Shown here: in pieces, positions 1 through 64,000 of the stretch | Layout of the letters: each line of letters starts with the position of its first letter | How positions within the stretch are numbered: position 1 is the first letter of the stretch | Source: Candidatus Zestomicrobium tamdykulense | GTDB taxonomy: Archaea; Thermoproteota; Thermoprotei_A; Sulfolobales; NBVN01 | NCBI GenBank assembly: GCA_039889305.1 | Contig: JAVVFV010000005.1 | Span: 21,358-85,357, forward strand | Length of the DNA stretch: 64,000 bases | Direction of reading: 5' to 3' | Position numbers and translations under genes: made by a program | The notes under the pieces: generated by a model | Seen by the model: only the letters and a program-made list of their open reading frames with translations | Database searches by the model: none | Told to the model about the DNA's origin: nothing

Positions 1-1
1 T

Positions 2-811
2 AACGCTATTCTCTATATGCTGAAGTCTTTAGGATATTCTTTTGTTTTCGTAGATATAGATCCTTACGGAACCCCAGCTCCGTATGTTGATGCAGGTGTT
101 TGGTCCCTCAGAAATAATGGTGTTTTAGCTATTACTGCAACCGACACAGCACCTCTAAGCGGGTCTAAGTATCTAGCAGGGTCTAGAAGATATGATGTCA
201 AGCTACTCCCTAACGATATTGGTGTTGAGGTCGGGTTACGTGTTTTGTTAGGCTACATAGCTAGGAGAGGAGCTACGCGTGATAGAGCAATAACACCGTT
301 ACTCTCCTTCTATTCAGGACACTACTACAGAATATTCGTTAAGGTTTCTAGGGGGGCTACTAAAGCTGGTGAAGTCCTCTCTAATCAGATACGTTACCTC
401 CTAATATGTGATAAGTGCGGATTCAGGACATTCACAAGTAAGGTGAGAGGAGATGAGGCGTGTTCTTTTTGCGGGAGTCCTATAAAATTTATAGGACCTT
501 TATGGGGAGGAGAACTAATTAGTAATTCGTTCCTTAAGATTCTTAAAGACATGCTAGGTGAATTTAGCTACCTACAGACACGTAATAAATTAGTTAAGTT
601 ACTAGAATTCCTCGAAAATGAAATAACAGGATTACCTGCTTACAACCTCATTACTTTAGCTAAGTTCTTGAAAACTAACATACCACCAGTTAAGACTGTC
701 CTGGATTGTCTGAAGAGAGCTGGATTTAAGGCTAGTAGAACTCACTTAGCACCTCAACTAATTAGAACAGACGCTGATCAAGAAGCCTTGCTGAAATGCG
801 TATCTCACTAA
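2..811 (+). CDS. trm1: tRNA (guanine26-N2)-dimethyltransferase Trm1, C-terminal part (5' end outside window)
   Basis: Frame is open from nt 2. FVFVDIDPYGTPAPYVDAG is a Trm1-type SAM-MTase signature. Cys cluster CDKCG...CSFCG is as in archaeal Trm1. Confidence 0.85.
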   Translation, partial: NAILYMLKSLGYSFVFVDIDPYGTPAPYVDAGVWSLRNNGVLAITATDTAPLSGSKYLAGSRRYDVKLLPNDIGVEVGLRVLLGYIARRGATRDRAITPLLSFYSGHYYRIFVKVSRGATKAGEVLSNQIRYLLICDKCGFRTFTSKVRGDEACSFCGSPIKFIGPLWGGELISNSFLKILKDMLGEFSYLQTRNKLVKLLEFLENEITGLPAYNLITLAKFLKTNIPPVKTVLDCLKRAGFKASRTHLAPQLIRTDADQEALLKCVSH

Positions 812-816
812 ACTAA

Positions 817-1188
817 TTAAGAAGAACTCTGTAGGAAATAAGTCAGTAAATTACACTTGTATGGGTTGAAGAAACCCCCAGTACCGCATCTGTATAATTC
901 CTTACACACGAAGCACGGTAACTTAATGACTGGGTTTAAACTAATCTTGAAATCTATCTCCTCCAGCTTCTCTGGTACGTACTTGAGTACGTATGTTTTC
1001 CTACCTTTATAGAGTGTTTGTTCTCTCTTTATTAGTCCTTTACGAACTAAGCTAAGAACTGCTCGCGAGCCCTCCCTATTATCAACTCCTAAAAGAGACC
1101 ATAACTCACTCTGAATAACACCGCTCTTACTCCGTTGCTTGACTACCTCAAGTATGCGTCGTTCCAGCTCTGCCTTCATTAGAGACAC
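817..1188 (-). CDS. Small winged-helix protein with C-terminal 4-Cys motif (possible TFE-beta/RPC34-like factor)
   Basis: N-terminal wHTH-like segment ILEVVKQRSKSGVIQSELWSLLGV..SRAVLSLVRKGLIKRE. C-terminal CFVCKELYRCGTGGFFNPYKC gives four Cys. Confidence 0.55.
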   Translation of the reverse strand: MSLMKAELERRILEVVKQRSKSGVIQSELWSLLGVDNREGSRAVLSLVRKGLIKREQTLYKGRKTYVLKYVPEKLEEIDFKISLNPVIKLPCFVCKELYRCGTGGFFNPYKCNLLTYFLQSSS

Positions 1189-1224
1189 CGTTTCCCCTAT
1201 CCAATAATACTTTTGTTTTGAAAG

Positions 1225-1752
1225 CTAATATAGTGAGGCCCGTATCTTCGAATATAAAGTCTTATGAATCCAGTCCCTGTTTGAGATCGAAATCAAGAAT
1301 AACTCCCATTGACTACTTAATAACTTAAGTAAGCTGTCTTTCAGTTTCCAATGGATGACAGCTAACAAAACCCTATTACTTTTTAAAACTTCGTAAATAG
1401 CTGACTTAAGCTGAGATACTGATAATTCCATGGGACCTATCTCATCTATAGCTATTAAGTCAGCGTTTTCTAACGCTTTCTTAATAGCATTAACACCTAT
1501 AGCTGTCGCAGCTGCAGTATTGACGCAGTATTTCCCGATACGTGGCCCCCCACTCACACATAACTTAGCTAACCAGTCCTCATCGCTACTCATTAAGTCA
1601 ATTATTTTGAAGCCTACCCTCTGGCCACCTCTCCGAACTTCTGGACAAATGAAGCCGCCTATCTTCAGACCATCATTTCTTAGTAATTCGATGACTCTAA
1701 GAAATACTGTAGTCTTACCAACACCTGGGGGACCACTAATAAAGAACTTCAT
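1225..1752 (-). CDS. Nucleoside-triphosphatase, THEP1/COG1618 family
   Basis: Walker A GPPGVGKTT, Walker B LIAIDEIGPME, about 175 aa as in archaeal THEP1-type NTPases. Confidence 0.8.
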   Translation of the reverse strand: MKFFISGPPGVGKTTVFLRVIELLRNDGLKIGGFICPEVRRGGQRVGFKIIDLMSSDEDWLAKLCVSGGPRIGKYCVNTAAATAIGVNAIKKALENADLIAIDEIGPMELSVSQLKSAIYEVLKSNRVLLAVIHWKLKDSLLKLLSSQWELFLISISNRDWIHKTLYSKIRASLY

Positions 1753-1756
1753 CTAC

Positions 1757-2731
1757 TTAAACCTTAATTACTTCTAGGTTCTTCTTATTAGCGAAAGCTG
1801 ATAAGCTATCTTTTATTACTTTAGCTTTCTCAGCATCATCCGTGACTACCCTGACCCCAGCTTCCGTAATCCTGGAGAACTTTAAGCATTCACTAGTCTT
1901 TATGAGTATTTCCCTCATATTATAGCTACGAGATCTCGTTACATCCACTGTTATGAGGGTTTCCTTATTCTTAATTATGTAGTCTGGTGCTGAACGCTTT
2001 ATCTCGTATATCTTGCTTTCGTCTACATTAAAAAGTTTCTTGAGGTTAGTTCTTACATGTATTGAGTCACTACTAACAAACTCTTGCTGCTCCTTAACAG
2101 ACTTACTAACAAATTCTTCTCTCAAGTCCTTCACAGATATAGACCTTATGACTTCGTCACCAAGTACTGAAGCAAGTTTCTCTGCTGTCTCTATAGTTAT
2201 GTTTCCTCCTCTCTTTTCGTATGTTTCTAGGGTTTTTCTAGATATGTTTAGGAGGGATGAGAGTGACGTTAGTGTGTGTTTTAGTTCCGTTCTCTTCCTA
2301 GAAAAGATCTCACTATCAACCTTAACAAACAGCTCTCCTCTCTTATATAGAGCTATCAAGTCTTCTTCTCTGGAGTACATGTTTTGGAAAGTCTTCAAGT
2401 TAACTAAATAGACCCCCTCCTTCTCAATAACTATATTCTCGTAAACTTCAGGAGCTTCCGAAACAACAAACGGTATAGCGTTCAATGCGAGAGAAGACTT
2501 AATTAAGTCTTGAGCTTCGTTCTTATTTACGTGCATTAGGTCTTTAATCCTGATTATGAGTGCGCCATGTTCCTTACTATTAGCAACTATGTCTATAGAT
2601 CTTTCTCGGTACTTGACCGGAAAATTAATGACTTCATACCTAAAACTAACTTTCTCTAATACGTTATTTACTCCTTCATAGAGTTTCTTAAGTACATCCT
2701 TACTTCTCGTTCTAGACTCCATTATCATCAA
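1757..2731 (-). CDS. Archaeal putative HTH-type (Cro/C1-like) transcriptional regulator
   Basis: 324 aa. Central HTH LTSLSSLLNISRKTLETYEKRGGNITIETAEKLASVLG. The architecture resembles the conserved archaeal 'putative HTH-type transcriptional regulatory protein' family. Confidence 0.65.
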   Translation of the reverse strand: MMIMESRTRSKDVLKKLYEGVNNVLEKVSFRYEVINFPVKYRERSIDIVANSKEHGALIIRIKDLMHVNKNEAQDLIKSSLALNAIPFVVSEAPEVYENIVIEKEGVYLVNLKTFQNMYSREEDLIALYKRGELFVKVDSEIFSRKRTELKHTLTSLSSLLNISRKTLETYEKRGGNITIETAEKLASVLGDEVIRSISVKDLREEFVSKSVKEQQEFVSSDSIHVRTNLKKLFNVDESKIYEIKRSAPDYIIKNKETLITVDVTRSRSYNMREILIKTSECLKFSRITEAGVRVVTDDAEKAKVIKDSLSAFANKKNLEVIKV

Positions 2732-2789
2732 TAATAATTAGGTAATACCGCAATATAAGTGTTTTACTTTCTTACCAAAAATCTATTAA

Positions 2790-3494
2790 TTAACTCTTCC
2801 TGTACTTAGCTAAAACCATGGCGTGGTCTTTATCGAATGGGTCTAGATGAACTACGTCAACTATTTTGAAGCCTTCTTGAGTCAGGGTATCTATTTCTCG
2901 CTTGTAGATTTCGTCAGGTTCTTTAGTCACGTCAATACTTCTAGACTTTATAGCTAGGTAGAGGTAGCCACCCTCTTTCAGGAAGTACTTAGCGTTTATG
3001 TTCACGATAGCTGCTTGTTCTGGTTGGGCTATGTCTGCATACAAGACATCAACTAAAGATACTGTGTGAGAGTATTTTTGCGGGAAACGTGCGTCATTCA
3101 ATAAAGGAACTATGTTTTTGCGGTCTTCACAAACCCTCAGTAAGTCTCTTATTACTCTCGGCGCGAACTCAACAGCGTACACAATTCCTTTCTCACCAAC
3201 TAGATCTGATACATGACTCGGGGTGGTTCCTGACCCAGCACCTAAGTAAAGAACCTTAACACCGCTACTTATGAATAGCCCCTCTATACCCTTCAGTAAA
3301 GCTCCTGCCAGCTTACTCCTGTAAGGATTCCATTCCCTATACTCCACACCCTCATACATGTAGAGTCTCTCACCGTAGACTCTCTTACCCGGAGCTAAGT
3401 TCTTAGTAGCTAGTTTAATACTACCGTCTTCTAACTCAACAAGATACACACCACCATACTTCTCGTGAGGCTTAATACTGATGACTTCAATCAT
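2790..3494 (-). CDS. flpA: Fibrillarin-like rRNA/tRNA 2'-O-methyltransferase
   Basis: VLYLGAGSGTTPSHVSD SAM motif, YREWNPYRSKLAGA, 234 aa. It lies directly downstream of nop5, the classical synteny. Confidence 0.95.
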   Translation of the reverse strand: MIEVISIKPHEKYGGVYLVELEDGSIKLATKNLAPGKRVYGERLYMYEGVEYREWNPYRSKLAGALLKGIEGLFISSGVKVLYLGAGSGTTPSHVSDLVGEKGIVYAVEFAPRVIRDLLRVCEDRKNIVPLLNDARFPQKYSHTVSLVDVLYADIAQPEQAAIVNINAKYFLKEGGYLYLAIKSRSIDVTKEPDEIYKREIDTLTQEGFKIVDVVHLDPFDKDHAMVLAKYRKS

Positions 3495-3500
3495 TTTCTA

Positions 3501-4754
3501 TTACCTCCTTCCTTTCCCTCTCTTACCCCTCCTGATAGGAGGTTTTTCAGGTCCTTTAACTTTCTCAGGTACTGGCTTAGCAGGAGGCTTAGCGTATAGT
3601 TCCTTAATCTCTGTGATTCTTTCCTGCAGGTCTTTTTTAAGCTTATCTGCTATGAACCTGCCGGTGAAGTAGTCAGCTTTGGCTGCTATAGCTAACTTAG
3701 TCGCGATAGCTCTTGAGATCTTGCCTCTCTGCCACTTAGGTGCGGTATGTATTTCTGGGTGCTGGAATAACACACCGTGTTTCGGGGGCCTCCCACCAGT
3801 TCTTAAAGCTCTGAAAAGTGCTTTCTCAGCTCCCAAGACTTGTATAGTGCTTGCAGGCATCTTAGCTAGGTCTTCAAGACTTCCTGCAAGTGATAGTAAC
3901 CTAGCTCCTAAAGTAGGTCCTACGAGCTCTGTTATGTTAGGAGCTGCTTCCCTCATGACCTGACTTAAGTATTCTGAAAGCTTATCTCTCAACTCATAAA
4001 GGTTTAGGATGACTCCCACGAAATCTCTTATTCTCTCAACATCTACTTCCGATAGGTCAGCACCCATACTCTTCCTCGATGCTTCGTAGATCCTGGTTGC
4101 TCTGCTCTCACTAAAGCCTAACTTCCTTAACTTCTCCAGAGATATCTCCTCCCTATCACCAAACTCGTAGATTATCGTAGCATACATCTTATGATCCTCT
4201 ATCAAGTCATCTAGCTCTGGGAAGTGAACACTATACCACTCACGCATCCTGGATGCGAATAAGTTTATAGTCTTGTCTATGTCGTCTATAGATCTGATAG
4301 CTTGAATTGCTAGTAAGTCTCTTTTAGCTGCGAAACTCCTAAGCTTAATCCTCGTTACTTGAAGCATTACCTGATTTAAGAACGATACCCATTCATCTTC
4401 AGACTTCACAACACCCTCACTAATTACTGTTTGAACCAAAGAATCACGTAATCTGCGGAGAACACTATTATCAGGTTCTACAACAGCTTTCAGCTTTAAC
4501 GACGAGACTACTCTAGCGTGTTCCTCGTCAGGAACCACCACCTCAATCTCGCCACCATACATCCTCACTAACTCCTCAACACTACTAACAAACTCCTCAG
4601 TTACCTCACCACTCTCTAACTTCAGAATACGCTCAGCTAACTCATTCACATCAATCTTACTACTTAAGCGTTTTACGAGTATACTACCTTCAGCATCAGC
4701 TATTAAAGACCCTATAAACGTATCAAGAGCTATTACCCTCATCATTAGCACCAA
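3501..4754 (-). CDS. nop5: C/D box sRNP core protein Nop5 (Nop56/58)
   Basis: Nop domain LGAEKALFRALRTGGRPPKHGVLFQHP, and a Lys/Arg-rich C-terminal tail. Confidence 0.93.
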   Translation of the reverse strand: MVLMMRVIALDTFIGSLIADAEGSILVKRLSSKIDVNELAERILKLESGEVTEEFVSSVEELVRMYGGEIEVVVPDEEHARVVSSLKLKAVVEPDNSVLRRLRDSLVQTVISEGVVKSEDEWVSFLNQVMLQVTRIKLRSFAAKRDLLAIQAIRSIDDIDKTINLFASRMREWYSVHFPELDDLIEDHKMYATIIYEFGDREEISLEKLRKLGFSESRATRIYEASRKSMGADLSEVDVERIRDFVGVILNLYELRDKLSEYLSQVMREAAPNITELVGPTLGARLLSLAGSLEDLAKMPASTIQVLGAEKALFRALRTGGRPPKHGVLFQHPEIHTAPKWQRGKISRAIATKLAIAAKADYFTGRFIADKLKKDLQERITEIKELYAKPPAKPVPEKVKGPEKPPIRRGKRGKGRR

Positions 4755-5506
4755 AGTAAAATAATCTTGCGAAATTTATATATGTGTTTAAATCTAGCGT
4801 AAAAATTAGTTATTAATCACACACTACTTGATAGAGTATGATTAGTGAGTCATACAGTTACTTTCACATCCTTATTAGTCATTATCGGTAGTAGTATTTC
4901 CAGTTTGGTACGCTACTTAATTTCTTGGTTACAGAGTTATCTTAAGATTTAGTAGGGAAAACTAGTTGTTGATGGTAAAGAACTCTGCAAGGATGGGGGA
5001 GATCGGATGAATAGATTCGAGATTACTAAGAATAATGATTACGTGGGTATGGTAATGCCTACAGTCTCAGTAACTTTCTGGTTGTTTAGTGAGGACGTGC
5101 ACTATATAGCGAGCGAATTATATGTTTACTTCTCTGAATTACTACATGTCACTTGATTATAGAACTCTTGAGGAATTCGCCAAATATATAGGGGTTCTGC
5201 AAAGTCTTGGATCACATCTCAGAAATTAATAAAGAAGTTTATTGAAGCACGTGATAAGGCATATGAAGACCCTCTAGCAATAATTAGGGAATACCTATAA
5301 TACTACTAAGGCTGGAAGACTTAACTAATTCTTAACAACCGTATCATTTATAAGACACAAAAACCACTATAGGTAAAGCTCTATATTTAGAGTGGAAGCA
5401 GACCTTAGTCATGGTTGGTTCATCAGAGTCTCCGGTTACGGTATTTTCTTGGGATTAGGAGTAAAAGCTTAAATTCTTTAAGAATATTTTAATGCGGGTT
5501 GAGGGC

Positions 5507-5710
5507 ATGCCAACACACGGTTCGATGACTAAGGCTGGTAAGGTTAGGAGTCAGACACCGAAGATAGAGAAGAAGCCTAAGAGGAATCTCCCGCCGAGAG
5601 AGAGGAATAGGCGTGAGTACTGGATTAGGAAGAGGAAGGAGGCTGGTCTCCCAGTACCTACTGTGGTACCTCCTTCTTCAGTACCTAGGAAGGGGAAGGT
5701 TTCTGCTTAG
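5507..5710 (+). CDS. rps30e: 30S ribosomal protein S30e (eS30)
   Basis: [25 protein letters not shown] signature. I prefer the internal ATG at 5507 over the track start at 5492. Confidence 0.85.
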
Positions 5711-5769
5711 TTTTTGAAGCAAGTAAAAGAATAATTACTCCTGTAAAGTTCCTTAATTGAGGTGCTGGT

Positions 5770-7086
5770 TTGGCTTCACGTGTGAGTGTAGGAGATAGAG
5801 TAAGGATTAAGAAAGGCTCTCTAGTTTATGAGGGTGTGGTTCTCCCTAAGAGTGAGTTTAGTTCTGATAAGATCTTAGTGATTAAGCTAGATAACGGGTA
5901 CAATATTGGTGTTGATGTAAGTGATGCTGAGATAGAGGTTTTGAGTGAGGGTGTTGTGAGATTTCATGAGCCTGGGCTTTCTAGCAGTATTGTTAAGGGT
6001 GACGGTAACCTTAAACTCACGTTCTTAAGTACTGGCGGAACTATTGTGAGTAAGGTTGATTATGAGACGGGTGCGGTTAGGCCAGCAATAACAGCTACTG
6101 AACTTCTTGAAGCTGTTCCTGAGTTCATTGATTACGCGTCAGAACTTGTTGTGGTAGAATATACCAGGTTATTTAGTGAGGACTTAACCCCTGCGTATTG
6201 GGCTGAGTTGAGTAGTGAGGTAGGTAAGATTATTGAGTCTGGTGCTGAGGGTGTTCTCATTGCTCACGGAACTGACACAATGACTTACACAGCTTCAGCA
6301 CTAGCTTTTGCTTTGAGGAATCTGCCTATACCAGTTGTTTTAGTAGGTTCTCAGAGGAGTAGTGATAGACCTAGTTCTGACTCAGCTCTAAATATGAAAG
6401 CTTCCTTAGCGATCTTCAAGGAAGCTCCGTTTGGTGAGGTGGTGATGTGTATGCATGGAACAATCTCAGATAATTACGTCTTAGCTCACAGGGGGGTTAA
6501 GGTAAGGAAAATGCATTCGAGTAGGAGGGACGCGTTTCAATCAATAAATGACGTACCCCTAGCTAGAATAGATTTCCCAGACATGAAGTTCAGGCTACTT
6601 AATCAGAGATTCATTGCTAAGAGTAAGAGAGAAGATTTCCGTGTTTTGAGTAGGTTTAGTGATAAGGTGGCGTTGCTGAAGTTTTATCCGGGCATGGATT
6701 GCGAGATTATTGATTTCTTCGTTGATAGGGAGTATGGTGCTATAGTTATTGAGGGGACTGGATTAGGTCATGTAAGGAATGCTTGTGTAGACAGTATTGC
6801 TAGAGCTACGGAGGAAGGAGTAATCACCGTCATAACAACACAAACAATATTTGGTAGAGTTAACATGAACGTCTACAGTACTGGTAGGAGGCTTCTTAAA
6901 GCAGGAGCTATACCAGGACACGATATCTTGAGTGAGGTTGCTTATGTGAAGCTGTCTTGGATACTCGGTAATTATCCCGGCCTTGATAAGAGAGAGTATG
7001 TTGAACTCTTCCACAAGAACTTAGCGTATGAGTATAATCCCGTGCACAAAGACTCATTATTTCCGGTGTGGTCTCATGAGTATTGA
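5770..7086 (+). CDS. gatD: Glutamyl-tRNA(Gln) amidotransferase subunit D
   Basis: Asparaginase-like domain LSTGGTI...HGTDTMTYTASAL. It precedes and overlaps gatE. Confidence 0.93.
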   Translation: MASRVSVGDRVRIKKGSLVYEGVVLPKSEFSSDKILVIKLDNGYNIGVDVSDAEIEVLSEGVVRFHEPGLSSSIVKGDGNLKLTFLSTGGTIVSKVDYETGAVRPAITATELLEAVPEFIDYASELVVVEYTRLFSEDLTPAYWAELSSEVGKIIESGAEGVLIAHGTDTMTYTASALAFALRNLPIPVVLVGSQRSSDRPSSDSALNMKASLAIFKEAPFGEVVMCMHGTISDNYVLAHRGVKVRKMHSSRRDAFQSINDVPLARIDFPDMKFRLLNQRFIAKSKREDFRVLSRFSDKVALLKFYPGMDCEIIDFFVDREYGAIVIEGTGLGHVRNACVDSIARATEEGVITVITTQTIFGRVNMNVYSTGRRLLKAGAIPGHDILSEVAYVKLSWILGNYPGLDKREYVELFHKNLAYEYNPVHKDSLFPVWSHEY

Positions 7087-8992
7087 TTACTCGTTGGTAG
7101 GTTTGAGGGTAGGTATCGAGATACATCAGCAACTAGCTACTAGAGAGAAGCTTTTCTGTTCATGTCCTACCGAGCTAGCTAGTGATGAGACTCCAAGAAA
7201 AGAAGTAAAGAGGTTCTTGAGGGTTGCTAAGAGCGAGGTTGGGGAAGTAGATCCTGCAGCTCAGTACGAGGTCATGAGAGGAAGAAGCATAATTTATGAG
7301 GTACCTGAAGGTCACGCATGTTTAGTAGAACTAGATGAGGAGCCTCCTCACGAACTGAATAGGGAGGCAATCTTAATAGCTTTAGCTATAGCTAAAGCTC
7401 TGAATTCCACACCAGTTGATGAGATAGAAGTCATGAGGAAGATTGTTGTTGATGGATCAAACACTACAGGTTTTCAGAGAACAGCTATAGTTGCTGTTGG
7501 GGGCTACCTAACAGACGAGGATGATTTAATAAGAATACAAACCATATGTCTTGAGGAAGACGCTGCAAGGAAAGTTGATGAGGGGAGGGGTTACGTTAAG
7601 TATAATCTAGACAGGCTCGGCATACCCCTCATCGAGATAGCTACAGGCCCCGATATAAAGAGTCCTGAGCAAGCCATGAGAGTTGCTTTCAAGATAGGAT
7701 TACTGTTGAGACTAAGCGGTAAGGTCAAGAGAGGGATAGGTACTATCAGGCAAGACCTAAACATATCTGTAGAGGGTGGCGTAAAAACGGAAGTGAAAGG
7801 TGTTGGGAAGCTTGAGCTAATACCTAAAGTCATAGAATACGAAGTTTCCAGACAATTAAAACTACTTGAGATAAGAGAGGAGTTGGTTAGGAGGGGGGTT
7901 CACGAGGATAATTTACCTTACCTAGTATTTGATGTAACCAATATTTTCTCTAACAGCAAAAGTAAGTTGGTTTCCTCGTCGCTGAGTAAGGGTCTCAAGA
8001 TTTACGCAACCCCTCTGAAGGGCTTCAGCGGGTTGCTAAAGAAGGAGTTAATGCCTGGGAGGAGATTCGGTACGGAGCTTTCAGATTACGCGAAAGCTTG
8101 GGGTGGTGTGGGCGGTATAATACATAGTGATGAGTTACCGTCCTACGGGATTTCAGAAGAAGAAAAGAATGCTGTCTTCAACTTTCTTTCGCTAGATAAG
8201 GAGAAAGATGCGTATGTCTTAGTAATTAGTGATGCTGAATCTGCTGAAAGAGCTCTTAAGGCTGTTGTGGATCGAGCTCGGTATTCTTTAATTGGTATAC
8301 CTAAGGAGACTCGTGCCGCAAACCCTGACGGCACTACCAAGTATATGAGACCCCAGCCAGGAGCGATGAGGATGTATCCAGAAACAGATATTAAACCAAT
8401 CCCAATTACTCGAGAACTACTTGAGGAAGCTGAGCGTCTTAAGCCACCTACACCTGAAGAACTGTTAGCAAGACTAATAAAAGAACACAAACTCACGAAA
8501 ACTCTTGCTGAACAACTAATTAGGGACCCACTAATCCACACATACCTAAACCTTGTTGAGGAATTAGGTGATAAAGTTCAACCACACATAATAGCCACGA
8601 CATTAATGATACACCTAAAGAGTCTTAAGTCGGAAGGACTCGACGTAAGCGTGGTAGATGAGCAAGTCCTGAAAACTATTCTTAGTAAGGTTGGTGAGAA
8701 CGTGTTAAGTAAGGACGCAATACCAGAAATACTTAAAGAATATTCCATCAGGAAAGGAGAGACTAGCTTAGAGGAACTCATGAAGAAATACACTGAAATA
8801 GGAGTTAAGGAGTTAGAGGAATTAGTGGATAAGATCATAAGAAACCTCAAAGAAACATTACTAATGAAGAAAGAAAAAGCTTTCAACATAGTGATGGGTG
8901 AGGTAATGAAGGAAGTAAGAGGTAAAGCTGATGGGAAGATAGTTGCGGAGACCGTGAAGAAGAGACTCAAGGACGTACTTGGTATTTATTGA
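7076..8992 (+). CDS. gatE: Glutamyl-tRNA(Gln) amidotransferase subunit E
   Basis: GLRVGIEIHQQL N-terminus typical of the GatE/GatB fold. The ATG at 7076 overlaps the gatD stop by 11 nt. The upstream 16 codons of the track ORF look spurious. Confidence 0.93.
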   Translation: MSIDYSLVGLRVGIEIHQQLATREKLFCSCPTELASDETPRKEVKRFLRVAKSEVGEVDPAAQYEVMRGRSIIYEVPEGHACLVELDEEPPHELNREAILIALAIAKALNSTPVDEIEVMRKIVVDGSNTTGFQRTAIVAVGGYLTDEDDLIRIQTICLEEDAARKVDEGRGYVKYNLDRLGIPLIEIATGPDIKSPEQAMRVAFKIGLLLRLSGKVKRGIGTIRQDLNISVEGGVKTEVKGVGKLELIPKVIEYEVSRQLKLLEIREELVRRGVHEDNLPYLVFDVTNIFSNSKSKLVSSSLSKGLKIYATPLKGFSGLLKKELMPGRRFGTELSDYAKAWGGVGGIIHSDELPSYGISEEEKNAVFNFLSLDKEKDAYVLVISDAESAERALKAVVDRARYSLIGIPKETRAANPDGTTKYMRPQPGAMRMYPETDIKPIPITRELLEEAERLKPPTPEELLARLIKEHKLTKTLAEQLIRDPLIHTYLNLVEELGDKVQPHIIATTLMIHLKSLKSEGLDVSVVDEQVLKTILSKVGENVLSKDAIPEILKEYSIRKGETSLEELMKKYTEIGVKELEELVDKIIRNLKETLLMKKEKAFNIVMGEVMKEVRGKADGKIVAETVKKRLKDVLGIY

Positions 8993-9071
8993 CTCTATCC
9001 CCGTCCTAAAGAAGCTTTCAGTTATGATGAAACCCAACTTATAAAGCACTAAATCAAGTAACATTATTGGT

Positions 9072-9173
9072 GCGGGGGTGCCCGAGCCAGGTCAAAGGGG
9101 TCGGGCTCAGGTCCTAAAATGGTGGGAACCCCGATGGCGTAGGCCTGCGTGGGTTCAAATCCCACCCCCCGCA
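9072..9173 (+). tRNA. tRNA-Leu(CAG) with 17-nt intron at 37/38 (intron 9112-9128); no encoded CCA
   Basis: Acceptor GCGGGGG/CCCCCGC. Anticodon stem TCGGG/CCCGA with loop CTCAGG|intron|C. Long variable arm. T arm GTGGG-TTCAAAT-CCCAC. Discriminator A. Confidence 0.85.
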
Positions 9174-9186
9174 CTAATCTGTCTCT

Positions 9187-10259
9187 CTAGTAGTCAAGAT
9201 ATTGCATAAATTCCCACGGCGTTACGTAGAGACAGTACTGATTCCATTCATTTGTTTTATATTCTATGAACGCATCAAATATATGACTTCCTAAAGTTTG
9301 ACGAATAATTTCGTCACTCTTCATCTCCTCTAAAGCTTCTTTAAGAGTTGTTGGTAGTTCTCTTATTCCGAGGGCTCCACGTCTTTCAGGAGTCATTTCA
9401 TAGATGTTTTCGTCAACAGGGTCTCCAGGATCAATTTTCTTTTTTATCCCATCAAGCCAGGCCATTAGAAGACATGCGAAAGCTAAGTAAGGATTGCAGG
9501 AAAGATCTACGCCTTGGTACTCCACCCGTTTTTGGTGAGCATGTTTTGGCCCCTTATAGTAAACTGGTATTCGCACTAAGGCTGATCTGTTGCGGCGAGA
9601 CCACGTGATGTAGATCGGTGCTTCAAAACCTGGCACTAACCGCTTATAAGAGTTTATTGTTGGACAACATACGGCTGTTAAGGCTCTAGCATGTTCTAAA
9701 AGTCCACCAATAAAGTATCTTCCGATTTGACTAAGTTCTGCGTACTCGTCGTTCTCATCATACATTTCGTTTTTCTCATTTCTCCATAACGATATATGGG
9801 TATGCATACCGCTCGCGTTATCGAAGTATATTGGTTTAGGCATGAAAGTTGCTATCAACTCGTATTTCTTAGCAACGTTTTTCGCTACAAACTTGAAGTA
9901 CATGACTTTATCAGCGGTCTCTACCAACGATCCAAAAGCAAAAACTATCTCAATTTGACTAGCTGCTACCTCATGATGATGTTTTTCTATTTTGAAACCA
10001 AAGTAATCCTCAAGTATCGAGGAAACCTCATTGCGATGCTTTACGGTTGTATCTTCTGGAGGTGGCCTGCAATACGCTTCTCTGTATTTAAGAACGGAAT
10101 TCCTAGAGTGATTTCTGGGCTGGCCTGAAGGTTCCAGACAAGCTTAGGTAGGTCAATTGAGGAGAATAGAAAATACTCTAATTCGGGAGCGAAGTACCCT
10201 GTATACCCTATTCCTTGAGCAGTTTCTGCAGTTTTTTCGCTACATAGCTTCTCGGGCAT
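9187..10259 (-). pseudogene. glnA: Glutamine synthetase (glnA) pseudogene: N-terminal domain missing, at least one frameshift
   Basis: C-terminal two thirds are intact (HHEVAASQIEI, ATFMPKP..ASGMHTHISLW, SYKRLVPGFEAP, NPYLAFA). The piece with APELEYFLF (10041-10259) is in another frame, with the shift near 10125-10135. Upstream there are only stop-riddled remnants. Confidence 0.8.
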
Positions 10260-10590
10260 GCCTTTTTAATGTTCTCCATTTAGTAATCCCCAGCATTCAT
10301 TTTACGAAAGGTTGTTCCCGCAACTTATATTTATGTTTTTTAAGACAATAGGACAAATCCCGTATGATTAGCTAATCAAAAGATAGGTTTAGGAAGAAGA
10401 ATAATGAACTAATTATCTAATTTTGTCGAAGTATATTCTTAGCTCTTGTCTCTGTAAGGTTGTGTCGGGTTCAGAAGCCTGGTCGACATCATTTAGTCAG
10501 GCCTTACAAGGTTCATCATTCGTGATTAGGTTCCTTACATTGCTTATAAAGTATTGAGATTTAGATAGTCTTGTTGACGTAAGACTATAT

Positions 10591-11220
10591 TTATTTGTTT
10601 ATTCTTAATGACTCTATTGTTTCTTTATTCACCATGGTTGATGCTTCCTGGTACCCTGCTTCGAAGAGCCTAATATTGAGTTCTCTAGTTCCTAGTTTGA
10701 GGACTTCGTTCAGTACTGTGTTCTTACTACTTATTATTGTTGCTTTCTCCAGGATGTAGGTCACGAACCCCAACATAACTACGTTAGCTCCTATAGTGCT
10801 GCCAAGCTTTAATGATATGTCAGATGCAGCAACTAGGTAGAAGTGCGGGGTTGTTTTCTTTATGCTACTGATTAATTCTTCTCTTGGGGGAATCTTCACA
10901 CCAGGTAATGATGGTCTGATGATCTTGTCATTAACTACCGATACTGTTTTCACGTTATGGAAGTAGGAGTATCTGGCTGCCTCAATAAGCTCCATCGATA
11001 TATGTAGGTTTACGTCGTCTTCAGGTGGTAAGGGCGCCATAATGGAATTCCCTATCCTCAAGAAAACTGTTACTGAACCTCCTCTCTGACTTAGTCCATG
11101 AATCTCTGATATTATTACTTTCAAGCCCTCATTAAGTGCTGCCTGACCCAATACTCTTGAAAGGGTTAATAATCCTTGACCACCAACTCCTGAGATCAAG
11201 GTGTTGAGCACCATACTCAC
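10591..11220 (-). CDS. iorB: Indolepyruvate:ferredoxin oxidoreductase subunit beta
   Basis: N-terminus ISGVGGQGLLT...SEIHGLSQRGG, typical of the 2-oxoacid:Fd oxidoreductase gamma-like/IorB fold. It overlaps the iorA stop by 4 nt. Confidence 0.85.
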   Translation of the reverse strand: MSMVLNTLISGVGGQGLLTLSRVLGQAALNEGLKVIISEIHGLSQRGGSVTVFLRIGNSIMAPLPPEDDVNLHISMELIEAARYSYFHNVKTVSVVNDKIIRPSLPGVKIPPREELISSIKKTTPHFYLVAASDISLKLGSTIGANVVMLGFVTYILEKATIISSKNTVLNEVLKLGTRELNIRLFEAGYQEASTMVNKETIESLRINK

Positions 11221-13112
11221 CTCCAGAACTTCTCAACCTCTTCTTTATCGTACTCTTTCTGAGGGATTATAGCTTTAGTTGGACATACCTGAGCACACGC
11301 ACCACAACCAATACATAGTTCTGGGTCGATCCACGCTTTCTTATTACTTCTAGGCATTATTGCTGGGCAGACAAACCAGTCATAACAGATACCGCAACCA
11401 ATACACTTATCTTCTAAGACTACGTAAGGAACTATCTCGACACCAGCTCTCCTAATATCTCTAATAACCTCCAGCGCGCACCTCCTCCTAGCAATTATGA
11501 CTGCCGGTTCCATATTTTCTCTGACGTAACTTAATGCCTTCTTGGTGACCTCCCTAACAGTCTTGATATCAAAGGGATCTATAACCTCAACAAACCTAAC
11601 ACCAAGTCCTGAAACCACGTTCTCTATAGGTATGTAGCGTGTTCCCTCACCGTCCTTGCTTGAAGGGGTTGGCTGATGACCTGTCATGGCAGTTATCTCA
11701 TTATCTAGTATTATTACAATTAGTGGTTTCCTATGCCATACAGCGTTCACGAGTGGTGGTAAGCCTGCATGATAGAATGTGGAATCACCTATTATAGCTA
11801 TCACGTTATCGTCTGTGGTTATGCTGAGACCATATCCAACCCCTATACTACTCCCCATCTCAATTATTATGTCCTGCATCCTGTATGGTGGGTTATACCC
11901 TAGCGAGTAACATCCTATGTCTCCTGAAGCGATGTAAGGTATTTTTTCTTGATTAACTAGTCTCCTTAACTCAAAGAATAGCGGCCTGTAGGGGCATCCT
12001 GGACAGAATGTAGGTATTCTATTAGGCACGTTAACTACGGGTTGGTTAAGTGTTTGAGGAGCTGAGTAATTAAGTCCTAAGAATTTAGCTATAGCTTTCC
12101 TGACTCTCAAATGATTTAACTCAAACTCGTAACCTACTAGGTCCTTACCTCTAACTTCTGCCTCAATCCTAGAATCATGAAGTACTGACTTAACGTTAGT
12201 CTCTACTAGTGAGTCGAGCTCCTCAATAACAAGTATCCTGTCAACCTCCTCAGCAGCTTCTATGAGTAGCTTCTTAGGTAACGGTACAGGAGTCCCTATC
12301 TTAAGAACTTTGACTTTATCCCTAATCTTGAAGTAGTCGAGTGCTTCCATCACGTAACTATACGCACCACCTGAAGCTATGATTAATTCTTTTCCATCAC
12401 CTTCAATCCTATTAAACGGGACTTCATTAACTACCTCAGAGATCGCGTCCCACTTCTCAAGTAACCTAATCTTGTTTTTCCTGGCAATAGCAGGCACAAC
12501 AACAAACCTGTCTTCTTTATTAAATTTCCCCCTAACCCTTACTTCCGGTATAGGCCCTAACTCTACAACCCCCCTACTGTGACTCACTCTAGTAGTAGTA
12601 CGCAGTATTACTGGGTGCTTAAACCTTCTGCTGAATTCAAAAACATACTTAGTCATCTTTTTTGCTTCATCAGCCTCGAAAGGCTCGAAAACAGGTATGT
12701 ATGCGTGAACCCCATACCACCTGTTGTCTTGCTCATTCTGACTACTATGCATGCTGGGATCATCAGCCGTAACAATAACCAAAGCTCCCTCGACACCTGT
12801 ATAGGCGGAACTCATTAAGGGATCTGCAGCGACATTCATGCCTACATGCTTCATAGCGGTTAACGCGTTAATGCCTGCTAAGGAAGCACCGTAAGCTGCC
12901 TCGAAAGCTACTTTCTCATTCACGCTCCACTCCGCATGGATACCGACAACATCTTTCACTGAAACCAGAGCCTCTAGAATTTCTGATGATGGTGTGCCTG
13001 GATACGCAGCAGCAAACCCTAAACCACCCTCTAAAGCTCCGCGAGCTATCGCCTCATTACCTAATAGCAAGTACCTACCACTACTTACACCCACAAGAGA
13101 CTTAAAACTCAT
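11217..13112 (-). CDS. iorA: Indolepyruvate:ferredoxin oxidoreductase subunit alpha
   Basis: 631 aa. TPP-binding region GDIGCY...GDSTFYH. Two C-terminal ferredoxin motifs, CIGCGICYDWFVCP and CIGCGACAQVCP. Confidence 0.88.
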   Translation of the reverse strand: MSFKSLVGVSSGRYLLLGNEAIARGALEGGLGFAAAYPGTPSSEILEALVSVKDVVGIHAEWSVNEKVAFEAAYGASLAGINALTAMKHVGMNVAADPLMSSAYTGVEGALVIVTADDPSMHSSQNEQDNRWYGVHAYIPVFEPFEADEAKKMTKYVFEFSRRFKHPVILRTTTRVSHSRGVVELGPIPEVRVRGKFNKEDRFVVVPAIARKNKIRLLEKWDAISEVVNEVPFNRIEGDGKELIIASGGAYSYVMEALDYFKIRDKVKVLKIGTPVPLPKKLLIEAAEEVDRILVIEELDSLVETNVKSVLHDSRIEAEVRGKDLVGYEFELNHLRVRKAIAKFLGLNYSAPQTLNQPVVNVPNRIPTFCPGCPYRPLFFELRRLVNQEKIPYIASGDIGCYSLGYNPPYRMQDIIIEMGSSIGVGYGLSITTDDNVIAIIGDSTFYHAGLPPLVNAVWHRKPLIVIILDNEITAMTGHQPTPSSKDGEGTRYIPIENVVSGLGVRFVEVIDPFDIKTVREVTKKALSYVRENMEPAVIIARRRCALEVIRDIRRAGVEIVPYVVLEDKCIGCGICYDWFVCPAIMPRSNKKAWIDPELCIGCGACAQVCPTKAIIPQKEYDKEEVEKFWR

Positions 13113-13280
13113 TGAGTTAGACCCCGTATAAAACCATATCAGAGAAAATAAGTACTACCGTGTTTAAACACTTCTTATTAATTTATATGGAAATCATGAT
13201 AAAGTCTTGAACTAGTTATATATTGTGTGAGTACTCAATAGTATAGCACAAAATACGAAATAAATGGTGTTTACGAGTAC

Positions 13281-14897
<1,617 letters not shown>

Positions 14898-16433
14898 TCA
14901 CCCCACATTACTTAAGTCACCTCTTAATTCCTTTACCCTCAAAGCAGTCTTGAGTGGTTCTTTAAGAACTTGAGGTATGTATTTAATTATGTTCGTGGGT
15001 GAGGACCTACCATCAATTAAGTAAGCTAGCTCGCCAGCAACAGCGTTAACGAATGCAGCTATAGAAGCTGCTCTAAACGGGTCTTTAGCTCTTACGAGTG
15101 ACGTAGCTACAAGACCTGTTAATACGTCACCAGTCCCCCCACAACTCATGTCTTGATGACCTACACCAGTACGTATCTTGAAGTTGCCGTCAGGCGACAT
15201 TATAATATCTACGTAGCCTTTCAGAATTAAGGTTGCCTTATAACGTTCTACTATGTTCTTGGTTATATTAATCCTGGTTTCTACAGTGTCTTCAGAAATA
15301 AGGAGGCTGGGTTCGATCCCCAAAAGCATAGCAGCCTCACCTAAGTGAGGAGTCATAATAACCTCAATCCCTGTGAAGTCCTCCCCACTAGCTAGTTTCA
15401 GAGCATCAGCATCTAAGACTAAAGGCTTCCTGACTTCGCGGATCGTGTTCAACAAAGCCTTAACAAAACCTCTAGTTTCTTCCCTGATGCCTAGACCAGG
15501 ACCCGAAACTACTACATCAGCTTTCTTCATCACCCCCATAACCTCCTTAAGAGAATCTTTGGTTAGGTAATCACCCTCGAGAGGCAGACCTATTACTTCA
15601 GGGGAGAATCTCGACTTAAGCACGTATTCTGGCGCCGCCAAATAAACTAAGTCAGCACCACCAGCCCACGCACCTAACGCAGTTAACCACGGAGCACCAA
15701 CGAACTCCTTAGAACCTGTTATAACTAAAATCTTTCCTCCATCACCTTTCTTAGCTTTCAAGTCTTTCTTCCTAAACCAGACCTCCACATCACCTGGTCC
15801 AACAACTCTTAACGTGTTGGGTGGTAAACCTATGTTTACCGTTATTAGTTTGCCGACCACGTCAGGCGCTTTAAGAAGGCCGGGCTTAGGAGCTACTAAA
15901 GTGACTGTAACATCTGCTCTAACCACATCTCCAGGCGCTTCTCCTGTGTCTGGGTTAAGTCCCGACGGAACATCTATAGCTACCTTAATCCCTCTGGAAC
16001 TATTTATTGCTTTTATTGCGTCAGCATAAATACCCTTAGGTGCTCCCTTCACACCTATCCCTAAAAGCCCGTCAACTACTACGTCGTGGTTTAGTGATGT
16101 GCCGGCTTCATACTCGTGAATTATGACGTTATGTTGATTCTCAAGAATCTTGAGATTTTCTCTCGCGTCCTCATGTCTTATAATTTTCGAGACTAGGTAG
16201 ACATGCACCTCATAATCTTCCGCAGCGAGGTGTCTGGCAGCGACGAAGGAGTCTCCCGCCTTACCACCACTACCAGCGATCACGGCTACCTTGCACGGCT
16301 TATCATTAGTCAAGTCTTTAATTACTCTCGCGACACTTGCTCCTGCATTCTCCATGAGGAGTCTCGTGCTGACGCCCCAGAAGACTGAGTTTATGTCTGC
16401 GGCTCTTACTTCATCACTACTGAGGGTTCTCAA
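14898..16433 (-). CDS. nnr: Bifunctional NAD(P)H-hydrate repair enzyme Nnr (epimerase + ADP-dependent dehydratase)
   Basis: YjeF_N part (LMENAGASV, AGSGGKAGD) fused to a carbohydrate-kinase part (GGTGDVLTG). Confidence 0.88.
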   Translation of the reverse strand: MRTLSSDEVRAADINSVFWGVSTRLLMENAGASVARVIKDLTNDKPCKVAVIAGSGGKAGDSFVAARHLAAEDYEVHVYLVSKIIRHEDARENLKILENQHNVIIHEYEAGTSLNHDVVVDGLLGIGVKGAPKGIYADAIKAINSSRGIKVAIDVPSGLNPDTGEAPGDVVRADVTVTLVAPKPGLLKAPDVVGKLITVNIGLPPNTLRVVGPGDVEVWFRKKDLKAKKGDGGKILVITGSKEFVGAPWLTALGAWAGGADLVYLAAPEYVLKSRFSPEVIGLPLEGDYLTKDSLKEVMGVMKKADVVVSGPGLGIREETRGFVKALLNTIREVRKPLVLDADALKLASGEDFTGIEVIMTPHLGEAAMLLGIEPSLLISEDTVETRINITKNIVERYKATLILKGYVDIIMSPDGNFKIRTGVGHQDMSCGGTGDVLTGLVATSLVRAKDPFRAASIAAFVNAVAGELAYLIDGRSSPTNIIKYIPQVLKEPLKTALRVKELRGDLSNVG

Positions 16434-16506
16434 TTCGCCCCTACCTAATTATTATGACTCCATGTTTTTAAGGCTATCTAAGATATGAAGAATAATAACA
16501 GGCTGA

Positions 16507-19500
16507 ATGATGTTAAGTACTAGTGTGTCTGAGTTAATGTTAATGAAGTCTTTAATGTTTTCAAGACTTAACTCAGGTCGTGACTCAATACATGCGGAGC
16601 TCTTGAGAGAGGAGATGAGTAGGTTCACTGAGTTTTTCTCGGCAGTTACTGGCGGGAAAGTATTGTGGAGTATTCAGAAGACTTGGGCTAAGAGAATCTT
16701 GTCAGGAGAATCTTTCGCTCTAATAGCTCCTACAGGAGTAGGTAAGTCCACATTACTCCAGATTTACTCCCTATACATAGCTTCCAAAAACAAGCCAGTA
16801 ATATACGTAGTACCTACTAAGTACCTAGCTAACCAAGTCTTGAGAGTTCTTAATGATCTTAACCCAGGAGATATTCAGGTACGTGATTCCGAAGCTATTA
16901 AGCTTAATGAATCTCCTTCGGGGAAGAGGATTGATGTGATCACGCACGCGCTCCTACATAGAAACAAGAAATTATTTGAGGGTTTCAGATACTACTTGGC
17001 AGTAATTGATGATTTTGATGCGTTACTTAAGTCTTCATCATTAATGAACACCATACTGAGCCTGGTAGGAATTTCTGAGGAGTCTATCAAGATAGCTCAG
17101 AAGCTTGTTCTAGCTAAGAAAGAACTACTTTACTGCAAGTATGGTGGGAACCCAGAGAAAATTGAGGAAATACTCAAGAATATTAATGAGCTGGAGTTAA
17201 GTCTCGGTAAGAGTCTTAATTACGTGAGTGTTGGTCAGATACTAATAGCTAGTGCTACCGGGAGAGGTAAGGGAGAGAGAGTAAAGGTTTTGCGCGAGTT
17301 ATTAGGTTTTGAGGTAGGTTCCATAACTGATTATTTAAGGAATATCGTGGAGGTAATTGAGCCTTTAGGTAGTGTGAGGCTAGAAGAACTAATTAAGAAG
17401 CTGCATAGAGGAACCTTATTATTTGTTAGTAAAGACATGGGAGTAGAGAAAGCTAAAGAAATTGCTGCGTATCTTGCTAATTCTGGTGTGAGAGTCTTAG
17501 TAGCTGGTAGTAGGAGAGCAATAAATAAATTAAGAGAGAATAAAGTTGACGTCTTAGTAGGTGTTTCTAGTTATTACGGCATACTGACTAGAGGTCTTGA
17601 TGAGCCGCTCCATGTATATAACACTATTTTTTACGGGATACCTAAGTTTAAGCTAGACCTAGACTCAACTCTGCTTAACCCGTTAACACTGATTAAGTTG
17701 ATTAAGGAGTTACCTGCTTACGGGTATGTCCAGCAAGAAGAAGATAAGCAGTTAGTAAATAAGGTATTGTCGTTAAGGCCTGGAGCTCTTAAAGTACTTA
17801 CTCAGGGTTTACGAGGTATCATACAGCTAGAAGGTTTCTTGAGAGACTTAAGTATAGAGGTACTTAAAGCTCGGGAGAGGCTTAGAGAAGCTATTGATGA
17901 TGCTCTAACCAAGAATTCTGGTAAGGTAGTTTTGAGTTCTTTTGTTATTAGGGAAGATGAGAAAGGGAAGGTAGCTGTTTTGATTCCTGACGTAATGACG
18001 TATCTTCAGGCTTCAGGCCGTAGTAGTAGACTTTACGGCGGTCACATGACTTTAGGTTTATCTGTGGTTCTTTATGATGACGAGGATCTTCTTAAGATCT
18101 TCCAGAGAAAACTGCGTTACGTATTAACTAGCTACGCGCCCGTTAAATTAGGTGAGGTTGACTTAGCAGAAGTTATTGAGAAACAACAACACAGTAGGTC
18201 TAGTTCTGCTAATGAGTCCGTCCTAGACAAGATTAAGTCTGTGTTAATTATTGTTGAGTCTCCTACTAAGGCTAGAACAATAGCTAAGATGTTTGGAGTG
18301 CCTGGCAAGAGGTTTATAGGGAATTACGTAGCTTACGAAACTGTCATAACTTATGATGGTGAGGTCTTCCTAGCTACTATAGCGCCTAGCATGGGGCATG
18401 TCCTTGACCTAGTTAATGATGAAGGACTTCACGGCATCTCTATATCAGGCTCTAACATATCACCAATATATACTACGATAAAGAGGTGTGCTGGTTGTGG
18501 CTACCAGTTTACTGAAGAACTCCAGACATGCCCTAGGTGTGGGTCCGTCAGACTTAGAGATAGTAGGAAAGTCTTAGAAGCACTTAAGAAGATAGCTAGG
18601 GAGGTTGATGAGGTCTACATAGCTACAGATCCTGATGATGAAGGTGAGAAAATCGCTTATGACCTGCACGCGGTGTTGAGTTCTGTGAACCCGCGGATTT
18701 ACAGAATAGAGTTCCACGAGATTACTAAACACGCGGTTCTTAAAGCTTTAAACAACCCTAGAAATATTGATTTACTCAAAGTTAGTGCTCAGATTGTTAG
18801 GAGAGTTGATGATCGGTTAGTAGGTTTTGAGCTAAGCAAGATACTTCAGGAAGACCTCGGTAAGAAGTGGTTGGGTGGTGGGAGAGTCCAGACACCTGTT
18901 CTAAGGTGGGTTGTTGAGAGATTCGTAGAACACGAGAATAGTAAGGGCTACCTACTCAGAATTTACTTACCTAACAATCTCAGAATAGACTACTTCTTGG
19001 AGGATCGTGGAGAGGCTGAAGAACTCCGTGATGAGGTTAGCAGGTCTGGTGTAGTAGTTCATGTTTTGGAGACTTTCGAGAAGGAGGTGAGTCCCCCACC
19101 ACCCTACAGCACAGACACTCTATTAACTGACGTTGTTAGGGAGTTGAGGCTCCCGCCAACACACGCTATGAGGGTAGCTCAAGATCTTTTTGAGTCTGGC
19201 TACATAACTTACCACAGAACAGATAGCACACACGTTTCTAGTCTAGGAGTAGATATCGCGAGAGAATATGTGGAGAGGTCGGGTCTTTCAGAATTGTTTG
19301 CCCCGAGAACTTGGGGTGCTGAAGGAACTCACGAGTGTATAAGACCTACTAAACCTGCTGACAGTATTGATGAGGATGAGATTTTCACTAATAAATTAAC
19401 ACATATTCATAAGAAGATATATCAAATGATATTCAGGCGTTTCATAGCTAGTCAGTTAAAACCTTCTAGGGTATTTTATGGTAAGATTAGGGTATGCTTA

Positions 19501-20010
19501 GGTAATAAGCAGGTAGAGCTTGAGATCCCTCTCAAGATTCTCAGAGAAGGGTTTACTAGGGTTTATTCGATACGGACTTACGGGGACTTGACCGGGATTG
19601 AGAGATATGTCCCGACTAAGGTGGAAGTAGTTAGTGCTTCTAAAGTCCCGTTACTTACGTCAGCAGACATCATAAGAATGATGAAGGAGTACAGGATAGG
19701 TAGGCCGAGCACTTATGCTAAAGCTGTAGAAAATAATTTGAGGCATGGTTACCTCATACTTTCGAAAAAGAAACAATACTTGATACCTACTAAAACAGGT
19801 ATTGAGGTACTCAAGTATATTCGGGAGAGATTCGATGTTTTGTCTAACGTGGAGTTTACTAGACACTTAGAGTCGCTAGTGGAGGGTGTTAAGTCAGGCA
19901 GGATATCCCTAAACGCTGCGTTAACATATTTATTGAGTGACGTCATAGTTCTTAGGACTGTTCGAGAAGCTTCCAAGACTTACACAGAGTATAATGAGGT
20001 ACTCGCCTGA
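16507..20010 (+). CDS. rgy: Reverse gyrase
   Basis: 1167 aa. Helicase-like module (QKTWAKRIL..APTGVGKS, VIDDFD) fused to a topoisomerase IA module (TOPRIM IVESPTKA, DPDDEGE, catalytic ITYHRTDS). Internal zinc ribbon CAGCG..CPRCG. The exact start is uncertain. Confidence 0.95.
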   Translation: MMLSTSVSELMLMKSLMFSRLNSGRDSIHAELLREEMSRFTEFFSAVTGGKVLWSIQKTWAKRILSGESFALIAPTGVGKSTLLQIYSLYIASKNKPVIYVVPTKYLANQVLRVLNDLNPGDIQVRDSEAIKLNESPSGKRIDVITHALLHRNKKLFEGFRYYLAVIDDFDALLKSSSLMNTILSLVGISEESIKIAQKLVLAKKELLYCKYGGNPEKIEEILKNINELELSLGKSLNYVSVGQILIASATGRGKGERVKVLRELLGFEVGSITDYLRNIVEVIEPLGSVRLEELIKKLHRGTLLFVSKDMGVEKAKEIAAYLANSGVRVLVAGSRRAINKLRENKVDVLVGVSSYYGILTRGLDEPLHVYNTIFYGIPKFKLDLDSTLLNPLTLIKLIKELPAYGYVQQEEDKQLVNKVLSLRPGALKVLTQGLRGIIQLEGFLRDLSIEVLKARERLREAIDDALTKNSGKVVLSSFVIREDEKGKVAVLIPDVMTYLQASGRSSRLYGGHMTLGLSVVLYDDEDLLKIFQRKLRYVLTSYAPVKLGEVDLAEVIEKQQHSRSSSANESVLDKIKSVLIIVESPTKARTIAKMFGVPGKRFIGNYVAYETVITYDGEVFLATIAPSMGHVLDLVNDEGLHGISISGSNISPIYTTIKRCAGCGYQFTEELQTCPRCGSVRLRDSRKVLEALKKIAREVDEVYIATDPDDEGEKIAYDLHAVLSSVNPRIYRIEFHEITKHAVLKALNNPRNIDLLKVSAQIVRRVDDRLVGFELSKILQEDLGKKWLGGGRVQTPVLRWVVERFVEHENSKGYLLRIYLPNNLRIDYFLEDRGEAEELRDEVSRSGVVVHVLETFEKEVSPPPPYSTDTLLTDVVRELRLPPTHAMRVAQDLFESGYITYHRTDSTHVSSLGVDIAREYVERSGLSELFAPRTWGAEGTHECIRPTKPADSIDEDEIFTNKLTHIHKKIYQMIFRRFIASQLKPSRVFYGKIRVCLGNKQVELEIPLKILREGFTRVYSIRTYGDLTGIERYVPTKVEVVSASKVPLLTSADIIRMMKEYRIGRPSTYAKAVENNLRHGYLILSKKKQYLIPTKTGIEVLKYIRERFDVLSNVEFTRHLESLVEGVKSGRISLNAALTYLLSDVIVLRTVREASKTYTEYNEVLA

Positions 20011-20123
20011 CTTACTAAACACCTGAAGTCAACTTAGTTATATTCTGTATGGTGAGTGAGTAATTAGTTCTAACCTTAACTTATAACTCTGTTTCAAGAT
20101 AATATTACTGAGGTGATACAGAT

Positions 20124-21293
20124 ATGTCACAAGAGAAAACTACTATTTCTGTTATTAAGGCGGATATAGGTTCTCTAGCCGGCCACCACATAGTTCATCC
20201 AGAGACTCTGGCTGTAGCGACTAAGGTTTTGGCTGAGGCGAAGTTTAAGGGTTTGATAATTGATTTCTACGTGACTAACGTTGGTGATGATCTCCAGTTA
20301 ATAATGACTCATAAGAAGGGAGTTGATGCGCCAGAAATACATGAGTTGGCTTGGAATGCGTTTAAGGAAGCTGCTAACGTTGCTAAGGATTTAGGACTCT
20401 ACGCTGCTGGTCAAGACCTACTTAGTGAGGCTTTCTCAGGTAATGTGAGGGGGTTAGGACCAGGAGTTGCTGAGATGGAGTTTGTTGAGAGGCCTTCCGA
20501 GCCCGTGGTTGTGTTTATGGCTGATAAGACTGAGCCAGGTGCCTTCAACCTACCTATGTATAGGATTTTCGCCGACCCCTTCAATACTGCTGGCTTAGTT
20601 ATTGATCCTAAGATACACGAAGGTTTTAAGTTCGAGATATTTGATGTCTTCGAGAATAAGGCCGTGATTTTATCAGCTCCTGAGGAATCTTACGATATCT
20701 TAGCACTCATAGGTACTCCAGGCAGGTTCATAGTGAGGAGGGTTTACAGGAAGCCTGATAACGAGATCGCTGCTGCAGTTAGTGTAGAGAGGCTGAGTTT
20801 AATGGCTGGTAGGTATGTTGGTAAGGACGACCCGGTAGCCGTAGTTAGGGCTCAGTCAGGATTCCCGGCAGTTGGTGAGGTGCTTGAGCCTTTCGCGTTC
20901 CCGCACTTAGTTGCTGGGTGGATGAGAGGTTCTCACCACGGCCCATTAATGCCTGTCTCTCAGAGACACGCTAAGTGTACGAGATTTGATGGCCCGCCGC
21001 GTGTCCTGGCACTCGGTTTTCAAGTCAAGAACGGGAAGCTGGTAGGTCCTGCCGACTTATTTGATGATGTAGCTTTTGATGAGTCACGTAGGATCGCGCA
21101 GCAAGTAGCTGACTATATGAGGAGACACGGACCATTCATGCCTCATAGACTAGGTCCTGAAGAAATGGAGTACACTACGCTGCCTTCAGTGCTTGAGAAG
21201 CTTAAGGATAGGTTCTTCGTGGAGAAGGCCTACGAAGTAAAGAAGCCTAAAATAACTACGTCGCTCTTGTCTGGAAAAGAAGAGAGAGACTAA
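20124..21293 (+). CDS. fbp: Fructose-1,6-bisphosphate aldolase/phosphatase (class V FBPase)
   Basis: TISVIKADIGSLAGHH N-terminus and about 389 aa, characteristic of the archaeal bifunctional FBPA/P. Confidence 0.95.
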   Translation: MSQEKTTISVIKADIGSLAGHHIVHPETLAVATKVLAEAKFKGLIIDFYVTNVGDDLQLIMTHKKGVDAPEIHELAWNAFKEAANVAKDLGLYAAGQDLLSEAFSGNVRGLGPGVAEMEFVERPSEPVVVFMADKTEPGAFNLPMYRIFADPFNTAGLVIDPKIHEGFKFEIFDVFENKAVILSAPEESYDILALIGTPGRFIVRRVYRKPDNEIAAAVSVERLSLMAGRYVGKDDPVAVVRAQSGFPAVGEVLEPFAFPHLVAGWMRGSHHGPLMPVSQRHAKCTRFDGPPRVLALGFQVKNGKLVGPADLFDDVAFDESRRIAQQVADYMRRHGPFMPHRLGPEEMEYTTLPSVLEKLKDRFFVEKAYEVKKPKITTSLLSGKEERD

Positions 21294-21363
21294 ATATATA
21301 GCTTCGGTGGATGGTAGTACGTTAGAATTAGGGGAATGTTGGGTTGGGAGTGTGAGGAAGCAG

Positions 21364-22050
21364 ATGTATGTTTTAGCTATAAACTTTAAGACTTACAAGA
21401 CTTCATACGGGTCGAGAGCTCTAAGCATAGCTAGGGAAGCAGACTCTGTAGCTAGAGAGTATAGTGACTTAGTGAGAGTGATTCTGTTGCCGCCAGCTAC
21501 TGAGATACTGAGGATAGTTAACGCTGTATCGCATAGTAGTGTTTTTGCTCAACACGTGGATCCTGTTGAGGAGGGTGCGTACACAGGCCACATAACGGCT
21601 GAGATGATTAAGGAGGCTGGAGCTACTGGAATCATGATTAATCATAGTGAGAAGAGACTTAGGTTAGATGAGATAAGCTTTGTTTTGGGTAAAGCACGTA
21701 AGTTAGGGTTAGAGACGCTTGTGTGTGCTGACACTCCTGAAGTAGCGGCAGCTATATCTGTCTTAAGTCCTCATATGCTCGCTATAGAGCCTCCTGAACT
21801 AATAGGTACTGGAATACCTGTCTCTAAAGCTAAGCCGGAAGTAGTGACAGGAACTGTTGCTAAGGTTAGGGAACTAAATAAAGAAGTTACTATACTTACT
21901 GGAGCAGGCATAACGACTGGAGATGATGTCACAGCAGCAATAAAACTAGGAACAGAAGGTGTTCTAGTAGCATCAGCAATCATGAAAGCTCAAGAACCTG
22001 GAAAAGTAATTAAGGAAATGACTGAATCAATCATGAAAGCTTTAAAATAA
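21364..22050 (+). CDS. tpiA: Triosephosphate isomerase (archaeal short type)
   Basis: LAINFKTY, INHSEKR, AIEPPELIGTG motifs. The ATG at 21364 gives about 228 aa, the typical archaeal length. Confidence 0.9.
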   Translation: MYVLAINFKTYKTSYGSRALSIAREADSVAREYSDLVRVILLPPATEILRIVNAVSHSSVFAQHVDPVEEGAYTGHITAEMIKEAGATGIMINHSEKRLRLDEISFVLGKARKLGLETLVCADTPEVAAAISVLSPHMLAIEPPELIGTGIPVSKAKPEVVTGTVAKVRELNKEVTILTGAGITTGDDVTAAIKLGTEGVLVASAIMKAQEPGKVIKEMTESIMKALK

Positions 22051-22161
22051 TGCTCTACTTAAGTCATTTTCTTTACTAATACTTCCAGAAAGACTCATAG
22101 GTTGATTTTATCAAATCTGTGTTGAGAAAGGTTTTGTTTGTGTAGGGGACCCGACCGGGTG

Positions 22162-22239
22162 TGGCGGGCCCGCCGGGATTTGAACCCGGGACCTCCGGCT
22201 TAGAAGGCCGGCGCTCTGTCCTAGCTGAGCTACGGGCCC
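22162..22239 (-). tRNA. tRNA-Arg(UCU), CCA encoded
   Basis: The reverse complement reads GGGCCCG-TA-GCTC..GAGC-G-CCGGC-CTTCTAA-GCCGG-AGGTC-CCGGG-TTCAAAT-CCCGG-CGGGCCC-G-CCA. Confidence 0.92.
22223..22239. repeat. attL core: direct repeat AGCTGAGCTACGGGCCC (nt 1-17 of tRNA-Arg)
   Basis: Identical 17-mer at 33883-33899. It extends to 21 bp with one mismatch. Confidence 0.8.
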
Positions 22240-22260
22240 GATTTTTTTACTATCCGAACA

Positions 22261-22270
22261 TTTATATATT
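22261..22270 (-). promoter_or_regulatory. Putative TATA box now serving tRNA-Arg, supplied by the integrated element
   Basis: The minus strand reads AATATATAAA, 22-31 nt upstream of tRNA nt 1 (22239). Confidence 0.4.
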
Positions 22271-22298
22271 TCTTCCTCTCCTGTTTTCTTGATGAGCC

Positions 22299-23299
22299 GT
22301 GGAGAGGTTTAGTTATAGACATGCACTTTCTAAAAGAGCTCTGAGGCTATATGAAGATTACGCAGAAGTTAGGGCTTGGTTTGATGAGCTAAAGGTTTTG
22401 AGAAGTGGGAGAACAGCCCATGACTATTTGGATATGCTTGCGGGTTTTGTTGAAAGTTCTGGAAAATATCCTAAAGATTTAGTTAGGCTATCTTCCAACG
22501 AAGTATATGAAGTTTTGAGGAGATGGGCTTTATCTGAGCTTCGCAAAGGTTCCTACACCACTGGAAGACTTTACGTTTTGTGGAATGCTGTCAAAAACTT
22601 CTTAAAATTTCATGGAATTGAAGTGAAAAATAAACCGCCTTTTAAGAGAACTGTAAAATACCTGGACAAGATCCCAACGAAAGAAGAGTTAAGGCAAATT
22701 TTAAATGCGGCTTCAAGCCTTTCAACAAAAATCGCTATTGAGTTGATGTGTTATGGAGGGTTGAGACCAGAGGATATTTGTGATTTAACCTACGCAAGCA
22801 TAAAAATGATTTTGAAAAAGGAGTAAGTCCATGTGCAGTATTTGTTCCGCAGACAAAAAGCGACAGCGTCTACGTCACTTTCATACCAGAAACAACCGTT
22901 GAGCTTATTCACCAATATTTTAAGTTTAGGGAAAGCAAGAGAGAAAAAATAGTTGCTAAAAGCCCTATAATAGCTAACCCAAGATATCAAGGAAAAGGAA
23001 TTAGGAGAAAAACACTAACAGCAAAGATAGAAAGTGCTATTTCTAAAAGCGGAATTCAATCGCAGTTAACCCTTGGAAATAAGGTTCAGAGAATTAGACC
23101 CTACAGTTTGAGGAAATATTTCAGAAGCAACTTAACGGGACACGCTCCAAGCGAGTACATTGAGGCTTGGCTCGGCCACACCTCCGGATTGGAGCACGTT
23201 TACAGCGGAACAAGAGATTTAGACCCCTCCACAATTGAAAGAATGCGTGAAGTTTACAAAAGGTGCGAACCTTTCCTTTGGCCACAGCCCAACCATTAG
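22299..23299 (+). pseudogene. Tyrosine recombinase/integrase, interrupted by a single -1 frameshift near 22800-22822
   Basis: The N-terminal ORF (22299-22826) ends after the Arg-box YGGLRPEDICDL. The continuation is open in the -1 frame from 22784 and carries LRKYFRS, AWLGH and catalytic ..HVYSG. The shift lies in the A-runs ATAAAAATGATTTTGAAAAAGG. Confidence 0.8.
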
Positions 23300-24474
23300 A
23301 CCAAAATTCTCTAGTTACTGAAGCAAAAATAGAAGCCCTAAAAAGCATAGCAAAAAGCCTACTCGGCATAGATTTGCTGGAAGTTAAAATCGCTAAAGAA
23401 AAGGATGTTGGAAGAGAATTAAGCAAGGATGAAGAATTGGAGCTTTACGAGAAGGAGCTGAAAAAGCTCAGGGAAGGAAAACACAACCCACAAAGAATAG
23501 TGCACGAAAAAGAGCTTGAAAAATACTTGGCGGAAGGATGGCAATTCGTAAGTGTACTGCCCTCACGCAAAATCCTAATTAAAAAGCACAATGAATGGGT
23601 AGAAAATAATAAACTCATTTCTTGGGCTGAAAAGTTGGGCATAAAACTAAATGCAAATGGGAAGCTTGATGAAGGGCAGCTGTTTCAATTGTTTGTTCTT
23701 GCCATTTTATGGAATAACAAACCGACTTATAGAGCTGAGATGGGGGAGAAAATATTCAGGGAGATAAAGAGCGAGTATACCCTTGATAACTTTCAAAGAG
23801 CAGCTCAAGATAACAATATGGAAAATAGGATTAGGGAGATCGCAGCTGAGATCATCCGTAATACGCAAGTCTACAAATTGTTAATGTTCATTGCCAATGA
23901 AACACTTAATGGAAAAAACATTTGGACAATGATCAAAGAAATGCTTGAATTCCCCGTTATTGGCAATGAAGAAGATGATCTGAGAAGGTTAAAAGGACTC
24001 TATAAACTCTTTAACCCTCCATGCCATGATCGCAAAGCATTCCTCACTGTGAAAACCTTCATTATTTTTAGGGAAATTCGAATACAGTTTAGAGAAGTTG
24101 GAAAATATCAGTATCACCCGGTGATTTGTTGTGTTCCTGATAGTAATGTAAGAGAAGCACTAAAAGGTCTCGGTATTCTGGGTGATGTTAAAAATGATTT
24201 AAATAGCATGATAATGGCAAGCCGACTAATGGCGGACGCATTTTGCACAGAAGAATACGAGCTATACGATCTTCCTCTATTCTTTTGGCATAAAGAAGAG
24301 GGCAAATACCCTTCAATTGGATTCAGTAGCACGCAGCCAACGAAAGGCAAATATGCTGGAGTTTGCCCAAAATGCAGGTCACCTCTGGTGTGGCGTAGAG
24401 CTAAACGCACAAACGAAATTTACAGGGGCTGCACTAACTTTCCACATTGCAGATGGAACGATAGAAGCTATTAG
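23263..24474 (+). CDS. Hypothetical protein with C-terminal topoisomerase-type C4 zinc finger; central region weakly HhH-GPD-like
   Basis: C-terminus CPKCRSPLVWRRAKRTNEIYRGCTNFPHCRW matches the zf-C4_Topoisom pattern. The central LFQLFVLAILWNNKPTY...CVPDSNVREALKGLGILG is reminiscent of EndoIII-like glycosylases. The start overlaps the integrase 3' end, so the true start is uncertain. Confidence 0.55.
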   Translation: MRTFPLATAQPLDQNSLVTEAKIEALKSIAKSLLGIDLLEVKIAKEKDVGRELSKDEELELYEKELKKLREGKHNPQRIVHEKELEKYLAEGWQFVSVLPSRKILIKKHNEWVENNKLISWAEKLGIKLNANGKLDEGQLFQLFVLAILWNNKPTYRAEMGEKIFREIKSEYTLDNFQRAAQDNNMENRIREIAAEIIRNTQVYKLLMFIANETLNGKNIWTMIKEMLEFPVIGNEEDDLRRLKGLYKLFNPPCHDRKAFLTVKTFIIFREIRIQFREVGKYQYHPVICCVPDSNVREALKGLGILGDVKNDLNSMIMASRLMADAFCTEEYELYDLPLFFWHKEEGKYPSIGFSSTQPTKGKYAGVCPKCRSPLVWRRAKRTNEIYRGCTNFPHCRWNDRSY

Positions 24475-24532
24475 AACGATCTACCTGCAAGTTCATGCTT
24501 CTGTTAGGAGACATAAAAAGAAAATGGATTTT

Positions 24533-25036
24533 CTATACACTTTGCTTGGTCTCCTTTAAAGCTTCGCTGATTTGGCGATGGAAGAAAATAAAGATGATAA
24601 TTGTTGCAGAAGCTGTGTAGCTCGCAACGAGCAGCATGTTCATCATGTTAAATGCACTTAGGACGATATAAGATGCTCCTGCAATGATGGCTGCTCCAAG
24701 GATGGAGTAGATGCTTGCGGTCTTCCAGGCTCCCCATTTACGTGCAAGCTTTAGCCAACTCTTCCATTTCAGAAAGTCTTTTAACCTCAATGGCTCTGAA
24801 AAATCAGTCTCTTCAACCGCCTTGGCCAGTTGCTCATCCATCTCTCGCTTTTGAACAGCCATAACCCTCGGTAACATAGCAATACATGCCATACCTCCCA
24901 CAACGAGAAGAATAAAGGCTAAGAGGGCTTGGCCGAGAAGGGCCAAAGCAAAAACAGAGAGCATAAGAAAACCCACAATAGCCCCTACGTAATGGATCTT
25001 ATCCCGTTTTCGATGAGCCTGCCTAATGGAAAGCAC
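24533..25036 (-). CDS. Four-TM membrane protein, unknown function
   Basis: Two hydrophobic hairpins separated by a charged loop (QKREMDEQLAKAVEETDF). GTG start. Confidence 0.55.
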   Translation of the reverse strand: MLSIRQAHRKRDKIHYVGAIVGFLMLSVFALALLGQALLAFILLVVGGMACIAMLPRVMAVQKREMDEQLAKAVEETDFSEPLRLKDFLKWKSWLKLARKWGAWKTASIYSILGAAIIAGASYIVLSAFNMMNMLLVASYTASATIIIFIFFHRQISEALKETKQSV

Positions 25037-25241
25037 TACTGCAAAGACGCATAGAACAGCCAGAAAGAGAAAGGCGGATCCATTGAATATACGCCATGTT
25101 CTTTACTTCATCTTATCTAACTATTATTGTTTTTATTAGCATTTATGGCTTAGTTTTTGGTATCTTTTTGCAGAACAACATATCCGTTACGGGCAGAGTC
25201 CAGCTAATGCGCAGCTACGTAGCAACCAGGTTCTAGGTCTA

Positions 25242-25640
25242 TCAAGAATGGCGAGTGCGCTTCTCCAGTTTGTCTCCAAGGTAGGCTCCTAGTAAGTAAC
25301 AGGGTAACGCCAAGAATGCTGAGCTATCTGCACTTAAACCGAACACATGCCTTAGGGCAATCACGGAGATCCCCCATAAAAAGAAGCCAATCCAGAAAAT
25401 GCCGCCGAGGATGAAGATAACTCGACGGGTAATCTGCCATCTTCGGGGAGAGGTCCAAACGAAACGTCGGAGAGCGTAAGTTGAACCTACGAGCAACAAC
25501 GCGATGGCTGAGAATTTGACAGCTGTTTGGAGAGGAACATGGCCAGTCATATACCCCACCCACGAAATTATGACACAGAAAGTTAGAGCGATTAGACTGT
25601 AGAACAGAATTCGAGCTTTCCAGTAATTAGGCTTTCCCAT
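25242..25640 (-). CDS. Four-TM membrane protein, unknown function
   Basis: 132 aa with four hydrophobic segments. It lies directly downstream of the Cys-rich paralog. Confidence 0.55.
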   Translation of the reverse strand: MGKPNYWKARILFYSLIALTFCVIISWVGYMTGHVPLQTAVKFSAIALLLVGSTYALRRFVWTSPRRWQITRRVIFILGGIFWIGFFLWGISVIALRHVFGLSADSSAFLALPCYLLGAYLGDKLEKRTRHS

Positions 25641-25752
25641 CTTACCCTCACCTATTGTTTAAGTAAAAAAATAAAAAGGTTATGTGCATGGTTCAGACAT
25701 AGCAACTTAAGCCCACCCTCTCAGAGGTTGCAGTAGCATGTCTAAAAGGTCG

Positions 25753-26526
25753 TTACCCGCCACAACTGAGATAGCACACTATGTCACAAAAGTACCCCCA
25801 ATAGTCCCATCCGTAAGTTAACAGGTATAAACAAGCTACCAATAAACCACCGTAAGTTACAACGCCGCCAGCAAGGCATGCCGCTACTATCAACCCATAA
25901 GCACCCCAACAAGCGATATGACAGAAAAGATTACACCAGAAGTCGTCCATCAAGACTGCGGAGCTTTTGAGGATTTCTCTATCATATTCTTGTAGTTGTT
26001 TTCCTACCAGCCTAGACAGATATTTGGCTTCTTTCTCCATAGTGTAGTAGCCTTCTGCAAGTTGCATCAGCGTTTCGTCTCCGCTCTTCTCGTAGACCTT
26101 ACCTACCTCTTTGGCGACTTTGCCTAAGACGGCGTATAGTTGCGATAAAGTAACGGAAGAATTAAACTCGACAAACTCTAGTGATACGAGTTCAGATTTG
26201 CCTGCTGGCGCATAATTCATTACTGTGAAAGAGTGATTGTAGAATTCTGAGTTTTGTGGCGTAAGCGTTGTTAATAGGGTTAGGTTATATTCACGTTGCA
26301 CTATGTAGCTTAGGCTGTAGAATTGTATGGACGTTTTTTCTGCGGCGATTTCTGTGCAAACGAAGCTGGCTGTTCTGTTAATTTCATCTGTAAGTTCGTT
26401 ATAACTCCAAAGTAAAGTTTGGGTGACTGTCACTTCGTAGGCATCATCATCTACTTCATACGTTATCAGCGTTACTGTTTTGTTTTCGTTCTGTTCTATT
26501 GTTGTGGCTGTGATATTTGATGGCAT
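25753..26526 (-). CDS. Paralog of the sequon-rich domain of 26731-28137, with an 8-Cys hydrophobic C-terminal tail
   Basis: It aligns by eye to aa 200-385 of the larger protein (TVTLITYEVDD..YEVTVTQTLLW, QFYSLSYIV, FNSSVTLSQLY..LGKVAKE). The tail is FWCNLFCHIACWG...FCDIVCYLSCGG. Confidence 0.7.
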   Translation of the reverse strand: MPSNITATTIEQNENKTVTLITYEVDDDAYEVTVTQTLLWSYNELTDEINRTASFVCTEIAAEKTSIQFYSLSYIVQREYNLTLLTTLTPQNSEFYNHSFTVMNYAPAGKSELVSLEFVEFNSSVTLSQLYAVLGKVAKEVGKVYEKSGDETLMQLAEGYYTMEKEAKYLSRLVGKQLQEYDREILKSSAVLMDDFWCNLFCHIACWGAYGLIVAACLAGGVVTYGGLLVACLYLLTYGWDYWGYFCDIVCYLSCGG

Positions 26527-26561
26527 GTTAATGTTTGGGTATACCCAAAGATGTAACTCTA

Positions 26562-26723
26562 TTAAGTTTGTGTCGTTCTCTCTCGTATCAGCATAATTAT
26601 GCCAACAATAGCCATAAGTGCAAACAGAACTAGACCTAATGTTCTTTGGAATATTAGGTTTATCAACGCTCCAGAAATACCGAGGACAACCATAGACAAA
26701 GCAAGCCCTTTTGACTTCTGCAT
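26562..26723 (-). CDS. Small two-TM membrane protein (53 aa; the track ORF extends to 26786)
   Basis: MQKSKGLALSMVVLGISGALINLIF..LGLVLFALMAIVGIIMLI. The internal ATG avoids a 56-nt overlap with the upstream gene. Confidence 0.45.
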   Translation of the reverse strand: MQKSKGLALSMVVLGISGALINLIFQRTLGLVLFALMAIVGIIMLIRERTTQT

Positions 26724-26730
26724 CTGTTGC

Positions 26731-28137
26731 TTACCCCATTGGGCAGTCAATCCAACCCATAAATTCAGCGCACATGCAACAGGCATAGACGTGAGAAGCG
26801 AGACTTATTATACACGCCGAACAAGGTATTGTTATACAACCAATGCACCACCAGATAGTAAATATGGTTGCGCATGCAACAGCACACGCAGCACATGTAG
26901 CGCATAAAGGCACGGATAGATATGTTGTAAGTATCAAGCCTACGCAGAAGAAACAATCCCATATGTTGCCGCCATCTGCCAATAGTACAGAGCACTGGAT
27001 AATTTTTTTGTCATATACTTCGAGTTTTTCTTTTACTATTTTGGACAAGTGCTTAGTTTCGTCTCCTATGATGTAGTAATTTTGTGCAAATTGTCTAAGT
27101 GTTTTATCTTCGCTTTTTCCATAGGCTTTCCCCAACTCCTTGGCAACTTTACCCAACGCGAAATAGAGCTGTGATAAAGTAACTGAAGAATTAAATTCAG
27201 CAAACTCTAATGATATTAATTCAGACTTGTGTGCAGGTACATAGTCAATGATTGTGAATGAACTATTGAATGTTATAGAATTTAATTGCGTGAGCGTTGT
27301 GTGTATGGTTAAGTTGTATTCCTCATGATGAACAATGTAGCTTAGGCTGTAGAATTGTAGGGATATGTCTTCCGCCGCTATCTCTGTTGAGATGAACTTA
27401 GCTGTTCTGTTGGTTTTAGTGCTTGCCTCGTTATAATTCCACAGCAAAGTTTGGGTGACGAGCACCTCATAAGTTGTATCATTGGCTTCGTATGTTACAA
27501 GCGTTACCGTGCGTACTTCATCCTGCTCAAGCGTTGTAACCGCAATGTTTAAGGGTGTATTAGTGCTCGGAAGTTCTTGGTCTTGAGAACAGGATTGACA
27601 AACACAAGATGAGCCACTGGTTTGATATAGAAGTATAGGCTCTATGTTCGCCGATATATGTTTGCCAACAACGTTCACCGTAACATAGTGATAAGTGGTG
27701 TATATTGGGTAGCCTGCTTTTATCCATGCGGTTATTCCGCCGAGCATGTTGTAGACTTTTGTGAAGCCGTTGCTGGCGAGGATTTGGCATGCAATTTGGC
27801 TTCTTGAACCAGCCTTACAGTAAACTATTATTGGATCGTTTATATGCTCTTGCAGTTCGCTTATTCTATCTTCAAGCTCGTAAACTGGTACAAGAACAGC
27901 GTCATATAAATGCCCGAGATTGTATTCGCTCTGGTTTCTAACATCCAAAACAAGGCTTACTGTGCCTTTCTTTATCATTTTGTAAGCTGCATCAACGCTT
28001 ACGTCCTCATAAGCTCCAGCCCAAGACGCTTCAGCAAAAGCCTCAGGCACTGCAACAAAAGCAAGCAACAACACAGCCACAAGACCAACAGCAATCAACC
28101 TCTGACCACGCATCTCCAAAACAGAATAGGCCTTCAC
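26731..28137 (-). CDS. Secreted rhodanese-domain protein fused to a sequon-rich domain and a 15-Cys hydrophobic C-terminal tail
   Basis: Signal peptide RLIAVGLVAVLLLAFVAVPEAFA. Rhodanese region LVLDVRNQSEY..IIVYCKAGSRS..GGITAW. Many N-x-S/T sequons. The tail is CATCAACAVACATIFTIWWCIGCITIPCSACII..ACCMCAEFMGWIDCPMG. Confidence 0.75.
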   Translation of the reverse strand: MKAYSVLEMRGQRLIAVGLVAVLLLAFVAVPEAFAEASWAGAYEDVSVDAAYKMIKKGTVSLVLDVRNQSEYNLGHLYDAVLVPVYELEDRISELQEHINDPIIVYCKAGSRSQIACQILASNGFTKVYNMLGGITAWIKAGYPIYTTYHYVTVNVVGKHISANIEPILLYQTSGSSCVCQSCSQDQELPSTNTPLNIAVTTLEQDEVRTVTLVTYEANDTTYEVLVTQTLLWNYNEASTKTNRTAKFISTEIAAEDISLQFYSLSYIVHHEEYNLTIHTTLTQLNSITFNSSFTIIDYVPAHKSELISLEFAEFNSSVTLSQLYFALGKVAKELGKAYGKSEDKTLRQFAQNYYIIGDETKHLSKIVKEKLEVYDKKIIQCSVLLADGGNIWDCFFCVGLILTTYLSVPLCATCAACAVACATIFTIWWCIGCITIPCSACIISLASHVYACCMCAEFMGWIDCPMG

Positions 28138-28319
28138 CTATATACCTCCCTTAAATTCTGTTTTTTAGTATATAAAACTTTTGCAACTAATAATAAAACT
28201 CAATCCCAAGGCGAAACTTGCAACGTTAAAAATTTGCAATACCGCCTGTTCTGTTAGTAACGTTTAACCGAGAGGTTTAAATATTGCTGTCTTTCTGTTT
28301 TTCTGTTTGGGGGTGTGTT

Positions 28320-28760
28320 ATGGGAACTATAAGAAGTGAATATTCTATCGAGCAGTTTGAGGCTGCCCTGCAACGTTTTGCGCATCAGATTACTGACATG
28401 ATGCAGAGGATAGACAAGATGCACGTTAGTTCAGAAAAGATGGATGTCGACTTAGAATTCAGCTACGGCGTTAAAGGCGAGGTAATGAAGATATACGTGT
28501 CTTTTTACAAGAGGGATAAGCCGGACTCATGGGGAGAGTCGCTATCCTTCACAGTAGAGCCTAAAGACTACGTTGACAGCCCCCACATAACAAAAATCCA
28601 CTATGAAGGGGCAAACGACAAGCAGTACAGCGAGAAAATCCTAACATGGCTTAAAAGCCTCCTAGGCTCAGAAAAGCCTGCAGTATCCTTCTCGTTGAAG
28701 GATTTTTCAAAGAAGGTCAACAGGCGCCTTACAGACTACAAAGCTTTTTCGAAGGGTTAA
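28320..28760 (+). CDS. Hypothetical protein
   Basis: The ORF has protein-like composition and is first of three tightly spaced plus-strand genes. I prefer the start at ATG 28320. Confidence 0.5.
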   Translation: MGTIRSEYSIEQFEAALQRFAHQITDMMQRIDKMHVSSEKMDVDLEFSYGVKGEVMKIYVSFYKRDKPDSWGESLSFTVEPKDYVDSPHITKIHYEGANDKQYSEKILTWLKSLLGSEKPAVSFSLKDFSKKVNRRLTDYKAFSKG

Positions 28761-28762
28761 TC

Positions 28763-29173
28763 ATGGAATCCCTCGTAAGAATGTTTAGGGAATCCCTCTT
28801 CAAAGCATTTTATGATTGGCTTGAGAAGAATAAGACCGTTATAGGCGAGAAATGGTATGTTTATGCCTTCAACGAGGCTAAGAGGGCTGAGGATTTAGCC
28901 GACAACGCAGTAGGCATAATCGGCGCAGCCATGTGGATGTTCAACACGATGGCCAACTGCGGCGTAATGGCAGGTGTAGGCCCAAACGGATACAGCCTAC
29001 AATATCTGGAAAACACGAAAATCGACGAAGCCTCAACAAGAAGGCTCCTAACAATGATTGTGGCTTGCCTAAACCTTCAATACCTGCCCATTGAAGAGGC
29101 CAAAAAGCAAATCCCAATAATTAGCCGTGGCAAGTTTTCTCTGAAGCTTTTTGTTGAGGATAGGAAATCATAA
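28763..29173 (+). CDS. Hypothetical protein
   Basis: The ORF starts 2 nt after the previous stop. I recognise no motif. Confidence 0.5.
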   Translation: MESLVRMFRESLFKAFYDWLEKNKTVIGEKWYVYAFNEAKRAEDLADNAVGIIGAAMWMFNTMANCGVMAGVGPNGYSLQYLENTKIDEASTRRLLTMIVACLNLQYLPIEEAKKQIPIISRGKFSLKLFVEDRKS

Positions 29174-29208
29174 ATACCAGCTTGTGACATTGGGTTTATG
29201 GTGTTGGT

Positions 29209-29397
29209 ATGCCTAAGGGACCTGAATGGCTGACGGTTAGGCTGACTCCTGAGCTGATGGAGAAAATGAACTCTTATCTTCTGGCTGTGGCAAACAGAAT
29301 GGGACGCATACCCCAAGGGTTAAAAACCAGGATAGTGCATGAAGCCCTCGAGGAATGGTTCAAAAACCACGGCAGTGACCTCGAAAGGTTCACATAA
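29209..29397 (+). CDS. Ribbon-helix-helix (CopG/Arc-like) DNA-binding protein
   Basis: LTVRLTPELMEKMNSYL..., a beta-strand followed by two helices in 62 aa. Confidence 0.6.
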   Translation: MPKGPEWLTVRLTPELMEKMNSYLLAVANRMGRIPQGLKTRIVHEALEEWFKNHGSDLERFT

Positions 29398-29444
29398 CTT
29401 TTTCTATTTGGGGTGAAGCCCGTTGCCTAACAAACTCGGCTCAA

Positions 29445-29660
29445 TTATACTTTCCGCCTGTATAGCTCGCATTTCTCCGCAAAGTAGGGTGGAAGCTGGT
29501 CTGGCAGGACAGCGTTTCTGGGACACTTGTAACGTTTAACTATTTGCCCAGTGCTTGAGTCACCGCCCACCGTTTGTTCGAGAAGGCTGCAGCTCCAGCA
29601 TCGCGTCTTCTCTATTGGAACTTTAACTATGGTTTTAACCCTTCCCATGCAACCCCTCAA
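29445..29660 (-). CDS. Small Cys-containing (zinc-binding?) protein
   Basis: CWSC ... KCPRN ... KCELY spacing. It is the last gene of the minus-strand RadA/ParB operon. Confidence 0.4.
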   Translation of the reverse strand: MRGCMGRVKTIVKVPIEKTRCWSCSLLEQTVGGDSSTGQIVKRYKCPRNAVLPDQLPPYFAEKCELYRRKV

Positions 29661-29670
29661 CTTTTACATA

Positions 29671-29829
29671 TTAGGGGTGTGAAACCCGCTTCAGCCCTTC
29701 CTTAATTATTCTGTTGTATTTCTCGATGAGGGCTGAGTAGGCCTCCAAGTCCAAAGCCATCCGCTCAAGCTTCTCAGTGAGGGCCAAAAGCCTCCCATTA
29801 ACGTCCATGGTGTTGGCCCTTTTCAGCAT
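29671..29829 (-). CDS. Small helical ORF (52 aa), below the track cutoff
   Basis: My own translation is MLKRANTMDVNGRLLALTEKLERMALDLEAYSALIEKYNRIIKEGLKRVSHP. It fills the gap between the ParB-like gene and the Zn protein. Confidence 0.3.
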   Translation of the reverse strand: MLKRANTMDVNGRLLALTEKLERMALDLEAYSALIEKYNRIIKEGLKRVSHP

Positions 29830-29945
29830 TTAGGTGTTTTTCAACAGTTTCTACTGTGAGTTTTCCCCTTTCTGTGCGCCAAACTCCAGTTTTGTCTTCC
29901 ATGCCGAAAACGTCGGTTCTAGCGATGAAAATTTGGAAAAGCCTG

Positions 29946-31016
29946 TCAGCCAATGACTGGCTCTTCAAAACCTTTTTCTCCGGCCATTTTTATGGCTTTC
30001 TGGGCTACTTCCTCCCTCTCTTTTTCAGTTAGTTTTTCCCAGAAGACAACGAAGATTGATGCTTTAATGACGTCTTTCAAGTATTTGCCTTTGTATCTTG
30101 TGTATATGTAGTCGATTAGAATCATCGGGTAATGTTCTTTCAACTCCATGACTTTTTTGAAAGGCTCTTCAGGTGGCGCTGTTGCTTTCTCGGCTTCTTC
30201 TACAAGCAGAGGCTTTGGAAGATCAACAATTTTTTCAGCTAACTCTGGTTTTTGAGCCATCGCCTCAATAACCTTTCGAGCTTCTTTTGGCTTGAGTTTT
30301 TCACGTTTAACAACTTTAACGACTTTAACTGTTTTTTCTGGAGGTAAACCTTTCTCGATGGCTGCTTTGGCGAGTTGAGCCTCCCTTGTGGTTAGCTCTT
30401 CCTTCACAATAACCTCAGCTAATGCTTTCTGTTTTTCAGGCTCTATAACTGAGCCGATGATCTCGTAATGGAGGGGTGACAGCGCTGTCATCCCTGCTAA
30501 TAGCGTTTTTGCTTCCGGCGAAACCCTAACCCTACAAAGTATGCGTTCAACTTCTCTGTGGCTTATTCCAAACTTTTCAGCCATCTGGTCTATTCTCATC
30601 TTTTTAACTTCATGCAGATGGCGGAAGTATGCTGCCTCGCGAAGCGGGTCAACCGTTCCCCTCGCCTTGTTCTTCTTATAGTTTATTTCCAGCGCTTCTT
30701 CAGGTGTGCAGTCGGTTATTATGGCTCTTATCTGAGTCCAGCCGAGCTCCCTTGCGGCTCGCCAGCGTGAGTGCCCATCTACTATTTGGTATTTGGCTTG
30801 GCTCCACGGCTGCTTAGCCTTTATTTGGGCTATTTCTTCGGGTGTCAGCCTCCTTAGGAGGATTGGGTCTATCCTGTATAGACCTCTTGACTCCAGCCTT
30901 GTCATGTCTGTGCGCAGCATCATGTCCTCTTCTCTGCCTATGGCTGTGATGTTGCCTGGCAGTGGGATTATCTGCTCGAGGGGTATGTGCTCTATGCGCT
31001 GTTCACTCTGGGACAT
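29946..31016 (-). CDS. ParB/Srx-like N-terminal domain protein with HTH
   Basis: YQIVDGHSRWRAARELGWTQIRAII (ParB box) followed by HTH RIDQMAEKFGISHREVERIL. It overlaps the radA-like stop by 14 nt. Confidence 0.8.
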   Translation of the reverse strand: MSQSEQRIEHIPLEQIIPLPGNITAIGREEDMMLRTDMTRLESRGLYRIDPILLRRLTPEEIAQIKAKQPWSQAKYQIVDGHSRWRAARELGWTQIRAIITDCTPEEALEINYKKNKARGTVDPLREAAYFRHLHEVKKMRIDQMAEKFGISHREVERILCRVRVSPEAKTLLAGMTALSPLHYEIIGSVIEPEKQKALAEVIVKEELTTREAQLAKAAIEKGLPPEKTVKVVKVVKREKLKPKEARKVIEAMAQKPELAEKIVDLPKPLLVEEAEKATAPPEEPFKKVMELKEHYPMILIDYIYTRYKGKYLKDVIKASIFVVFWEKLTEKEREEVAQKAIKMAGEKGFEEPVIG

Positions 31017-31959
31017 CCTCTACACCAGCCTTTGTTATCATGAATTCCGTTGCGGCTCGTGGGAGGTAGCTGCTGGCTATGAGTGTTGCAACTCTCCTTG
31101 TTCCGGGTCCTATGGTTAGGTAGACGCGGTTTCCAATCATGTGGCTTACAACGTGTCCTCCAACAGGCGGGTTTAGAACCTCCGGCCTAACGTCATAGAC
31201 GTATCCAACGGGCGAGGCTAGAACCTGCTCGGTGGTTATGACTGCTATTCTGTAAACGCGTGCGTAGTTGAGGAGAAGCCTCAAACACCTGTTTATCAGC
31301 TGTTGTCGGGGGGCTAGAAGCTCCCTTCCAGGATATTCGGCTCTGAAGGGCGATACGAGGCTGTCAACGATGATTAGGCGGATGTTCCTTTCCCTTATGG
31401 GCTTGTGGGCGTTTTCAAGCAGGAATATCAAGTGCTCGCTGCTGTAGACTTTTGCATAATTCACCAGGGGGCATGTTTCTTCAGGGTTTAGGCCTCGAGC
31501 CTCAGCCATTTCATAGAGGCGTTTTGAGGAGAAGCTTCCCTCAGTGTCAAAGTATAATACGTTTCCGCCTAATCCGCCCTGCTCTGGCTTAAGCTGGGCT
31601 GTAACGCAGAGCATTAGGCAAAGCTGGGTTTTTCCAGAACCATACTGCCCCACAAGCTCTGTTATGGCCTGGGTTTCTATGCCTCCGCCTAAAAGATTGT
31701 CAAGGGCCTTGCTTCCAGTTGTGCACCTCAGCCTTCTTTTTGTCATTTCCCAGTGTTCGTAGGCTGTTATGAAACTGCAGCCTAAAGCCTGCCTTGCAGC
31801 CTCCACTATCCGTTGGGCAGCCTCAAGCTTTTCATAACCAGCCTTCTCCTTAACCTCCCTAGCTGGGGTGACAGCCAAAGTTTCAACGTTTGCAAAGCCG
31901 GCGTCCCTAAGCCTTTTGGCTATGGATTTGCCCACGCCAGGAATCTGCTCTAACTCCAT
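31003..31959 (-). CDS. radA: Full-length RadA-like recombinase (HhH N-domain + RecA core)
   Basis: LEQIPGVGKSIAKRLRDAGF (HhH), TTGSKALDNLLGGGIETQAITELVGQYGSGKTQL (Walker A), LIIVDS (Walker B), PVGGHVV. The ATG at 31959 lies 2 nt after the upstream stop. Confidence 0.85.
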   Translation of the reverse strand: MELEQIPGVGKSIAKRLRDAGFANVETLAVTPAREVKEKAGYEKLEAAQRIVEAARQALGCSFITAYEHWEMTKRRLRCTTGSKALDNLLGGGIETQAITELVGQYGSGKTQLCLMLCVTAQLKPEQGGLGGNVLYFDTEGSFSSKRLYEMAEARGLNPEETCPLVNYAKVYSSEHLIFLLENAHKPIRERNIRLIIVDSLVSPFRAEYPGRELLAPRQQLINRCLRLLLNYARVYRIAVITTEQVLASPVGYVYDVRPEVLNPPVGGHVVSHMIGNRVYLTIGPGTRRVATLIASSYLPRAATEFMITKAGVEDVPE

Positions 31960-31961
31960 CT

Positions 31962-32135
31962 CTAACCCTCCTTTGAGTGCGTGTGTTGGCCCCATTCAAT
32001 GTTGGTTTCTGCTATTTTGCTCCAGCAACGCCTGCAAATCGGAAGCCTATCACCCTTATAGACTATGAACACTTCTATGTCGGTGTTTCTGCATTTACCA
32101 TTCCATGGATTCCTACAACGCTCAATCCTAGACAT
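31962..32135 (-). CDS. Small Cys-rich zinc-finger-like protein (57 aa)
   Basis: MSRIERCRNPWNGKCRN...LPICRRCW. Only the C-terminal part of the 145-aa track ORF looks protein-like. Confidence 0.4.
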   Translation of the reverse strand: MSRIERCRNPWNGKCRNTDIEVFIVYKGDRLPICRRCWSKIAETNIEWGQHTHSKEG

Positions 32136-32382
32136 GTGTTCCACATCTCCTTGCTGTTTTCCAGCCGTTACCATGCAAACCAGCTTTGGCAAACTCTCTA
32201 ACAATTTCAATCTGATGATTTTGTAGAAACTCCTCAAGAGCTTCTTTCTGGCTTTGCCAATCATACTCATGGCTTGTAAATTTGCCCCAATAATGCGGAT
32301 GCCTATGCAGAAGCTGCAGGAGTAGTTTACGCTGGAGAACCGATAAGCCCTCAAGCTCCAAGCCCAAAGCTTCGGAGAGCAT
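32128..32382 (-). CDS. Small helical protein (84 aa), first gene of the RadA/ParB operon
   Basis: Protein-like composition (LSVLQRKLLLQLLHRHPHYWGKF..). Its stop overlaps the next start by 8 nt. Confidence 0.45.
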   Translation of the reverse strand: MLSEALGLELEGLSVLQRKLLLQLLHRHPHYWGKFTSHEYDWQSQKEALEEFLQNHQIEIVREFAKAGLHGNGWKTARRCGTHV

Positions 32383-32539
32383 AGGCGCTCAGCCTCCAAC
32401 CCAAAATTAGCGGTTTATGAAAGACGCTATAAAAAGGCAACGGCGAATCGACCTTTTTGAACAGTGGAGAGAGATAAGTTAAAGTGAAGTTTTGCACCTT
32501 ATTAATGCTGTATATTTAACCCTAAGGAGAAGCCGGAAA

Positions 32540-33205
32540 TTGAGTACACTTAAAAGGCAGGAAAGGAAAGCTGTGGTGACAGGAATCTCTGCAGCTGATG
32601 CAATAGACAGATATAGATATCGCCTTTCAAAGGAGTTGGGCTCAACAAAAGTTGAAGATAAAGGGCAATATGTACTTATGCATGAAAGGGTTCGTCTTCA
32701 AAACAAAGACTTTATGGACATTGTAGTTTATACAACAGACCGCATATACATATCTGCTTCTCCTTATGTGTCTGTGGAAAAATTTAACGAAGTAGCCACC
32801 AAAATTGTTCGTATAGCACAGGAAAGCGTGAAAATATTGGAGGAACTTCGTCCTATAACATTGTCAAGGGCTAAGAACATTTTGGAGTTCACTCTAAGAT
32901 TGAATGTTGAAGATGAATTTCAAAGAATGGTGGTAGTTATATTGGCTGACACAATAAATGAAATAGTTCTTAGGGAGGAAATGAAGGCAGCGGGGATTGA
33001 AGGGCCTCCTTTAGACGAGGGCATCCCTGAGAAAATAAAAAGGCTTAAAGATAAAGGAAAATTCATTCCTGAAGAAGAAGGAGTGAAAAATATTAGGGAG
33101 TTAAGAAATGGCATAGTCCACCGCGGAGACATCCCTGATAAAACTGAAGCTGCTAAGGCTCTAGAAATCACAAAAGCCGTGCTTAAGTGGTGCTTGAAAG
33201 AATGA
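32540..33205 (+). CDS. Protein with C-terminal HEPN-like Rx4H motif
   Basis: IRELRNGIVHRG sits in a helical C-terminal region. I prefer the TTG at 32540, preceded by AGGAG and a TATATTTAA box, but the track start at 32492 is possible. Confidence 0.55.
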   Translation: MSTLKRQERKAVVTGISAADAIDRYRYRLSKELGSTKVEDKGQYVLMHERVRLQNKDFMDIVVYTTDRIYISASPYVSVEKFNEVATKIVRIAQESVKILEELRPITLSRAKNILEFTLRLNVEDEFQRMVVVILADTINEIVLREEMKAAGIEGPPLDEGIPEKIKRLKDKGKFIPEEEGVKNIRELRNGIVHRGDIPDKTEAAKALEITKAVLKWCLKE

Positions 33206-33849
33206 CTGTGGAAAAAGTAAGCAAATATGAGGTAATAGTTGGTTCAGACGAGGCTGGAAAGGGCGAATGGCTAGGTCCATTGACGGTCGCAGCAGTAGCA
33301 CTTACGCCAGAGCAGAGCTCATATTTGGTTACACAAGGTGTGATGGATAGTAAGGAATTAAAAATTGATAGAATCATGGAGTTGTCTGGCATAATCAGGA
33401 AGGAATGTTTAAGCTATCATGTCATTGCCATAACCCCGAGAAAGTTTAACATGCTATTGAGGGAAGTGAAGAAGGAGGGAAAAAGTTTAAATGATATATT
33501 GGCTTGGGGACATGCTAAAGCAATATATGAAGTTTACCGGGAGCTGCAAAACAAGAAAATTTTGGGGAGAGTAAAGCTGGTGATTGATGAGTTTGACAAA
33601 TTAAAAACTGAGGAACGCTTAGGCAGGGTTCTTAAGTTAGCAAATTTTGACATAGAACAAAGACCACACGCAGAGGAGGAAACAGCAGTTGCAGCTGCAA
33701 GTATACTTGCTCGTGCAACAAGAGAATTTTGGATTGACGATGCTTCCAAGCGTTTACATTTAGATTTAAGAAAGCTTTCGGCGTCTGAAGCGTTAACCCT
33801 TAGGGATGCGGAATATTTTGCCAAAATAAGTTTTCTACATCCTATATGA
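33202..33849 (+). CDS. Type 2 RNase H-like protein, closest by eye to the RNase HIII catalytic domain (no N-terminal TBP-like domain)
   Basis: GSDEAGKGEWLGPLTVAAV, MDSKELK, ITPRKFN..LNDILAWGHAKAI, LVIDEFD, HAEEETAVAAASILARATREF. There is an ATGA start/stop overlap with the upstream gene. Confidence 0.7.
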   Translation: MTVEKVSKYEVIVGSDEAGKGEWLGPLTVAAVALTPEQSSYLVTQGVMDSKELKIDRIMELSGIIRKECLSYHVIAITPRKFNMLLREVKKEGKSLNDILAWGHAKAIYEVYRELQNKKILGRVKLVIDEFDKLKTEERLGRVLKLANFDIEQRPHAEEETAVAAASILARATREFWIDDASKRLHLDLRKLSASEALTLRDAEYFAKISFLHPI

Positions 33850-33882
33850 ATACCTATGTTCGAATAGGATTTTTCCTATCCA

Positions 33883-33899
33883 AGCTGAGCTACGGGCCC
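33883..33899. repeat. attR core: second copy of AGCTGAGCTACGGGCCC (orphan 5' fragment of tRNA-Arg)
   Basis: Identical to 22223-22239. Confidence 0.8.
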
Positions 33900-33921
33900 C
33901 TACATGTGATATGCTTAGCAG

Positions 33922-33928
33922 TTATAAA
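33922..33928 (-). promoter_or_regulatory. Putative original tRNA-Arg TATA box, stranded outside attR
   Basis: The minus strand reads TTTATAA, 23-29 nt upstream of the orphan tRNA 5' fragment. Confidence 0.4.
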
Positions 33929-33986
33929 TGCTTTTCTATGCGATAATTCATTACTGCGTTAGCTGATCATTAACAACGCGAATTCT

Positions 33987-34259
33987 CTAGTAAACATCTA
34001 TACGTGCATTCCTCAACTCAAAATACTTCACCAGAACACCAACCTCGTTCTCACCTAAGAACCTACTAAGCACTATCTTAATCACTAAACCATCACCATA
34101 AATTCCTGGACTACCCTCAAAGAAATACACTAAATCACTACCCTTCCTATGAATCAAATCATTAATATCCTTAATTACCCTCTCAGCAACCCACTGAGTA
34201 GGAATCCCAGCGATCACGATCTCCCCCTTCCCCCTAAAAATCTGTACTGACATCCTCAT
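33987..34259 (-). CDS. Hypothetical protein (90 aa)
   Basis: The ORF has normal composition. I recognise no motif. Confidence 0.45.
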   Translation of the reverse strand: MRMSVQIFRGKGEIVIAGIPTQWVAERVIKDINDLIHRKGSDLVYFFEGSPGIYGDGLVIKIVLSRFLGENEVGVLVKYFELRNARIDVY

Positions 34260-34307
34260 TAACTATCAACCACTCACTAAACAAATCCAAAATTAATAAA
34301 AGAAACA

Positions 34308-34363
34308 CAGACCCCCCCACCCCTCTGTTTCCACTGGAAAACTAACTAATATAAAGAAATAAA
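34308..34363. repeat. Left arm of the 56-bp perfect inverted repeat (ORB-like, G-string distal to spacer)
   Basis: CAGACCCCCCCACCCCTCTGTTTCCACTGGAAAACTAACTAATATAAAGAAATAAA. Confidence 0.9.
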
Positions 34364-34494
34364 ACTTAATTTCTAAAATTCTATATAAATAGAAAATGAT
34401 ACAAAATTAACATTAAATTTAAGCTCTCATTTATGCATATTTATAGAAAGTTTTGTATAATGATCTATATATAGAGATTATAATTTTAGCAAAA

Positions 34495-34550
34495 TTTATT
34501 TCTTTATATTAGTTAGTTTTCCAGTGGAAACAGAGGGGTGGGGGGGTCTG
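34495..34550. repeat. Right arm of the 56-bp perfect inverted repeat
   Basis: Exact reverse complement of 34308-34363, checked base by base. Confidence 0.9.
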
Positions 34551-34554
34551 GTTG

Positions 34555-34830
34555 TTATGGTGGTTGTGGGTTTAAGTATTTTTGTTTGAATGCTTTTTCT
34601 AGGTCTATTGAGAGTAGGTTGGCTAGTGATGCTAACCATGCTAGGACGTCTGCTATTTCGTCTTCTTGTGCTTTTTTGTTTTTGTTTAGTATTGATTCTG
34701 CTAGTTCACCTATTTCTTCTATGAGCCACGTGAATGTTGCGTATACCCCTCTTTCACGATCTCTCTGTAGGTAGTACTTACTCATTAATTCCTGTACTTC
34801 TCTTAAGGTTATTTCTTGGTGCATTTTCAT
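34555..34830 (-). CDS. Small MazG-like nucleotide pyrophosphohydrolase
   Basis: FTWLIEEIGELAESI...EDEIADVLAWLASLANLLSIDLEKAF, the typical MazG four-helix motif, in 91 aa. Confidence 0.75.
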   Translation of the reverse strand: MKMHQEITLREVQELMSKYYLQRDRERGVYATFTWLIEEIGELAESILNKNKKAQEDEIADVLAWLASLANLLSIDLEKAFKQKYLNPQPP

Positions 34831-34882
34831 TCACTTTCATGAGTTTTTTGCTTAAAGGTTTATTATTTAGTTTAGTATTCTT

Positions 34883-35074
34883 ATGTTGGTGTTGGTGGTG
34901 TCGAGTAAGAAAAAGAAGAAGACTTCAATAATGTCTGGTGCTGGGTTGGTCAGGTTCTTTGAGGAGGTTGAGGCTAAAGTGAATATTTCTCCTTACCAGT
35001 TAATCTTTATTGCTATATTCTTTGCTGTAGCTGTTTTAGTGCTTGGTTACTTAGCACCAGTCCTGGTTCCTTAA
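34883..35074 (+). CDS. secG: Preprotein translocase subunit Sec61-beta (archaeal SecG)
   Basis: Basic N-terminus, SGAGLVRFFEE motif and a single C-terminal TM. The true start is probably one of the downstream GTG/ATG codons. Confidence 0.72.
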   Translation: MLVLVVSSKKKKKTSIMSGAGLVRFFEEVEAKVNISPYQLIFIAIFFAVAVLVLGYLAPVLVP

Positions 35075-35214
35075 GAGCTTACGGATTCGATGTTTAGTTG
35101 TTTTAGAGTGGGAAAAAGTGGGATGGAAAGGAAACAGTGGGGTTACGCAAGACTGCCTCACCAGAAATACTATAAAACTTCTCGCCTATATTATTATGAA
35201 CTACGTGATGATGA

Positions 35215-35970
35215 ATGAGTAATACCTTCGAAGAAGTCTCAAGTCTTGGTAAGAGGGTTTCCTACGGCAGAGTCAGTATAGGGAGTAATTATCTGGAATT
35301 CGAGAATATCAAGATAATACTGCAAGAACATAGTGGCTTGCTTAAGTACTTACGTGAGGGGAAATCTCGCACAGAGAAATACGTAGCGTACTCGCCGGAC
35401 ACACACCTACTAATAAACCCTGTAGAACCGACCAACCTTCCCAAACCCTTAACCGACTTTATCTTGCTAGAGTTTACTGAACCAATTATCATAGCACCAT
35501 CATCAACAGTAATAATGTACTCGACATTCCCTATCGAGATAGGGGTTTTCGTAGTCAATAAAAAGAACGCAGAACTCTTAGATGTCTTTAGCTTAGTTAA
35601 TCAGAAGTACACACTGTATGGAACACCGAGAAGTGGTGTTGTGTGTAGGTACTGGCGAACCAGAATCTCCACAGAATTACCTGAAGTAGATTTGTTGAGG
35701 GAAGGGATCATGAAGCTCAAGATATCTAATAATTCTGAGTATTGGGTAACCGTAAGTAACCTAGTCCTAAACGTGAATAACATGACCATATACTACGACG
35801 ATAAGCACGTCTCAACATCAGCTCAAGCACTCATCTACTCACAAACGTTTGCTGAGACTTTCTTCGTGGATGAACCCTTAAGAGAAAGGATGAGTAAGTC
35901 CTTAACTACGAGAGCACAAAAACGCTTACCCGTAATTAAGGAGAAGTTTGTTATGGAGTGGGGGCTCTGA
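35215..35970 (+). CDS. Conserved hypothetical protein
   Basis: A 251-aa ORF with normal composition. I cannot assign a family confidently. Confidence 0.55.
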   Translation: MSNTFEEVSSLGKRVSYGRVSIGSNYLEFENIKIILQEHSGLLKYLREGKSRTEKYVAYSPDTHLLINPVEPTNLPKPLTDFILLEFTEPIIIAPSSTVIMYSTFPIEIGVFVVNKKNAELLDVFSLVNQKYTLYGTPRSGVVCRYWRTRISTELPEVDLLREGIMKLKISNNSEYWVTVSNLVLNVNNMTIYYDDKHVSTSAQALIYSQTFAETFFVDEPLRERMSKSLTTRAQKRLPVIKEKFVMEWGL

Positions 35971-36806
35971 TGAGCTTCATAGACACTATTATTTACGGGG
36001 AAGTAACCCTACGCAGTATCTTGGTATTCTTAATCTTAATGTCTGTTACTGTCGTTATAGCTAAGTTAATTACGTTAACTCTTAAGAGAGTACTCATAGA
36101 TAAGTTAAAGAAGAACTTACTTGACGTGATCTTGAAGATCGTCTACTACACCATAATAATTGCTGTCTTCATAGGCTTAACACCACTACTAGGTATCAAC
36201 TTATCTGGACTTCTCTTAGCAGGAGGTATTACCGGAATAATAATAGGGTTTGCCCTCCAGAACATAGTAGCTAATCTAGTCTCAGGTATTTTCCTAGCTA
36301 TAGAGAGACCCGTGAGAATAGGTGACGGCATCTCAGTAGGTAGTGTAGTAGGAGTGGTTGAAGACATGAATATCTTCTCCATCATAATAAGAACCTACGA
36401 CGGATTCTTCGTCAGAGTACCTAACTCAACAGTCTTCACATCAAACATAACTAACTATACTGCACACGTTGCTAGGAGGTTTGAGTACGTCGTAGGCATA
36501 AGCTACAGTGATGACGCACAGAAAGCAATAGAAGTAATCAAGAAAGTAATTGAGGAGCACCCACTAGCACTCAAGAAACCAGAACCACAAGTCTTCGTTG
36601 ATAACTTAGGCGAGAGCTCAGTCAACATAGTGATTCGTGTGTGGGCCCCATCACAAGAATGGTACTCAGTAAAAATGGACTTACTATGGGAAATAAAAAG
36701 AAAGCTTGAGGAAAACGGCATAAGCATACCGTTCCCGCAAAGAGTAATCTGGTTCGCTAATAACTTACGACTAAAGAACCAAGACACTAATGAGACTCTT
36801 AAGTAG
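35958..36806 (+). CDS. Small-conductance mechanosensitive channel (MscS family)
   Basis: Three N-terminal TMs, then GFALQNIVANLVSGIFLAIERPVRIGD..V.G.VEDM....T.IRT.DG, the core MscS signature. Confidence 0.85.
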   Translation: MGALMSFIDTIIYGEVTLRSILVFLILMSVTVVIAKLITLTLKRVLIDKLKKNLLDVILKIVYYTIIIAVFIGLTPLLGINLSGLLLAGGITGIIIGFALQNIVANLVSGIFLAIERPVRIGDGISVGSVVGVVEDMNIFSIIIRTYDGFFVRVPNSTVFTSNITNYTAHVARRFEYVVGISYSDDAQKAIEVIKKVIEEHPLALKKPEPQVFVDNLGESSVNIVIRVWAPSQEWYSVKMDLLWEIKRKLEENGISIPFPQRVIWFANNLRLKNQDTNETLK

Positions 36807-37138
36807 TGGGTGAGTACTTGATATACCAGACTACCAGAGAAAAAATAATGAAGTTATTAATTAATACAGAAACACCCTTAACTGCTGAGGAAATAATAAG
36901 TGTGTTAGGTCTTAAAGCAACTCCTAAGGAGGTATACGAGCACTTGGAACACATAGCAAAAAGTGTTAGGAGAATCTACAATAATACGCGTATCTTAGTT
37001 ATGGTACCACCTGCATGCAGGTCTTGCGGTTACGTGTTTAAAGACCTTGAGAAACCTAAAAAACCTAGTAAGTGTCCGAAATGCGGGTCTGAGAAAATAA
37101 AACCACCAGCATTCAAGATAGTGAGGATTCAGGATTAA
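36806..37138 (+). CDS. HTH domain fused to C-terminal zinc ribbon (COG3357-like regulator)
   Basis: wHTH-like N-terminus, with CRSCG...CPKCG at the C-terminus. Confidence 0.65.
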   Translation: MGEYLIYQTTREKIMKLLINTETPLTAEEIISVLGLKATPKEVYEHLEHIAKSVRRIYNNTRILVMVPPACRSCGYVFKDLEKPKKPSKCPKCGSEKIKPPAFKIVRIQD

Positions 37139-37263
37139 ACAAGATCTCAAGAAACTAATTAAGCTGCAGTAAGAAATATAACTCTGAAGTTAGGTATCGT
37201 GAAATACTTCAAGTATCTATTTATGAGGGTCTTCACGTAGTTTTCTATGGGGTTGAGTATTAA

Positions 37264-38640
37264 TTGAGTGATGCATTAACTCTGCTTGCTCTTTCCCTTA
37301 CTACTCTAGCTGTTATTCTGGTACTACACGCTTTCAGGAGGTTCAGACCACTAACCAATACCTTCCTAGCTCTCTACATAGTCTTCATGATTTCCTTCAT
37401 ACTTCACGCACCATTCACGCAAACTCCTTTAGGGCTGACCGGACTAAAATACAGCGACATAGTTCACGGCGTGTTCTCCGTAAGATTCTCGACGAATTTA
37501 GTAAGCGATAAGGGGAAATTGCTTGAGTACTGGTTCAGTCCTAAGTCTTTCGAAGACTTAGTAAGCAGAACTAGATTATGTCCTGTTCCTTACTTGGATT
37601 ACAGGTTCGAGTACCCGCCACTAATAGGTTTTTTCTGGTTCCTAACTACTTGCGCGTCTTTCAGTATTTCAGATAAGTTAGCCATAACTATTAATCAATT
37701 CTTTGATTTTTCGTCGTCTCTGAATTACGTGTTTCAGTCACTAATACTGTTCTTTTTCATGGTTTTATGTTTCTATTATATAAAGAAAATCGTCTCGTAT
37801 CAGGGTCTAGGTATGTGGAGAGCTATCTTTTTTCTATTTTTCCTATCAACAATACTATACAGTACTTACAACTGGGACTTAATAGCTTCAGGTCTTGCAG
37901 TAGGTTCAATATATTACTTCATGAAAAAGGACTACAGAGTCTCCGGACTCTTATTAGGACTCTCCATAGCCAGTAAGATATTGACTGGCGGACTCCTAAT
38001 ACCTCAGATAACATACTTACTGAAGGATATAGTGAAGGGTAAGCAAACCCTAAAAAACCTAATACTGTACGTGGTTTTCTTCTTGGTAGGGGGGCTAACC
38101 CCCTTCATCCTAATGTACGTTATGTCTGTTGAGGGGTTCTTCGCGTTCATAAACCACCACGCGAGCTGGTATTGTGAGAACTGTGTTTACGCCTTGCTAA
38201 TCCCAGATATCTTCAGCCCACTACATAGGTACTTCTACGTGTTCTTTGGGTTAACGGCGCTTACGGTAATAGCTATACAAGCATTCAGAAACTCAAGAGA
38301 TTTGATCTCGCTAGCTTACGCTTCAGTAGGTTTTACGGTATCACTAAACTACGTATTCACACCGCAAATGACCCTGATGATATCCCCAATCGCTGTCTTA
38401 GCACTTAATAAGAAAGAACTACAGAAATACTTAGTCGCGGATACTGCGAATTTCTTCCTAATAATAGCGTTTTTTGAGGACTCAACACTTAGATCAGTAA
38501 TATCGAGAATCATACCAATAAAGACAGGATTCAACCCATGGACGATAGACTCACCCACACAGTGGTTAGCAATGATTAGGAACATACTAATATTAGTAAC
38601 GATAGTAGAGTCGATGATTAAGCATAAAACGAAGAACTGA
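37264..38640 (+). CDS. Polytopic membrane protein, possibly a GT-C type glycosyltransferase
   Basis: 458 aa with more than 10 hydrophobic segments. The functional guess rests on architecture only. Confidence 0.5.
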   Translation: MSDALTLLALSLTTLAVILVLHAFRRFRPLTNTFLALYIVFMISFILHAPFTQTPLGLTGLKYSDIVHGVFSVRFSTNLVSDKGKLLEYWFSPKSFEDLVSRTRLCPVPYLDYRFEYPPLIGFFWFLTTCASFSISDKLAITINQFFDFSSSLNYVFQSLILFFFMVLCFYYIKKIVSYQGLGMWRAIFFLFFLSTILYSTYNWDLIASGLAVGSIYYFMKKDYRVSGLLLGLSIASKILTGGLLIPQITYLLKDIVKGKQTLKNLILYVVFFLVGGLTPFILMYVMSVEGFFAFINHHASWYCENCVYALLIPDIFSPLHRYFYVFFGLTALTVIAIQAFRNSRDLISLAYASVGFTVSLNYVFTPQMTLMISPIAVLALNKKELQKYLVADTANFFLIIAFFEDSTLRSVISRIIPIKTGFNPWTIDSPTQWLAMIRNILILVTIVESMIKHKTKN

Positions 38641-38780
38641 GGTTACTTCCTCCTGATAATGACTTAACTAATTCAGTACCTGCATGCTCGTGTTTCAATA
38701 TCTAAATCTTCGAATCCCTACACATAGGATTTATTCAGAATTACTTATAAGATTTGTGTTCTTAGTGTATTGGTGGTTGT

Positions 38781-39089
38781 GTGGGGAGGAGAAGTAGGAA
38801 AAAATATAAGGTGTTTAGGCCTCCGCAAAAAACTCTGCCGAAGGTTTTTCAGTGTCCTGCATGCGGCTCCATGACCATAATAATAGATGTTGAGACATAC
38901 GTTAACGACGCTGGTGAGGAGAAGAAGAAAGCTCTGATTAAGTGCATGAATCCTAGGTGTGGGTTGAGAGCTGAGTTAGTAGAGTTGCCTTCTATTTTTG
39001 AGGCTGTTGACGCGTATTCTAGGTTCCTAGAACTCTTCGGTAGTGACGAGATGAAGACTTGGTTTGAGAAGGGGGAAATTATTGAGTGA
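38781..39089 (+). CDS. elf1: Transcription elongation factor Elf1 homolog
   Basis: MGRRSRKKYK basic N-terminus and zinc ribbon CPACG...CMNPRCG, as in crenarchaeal Elf1. Confidence 0.72.
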   Translation: MGRRSRKKYKVFRPPQKTLPKVFQCPACGSMTIIIDVETYVNDAGEEKKKALIKCMNPRCGLRAELVELPSIFEAVDAYSRFLELFGSDEMKTWFEKGEIIE

Positions 39090-39834
39090 ACGTAAGTTCT
39101 GGGTTGACTCGTATCTCAGGAGTAAGCTTAGTTCGGGAGAGAAAATACACTTCACTTTGCTGGATCCTGACAAAATAAGTAACTTAAGCAAGGTTGATAA
39201 GGTAGCTGAGTTAATTGTTTCGGAAGGTACTGACGCTTTCTTAGTGGGTGGCTCGATAGGGATTTCCGAAAGAGACGTGGATGAGTTAGTAGTTAGTTTG
39301 AAGAAGTGGGGTTTGCCGGTAATACTGTTTCCAGGCAACGTGTCAGGAATCTCTAGATACGCTGACGCAATACTCTTCATGTCGCTCCTGAACTCAGACG
39401 ACCCATACTTCATAATAGGAGCTCAAGTTCTTGGAGCACCGATCGTAGCTAAGTACGGGCTGGAAGCTCTTCCTACAGGGTACGTGATAGTCGGGTACGG
39501 TGGTGCGGCGGGTTACGTGGGGAGAGCGAGACCGGTCCCCTACGACAAGCCGGAGTTGGGTGCAGCGTATGTTTTAGCTGCTAGGTTTTTAGGTATGAGG
39601 TACGTGTATCTTGAGGCAGGTTCAGGAGCTCCAGAACCTATACCACCAAAATTCATTAGGAAAGCTTCAGCGGTTAAGGGAGATACCGTGTTGATAGTTG
39701 GTGGCGGAATAAGAACATACGAACACGCTAAAGAAGTGATTAACTCAGGTGCCGATATAGTAGTGACTGGTACTGTAGTTGAGGAAAATGCAGAGAAAGC
39801 CAGAGAAATCATAAGAGCTATCAAGAAGAAATAG
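39064..39834 (+). CDS. Geranylgeranylglyceryl phosphate synthase (PcrB family)
   Basis: HFTLLDPDK, AFLVGGS, ILFPGN, LLNSDDPYFIIGAQ, YLEAGSGA and IVGGGIR motifs. The start may lie downstream of 39064. Confidence 0.85.
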   Translation: MRRGKLLSERKFWVDSYLRSKLSSGEKIHFTLLDPDKISNLSKVDKVAELIVSEGTDAFLVGGSIGISERDVDELVVSLKKWGLPVILFPGNVSGISRYADAILFMSLLNSDDPYFIIGAQVLGAPIVAKYGLEALPTGYVIVGYGGAAGYVGRARPVPYDKPELGAAYVLAARFLGMRYVYLEAGSGAPEPIPPKFIRKASAVKGDTVLIVGGGIRTYEHAKEVINSGADIVVTGTVVEENAEKAREIIRAIKKK

Positions 39835-39844
39835 TTTCCTACAA

Positions 39845-41383
39845 TTAAATCATTCTAAGAGAAATTATCACTCCATACTTCCTCTCAATATTTGCTAGCC
39901 TCCTCTTCAGCTTCCTAGTTGATCTAGCTTCCTCTTTAGGTACTACTACCGTGACTATGCTGCCGTCAAACGTTACCTCAGCTGATGGGAGGAGCGATAG
40001 TATTGCTTTCCTAACCATAGCTTCGAAATCACTCCCTAATGCTTGCTTAACCGGAACCACAACTGTTTGCTCGCCGAAAGTATACATCTCATACTCGAGT
40101 TGACCACTCAGAAAATCTCTAACCTCAACTACTGGCCTAGCAAGATCTGCTTCCTTAAGACCTGTAGGTAACTTAACACTCATGCTGACATCATACACCT
40201 TACGTACCTCACCCTCCTCTAAGAAAAGCACAGTATCAATGACTGAGGGTATCATACCTAGATCTATCCTCCCAATAAATCTCTGTAGAGCGTCAATAGG
40301 TGACGTTGCGTGAATTACCCCAATCATGCCTATCCCAGCAAGCCTTAGATCAACATATAGCTTGAAGTCATTATCTGTCCGCAGCTCATCAAAGACCGTG
40401 TAATCAGGCCTTGATAAGAGGAGTATGTCGTGTAGTTCGTCGGATGTTGCGTATGTTTTAGAGTACTGAGTAACTTCAGGAGGTAAGTGCATATCCCTAG
40501 GAGACTCAATAGTCTTAACTACCTTATTCTTCCTTCTGTAGTAGTCTGCGAGAGCTTGCGCGAAGGTTGTTTTACCCATCCCCGGAGCACCAGCTATCAA
40601 TATGCCTTCAGCTCTTTCTTCAAGTCTCTTCATCAGTTTCTCCGGAAGGACATAATCCTCTAGCTTAGGCCTCACAAGGGGCTTCACCGCAGTTATTTCC
40701 CAACCATCACTCATGGGGGGTCTCGCTATTATTATTCTGTAGAGGTTTAGCTGTATTATCATTGAGTTTGGTCTCTCAATCTCTACGATAGCTTCAGGGT
40801 CTGTGCGAGCTACCTCAAGAATCTCGTCAGCTATTGCTTCTATTTCCTCCCTACTTAAGGGGTTCTCAGAAAATTGAACGAGTCTCCACTTGCCAGGTCT
40901 TCCCTGCTTAGCGTAGGGTGGCGCTCCCTCCTTCAAATGCACAGACATGGTTTTGTCGTCGAAGAACTTCTCAAGCGTTGTTAAGCGGCTTCTAGGGGGC
41001 TCCACGTAAAGAACCTTCACTCCAAGAGCCTCACTAGCTAGTTGCTGGGTTTTCGAGGAAGTTATTAGGGTTGCGCCAGTATCTAAAGCATACCATCTAA
41101 CTAAAGCATCTATGTCTTCAGCTTTCCTACCAGCAGAAACAACCTCGACAGGCACTCCCCTAGAACTGCAAGCAGTCCTAACAAACCTCATTTCATCAAG
41201 TCCTAGTATACCTAATGACCTATTGCTCTTAGCTAGAGACTCGAAATAATCTATGAGTTCTCTCAGAATAACTAAAGTACCTTTAATCTTACCCTCAACA
41301 ACAATCGTTTTAAGTACTCCGTTAGTTATCACGCTAGCATCAGGTACGTAAGTCTCTACTCCAATCTCTCTCACATCACACAC
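39845..41383 (-). CDS. PIN-domain / P-loop ATPase / KH-domain protein (COG1855 'PilT-family' ATPase)
   Basis: N-terminal PIN-like region (YVPDASVI), Walker A GAPGMGKTT, and a C-terminal KH-like segment. Confidence 0.78.
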   Translation of the reverse strand: MCDVREIGVETYVPDASVITNGVLKTIVVEGKIKGTLVILRELIDYFESLAKSNRSLGILGLDEMRFVRTACSSRGVPVEVVSAGRKAEDIDALVRWYALDTGATLITSSKTQQLASEALGVKVLYVEPPRSRLTTLEKFFDDKTMSVHLKEGAPPYAKQGRPGKWRLVQFSENPLSREEIEAIADEILEVARTDPEAIVEIERPNSMIIQLNLYRIIIARPPMSDGWEITAVKPLVRPKLEDYVLPEKLMKRLEERAEGILIAGAPGMGKTTFAQALADYYRRKNKVVKTIESPRDMHLPPEVTQYSKTYATSDELHDILLLSRPDYTVFDELRTDNDFKLYVDLRLAGIGMIGVIHATSPIDALQRFIGRIDLGMIPSVIDTVLFLEEGEVRKVYDVSMSVKLPTGLKEADLARPVVEVRDFLSGQLEYEMYTFGEQTVVVPVKQALGSDFEAMVRKAILSLLPSAEVTFDGSIVTVVVPKEEARSTRKLKRRLANIERKYGVIISLRMI

Positions 41384-41557
41384 CTGTTCCTAAGTATTTA
41401 TGACTAAAAACAATTATAACTAATTACCTAAAACATTACATTACAGTTGAAAACCCTTCCCTAACGTATGAAGGGAATTAGGGTGCGTAGTTAGGAAGTG
41501 TTCGGAGCCTAGTAACATGATTAATAAGGGATTACGTAGTGTTTTTTAGGGGTTTGA

Positions 41558-41857
41558 ATGTCAATTAGTGAGATAGAGGAGGAAGCTAGAAAGATTGTTG
41601 AGGAAGCTGGGAAGAAAGCAGAAGAGATCTTGAGTAGAGCTAGGAAGGAGGCCGCAGAACTTAAGTCAAAACCTCTAGTAAATCTTCTAAAACCTGAGGA
41701 GAGGGAGAGAATAATGAGAGAATTTGAGTTAAGGATTAAGGAAATCGAGTCTAGAGCAGAAGAGCGGAAACAATCAATTCTTAAGTCTTTTGCTGAGAAG
41801 AAGAAAGACTTAGTTAGAGAGATAGTAGATGTAGTTATAGGTTTAAGGGAGCTGTGA
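41558..41857 (+). CDS. atpH: A-type ATP synthase subunit H
   Basis: A 99-aa charged helical protein. It is the first gene of the operon and overlaps atpI by 4 nt. Confidence 0.75.
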   Translation: MSISEIEEEARKIVEEAGKKAEEILSRARKEAAELKSKPLVNLLKPEERERIMREFELRIKEIESRAEERKQSILKSFAEKKKDLVREIVDVVIGLREL

Positions 41858-43887
41858 TGGCCCTCATAGTATCGGTTCCTGAAAGACTTTACTATATTAG
41901 GTTGCTGATTCCTAAAGACCTAAGTAATAAAGTTACTAACCTGCTTCAAAGTCTGGGTGTCATGCACGTAGAAACTTCGGGAGAACTAAGTGAGGAAGAT
42001 AAGGAGAAGCTTAAAAACTACGCAGAAAAAGTTCGGGTTTTTTCAAACCTGGTAGACGTTGTTGAGAGCTACTATGAATTTACTGTAGTAGATCTTAAAA
42101 GAGAAGTAAGTCTTGAGGACCTAGATAAAGTTGTAAATGAACTTTACCTCAAACTAAGTAGGGTGCGTCAAGAAATCGAGAATCTAATTAATAACAAGAA
42201 AAAACTGTCAGATGAGATTAGTAGGTGTTTAAAGCAGGTTAAAGCACTTGAAGTAATCAAGCGTGTAGTCGGCGAGAATCTAAGGGTTTTTGAGCTCTCG
42301 TTCACTGGTGAGGCTCTCTTCTCTATCGTTGCTTTAGGCAAGACACAAGATATGGAACCACTTATTACGTCAATACCTAAAGACGTGGTAATTAAGTGGG
42401 GCTTTGTAGGGGACGAAACAGTAGTTTTCATAGTTGGTGTTTCGAGTGCCTGGAGAGAAGTTCAGGAGCTACTTAGTAAGACTAGAGCAGAAATTATTGA
42501 GTTCCCTAAGCAAGACTCCTCAATATCTGACTACTTGAGTTACTTAAGCAAACATATTGAGGGGCTTAGAGCTGCTCTAGAAAGAACAGGTAAAGAACTA
42601 GAGATAATCTTAAGTGATAACCTAGAGTTGCTTGCTCTGGCTAAGGTAATCAGCGACTTAGTTAAGTCTAGACTCGATTTCCTTCTTAGTGCTGCTAGTG
42701 GTGCGTACTTACTAGCTGTGGAAGGGTGGGTTCCTGAAGAATCCCTCAAAACCCTAGAAGGTAGATTAGGTAGTGAGGTAGGTACTTACTTAGTAGTTAA
42801 GGTCTCAACAGACAAGAAACCACCCTCAAAACTAAAAAACCCGAAACCGCTCAAACCTTTTGAACTCTTAACAAAGTTTTACGGTCTGCCCTCACCTGGT
42901 GAGTGGGATCCTACCCCAATCCTCACATACTCCTTCCTAGTGTTTTTTGGGTTGATGATGGCTGACGCCGTCTACGGCCTAATACTCCTCCTGATAATTA
43001 AGTACGTCTTGGATAGGAGCAGATTTATAGATAATCCTTACTCGCCCGGCTATATCTCACTGAAGAAGATGTTGCTGATGTTGAGTCTTTCAGCCACTAT
43101 TTTCGGTGTTTTATCGAATACCTTCGCGGGATACTCAATATGTTTTGATGGGGGACGCGTGACGTTAGTCATTGCTAGCGAGGCAGGTAGTGGACTAATT
43201 AACATACCAGCCCTAATTAACTTGTCAGACCCTATGTTCTTCCTGATTCTAGCACTAATTATTGGTCTCATACACATAAACTTAGGACATGCTCTCTCAG
43301 TAATTATAGGTGTTAAGGCGAGGGATTTAGGTAGGGTCTTGAGTGGTGTTGGCTTAATAATTTCCGAGATTTTTGGCATACCATACGTGTTGCACGAATT
43401 CCTTCGCTATGACTTACTTCCCCTGAGTAGTGGGGCATATACCTACATGTTATACACGTCACTTATTGGGGTACTAGTAATGATTGTAGGGACTGTTAAG
43501 TCTTTAGGTGGTATTGGTCTCTTCATGTGGATATTCAACATTACCGGCTTGCTAGGTGATGTTCTCTCGTACTCCAGGATAGCTGGGCTAGGCATAGCTA
43601 CTTACGTAATGGCTGTTAATTTTAATAGATTGTCTTTCAGTGTTTACGAGTATTTCTCGGGTCTAGCGCCTCTAGTAGGTGCTGTCTTAGGGTTAGTAAT
43701 GATGATAGTTATCGCTGTGTTTATGAACACGTTTAACCTGGTTTTCGGAGCTATAGGAGGGTTCGTTCACTCTATGAGGTTATGTTTTGTTGAATTCCTT
43801 CCTAAATGGTATGATGGGAACGGTAGAGAATTCACGCCGTTTACTTTAAAGATAGAGAAACACGTTGCCTTAGGTAAGTCAATCTAG
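41854..43887 (+). CDS. atpI: A-type ATP synthase subunit I (a)
   Basis: 677 aa with a soluble N-terminal half and a polytopic C-terminal half containing LSYSRIAGLG (essential Arg). Confidence 0.9.
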   Translation: MMALIVSVPERLYYIRLLIPKDLSNKVTNLLQSLGVMHVETSGELSEEDKEKLKNYAEKVRVFSNLVDVVESYYEFTVVDLKREVSLEDLDKVVNELYLKLSRVRQEIENLINNKKKLSDEISRCLKQVKALEVIKRVVGENLRVFELSFTGEALFSIVALGKTQDMEPLITSIPKDVVIKWGFVGDETVVFIVGVSSAWREVQELLSKTRAEIIEFPKQDSSISDYLSYLSKHIEGLRAALERTGKELEIILSDNLELLALAKVISDLVKSRLDFLLSAASGAYLLAVEGWVPEESLKTLEGRLGSEVGTYLVVKVSTDKKPPSKLKNPKPLKPFELLTKFYGLPSPGEWDPTPILTYSFLVFFGLMMADAVYGLILLLIIKYVLDRSRFIDNPYSPGYISLKKMLLMLSLSATIFGVLSNTFAGYSICFDGGRVTLVIASEAGSGLINIPALINLSDPMFFLILALIIGLIHINLGHALSVIIGVKARDLGRVLSGVGLIISEIFGIPYVLHEFLRYDLLPLSSGAYTYMLYTSLIGVLVMIVGTVKSLGGIGLFMWIFNITGLLGDVLSYSRIAGLGIATYVMAVNFNRLSFSVYEYFSGLAPLVGAVLGLVMMIVIAVFMNTFNLVFGAIGGFVHSMRLCFVEFLPKWYDGNGREFTPFTLKIEKHVALGKSI

Positions 43888-43952
43888 CTTACTCTACAGA
43901 GTTGCTGGCTAAATCTTTGTGATCGAAACTTAAAAACTTTTCATAAAATTTA

Positions 43953-44447
43953 ATGGGGGCATATGAGATGTCCTTAAGTCCTCAAGTAGTAGCGTCTTTC
44001 GGGCTTGCTTTAGGGGTTGTGGGTGGTGTTGTAGGGTCTTCAGTAGGTATAGGTAAGGCTGCTTCAGCAGGTCTTTCAGTAATATCTGAAGACCCAGGTA
44101 GTTTTAAGCAGGTCCTCATACTCTCTTCTCTGCCGATGACCCAAACATTCTATGGATTCATATTTGCTTTGTTAGGTCTTACTTCTGTTCTGCCAGGAAT
44201 TCCTGAAGTGACTTGGCTTAAGGCAGGTGCGTTCTTAGGTATAGGTGCTTTCGTAATGGTTGCTGAGTTATTCTCTGCCTGGTATCAAGGAGTAATATGT
44301 ATGTCTGGCATAGTTGAGTTGCCTAAGGCTGGGGGGAGAATGCTGGTCCCCTCACTGATACTTGCTGCTTACGTTGAGATGCTTGGTATATTGGGAATGG
44401 TTCTTGGGTATCTACTAACAACGTTAGTTGCTGGCTTACCAATCTAG
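43953..44447 (+). CDS. atpK: A-type ATP synthase proteolipid subunit K (c), duplicated 4-TM form
   Basis: Two hairpins. Hairpin 2 carries the carboxylate (AAYVEMLGILG). The equivalent position in hairpin 1 is Met (LPMTQTFYG). Confidence 0.85.
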   Translation: MGAYEMSLSPQVVASFGLALGVVGGVVGSSVGIGKAASAGLSVISEDPGSFKQVLILSSLPMTQTFYGFIFALLGLTSVLPGIPEVTWLKAGAFLGIGAFVMVAELFSAWYQGVICMSGIVELPKAGGRMLVPSLILAAYVEMLGILGMVLGYLLTTLVAGLPI

Positions 44448-44473
44448 GTCTTAAACTTGTAGAGGATGCGGAC

Positions 44474-45070
44474 ATGAGCTTAGAAGCGCTACGTGCGGAG
44501 ATTCTGAAGAAAGCCAGAGCTAAAGCAGACGCCATAATAAAGAGTGCTGAAGAAGAAGCTAAGAAGATACTAGATGAGGCTATGAGAGACTACTCAAGGA
44601 GATATGAGTTAGTAAGAGAAGCTGAGTTAAGAGAGTTGAGAGACGAACTCTCAAAGAAATTAAGTGAGAAAAACTTAGAAGTAAGCACGAGACTCCTCAA
44701 CCTGAAAAACGAGTTAATCAAGGAATTGATAGAGGAGGTCTTAAACAAGATTAAAGAAGTGAATGATGCGGAAAGAAGAAACTCTCTTAAAAAGTTAATT
44801 ACTGAATGCCTTAATGAGCTACACACAGAGCAGAAGATAAACGTAGGTGTTGTTGAGAGAGATGCCTCATTAATTAAGGACGTGTTGAGAGAGCTAGGTA
44901 TTGAGGATAGGATCAAGGAAATAAAGATACTCCCTCCCGAGAGAGTAGGTGGTGTGTTGGTGGAGTTAGAAAATGGGTCTTTTACCCTAGATAACACCTA
45001 CACTACCAGACTTGAAAGACTGCTTTCTATCATTTACAAAAAACTAAACGATGAAGTTTTTGGGGGTTAG
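44474..45070 (+). CDS. atpE: A-type ATP synthase subunit E
   Basis: 198 aa with a long charged N-terminal helix and a globular C-terminus. Operon position supports the call. Confidence 0.85.
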   Translation: MSLEALRAEILKKARAKADAIIKSAEEEAKKILDEAMRDYSRRYELVREAELRELRDELSKKLSEKNLEVSTRLLNLKNELIKELIEEVLNKIKEVNDAERRNSLKKLITECLNELHTEQKINVGVVERDASLIKDVLRELGIEDRIKEIKILPPERVGGVLVELENGSFTLDNTYTTRLERLLSIIYKKLNDEVFGG

Positions 45071-46043
45071 CTTAGTGACTGTCTCCGATGAGATCTTTTT
45101 TAACTACATCAAGATACGTACCCACAGAACCTTACATCCAGAAAACATAAAGAGAATTAATGAGTTAGTAACCTACACATTCCCTGGTTTACTATCTGCT
45201 TTACAGGAGTTTGAGATCAGCTCATGTCTTGGTAGGGAGTTAAGAAGCGATTTACCCTTATCTCGAATAATCATATACTCTAAGTTGCTGAAGTGCTGGG
45301 AAAATGATTTAAGGAACGTGATACGCTTAATTAAGCCTTCCGAGAACGTAGTGAACGTGATAGACCTCTACATAAGTAAGTACGTAATTAATGACTTAAC
45401 AGGCATTATTAGTGCTGGACTAAAAGAAACCACGTATTTAGATACATCAGTAGCAGAATCTCTTAAGACAGCTAAGGAAGTAAGTGAAATTATTTCAGTG
45501 ATGAGTAAGAAAGGATTTATGAATGAAGTAATATCCACGATTCTCGGGGAATATAGGAGAATGAAGATCAGCGAGCTAGACGTAGGTAAGCTCTCCAGAA
45601 AATTAAGTACTTCTTACTTCAGGAGTCTCGAGAATACTTTAAGGAAACTAAACGTTTCTTCTTACGGGCTTAGATGTGTGGAGTTTCTTAAAGAATTTGA
45701 GGAAGCTAAACCTCTCTTAAGGAAGACTTTATTGAAGAAAAGAGATTTAAGGACTGTTGCTACTATGCTGACACAGAAGCAGAGAGAAGTCATACTTAGA
45801 GCTTCTAAGAACACGCACGACTTCGAGTACGTGCTGTCTATCTTACCAACACATTCTTGCCATAACATGCTTAAGTCGCTTCCAGTCTCTGCCGACACAT
45901 TACTCGATTACTTACTTCTCAAGGAAATTGAGTTTTCTTTTCTTTCTTACGTAATATACTTAATTAATTCCGGGTACTCACTAGACCTAATTAAGGAAGA
46001 AGTAAGGAGGTGGTTAGAATTTTATGAGTCGATTACCAAGTAA
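45051..46043 (+). CDS. atpC: A-type ATP synthase subunit C
   Basis: 330-aa helical protein between atpE and atpF. Confidence 0.8.
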   Translation: MKFLGVSLVTVSDEIFFNYIKIRTHRTLHPENIKRINELVTYTFPGLLSALQEFEISSCLGRELRSDLPLSRIIIYSKLLKCWENDLRNVIRLIKPSENVVNVIDLYISKYVINDLTGIISAGLKETTYLDTSVAESLKTAKEVSEIISVMSKKGFMNEVISTILGEYRRMKISELDVGKLSRKLSTSYFRSLENTLRKLNVSSYGLRCVEFLKEFEEAKPLLRKTLLKKRDLRTVATMLTQKQREVILRASKNTHDFEYVLSILPTHSCHNMLKSLPVSADTLLDYLLLKEIEFSFLSYVIYLINSGYSLDLIKEEVRRWLEFYESITK

Positions 46044-46377
46044 GAAAGACATAGTAGTGATTGGTGATTTAGGATTCATTAATGGCTTCAAGTTAGCCGG
46101 TATTAAGAGATTCATTGAGGTTCCTGAGACTGGAGACGTCGCCGAACTTAAAAAGATGTTGGGTGAGTCTCTAGCTAGACTTTACGAAGATCCTTCTGTT
46201 GGTATCGTAATAATACAGTACAGGTTTAAAGATTTAGTAGTTGATAAGATACAGAAGGTTGGGAGGGAATCCCTAGTAGTTTTTGTTCCTAGTTCTAAAG
46301 AAGTTTCTGGGATAGATGTGAGAGATTATTACTTACGTATGATTAAGTCTTATTTAGGTATTAGCATTGAGGTGTGA
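46024..46377 (+). CDS. atpF: A-type ATP synthase subunit F
   Basis: 117 aa, IVVIGD..INGFKLAGI motif. Confidence 0.85.
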   Translation: MSRLPSKKDIVVIGDLGFINGFKLAGIKRFIEVPETGDVAELKKMLGESLARLYEDPSVGIVIIQYRFKDLVVDKIQKVGRESLVVFVPSSKEVSGIDVRDYYLRMIKSYLGISIEV

Positions 46378-48147
46378 GTGTTGGTTAAAGGCAAGATATT
46401 GAGGATCTCGGGCCCCTTAATAATAGCTGAAGGTATGGAGGGTTCGATGGTTTACGAGGTAGTCTTAGTAGGTGAGGAGAAACTCATAGGTGAGGTCATT
46501 GGGTTGCAAGGTGATAAAGCATTCATACAAGTGTATGAGGATACTTCAGGACTGCGTGTTGGGGAGCCTGTTAAGGGTACTGGAGGCTTACTCTCAGCGG
46601 AGTTAGGTCCAGGTCTTATCGGGAAAGTATATGACGGGCTTCAGAGACCTCTATCAGTTATTGGTGAGCTTTACGGAGCTTTCGTGAGTAGGGGGGTTAA
46701 ATTACCTGCTTTACCAAGAGGCGTCAAATGGTTCTTCACTAGATCAGGCGTTAAGGTAGGTGATAAGATAGAGGGCGGCAGCATATTAGGGTATGTGCAA
46801 GAAACTCCCATACTGCTACATAAAATCATGGTGCCTCCAGGAATCTCAGGCGTGTTGAAGGAGCTAGCTCCTGAGGGCGACTATACTATCGAGGAAACTA
46901 TAGCTGTAATTGATGTTGGTGGGGGGAGAAAAGAAGAAGTAAGGCTGATGAATAAGTGGCCTATACGTAAGCCAAGACCTTACAAAACCAGACTAGAGCC
47001 TGTTGAACCACTCATAACCGGGACTAGAGTACTGGATATGATGTTCCCGATAGCTAGGGGAGGTAAGGCAGCGGTACCAGGAGGTTTCGGGAGCGGTAAG
47101 ACCGTACTTATGCATACCTTAACTAAGTGGAGCAGAACTCACGTTAACATATTCGTGGGGTGTGGTGAGAGAGGTAATGAGATGGCTGACGCACTACATA
47201 GTTTCAGAAAACTCACTGATCCGGCTTCTGGCAGGCCTCTCTCAGAAAAAGCTATATTCATAGCCAACACGTCTAACATGCCTGTAGCTGCTAGGGAAAC
47301 TAGCGTCTTTCTGGGAGTAACCATAGGTGAGTATTTCAGGGATATGGGGTACGATGTACTCATGGTTGCTGACTCAACATCTAGGTGGGCTGAAGCAATG
47401 AGGGAAATAAGTGCTAGGCTTGAGGAAATGCCTGGTGATGAGGGCTTCCCCGCCTACCTAGGTTCAAGGCTCGCAGAATTCTACGAGAGGTCCGGCAGAG
47501 TAGTTGCTTTAGGTAATCCAGAGAGGGTTGGATCACTAACAATCTTAGGAGCTGTATCTCCTCCAGGAGCAGACTTCAGCGAACCGGTCACCACCAACAC
47601 ACTCAGATATATTGGAGCTCTACTAGCTCTCGACGTATCACTAGCTAACAGGAGGCACTTCCCAGCGATTAATTGGTTACTTAGTTATTCTCAGTACGTT
47701 GAGACAGTAGCTAGGTGGTGGGAACGTGATTTCAAGAACTGGCTGAAACTACGTTACGAAGCTCTGCGAATCCTCCAGAGAGAGTCTGAGTTGATGGAGC
47801 TAGTTAGGTTGGTAGGTCCTGAAGCTCTTCCAGACCCTGATAAGCTACTCCTAGATGTAGCTAAGATGATTAGGGAAGACTTCCTACAACAAAGCGCATA
47901 CCACCCAATAGATGCTTACAGTTCCCCAGAGAAGACAGTCCTCATGCTAGACATTATAATTAAGTTCTATGAGGAAGCCTCAAGAACTTTAAGTGAGGGC
48001 GTGCCTCTCGCCAAGATTAGGGAAGCTCCTATAATCTCACGCATAGCTAGGATGAAGGAAGTACGTAACGAGGAATTCAGGAAGATTTACGAAGACATAG
48101 TTAAGGACATAAATGATTATTTCAGGAAGCTTCGAGCGGGTGGGTGA
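46378..48147 (+). CDS. atpA: A-type ATP synthase catalytic subunit A
   Basis: Walker [11 protein letters not shown], and the non-homologous region typical of A subunits. GTG start. Confidence 0.95.
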
Positions 48148-49555
48148 AGTGGTTCTTAGCTTAAGTGTTAAAGAAGTTAGGAGAGCGTTGAGTGCTAGAG
48201 GGTCTCTACTACTCGTTAAGTCTGTTGAGGGGATTAAGTATGGTGAGGTAGTTGAGGTAGTCCTACCTAACAGTGAGTCTAGAGTAGGTCAAGTCATAGA
48301 TGTAGGTAAGGACGTAAGCATTATTCAGGTCTTTGGCGGTGTTAGCGAGATAAACGTAGACTCAATAAGGGTCAGGTTTAAGGGAGAGACCCTGAAAATC
48401 CCTGTATCTCTAGACATGTTTGGGAGGATTTTCGACGGCTTAGGAAACCCGATTGACGGAGGTCCTAAAATAATCCCTGAGGACTGGTTAGACATTAATG
48501 GAGCCCCGTTAAATCCTGCAATGAGGGAACCACCCTCAGAATTTATAGAGACCGGGATTTCAGCTATAGATGCTCTCTTCTCTATAGTGAGGGGGCAGAA
48601 ACTACCAATATTTAGTGGGGCAGGATTACCACATAACAGAATAGCTGCTCAGATAGTTAGGCAAGCCACCGTGAGAGGTAAGGAAGAGAGGTTCGCTGTA
48701 GTTTTCGCAGCTATAGGGGTGACTTACGAGGAAGCTTACTTCTTCATAGAATCACTCAAGAAAGCTAAGAACGTGGAGAACGTGATCTCATTCATTAACA
48801 CAGCTTCCTCACCAGTGATAGAGAGGATAGCTGTTCCTCGAGTAGCTCTAACAACAGCAGAATTTCTTGCTTGGAAACACGACATACATGTTTTAGTAAT
48901 AATGAGTGACATGACTAACTATGCTGAAGCGTTGCGTGAGCTTTCTGCGGCCAGGGAGGAAGTTCCTGGTAGGAGGGGTTATCCTGGCTACATGTACACG
49001 GACTTAGCAACCATATATGAGAGAGCTGGTAAAGTAGCAGGTAAGAAAGGATCCGTTACTCAGATGCCTATACTGACGATGCCTGACGACGACATAACGC
49101 ACCCAATACCTGACTTAACAGGCTACATAACTGAGGGTCAGATAGTTCTTTCGAGAGACATGTTTAGGAAGGGCTTATACCCACCTGTTGATGTCTTGCT
49201 GTCTCTCTCTAGATTGATGAAAGACGGTATAGGTCCGGGGAAAACTAGAGAAGATCATTATCAAGTCTTCATGCAGATGATAGCTGCCTATACGGAGGGT
49301 CAATACTTGAGAGAACTCTCAGCCATAATAGGAGCTGAGTCTCTTAGTGAGAGAGACAGGAAATACTTAAACTTTGCTGACTTATTTGAGAGGAGATTTA
49401 TTAATCAAGGAGAGAACGAACGAAGAGATATTGAAACAACACTTGATTTAGGTTGGGAAGTTCTTTCCGTCTTGCCTGAAGAGGAGTTAAAATTGATAAG
49501 TGTTGAGAACATACGGAAATACCACCCCAAATACAGGTCTGTAAGTCTTCGGTGA
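48113..49555 (+). CDS. atpB: A-type ATP synthase subunit B
   Basis: Conserved B-subunit core ([35 protein letters not shown]). The real start is probably the GTG at 48140 or 48149. Confidence 0.93.
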
Positions 49556-49561
49556 GAGTTA

Positions 49562-50197
49562 GTGTCACAGCAGATGCTTAGACTAGCTAGGCCCACCAAA
49601 ATAGAGTTTATACGACTCAGACGTAGGTTAGCAACTGCTAGGAGGCTTCACCGAGTACTTAGAGATAGGTTATTAATTCTAACGCAAGAACTAGTAGCTC
49701 TGTATAAGGAGGTAATAGAGCATAGACTAAAGATTCATGAAGAAATAGTGAAGTGTGAGAAGGAATTAATAAGAGCTTCGTCCTATGTAATGCCCTGGAC
49801 TTTCGAGGAATTCTCGAATATCAGGGTAAAGTCTTTCAGCGTTGTTGTTGGTTCAAGAATAGTTGCAGGAGTCAAATTACCGCTACTTGAGTATGAAGTT
49901 ATTGAGGGTCTTTACGATCCCTCAACATACCCAATCACGCTCGAGGAAGTAAGTAAGTGTTATGAGGACTTAGTAAAAAGAATAATTAGGTTGGCTGAAA
50001 CAGAAATATCTTTACTCGAGGTTGGTAGGGAGGTTCAGAAGGTTAAGAGGAAAGTCAACGCTCTAGAAAACCTAATAATACCTAGACTTAGAGCCACCAT
50101 AAAGTACCTGAGAATGAAGTTTGAGGAGAGGGAGAGAGAAGACAAGATTAGGAGGAAGCGCATTAAGCAGGTCTTATCACGTAGGACACGTATATAA
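49562..50197 (+). CDS. atpD: A-type ATP synthase subunit D
   Basis: 211-aa coiled-coil protein, PTK.E..RL.RRL..A.R N-terminus. Confidence 0.88.
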   Translation: MSQQMLRLARPTKIEFIRLRRRLATARRLHRVLRDRLLILTQELVALYKEVIEHRLKIHEEIVKCEKELIRASSYVMPWTFEEFSNIRVKSFSVVVGSRIVAGVKLPLLEYEVIEGLYDPSTYPITLEEVSKCYEDLVKRIIRLAETEISLLEVGREVQKVKRKVNALENLIIPRLRATIKYLRMKFEEREREDKIRRKRIKQVLSRRTRI

Positions 50198-50243
50198 GTT
50201 TTGTTGCGATGTAGACGTTTGGTAGGAGCTCTCATAAAGTCTT

Positions 50244-50696
50244 GTGGGGTTTATACGCGTGAGTGAGGACAGAATTCTTGAGTATCTGTTGGAGAGGGAA
50301 TTAAGAGTTGTGAATAGTTATGTGGCGGTAAAAAGAAAAACACTTACAGAGCTCCTTAAGGAAGACTACCCACACGTCCTTACTTTAAGTGGTGATGTAC
50401 ATATGTTTCGCAAATCTGAGTTGATGCTCGCGAAAGAGGTGATGGGGGAGGATGCCGAGAAACTTATGTTACCAATATATGTGGAGTTAATCCCGGCTCA
50501 AACAATCACTACAGGCGTTGTAAGAGAGGAGACGGCTACGAAGCTGATTTCAGCTCTTTTAGGAATTAATTACTCTACTCCTCTCTATGTTTATCCTGTC
50601 CAGCTAGCAGAGTTAAGGAGAAAAATAGGAACCTTGATTCAGTATGTTGTTAGTCCTGAGGTGTTGAAGGAAATCAGAGATAATGAGGAGATCTAG
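50244..50696 (+). CDS. Conserved archaeal protein, probably UPF0216/DUF61 family
   Basis: The pattern KRKTLTELLKEDYPHVLTLSGDVHMFRKSELMLA...LPIYVEL resembles my recollection of DUF61 proteins. Confidence 0.5.
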   Translation: MGFIRVSEDRILEYLLERELRVVNSYVAVKRKTLTELLKEDYPHVLTLSGDVHMFRKSELMLAKEVMGEDAEKLMLPIYVELIPAQTITTGVVREETATKLISALLGINYSTPLYVYPVQLAELRRKIGTLIQYVVSPEVLKEIRDNEEI

Positions 50697-50735
50697 ATAC
50701 TCAACTTAGGAGGGAATCTCCATCAGAATAATCTC

Positions 50736-51152
50736 TTACTCTTTTACTTGCTGGGATTTTATTACGGCATAAGTTATTGAGGACTTAGGTATTACTAATC
50801 CTTTATCGCCTGCCCTAACACCTATTTCGTACCTAGATATCTTGGATAAGATCCCTGAAACAACAGAACCATCAATCAAGTGAAGCTCCAGCTCAACACC
50901 TATTAGCTCGGCATCAATTACTGTATCATTTAGTTGTTCAGTACTAAAGCCGTGGAGATCGGAAGGCTCTACAGTAGCTGTTAAGATAGCGTGCCTGAAG
51001 AGAACATATACCTTATCTTTCGATACTACGCCTATCTCGTACCTGGAAACCTCGTCAATAATTCCCCTAATAGGTTCTGAGGCTCCGAGAACCCTGAACT
51101 CTACTTCCCTTCCATTGAATCTTGCGTCAATTATGTTCTCTCTTAACGGCAT
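50736..51152 (-). CDS. Protein with two tandem Sm/Hfq-like repeats
   Basis: Internal duplication: GREVEFRVLG..IRGIIDEVSRYEIGVVSKDKVYVLFRHAI versus GVELELHLIDGSVVSGILSKISRYEIGVRAGDKGLVIPKSSI. Confidence 0.5.
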   Translation of the reverse strand: MPLRENIIDARFNGREVEFRVLGASEPIRGIIDEVSRYEIGVVSKDKVYVLFRHAILTATVEPSDLHGFSTEQLNDTVIDAELIGVELELHLIDGSVVSGILSKISRYEIGVRAGDKGLVIPKSSITYAVIKSQQVKE

Positions 51153-51187
51153 CTAAACACCTTGAGGATTTATTCACAGCAAAGTTT

Positions 51188-52621
51188 TTAAGTATATTGA
51201 AGCTCTGCGTAAGGATATTCCTTCATAACGAAGGAAGTGAGCCAAGTCATGAAATCCTTGTTTTTCTTGAGGTCTTCAGGAATACCTGCGAATTCGCTAA
51301 TGACGTTTAAGAAGGTTAAGTCTTTAGCTGTGAGCTCCTTACTACCGAGAGAGTTTAGTAGTTCTTGCGCGTGCTTGTATTTCCTCTTAATTATTGCTTT
51401 AGGTAAGCCGTCTCTCGCTACCCAAACAGCTAATGTTTTGTCTGAAGAACTGTGTTTCGCTATAAAGTTTAGGAGTCCCTTACATATTTTTGGGGGTCCT
51501 GCCCTAACCTCATAGGGGGATAAGTAACCTCTGTGAGCTAGGTCTAAAGCTATGAAGGCTTGGTCTACTTCATTACTCCAGAAGTCGTAATCTACTACGT
51601 AGAATCCGTAATTTCCTAATAAACTAGCTGCTCTCCTACCAACTCTCTTGAGTTCCCCCCATAAAACGTCTGGAGGTAAGTTTTTAGGGACTGAATACCT
51701 GAGTAAAAGAACTATTCTCTCACTCTCCTCAAGAAACCTAGTCAACTCATCGAGAGGTCTTACTTGCGGTTCGTGGAAGAATAGTTTTCTTGAAGGCTTA
51801 GTAATGAATGTGTTGGAAGCTATTACGGCTATTTTTAAAGCTCTCTCGGAGACTGCGGAAGCAGCGTTTCTTCTCGGGTCGACCGGGTCTGGCACTATCA
51901 AGGCATCATCTTTAAATATTTTCCTAAGTTCCCTAGGTGTTAGAGACTCGTGCGTTGTTTCTTCATCAATTATTACTACCTCGCCTTCACGCCATCCACT
52001 CATAGCTTTAAGAGCTTCAATGAATGAGCCATACTTTATTATGATTAGTTCGGTGAGGTATCCTGAAAAACCCTCAACCCTTACTTCTGCCCCGTAAATA
52101 CCTATACTCTTCATAAATTTCTTTAGTAGTCTTACTTCATCTCTCATGTAGTCACTCAGTCTGGAATTCACGTATCTAGTGTGGAAGGGGGTTCTATCAA
52201 CAGCGGTTGTTATTTCTTCGGGGTTTTTAGCCCAGTAAGCTGGCACGATATCTATCTCGAAGCCTTCTGTTCGTAGTGTTATGTATGGGTGTGAAGCGTA
52301 CTTAAGCTGGAGCTGATACCTACTCAACTCACTCTCTAGTAAGGGTTTTATGATATGTTCCTCAATCCACTCATTACTTAAGTCTTCCTTTCTTACGAGT
52401 ATGAAGATATCGAGATCTATATCGCCTCTGATTGAAGTTCCCTTAGCGAATGAACCCTCTAAAGAAATCATGAAGTCGTAACTTATGTTCAGAGAAGACT
52501 CTACTAATTCTTTTATTTTCTCGAATAATTCGAAACCTTTCCTTACTTCTTCTTCTGTTGGTCTTAATTCTTTCTTAACTTCCTCAAGTAGCTTGCTTAG
52601 GTCCTCACTCAACTCAACCAT
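51188..52621 (-). CDS. cca: CCA-adding enzyme (class I tRNA nucleotidyltransferase)
   Basis: GSFAKGTSIRGDIDLDIFIL nucleotidyltransferase motif, 477 aa. Confidence 0.9.
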   Translation of the reverse strand: MVELSEDLSKLLEEVKKELRPTEEEVRKGFELFEKIKELVESSLNISYDFMISLEGSFAKGTSIRGDIDLDIFILVRKEDLSNEWIEEHIIKPLLESELSRYQLQLKYASHPYITLRTEGFEIDIVPAYWAKNPEEITTAVDRTPFHTRYVNSRLSDYMRDEVRLLKKFMKSIGIYGAEVRVEGFSGYLTELIIIKYGSFIEALKAMSGWREGEVVIIDEETTHESLTPRELRKIFKDDALIVPDPVDPRRNAASAVSERALKIAVIASNTFITKPSRKLFFHEPQVRPLDELTRFLEESERIVLLLRYSVPKNLPPDVLWGELKRVGRRAASLLGNYGFYVVDYDFWSNEVDQAFIALDLAHRGYLSPYEVRAGPPKICKGLLNFIAKHSSSDKTLAVWVARDGLPKAIIKRKYKHAQELLNSLGSKELTAKDLTFLNVISEFAGIPEDLKKNKDFMTWLTSFVMKEYPYAELQYT

Positions 52622-53180
52622 CCTTTAAATCAATTACGGTGATATCCATGTATACGGGTCCTTCAGGTCTTAAAATACTCCTCTTTAGCTTCACTTTACT
52701 TACTTGTGTGAGCCCGAATAAGGTGTTCTCGTATGTCGAAACCACGTTCTTAAGACATACTGGATCGTAAGAACCTTTCACTCTACCAACAGTTATGTGT
52801 GGTACGAATTCTTCCCTGTCAGGTTCTGCGAATCTTCTTAAACATTCTTCTAGTCTGCTTCTTACGGACCTCAATTTATCGAAGCCTTCAGTGATTCCTA
52901 CCCACAGCACTCTAGGTCTGCTTATGGAGGGGAACGCACCCACACCCTCAATCCTCATCTGGAATTTAGTGAATTCGCTAGCACGTGCTACACACTCACT
53001 TATTTGAGGAACGTAGTTCTCATGAACCTCACCAATAAATCTTAGGGTTAGGTGAATGTTTTCGTCTTCAACTCCTTTAATCCCTTTCTCTTTAGAGCAG
53101 GACACTACAGCATCTCTAAACTTAATTATATCTCTTAAAACATCACTGTTTTCTATCTCGACAGCAACGAAAAGCCTCAC
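52614..53180 (-). CDS. thpR: RNA 2',3'-cyclic phosphodiesterase / 2'-5' RNA ligase (LigT/ThpR)
   Basis: Two H-x-T-x motifs, HLTLRF and HITVGR. I chose the GTG at 53180 because the longer track ORF runs through tRNA-Pro. Confidence 0.8.
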   Translation of the reverse strand: MRLFVAVEIENSDVLRDIIKFRDAVVSCSKEKGIKGVEDENIHLTLRFIGEVHENYVPQISECVARASEFTKFQMRIEGVGAFPSISRPRVLWVGITEGFDKLRSVRSRLEECLRRFAEPDREEFVPHITVGRVKGSYDPVCLKNVVSTYENTLFGLTQVSKVKLKRSILRPEGPVYMDITVIDLKDG

Positions 53181-53216
53181 CAAGCTTCTCAACCAATTTT
53201 TAATCAAGCTTAAACA

Positions 53217-53223
53217 TTTAAAA
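53217..53223 (+). promoter_or_regulatory. Putative TATA box of tRNA-Pro
   Basis: TTTAAAA, 26-32 nt upstream of tRNA nt 1. Confidence 0.4.
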
Positions 53224-53248
53224 GATAACTTAAACAAAATCTTTGGTA

Positions 53249-53354
53249 GGGGGCCGTCGTCTAGCTTGGATAGGATGCCAGCCTGGGGAAGTCTCCCCGA
53301 GGAATACCTCCGGATCGCTGGTGGTCCGGGGTTCAAATCCCCGCGGCCCCACCA
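53249..53354 (+). tRNA. tRNA-Pro(GGG) with 28-nt intron at 37/38 (53288-53315); CCA encoded
   Basis: Acceptor GGGGCCG/CGGCCCC. Anticodon stem CCAGC/GCTGG with loop CTGGGG|intron|C. Intron CCCC pairs with the anticodon GGGG (helix of a bulge-helix-bulge). T arm CGGGG-TTCAAAT-CCCCG. Ends A-CCA. Confidence 0.85.
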
Positions 53355-53433
53355 AACAGTATTACCTAATCATTATTTCGGAGGACTGGAGCTTTCTTCA
53401 TAGATCGTTAGTTCGTATCAGAAATAGTAGTAG

Positions 53434-53643
53434 TTAGTAAGACCTAACACTAAAAAGAAACTTGTTTTTTCTGGGGTCAGGTATTTTTTCTACTTTACCC
53501 TCCTTGATGAGTTTTACTAAGACTCTTCTTAATTCTAAATCCAGAAATTCTTCTTTCTTTTCCTCACGCAAATACTTACGTAACTCTTCAAAAGTAGTTG
53601 ACTTAAGAGTCTTCAACGCGTCGATTACTGCTTCCTCAAGCAA
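53434..53643 (-). CDS. Small winged-helix-like protein (69 aa)
   Basis: FEELRKYLREEKKEEFLDLELRRVLVKLIKEGKVEK. It overlaps the upstream aminotransferase stop. Confidence 0.4.
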   Translation of the reverse strand: MLEEAVIDALKTLKSTTFEELRKYLREEKKEEFLDLELRRVLVKLIKEGKVEKIPDPRKNKFLFSVRSY

Positions 53644-55027
53644 TACTGTGTTCCCTCATGACCTCCTTAAGGACTTCCTCCATTATGTTCATAGATCTCT
53701 CCATTATTTCCTGCGATATGATTAGGGGTGGAGCTATCCTTATGGTTGAGAATCCAGCACCTATTACCGCAATACCTCTCTTGAAGCACTTGATTAGGAA
53801 AGACTCTAGTTCTTTCTTAGCGTACTCTTTAGTTTTTCTGTTCCTGACTAATTCTATACCTATCATTAATCCCTTCCCCCTCACATCACCAACTATTTCG
53901 TACTGATCCATCCATTCCTTAGCTCTCCTCATCACGTAGTTACCTACCTTCTCAGCATTCTCAAGAAGCTTCTCGCTCTCAATTATCTTTATGACTTCTG
54001 TCGCTGCTTTCAGAGCTACGGGGTTGCCTCCGAAGGTGCTTGCGTGAGATCCTGGGGGTAGATTCATTACTTCTTCTCTCCCACCCACTACACCTAACGG
54101 TATGCCTGAAGCTACTGCCTTAGCCATGGTTATTAGGTCTGGGTCAACACCCCAATTTTCTATTGCGAACCACTTACCGGTTCTCCCAAACCCGCTCTGA
54201 ACCTCGTCAGCAACTAGGAGTATTCCATTATTTCTTGTTAGCTTCCTGAGCTTAGGGAAGAAATCGTCAGGCGGTACTACGTAGCCTCCCTCACCCTGTA
54301 TAGGTTCTACAAACACAGCAGCAATTTCTGTAGGGTCTACCATCCTTCTAAATATCCACTCTTCTATGAATCCTATTACCGCGTCACCGCACTCATCAGG
54401 ATCTACGTGGAATGGACACCTGTATGGGTATGGGTAGGGAATATGAATGATTGCGGGGAGTAGTGGCTGGAAGCCTTTTCTTTGTGCTGGTTTGCTGGCT
54501 GTTAGAGACATAGCTCCATGTGTTCTTCCGTGGAACGAACCTATAAACGCCATCATGTAGGGTCTCTTACCTCCAGCACTACCCTTACTAATCTTCATCG
54601 CTGCTTCAATAGCTTCAGCACCGCTATTACCGAAGAAGAATTTCTTCTTACCGGGGATAGGGATTACCCTAGATAGGTTTTCAGAATACTCAACTACTTC
54701 CTCGTAGTAGAAGTCCGTAAGAGAATAATGTATTAATTTCCTGACTTGCTCCTCAACAACCTTAACTATCCTAGGGTGGCTGTGCCCGACATTCATGACA
54801 GCAATACCTGAATTAAGATCCACGAATAAGTTGCCATCAAAATCCTCAATCACTACCCCGTAACCGCTCTTAGCAACTAGAGGATACCACCTAACGAATG
54901 ACTGCATTAATAACTCATGATCTTTTTCGACAATCTCCCTAGATTTGGGTCCCGGCGGCTCTACAACTATTTTAGGTAGACTCTTAGGGTCGTACTTCTC
55001 GTAGTAATAGAACTCTATTTTACTCAC
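53636..55027 (-). CDS. Class III PLP-dependent aminotransferase (4-aminobutyrate/acetylornithine type)
   Basis: GNSGAEAIEAAMK, ADEVQSGFGRTGKWFA, and MAKAVASG with the PLP Lys. Confidence 0.88.
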   Translation of the reverse strand: MSKIEFYYYEKYDPKSLPKIVVEPPGPKSREIVEKDHELLMQSFVRWYPLVAKSGYGVVIEDFDGNLFVDLNSGIAVMNVGHSHPRIVKVVEEQVRKLIHYSLTDFYYEEVVEYSENLSRVIPIPGKKKFFFGNSGAEAIEAAMKISKGSAGGKRPYMMAFIGSFHGRTHGAMSLTASKPAQRKGFQPLLPAIIHIPYPYPYRCPFHVDPDECGDAVIGFIEEWIFRRMVDPTEIAAVFVEPIQGEGGYVVPPDDFFPKLRKLTRNNGILLVADEVQSGFGRTGKWFAIENWGVDPDLITMAKAVASGIPLGVVGGREEVMNLPPGSHASTFGGNPVALKAATEVIKIIESEKLLENAEKVGNYVMRRAKEWMDQYEIVGDVRGKGLMIGIELVRNRKTKEYAKKELESFLIKCFKRGIAVIGAGFSTIRIAPPLIISQEIMERSMNIMEEVLKEVMREHSIA

Positions 55028-55151
55028 CGATAGTATTATTCACGCAAGTATAAAAAATTTTGCTACTACGTGAAATATTTTCACTAAGAAAAATTCAATC
55101 CATTATAGTTGCATCAAACACTAACCTCCAGGATAGGTAAGCAAACGGTAG

Positions 55152-55225
55152 AGCCGCCGGCGGGATTCGAACCCGCGACCCCCGGCTTACGAGGCCGGTG
55201 CTCTACCCGGCTGAGCTACGGCGGC
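55152..55225 (-). tRNA. tRNA-Thr(CGU), no intron, no encoded CCA
   Basis: The reverse complement reads GCCGCCG-TA-GCTC..GAGC-A-CCGGC-CTCGTAA-GCCGG-GGGTC-GCGGG-TTCGAAT-CCCGC-CGGCGGC-T. Confidence 0.9.
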
Positions 55226-55255
55226 TCCTACTAGTATTCTTAGTGTTGGAGTTTT

Positions 55256-55960
55256 TTAGGTTTTATTGTTTTTCTCTTCTGTTTCCTTCAATTCTTTCCT
55301 TACTTGTTCTTGGAGTTCCTTAATTTTCTTTGCTTGTTCTACAGCTTTCTCTATCCACTCCCTACTAGCTTCTATTCCTTTCTTCGCGAAGTATGTTATT
55401 GCTTCACTCCTGCTCTTGAATATCCCTGCATCAACTAATTCATCAATTATTCCTAAGTCTTTATCTCTCATCCTAATAGTAACTACTTGAGTTGTTTTCG
55501 TGAGTGTTGAGGTGATTGTTTCCTCAATTGATTCTATGGCTTTCTCAACATCCTTCATAACTTCCTCAATAGAGGACTCAACACCCCTAAAAACTTCCCT
55601 AAGTATGTTGCGCGGTCCTACACCAACGTATACTTCGAAGAATCTCTTACCTCGTTCCCTCAACTTCTTATTAATTGAGTCAACCTTACTCATTACTTCT
55701 TCAAGACTATCTCTGAAGTAATCTAGAGACTCTTTAATCTCTTCATCACTAAGCTTATACTCCCTAGCTAACTCACTCAACCTACTCAACGAGCTCTTAA
55801 TATCTCTTAATATGTTAACCATTCCTTCAGACCAGTTCTTGAATGCTCTGTAATACTCACCATTCTCATACAACTCCTCAACTTCCTTAGTAAGTACTTC
55901 AACACGAGACTTAATCTCCCTAACTAACTTTTCTATTTCTTTCCTGAATTCTTCACTCAC
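55256..55960 (-). CDS. Coiled-coil protein with C-terminal ribbon-helix-helix domain
   Basis: VVTIRMRDKDLGIIDELVDAGIFKSRSEAITYFAKKG is CopG-like. The N-terminal 150 aa are Glu/Lys-rich helical. Confidence 0.55.
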   Translation of the reverse strand: MSEEFRKEIEKLVREIKSRVEVLTKEVEELYENGEYYRAFKNWSEGMVNILRDIKSSLSRLSELAREYKLSDEEIKESLDYFRDSLEEVMSKVDSINKKLRERGKRFFEVYVGVGPRNILREVFRGVESSIEEVMKDVEKAIESIEETITSTLTKTTQVVTIRMRDKDLGIIDELVDAGIFKSRSEAITYFAKKGIEASREWIEKAVEQAKKIKELQEQVRKELKETEEKNNKT

Positions 55961-56202
55961 GATCTCACCAAAAATACATAAATACGGAGTTTATAAGTAT
56001 TTTGGAATACTAAATTACATAAATACAGTAATACAGAATAACGAGAAGACATCAAATACTCAAGACTAAGAAAACAATTACTAAAATTGCAAAACCTTTG
56101 ATAAAACACACTTACTGAGTTATTGGTTCTGAGTGAGTGATTATCATTAACTACGTTAATTATGAATTAATAACTCACTAGTGAGTAGTTTATGAGGGAG
56201 CT

Positions 56203-56469
56203 ATGAGGGTCTACGTGACATTCCTTGGTAGAGCTAGTGACTTAGTTGAGGGTAGAAAGGTTTATGAAGTTGAGTTAAGCGAGGGCTCCACACTCGCTGA
56301 CCTGCTGAGAGTTATTAGAGACAAGATTAGTAGGAGGGTTGGTGAAGGAATTCTTGAAGGGAGGCTCTTCCTCTACATATCTGTTAACGGGGTCGGGGTC
56401 TTAAGCCTGAATCACGTCCTCAAAGACGGTGATAGTGTTACGTTCTTAACTCCGGAGATGGGTGGTTAA
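56203..56469 (+). CDS. MoaD/ThiS-family ubiquitin-like small protein with C-terminal Gly-Gly
   Basis: 88 aa, ending DGDSVTFLTPEMGG. Confidence 0.72.
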   Translation: MRVYVTFLGRASDLVEGRKVYEVELSEGSTLADLLRVIRDKISRRVGEGILEGRLFLYISVNGVGVLSLNHVLKDGDSVTFLTPEMGG

Positions 56470-56479
56470 TCAAGCTGAT

Positions 56480-56947
56480 TCAGTCTGTTCTTACGATTTT
56501 TACAAGTCCTGCTACCTCTAGAAACAGGGCTATGGTGGACTTAAGCAGAGTTAAGGAACCTTTCGAGTATCTATGATTGTTTAAGACTAAGTAGTCTGAA
56601 GTTATTACGACTGGCACGTTACCTTCAGAATCTAAGAAACCCATCAAGACGAGCTTCTCATACTTCCTAATCAATTCTATCAACTTACTTAGGAGTTCCC
56701 CATCAATGCTTGATGAATCGATTGCTGCAGGATCTGCTTCGAGAATCTTACCTAGCCTCACGTTAGCTAGCTTCTCAGCGATGTCGTTGATCATGGTAAC
56801 CTCCTTCTCACAAGCCTCAATAACTGGAATACCTAAACACCAATCCATTAATGAAGAAACTTCTCTGATAATACCGTCAACGACTTCCTTACTAAACCTA
56901 GCCAACTTCAAGTCAGTTAACTCGCTCTTAAGTAAGTCTTTAAGCAC
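56480..56947 (-). CDS. Probable GINS subunit Gins15 (Gins51)
   Basis: 155-aa helical protein immediately downstream of priS and pcna, the arrangement described for Sulfolobus Gins15. The sequence itself gives only weak support. Confidence 0.5.
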   Translation of the reverse strand: MLKDLLKSELTDLKLARFSKEVVDGIIREVSSLMDWCLGIPVIEACEKEVTMINDIAEKLANVRLGKILEADPAAIDSSSIDGELLSKLIELIRKYEKLVLMGFLDSEGNVPVVITSDYLVLNNHRYSKGSLTLLKSTIALFLEVAGLVKIVRTD

Positions 56948-57053
56948 TAAAGCACCCTACTAAGAATAGGTTAGCTACCAAAATAAAGATTATGCTGGAG
57001 CATGTTTAGGAAGTTATTTCTCTTAATTTTAGCGTTGTTTGGGTTAAGTAAGA

Positions 57054-58073
57054 TTAAATAATTTCTGCCACGTTATTTAGTGCTAGATAGACAGCAACCC
57101 ACCCAGGAACGACAACCCTCCTACCACTAACTAGTTTTAAGGAGTAATCAAGTATTTTCAGTTCTTCTTTTGATGAGTACCTCGGCTTTATTTCAGTATC
57201 TTTCTTGAAGGGTGATAAGTGTGGGCTGACGCTGAAACTTACTAATTCTGATTCACTACTCAGTAGAGTGACTTTGAAGCCTGTCTTGCCGTTCAGAGTA
57301 TTAATTACTCTAGCAAGCTTAGTGAGGTCTGGAGTAACTAACTCATCTATTTCTACTTTAGCACTCCTTAAAGCTTCTTCAAAGCTTAGGGTCGGGTCTG
57401 TCTCCATAAGCTTGAGTACTCTTGTGTATAATGCTGTGAACTTGAGAGATCTTGCTCTCCTACTTCTAGCACTAATCTTTTCTATATTCTTAAGCTTAAT
57501 GAAGTCTACTACTTCCCTCCTATGTCTCGAACTCAGTCTCAGCCAGTCCTCATCTCTTGGTCTGACGATAGTGTGGAAGCCTCTATGACCTGTGAAGTAC
57601 GTCCTGATCTCACTCATGCTGAAGCCGAAGAAGCGCGTCAAGATATCAAGTAGTTTTAGCTGTTCTTGCTTACCAACCTCCACACACTCCTGACTTACTA
57701 CGGTTAGTGTGGCTTCAGGTACTAAATGATACTCTAGCGTGCTGCACTCAGGTATGTGGTCAACGTCTATGTCGAAAAACAACTCAGCGAATATGTATCC
57801 CTTATCTTCTATTTTCTGTGCTGCAGGATCACTATACAGAGCTACGGAGTAGTATGAGTTCTTGGGAGTCTCCCTAACTAGGAATTCCTTAAACTCAGCT
57901 ACGTTCTGGAATGATAAGTGCCTAACGAAGCTACCGTTGAGAGTCTGGAAGGCGAACTCTCTAAGTATTAAGTCTTCAGGTAGTAGGAACTCGTTCAGCG
58001 ATATATAGTACTCCCTGAGTAGCTTCTGGAGCCGACTGTGCTCGTTCTTCTCACTCCGTTCTCGGCGCGACAT
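57054..58073 (-). CDS. priS: DNA primase small (catalytic) subunit PriS
   Basis: ELFFDIDVDH catalytic Asp motif and FTGHRGFH motif. Confidence 0.88.
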   Translation of the reverse strand: MSRRERSEKNEHSRLQKLLREYYISLNEFLLPEDLILREFAFQTLNGSFVRHLSFQNVAEFKEFLVRETPKNSYYSVALYSDPAAQKIEDKGYIFAELFFDIDVDHIPECSTLEYHLVPEATLTVVSQECVEVGKQEQLKLLDILTRFFGFSMSEIRTYFTGHRGFHTIVRPRDEDWLRLSSRHRREVVDFIKLKNIEKISARSRRARSLKFTALYTRVLKLMETDPTLSFEEALRSAKVEIDELVTPDLTKLARVINTLNGKTGFKVTLLSSESELVSFSVSPHLSPFKKDTEIKPRYSSKEELKILDYSLKLVSGRRVVVPGWVAVYLALNNVAEII

Positions 58074-58806
58074 AGTAACTCAACTTACTCCTTGAAGGGA
58101 ACCTCAGCTCAAGACATATGGGTAGGTCATTATCTACCATGACAACCACTTCATCACTTGACTTGATAGGTTTCTTCATGTACGATAAGTAGTCAATACT
58201 GTAAGATACCTCAAACCCCGGATGCTTCACGTCAGCCTCCCTGAGAACACCTCTCTCGAGACTCAACACTACCTCAGCCTCACCTAGGTCGCCAACAGAC
58301 TTAAGCACCAGCGTAGACTCATCACCACTTACTCTGAGTACGTCACCCATTTTCTCGATGCTTGCTAGTGCTTCGTGGAGCATGTCACTGCCGAGCACAT
58401 ACTTATTCTGATACTCTAGTTCTAGGCTCGGGATTTCCTCGTGCACTATCTCAAGCCTGAGAGGCATCTTGAACATCCTCGTCACTATGCCGTCAGAGAA
58501 TTCTATTCTTATGCTGTCTTCCGAGAAAGACATCGAGAGTTTATCAGCTTTCCCAGCACTCTTAAGTATCTTGCTTAAGTCCTCCATACTTAAGTAAATT
58601 GTTTTCTCGGTTGCTAACTCGTAAGACTCGAAAGCTTCTTTAGGGATATAGAACTCTATCATGGCGGTTCTTGAGGGGTCTATTGCTCTTATGTAGAGAG
58701 CGTCTGGCTTAAGCATGAAGACTCCTGACTCACTAAACTTGCCAGTAGCTTCTATTACGTGAGACCACACTCTAGCGTCAGGAGCCGTGAAACTCAAATC
58801 TAACAC
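58051..58806 (-). CDS. pcn: DNA polymerase sliding clamp (PCNA)
   Basis: DARVWSHVIEATGKFSESGVFMLKPDALYIRAIDPSRTAMIEF is typical PCNA. The GTG at 58806 gives about 251 aa. It overlaps priS by 23 nt. Confidence 0.88.
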   Translation of the reverse strand: MLDLSFTAPDARVWSHVIEATGKFSESGVFMLKPDALYIRAIDPSRTAMIEFYIPKEAFESYELATEKTIYLSMEDLSKILKSAGKADKLSMSFSEDSIRIEFSDGIVTRMFKMPLRLEIVHEEIPSLELEYQNKYVLGSDMLHEALASIEKMGDVLRVSGDESTLVLKSVGDLGEAEVVLSLERGVLREADVKHPGFEVSYSIDYLSYMKKPIKSSDEVVVMVDNDLPICLELRFPSRSKLSYYVAPRTE

Positions 58807-58869
58807 CAGAAATAATGATGCCACAAACAAATAAAAATTAGAATTAAGCATTAAAGGTTAGGTGATGGG

Positions 58870-59445
58870 ATGAGGTTAAAAAATATTAGTAGGTTGAGGC
58901 TTGTTCCAGGAGATGAGGTCTGCGTCGTTGAGGAGTTCCTGCCTGGTAGAGGGACTTACGAGGTGGAGGGTAGGGTAAGGTCTGCTGTTATAGGGTATCC
59001 TGTGGTTAATCTAGACTCAAGAGTAGTTGAGGTTAAGTGTGTCAATAATAAGGTTCGCTTACCAGCTGTGGGTGTTGTTGTTTACGGTTTAGTTACTTCT
59101 ATGAAGGAAGACTACGCGTTAATTAAGATCTTCAGTGACTCTAAGTGTGTTAAGTACTCTACTCCATTTACTGGGATCCTCCACGTTTCTCAAATACATG
59201 ACAAATACGTGAAGAGTATCCATGATTTCGTTAAGCCTGGAGACCTGCTTAAAGCACGAGTAGTTTCGGAGAACCCGCCCTACCACCTCAGCATTAAAGA
59301 ACGCCAACTAGGTGTTGCTGTTGCGTACTGTAGTGTCTGCGGGGTTGAGTTAATTAAGCAGGGCAACGTACTCACTTGCCCTAACTGTAAGTCTGTTGAG
59401 AGTAGGAAGATATCTTCCGAGTACGGGTTTCTCAAATGTGTTTAA
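58870..59445 (+). CDS. csl4: Exosome complex RNA-binding subunit Csl4
   Basis: VPGDEVCVVEEFLPG N-domain, S1 domain (GILHVSQIHDKYV..PGDLLKARV), and zinc ribbon CSVCG..CPNC. Confidence 0.85.
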   Translation: MRLKNISRLRLVPGDEVCVVEEFLPGRGTYEVEGRVRSAVIGYPVVNLDSRVVEVKCVNNKVRLPAVGVVVYGLVTSMKEDYALIKIFSDSKCVKYSTPFTGILHVSQIHDKYVKSIHDFVKPGDLLKARVVSENPPYHLSIKERQLGVAVAYCSVCGVELIKQGNVLTCPNCKSVESRKISSEYGFLKCV

Positions 59446-59476
59446 GTGAATTACGATTCTGAGGAAGAAGTAAATT

Positions 59477-59707
59477 ATGTGTCCACACACAGCTAAGATC
59501 TCACTACAATGTTCTTCTATGAGTGAGTGCTTAGAATTAGCTGAAGCCATAACTAGGATCAGGGGGTTAAGAGCCCCTTTAATTAAGCATAGGATAAAGA
59601 AGACTTCTGTTGAGGTCACTATAGTAGGTAGTTTGACGGAAATAGCTCTGACTAAGAGATTAATAATCAAGACATATGAGCAAGTTAAGAAGAAAACTAA
59701 TGACTAA
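59477..59707 (+). CDS. Small protein, possibly KEOPS subunit Pcc1
   Basis: 76 aa, located between csl4 and rpoL. The assignment rests on size and neighbourhood only. Confidence 0.35.
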   Translation: MCPHTAKISLQCSSMSECLELAEAITRIRGLRAPLIKHRIKKTSVEVTIVGSLTEIALTKRLIIKTYEQVKKKTND

Positions 59708-59767
59708 ATACTTAATTAAAACTTTATTAGGTTTGCGTGGAAGGTGGTTTATAGAGGGATGAAGTGA

Positions 59768-60052
59768 GTGAATGTGAAGATACGTAGATACGCTGATAAG
59801 GAATTAGTTTTAGAGATTGAGGGAGAAGACCATACTTTAGCTAACCTCCTAGCTAAGTCTGCTTTAAGTAATCCGCACACGAAACTAGCTACCTACGTTA
59901 TTGAGCACCCCCTAATAGGTACCCCGATCCTCAGGATAGTTACTGACGGTACTGATCCACTCCAGGTTCTTAAAGAAGTAGTGAGTAGTGCTAGGGAGGA
60001 TACTGAGCAAGTACTTAAAGTAGTCAGTAAAGCTTTAGGTGTGGAAGAGTAG
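59768..60052 (+). CDS. rpoL: DNA-directed RNA polymerase subunit L (Rpo11)
   Basis: LEIEGEDHTLANLL signature, 94 aa. Confidence 0.88.
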   Translation: MNVKIRRYADKELVLEIEGEDHTLANLLAKSALSNPHTKLATYVIEHPLIGTPILRIVTDGTDPLQVLKEVVSSAREDTEQVLKVVSKALGVEE

Positions 60053-60079
60053 AGAATTCTCTCCTGCAGCGCTAACGGT

Positions 60080-60373
60080 GTGATATTGAAGAAAGAAGCT
60101 AGAGTGTTAGTGTATGAGCTTATGAGGTGTCGTGACGGCAAAGAATACGTAGCTTACTTGATAATGAGGGGGGCTTTCTCCGTAGAACATGTTGGTTTGC
60201 TTGAGGGCGGTTCAGACTCACTAACTAGGTTTATTTCTGGATCCAGTATTGGTAGGAGTGTTAGAGTCGTGACACGCGTTGAGGAATTAGGGAAGACTAG
60301 CTCAGGAGGTTTAGTAGAATATATCGAATTCATTAAGAAGTTTTTCATGGAAGTATATAAGCTAATGTGTTGA
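60080..60373 (+). CDS. Hypothetical protein (97 aa)
   Basis: ORF only. I recognise no motif. Confidence 0.35.
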   Translation: MILKKEARVLVYELMRCRDGKEYVAYLIMRGAFSVEHVGLLEGGSDSLTRFISGSSIGRSVRVVTRVEELGKTSSGGLVEYIEFIKKFFMEVYKLMC

Positions 60374-60404
60374 ATAATCCTAATAGCTGGGAGAGGTAAA
60401 AACT

Positions 60405-60749
60405 ATGTCGTATTTTTGCCCTAAGTGTGGATCCTTGATGACTTCCAAGAAAGAGAGCGGTAAGACGGTGTTGGTGTGCCCTAGATGCGGTTATAGGAAG
60501 GAATCATCACCGCAAGACAAGAAACCAACACTCTCTAAGAAGATAACTCATAGTGAGAAAGAGAAGCTGTATGTTATATCGTCAGAAGACACCATGAAAT
60601 CAATACCTAGGGTTAAAGGCGTTAAATGTCCTAAGTGCGGTAATGATGAAGCATTCTACTACGTGATGCAGACTAGAAGAGCTGACGAGCCACCGACAAG
60701 ATTTTATAAGTGTACTAAGTGTGGGCATACCTGGAGAGAATACGAGTAA
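60405..60749 (+). CDS. tfs: Transcription factor S (TFS; RPB9/TFIIS-like)
   Basis: N-terminal ribbon CPKCG..CPRCG, and C-terminal ribbon CPKCG..QTRRADEP..CTKCG. Confidence 0.88.
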   Translation: MSYFCPKCGSLMTSKKESGKTVLVCPRCGYRKESSPQDKKPTLSKKITHSEKEKLYVISSEDTMKSIPRVKGVKCPKCGNDEAFYYVMQTRRADEPPTRFYKCTKCGHTWREYE

Positions 60750-60801
60750 ATAACACTACTTGGTGAGGGTGGTGATTACTTTTTCGTCGGTGCTCTAGAT
60801 T

Positions 60802-61446
60802 ATGAGGAGGATATCTAGGAAGTGGTTAGGGATTGTTGTTTCTGGGGTGCCGGACTTCAAGATACCTAAGGAGGAGTTAGAACAATACGTGACTCCTGCT
60901 GACATAGTTGCTGATTTAGTGTGGTCTGCTTTCATGGCTGGCGATATTGAGGGTCGCGTGGTGCATGACTTAGGGTGTGGTACGGGTAGGTTAGCACTAG
61001 CTTCATCCATGCTTAACTCTAAATACGTAGTATGTAGTGACGTGGATGAGGATGCGCTCAGTATTGCTAGTGAGGTCTTGATGGAAGGCTCACCCATACC
61101 GTACGATTTAGTTTTAGCAGACTTGAGGGAAGCACCACCTTTCCGAAGCAGTGATTGCGTGGTCGTGATGAACCCGCCTTTCGGTGTTAAGTCTAGGGGT
61201 GCGGACATAGACTTCCTCAAGACAGCCTTAACTACTTGCAGTACTGTGTACTCTATACATAAATTGAGTGAAGGTTTTCGTGAGGTGTTGGAGGAAGTTA
61301 TGAGGAGTCTTAACTCAAGATGCGATGTGTTGAAGATTATTAAATTCCCTTTGAGAGCTTCTTTAAGTAAGCATAGGAAGAAAGTAGTGCTTATTGACTC
61401 GGTAATTGTTAGGGCGTCACGCAATATAAAAGACCCCTTAACTTAA
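60802..61446 (+). CDS. SAM-dependent methyltransferase (COG2263/METTL5-like predicted RNA methylase)
   Basis: DLGCGTGRL (motif I), DVDEDAL, and MNPPFG (motif IV). Confidence 0.78.
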   Translation: MRRISRKWLGIVVSGVPDFKIPKEELEQYVTPADIVADLVWSAFMAGDIEGRVVHDLGCGTGRLALASSMLNSKYVVCSDVDEDALSIASEVLMEGSPIPYDLVLADLREAPPFRSSDCVVVMNPPFGVKSRGADIDFLKTALTTCSTVYSIHKLSEGFREVLEEVMRSLNSRCDVLKIIKFPLRASLSKHRKKVVLIDSVIVRASRNIKDPLT

Positions 61447-61582
61447 GTCTAGTAGATGATGTGTTTGCCGAGTACTGAGAGATGATGTTGGGACAAAAAC
61501 TGAGTCTTTCTGAAGTTCTCCTAACTTCATACTTAGTTTAGGGTTTTACTGTTTTTAAATCCGATACATTAAATATTCTTAT

Positions 61583-62974
61583 ATGGTGTTGGGTGTGGTT
61601 TGGTCTACTCTGAAGGTACTACGTGAGAACCCTGACTTGATGAGGGATGTGTTGAGGAAGAGGTTTATGGATGTTTCTTTAGTTGATAAGTTTATGGAGC
61701 TAGATAAGGAGTGGAGGAAGACTCAGACAGAGCTTAATAAGTTGAGGCATAAGCACAACTTAATAAGTTCTAAGATTGCTAACCTACCTCAAGAGGAGAG
61801 AGAGGCTGCTTTAGCTGAAGCTAGGGAATTACTCAACAAAATATCTGAGATGGAGAAGAAGCTTGACGAGATAGAGAAGGAGAGGAACTTAGTACTTGAT
61901 AGGATGCCTTCACTGCTTCATGAGTCGGTTCCCGTAGGCCCTGACGAGAGCTATAATGTTGTGGTGCGTGTCTGGGGTAAAGCTAAGGTTCAGCAAGAGC
62001 ACTTGAATGACTTCCTTAAGGAGACTGAGGGTAAGGGTGTTAGAATGGATTACGAAGTAGTTAATAAGGAGTTTATGGGTCATGCTGATATCCTAGAGTA
62101 CGTGCTCAGGCTTGGTGACACAATTAAGGCTGGGGAGGTTGCTGGGTCTAGGTTTTACTACTTATTTGATGATATTGTGTGGCTTGACCTAGCTCTACTT
62201 TCTTACGCTATGGACTACTTAACCAGTAAGGGTTTCGTCCTGGTTCTGCCTCCCTACATGCTTAGAGGGAAGTATATGGAGGCGGTGGAGGAATTCACAG
62301 CGTTTAAAGACGCTTTATACAAGATTAATGGTGAGGATCTCTACTTAATAGCTACTGCTGAGCACCCATTAGCAGCTCTACACGCTGGTGAAGTAATACC
62401 TGAGGAGGAGTTACCCAGACTCTACGTAGGTGTTAGTCCCTGCTTCAGGAAGGAAGCTGGGGCTGCTAGCAGAGATATTAAAGGGATATTCAGAGTTCAT
62501 CAATTCCATAAGGTTGAGCAGTTTGCTTACACGATGCCTGAGCAGTCTTGGGAGGTATTCAATCTCTTAATACAGAATGCTGAGGAACTCTATAAAGGTC
62601 TTGAAATACCTTACAGGGTAGTCAACATAGCTTCCGGAGAACTCAACTTAAGAGCAGCAATGAAGTATGATCTAGAAGCTTGGTATCCTGCTCAAGGTAA
62701 GTTCAGAGAGTTAGTGAGTTGTAGTAACGTTCTTGACTGGCAAGCATACAGGCTAAACATAAAGTACATGAAGAGGAAAGGAATGATTAGAGATTACCTA
62801 CACATGCTTAACTCAACAGCTATAGCAAGCACGAGAACAATAACAGCTATCTTAGAAAATCACCAAAACGATGACGGCACCGTCACGATACCGAAGACTC
62901 TTAGGAAGTACCTGGAGGTCTTCACTAAAGCACCTAAGGATTACATACACCCAGCAAGAAAAGAAAAACAGTGA
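61583..62974 (+). CDS. serS: Seryl-tRNA synthetase
   Basis: N-terminal coiled coil, and class II motifs FRKEAG, GIFRVHQFHKVEQF and NSTAIA. Confidence 0.93.
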   Translation: MVLGVVWSTLKVLRENPDLMRDVLRKRFMDVSLVDKFMELDKEWRKTQTELNKLRHKHNLISSKIANLPQEEREAALAEARELLNKISEMEKKLDEIEKERNLVLDRMPSLLHESVPVGPDESYNVVVRVWGKAKVQQEHLNDFLKETEGKGVRMDYEVVNKEFMGHADILEYVLRLGDTIKAGEVAGSRFYYLFDDIVWLDLALLSYAMDYLTSKGFVLVLPPYMLRGKYMEAVEEFTAFKDALYKINGEDLYLIATAEHPLAALHAGEVIPEEELPRLYVGVSPCFRKEAGAASRDIKGIFRVHQFHKVEQFAYTMPEQSWEVFNLLIQNAEELYKGLEIPYRVVNIASGELNLRAAMKYDLEAWYPAQGKFRELVSCSNVLDWQAYRLNIKYMKRKGMIRDYLHMLNSTAIASTRTITAILENHQNDDGTVTIPKTLRKYLEVFTKAPKDYIHPARKEKQ

Positions 62975-62975
62975 G

Positions 62976-63299
62976 TTATTCTTCCTCACTACTCAAGGCT
63001 AACTTCCTGTACATGTTCAGCATAGCTTTATCTTTGTCTTCCTCCTTAATATGTATTGCTTTGTTGTAGAGTTCTTTCAGTTCCTCATCGCTTGCGTAGT
63101 CTAGTGGTGATTTCTCGTAGTTTGCTTTGCTCCACCTAACGTACAGAGAATCCAGTATTTCCTGAACTCTCTGGTCTGAGTAGAAAGCTATTTTCTTCCA
63201 CACGTCGTCTGTCTCGTCAATCATGTAGGTTAGTTCTTTTATCATTTTATCTCTCTTCACCATAATACGCCACCCACTCTTTATATTGTTTGAAGACAA
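62976..63299 (-). CDS. Hypothetical protein (107 aa)
   Basis: ORF with protein-like composition. Confidence 0.45.
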   Translation of the reverse strand: MSSNNIKSGWRIMVKRDKMIKELTYMIDETDDVWKKIAFYSDQRVQEILDSLYVRWSKANYEKSPLDYASDEELKELYNKAIHIKEEDKDKAMLNMYRKLALSSEEE

Positions 63300-63306
63300 T
63301 TAAATA

Positions 63307-64000
63307 ATGATGAGTGAAAACATTTATAAGAAGGTAATTGAGTATCTTAAAACAAATCCTGGAGCCATGCCTAGAGAGATAGCTGACGCTCTAGGAGTCT
63401 CTATAGGTATGGTTAGGATAGCTCTTCTTAGGTTGAGAGAGTTGGGGTACGTAGTTAGGTCTGGTAAGGGGGGTTACGTAGTTAAGTCGAGTAGTGGAGA
63501 CCTAGAAACACGTAAGTACGCTGATATCGACGCTTACGAGAAACCGCGAAAGCAGGTCAGGGAGGAAGTCAGTACGCAGGTTGAGAGAGACTTAAGCACT
63601 CTGAAGGAGTACCTTAACACAGAAATCAGTAGGTTGAGGAGTGAGGTTGGTGAGTTAAGGAAGATTGTTGAATCTTTGAGTGATAGGGTCAGTAAGGTTG
63701 AGGCTGAGTTCACGCTCCTCATGAAGTCTCTCAAGCCTGAGAAGAAAGCTAAGGAAGAAGTTAGTGAGGTTGGTGGGGACGTGATAATGAGGGTTGATGT
63801 AGCTAGGAACCGCGGAATCTCAGTAGATTCTCTTGTTAGGTCAGGTAACTACGTGATAGTAAGTAATTACGTAGTTTTGCAGTCTTTCATGGATGAATTC
63901 AAGAAGAGATTCCCTATCTCACTGAGAGATGTTAGGAACCTGACAAGTGAGGAGAGAGAATTACTGAATGCTATGGTGTCTGAGGGTTTGGCGTATCTGC
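63307..64000 (+). CDS. Winged-helix + coiled-coil protein, 3' end outside window (absent from the ORF track)
   Basis: My own translation is open from ATG 63307 to the window end: MMSENIYKKVIEYLKTNPGAMPREIADALGVSIGMVRIALLRLRELGYVVRSG..., followed by a heptad-like region. The minus-strand track ORF 63534-63734 is antisense to it. Confidence 0.6.
   Translation, partial: MMSENIYKKVIEYLKTNPGAMPREIADALGVSIGMVRIALLRLRELGYVVRSGKGGYVVKSSSGDLETRKYADIDAYEKPRKQVREEVSTQVERDLSTLKEYLNTEISRLRSEVGELRKIVESLSDRVSKVEAEFTLLMKSLKPEKKAKEEVSEVGGDVIMRVDVARNRGISVDSLVRSGNYVIVSNYVVLQSFMDEFKKRFPISLRDVRNLTSEERELLNAMVSEGLAYL

Follow-up and report, generated by a model that had tools for sequence, protein, structure and literature searches.

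The oriC1 of Aeropyrum pernix carries four origin recognition boxes (ORBs), arranged in two pairs. For Sulfolobus (Saccharolobus) islandicus, it was reported in 2025 that oriC1 requires two such boxes, ORB2 and ORB3, together with an 11-bp element, the ucm, that lies in the unwinding element (PMC12141716). The ucm is bound by UBP, a small and abundant protein that also binds the N-terminal domain of MCM, and when the ucm is mutated MCM is trapped at the origin; in Sulfolobus the element is needed for firing and not for MCM recruitment (PMC12141716). The motif reads ATTATACAAAAG in S. islandicus and ATTATACAAACT in S. acidocaldarius, and it has also been reported in the origins of A. pernix (PMC12141716). 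A review describes A. pernix oriC1 as being recognized by ORC1/Cdc6-1 and states that neither cdc6 gene of this species adjoins its predicted origins (PMC5333045). Sulfolobus oriC3, according to a review, has neither an ORB nor a mini-ORB (PMC4010727).

In the 64-kb stretch of DNA analyzed here (the window), a repeat finder identifies a perfect inverted repeat whose two 56-nt arms, at 34308-34363 and 34495-34550, are 100% complementary and lie 131 nt apart, giving a unit of 243 bp when both arms and the spacer are counted. Read from its outer edge, the left arm consists of 4 nt, an ORB, and an AT-rich flank of 24 nt, and the right arm is the other half of the repeat. Each arm holds the same 28-nt box, TTCCAGTGGAAACAGAGGGGTGGGGGGG: ORB-L (34312-34339, minus strand) has its G-string outward, toward a gene encoding a 90-aa protein, and the identical but inverted ORB-R (34519-34546, plus strand) has its G-string outward, toward a MazG-domain gene. 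Both boxes carry the hallmarks of a full ORB, namely the TCCA-N-TGGA dyad, GGAAAC, and the G-string, and no other site in the 64 kb matches a 25-nt form of the box when three mismatches are tolerated (0 expected in 100 shuffles). A looser search with a 13-nt mini-box found no further clustered sites or extra mini-ORBs in the window. The spacer between the arms (34364-34494) has a G+C content of 16.8%, compared with ~42% for the window, and is presumed to be the duplex-unwinding element and MCM loading zone. Counted from the TCCA dyad, perfect arm identity extends 25 nt inward and 31 nt outward, and a single long hairpin is predicted for the 243-bp unit as single-stranded DNA (-79.1 kcal/mol, z = -17.8 relative to shuffles). 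A preliminary description of this DNA had reported that the arms are exact reverse complements, that each carries the ORB hallmarks with its G-string outward, and that the arm identity continues about 25 bp past the ORB, all of which is borne out; it had also called the spacer almost pure A+T, which is correct as to its AT-richness and slightly overstated as to its purity. An oriC3- or WhiP-type origin is ruled against by the full ORBs in the window.

The distribution of the box was assessed by scanning one genome per species from 185,579 bacterial and archaeal species with the pattern TTCCAGTGGAAACNNNGGGGT, which matched at least 120 stretches. Among the 120 matches listed, 116 carry an archaeal label and are spread over nearly every archaeal phylum, and four carry a bacterial label, two of these four with an orc1 gene. 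The two are a Dormiibacterota bin (L024) and an Omnitrophota bin (L054; loci are given by number where they must be told apart), in which a full ORB is accompanied by an Orc1/Cdc6 gene with E values of about 1e-111 and 1e-117, respectively; both are almost certainly archaeal contigs that were misassigned in binning. An Orc1/Cdc6 gene lies within 8 kb of the box in roughly one-third of the matches listed (~40 of 120). Many of the other archaeal ORB loci share the layout seen here, with an inverted partner 139-223 nt away, G-strings pointing outward, and a spacer of 19-30% G+C. The oriC1 of Metallosphaera javensis is among the matches, and comprises orc1-1, two boxes on one side, a core with TTGTATAA, and one inverted box. 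Since nearly all of the listed matches are archaeal and many have the same layout, the box at 34308-34550 is, by its sequence, the pan-archaeal origin recognition box, in a canonical arrangement. Published accounts of Sulfolobus oriC1 (PMC12141716) and reviews (PMC4010727, PMC5333045) are in line with this.

The spacer also contains matches to the ucm, the sequence of which was taken from the supplementary oligonucleotides of PMC12141716, where the exact 11-mer, ATTATACAAAA, served as the UBP-binding probe. The sole exact copy in the 64 kb is found in the core (34451-34461, minus strand), and 45 nt from it is a mirror copy with one mismatch, ATGATACAAAA (34396-34406, plus strand); when up to one mismatch is allowed the window yields four matches, two of which are these. 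The two copies are the cores of two conserved inner blocks. Inner block 1, TCTATATAAATAGAAAATGATACAAAA (34380-34406, plus strand), comprises a TATA-like element and the one-mismatch ucm copy, and inner block 2 (34451-34477, minus strand; TTTTGTATAATGATCTATATATAGAGA on the plus strand) is its mirror. The conserved TATA-like element (TCTATATA-AGAGAT) is fused to each ucm copy, and both copies are kept in orthologous loci.

These orthologous loci come from the organism's nearest named relatives, which are Zestosphaera species, and from metagenomes. The MazG-domain protein of the window itself has a 100% identical counterpart in a metagenome-assembled genome at NCBI. In relatives with 92%, 88%, and 75% MazG identity (L121-L132), an inverted ORB pair is located directly downstream of MazG, and in Zestosphaera tikiterensis (62% MazG identity) the pair occupies a 1.25-kb gap after MazG-Sec61beta, where a third ORB is also present. 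The 25-nt box core matched 20 stretches in metagenomes, of which seven are the MazG-origin locus; six of the seven contain the ORB pair, and the remaining copy (L157) stops just beyond one ORB. The element keeps its position in the genome throughout a clade of genus to family level, in which its AT-rich core and ORB spacing are maintained, with a dyad-to-dyad distance of 181 nt in the window versus about 201 nt in the closest relatives. No ORB was found within 8 kb of MazG in Desulfurococcaceae AG1 or in Thermosphaera, so the linkage of MazG to the origin is restricted to the Zestosphaera clade. The Thermosphaera MazG locus (L137) includes 3.8 kb without a called gene (9738-13550), with no ORB inside it. 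In two other organisms (L143 and L147) a distant MazG homolog of 41% identity lies ~1.5 kb from an inverted ORB pair, a pairing that could be coincidence or could reflect a deeper linkage. The origin also coincides with a synteny breakpoint when the window (33900-37200) is compared with L121-L133: the side carrying MazG, Sec61beta, DUF432, and MscS is stable, and the gene content of the other side varies among relatives, with the 90-aa gene accompanied by a TnpB/Cas12f-like gene and a gene for a 551-aa protein in some, TIM-FBPase-reverse gyrase in others, and an operon for pyruvate:ferredoxin oxidoreductase in others again.

When seven non-redundant orthologs are aligned and mean pairwise identity is calculated for each region, conservation is confined to four blocks. 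The two ORBs score 0.94 and 0.90 and the two mirrored 27-nt inner blocks 0.88 and 0.85, whereas the inner flanks, the centre, and the outer flanks score 0.44-0.55. This is a selective footprint on predicted binding sites, unlike the pattern of a mobile repeat: the architecture and the position are conserved, and the sequences under selective constraint are precisely the ORBs and the ucm blocks.

The preliminary description had singled out as unusual that the arms remain identical past the ORB. This extension is real, but it is not a property of this family of origins: the orthologs have only 4-36 nt of perfect inverted identity, none of it inward of the dyad, so the extension is private to the lineage of the window. 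The perfect 56-nt arms are probably the result of a recent, lineage-specific conversion of one arm by the other, with no functional requirement for them, and we infer gene conversion, or template switching in the palindrome, as the homogenizing process. Some assemblers use a k-mer size of 55, and the arm length of 56 is one more than this. An assembly artifact was considered as the source of the perfect arms and rejected, as both flanks run into different, syntenic sequence and, by reasoning, a de Bruijn graph would be unable to homogenize arms with only ~31 nt in common.

The genes on either side of the repeat are those given in the preliminary description, a 90-aa orphan and a MazG-like gene. 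The former (33987-34259, minus strand) starts 49 nt from the left arm, is restricted to the clade, and is next to the origin only in the closer relatives; the latter (34555-34830, minus strand) encodes a MazG-domain nucleotide pyrophosphohydrolase, and its stop codon is 5 nt from the right arm. We think of MazG as a conserved syntenic anchor of the origin in this clade and not as part of its mechanism. Homologs of the 90-aa protein form 11 clusters among 5.8 billion proteins, all of them in the clade, and its predicted model is a confident, small alpha/beta structure (pLDDT 82.8). The protein was considered as a candidate ucm-binding protein and rejected as not UBP-like: it has no Pfam match, no sequence match in a copy of the PDB newer than the UBP paper, and no fold neighbor at E<0.001, and its sole tie to the origin is its position.

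There is no Orc1/Cdc6 homolog in the 64-kb window at E<=1 in a tblastn search with Metallosphaera Orc1-1, a query that detected orc1 in ~40 of the 120 other ORB loci listed. The claim in the preliminary description that the window lacks this gene is thus upheld; the missing adjacent orc1/cdc6 is less remarkable than that description held, since the A. pernix precedent (PMC5333045) means that an adjacent orc1 is not a defining feature of an origin. In the Zestosphaera-clade loci, tblastn returned only weak, non-Orc1 matches (E about 0.01-0.02 in L154 and L157, and E = 0.2 in the more distant L135/L136). The match in L154 (8141-9247, minus strand; also L157, ~3056-3298) is a 368-aa P-loop ATPase, resembling by eye the archaeal ATPase/DUF234 type. 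In some relatives its gene and the origin are ~5.7 kb apart; the window does not have it. The ATPase matched with an E value of about 0.01, is not recognizably an Orc1, and was rejected as a candidate for one.

A trace of an older gene order can be seen in tiaS, which encodes tRNA-Ile2 agmatidine synthetase. At a distance of a few kb or less from ORBs, tiaS is found in Metallosphaera, a contig of the Methanomethylophilaceae, several loci from metagenomes, and two species of Zestosphaera. Loci with this gene include L002, L023, L027, L130-L133, L139, L142, L144, L149, L151, and L156; L023 and L151 have orc1 as well, the order in L151 being orc1, ORB, tiaS. The 64-kb window has no tiaS. The presence of tiaS near ORBs in distantly related archaea suggests an ancient orc1-oriC1-tiaS neighborhood, from which orc1 was later separated in the clade and tiaS too in the lineage of the window.

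Taken together, the identity of the boxes, their architecture, the orthology of the locus, the footprint, the ucm, the chromosomal context, and the remnant of ancestral synteny indicate that 34308-34550 is very probably a chromosomal origin of replication of the oriC1 type, in an uncultured member of the Desulfurococcaceae that resembles Zestosphaera. The chromosomal context includes genes for reverse gyrase, FBPase (FBP aldolase/phosphatase), TIM, Sec61beta, PriS, and PCNA. The features of the oriC1 type that are present are at least two full ORBs, their inversion around an AT-rich element with G-strings outward, a ucm in the core, and an orthologous position; the one that is absent is orc1/cdc6 in cis, which is typical and not universal. 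Points that count against this reading are that there are only two ORBs, that orc1/cdc6 is not in cis, and, weakly, that the cumulative GC skew has no inflection at 34.4 kb, in a profile that covers 64 kb only and in which skew follows gene orientation. The proposal of the preliminary description, that two inverted ORBs around an unwinding core form a replication origin, gains support from the comparative evidence of conserved position, footprint, and ucm match. The genes for PriS, the small primase subunit, and a PCNA homolog stand side by side at 57054-58851 (minus strand), ~22.5-24 kb from the origin.

By homology with the oriC1 of Sulfolobus and Aeropyrum, a mechanism can be proposed in which protein binding, helicase loading, and firing would all take place at 34308-34550. 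One monomer of Orc1-1, encoded elsewhere in the genome, would bind each inverted ORB with fixed polarity, and the two ATP-bound monomers would then recruit the MCM helicase to the ~180 bp of AT-rich DNA between the boxes. A UBP ortholog would occupy the two mirrored ATTATACAAAA motifs in the core and help MCM to exit the origin, after which replication would proceed in both directions.

A locus with these binding sites might instead bind Orc1 without firing, as a dormant or relic origin or as a regulatory or chromosome-organizing ORB pair, with the chromosome replicated from other origins. The unlinked initiator gene and the missing skew signal are compatible with this, dormant origins are documented in haloarchaea (PMC4595724), and a second Pyrococcus ORB cluster, inside a gene, does bind Cdc6 (PMC1904270). 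However, the ucm blocks, which in Sulfolobus serve firing and not MCM recruitment, are as strongly conserved as the ORBs, and binding alone would hardly explain an AT-rich core and an ORB spacing that are kept throughout the clade. We therefore consider a bound but silent site improbable.

The origin could also have belonged to a captured plasmid or virus that integrated alongside, and not to the chromosome itself. An insertion of ~11.7 kb (22223-33899) does lie beside it; this is absent from three relatives (L127, L150, and L154), in which the TIM gene is joined directly to the 90-aa gene, and its limits are two direct copies of a 17-nt sequence, AGCTGAGCTACGGGCCC, one forming the 5' end of a tRNA-Arg(TCT) gene (22223-22239) and the other being attR (33883-33899). 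The insertion encodes a partial tyrosine integrase (22299-22826), a ParB-like protein (29946-31016), and a RadA/Rad51 paralog (31003-31995) in a region where the local G+C is raised to 0.51, along with a Zn-ribbon Top1-like protein, a Cys-rich rhodanese, membrane proteins, and an RNase HII-like protein, and it is probably an integrated mobile element. Its end is ~410 bp from the left arm of the origin, and the capture of such elements is an accepted source of multiple archaeal origins (PMC4010727, PMC5333045). Yet the origin starts at 34308, outside the att boundaries, relatives without the insertion keep both the origin and its linkage to MazG, the integrated element has no orc1, and a 24-mer from the ORB has no match in 2.9 million viral contigs, which together leave a captured origin highly improbable.

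There is a similarly slight chance that the repeat is a transposable element of the MITE or foldback type, with terminal inverted repeats that resemble ORBs by accident. The small size of the unit (243 bp), its perfect 56-nt inverted ends, its AT-rich interior, and an adjoining integration hot spot would all suit such an element, and the preliminary description had named many identical copies of the 243-bp unit as the finding that would identify one. No such copies appear in the 64 kb, in the metagenome records, or in the viral contigs. The unit is single-copy in the window; a 33-mer specific to the arms has 0 matches in 241 million metagenome records; among the 20 metagenome matches to the 25-nt ORB core no contig has a second inverted pair, and seven matches come from the MazG-origin locus; and the 0 matches of the ORB 24-mer in viral contigs apply here too. 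There is also no target-site duplication, as the flanks (...AAGAAACA / GTTGTTAT..., that is, ...GAAACA / GTTGTT...) contain no direct repeat, and the orthologs hold their position with imperfect arms (4-36 nt perfect) and a footprint restricted to the motifs. A transcription terminator or insulator palindrome between MazG, which reads toward the repeat, and the 90-aa gene would fit the closeness of the MazG stop codon to the right arm and the very stable single-strand hairpin, but is extremely unlikely, given that a terminator scan (stem <=20 pairs, loop 3-8) found no such site, that a 56-nt arm with a 131-nt loop is outside the model of that scan, and that relatives keep the motifs and not the complementarity of the arms. 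The repeat has no Rfam match to a non-coding RNA, and tRNAs are the only such RNAs found in the window. One of these, a third tRNA of 102 nt (9072-9173, plus strand), is detected with Rfam and not called by ARAGORN, and probably carries an intron.

If 34308-34550 is read as an oriC1-type origin, its symmetry may have a further meaning, which we put forward tentatively and regard as rather doubtful. The oriC1 of this clade could be fully symmetric, each half being an ORB followed by ~56 nt of free sequence and a 27-nt TATA-like/ucm block, with arms that are actively homogenized by intramolecular conversion, here over 56 nt. Were this symmetry functional, one UBP, and possibly TBP or another factor, could act in each half-origin to gate the release of each MCM hexamer. 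Such an origin would be a natural counterpart, with the ucm on both sides, of the one-sided arrangement in Sulfolobus and a clean substrate for testing the model of UBP and MCM egress, and it would be an origin that works wholly in trans from its initiator gene.

The more general consequence is that the probable primary (oriC1-type) origin of an uncultured Zestosphaera lineage can be placed. The lineage would be a second one in the Desulfurococcales with its origin and orc1 unlinked, and the ucm element would be extended to another member of this order, in a mirrored two-copy form. The locus could serve as a coordinate anchor for the genome, for growth rates estimated from metagenome coverage (peak-to-trough ratio), and for planning assays of Orc1 and UBP binding. 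The finding leaves the current view of how archaea initiate replication unchanged.

Among known origins, the oriC1 of S. islandicus resembles the locus in having two inverted full ORBs with outward G-strings around an AT-rich core (ORB3-DUE-ORB2; recognized by Orc1-1 and UBP; PMC12141716, PMC3607249), and the cores of both carry ATTATACAAA(A) in the same orientation to the nearest ORB. Sulfolobus oriC1 differs in being immediately adjacent to orc1-1 and in having a third ORB (ORB1), neither of which is found in the window; the count is therefore two ORBs here versus three in Sulfolobus oriC1, and three also in Z. tikiterensis. The spacing differs as well: the S. islandicus oligonucleotides have a core of ~105 nt with one exact ucm, ~31 nt away from ORB3 (PMC12141716), whereas the window has two mirrored ucm copies, each ~56-57 nt from its ORB and fused to a TATA-like block, in a dyad-to-dyad core of ~181 nt. 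Metallosphaera oriC1 has the layout of the window, but it adjoins orc1-1 and its spacer is shorter (90-131 nt) and less AT-rich. The oriC of Pyrococcus likewise has two long ORBs as an inverted repeat together with AT-rich regions; it is located directly upstream of cdc6/orc1 and is accompanied by many 13-bp mini-ORBs and by a second ORB cluster in dp1 (PMC1904270), all of which the window lacks. In Haloarcula hispanica oriC1 each of the inverted ORBs likewise carries an extended G-string on its outer side, but that origin is cdc6-linked, lies in a GC-rich genome, and has a G-rich enhancer repeat inside its ORBs (PMC4010727), whereas the window has neither the enhancer repeat nor the cdc6 linkage. 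A. pernix oriC1, as described in the accounts of Grainge 2006 and Robinson & Bell 2007 given in PMC5333045 and PMC12141716, is like the window in coming from the Desulfurococcales, in being of the ORB type, in its unlinked cdc6, and in the occurrence of the ucm in its origins. What distinguishes the locus at 34308-34550 from these systems is a set of modest variations on a known origin type: mirrored double ucm blocks, an initiator that is unlinked as in Aeropyrum, and freshly homogenized 56-nt arms.
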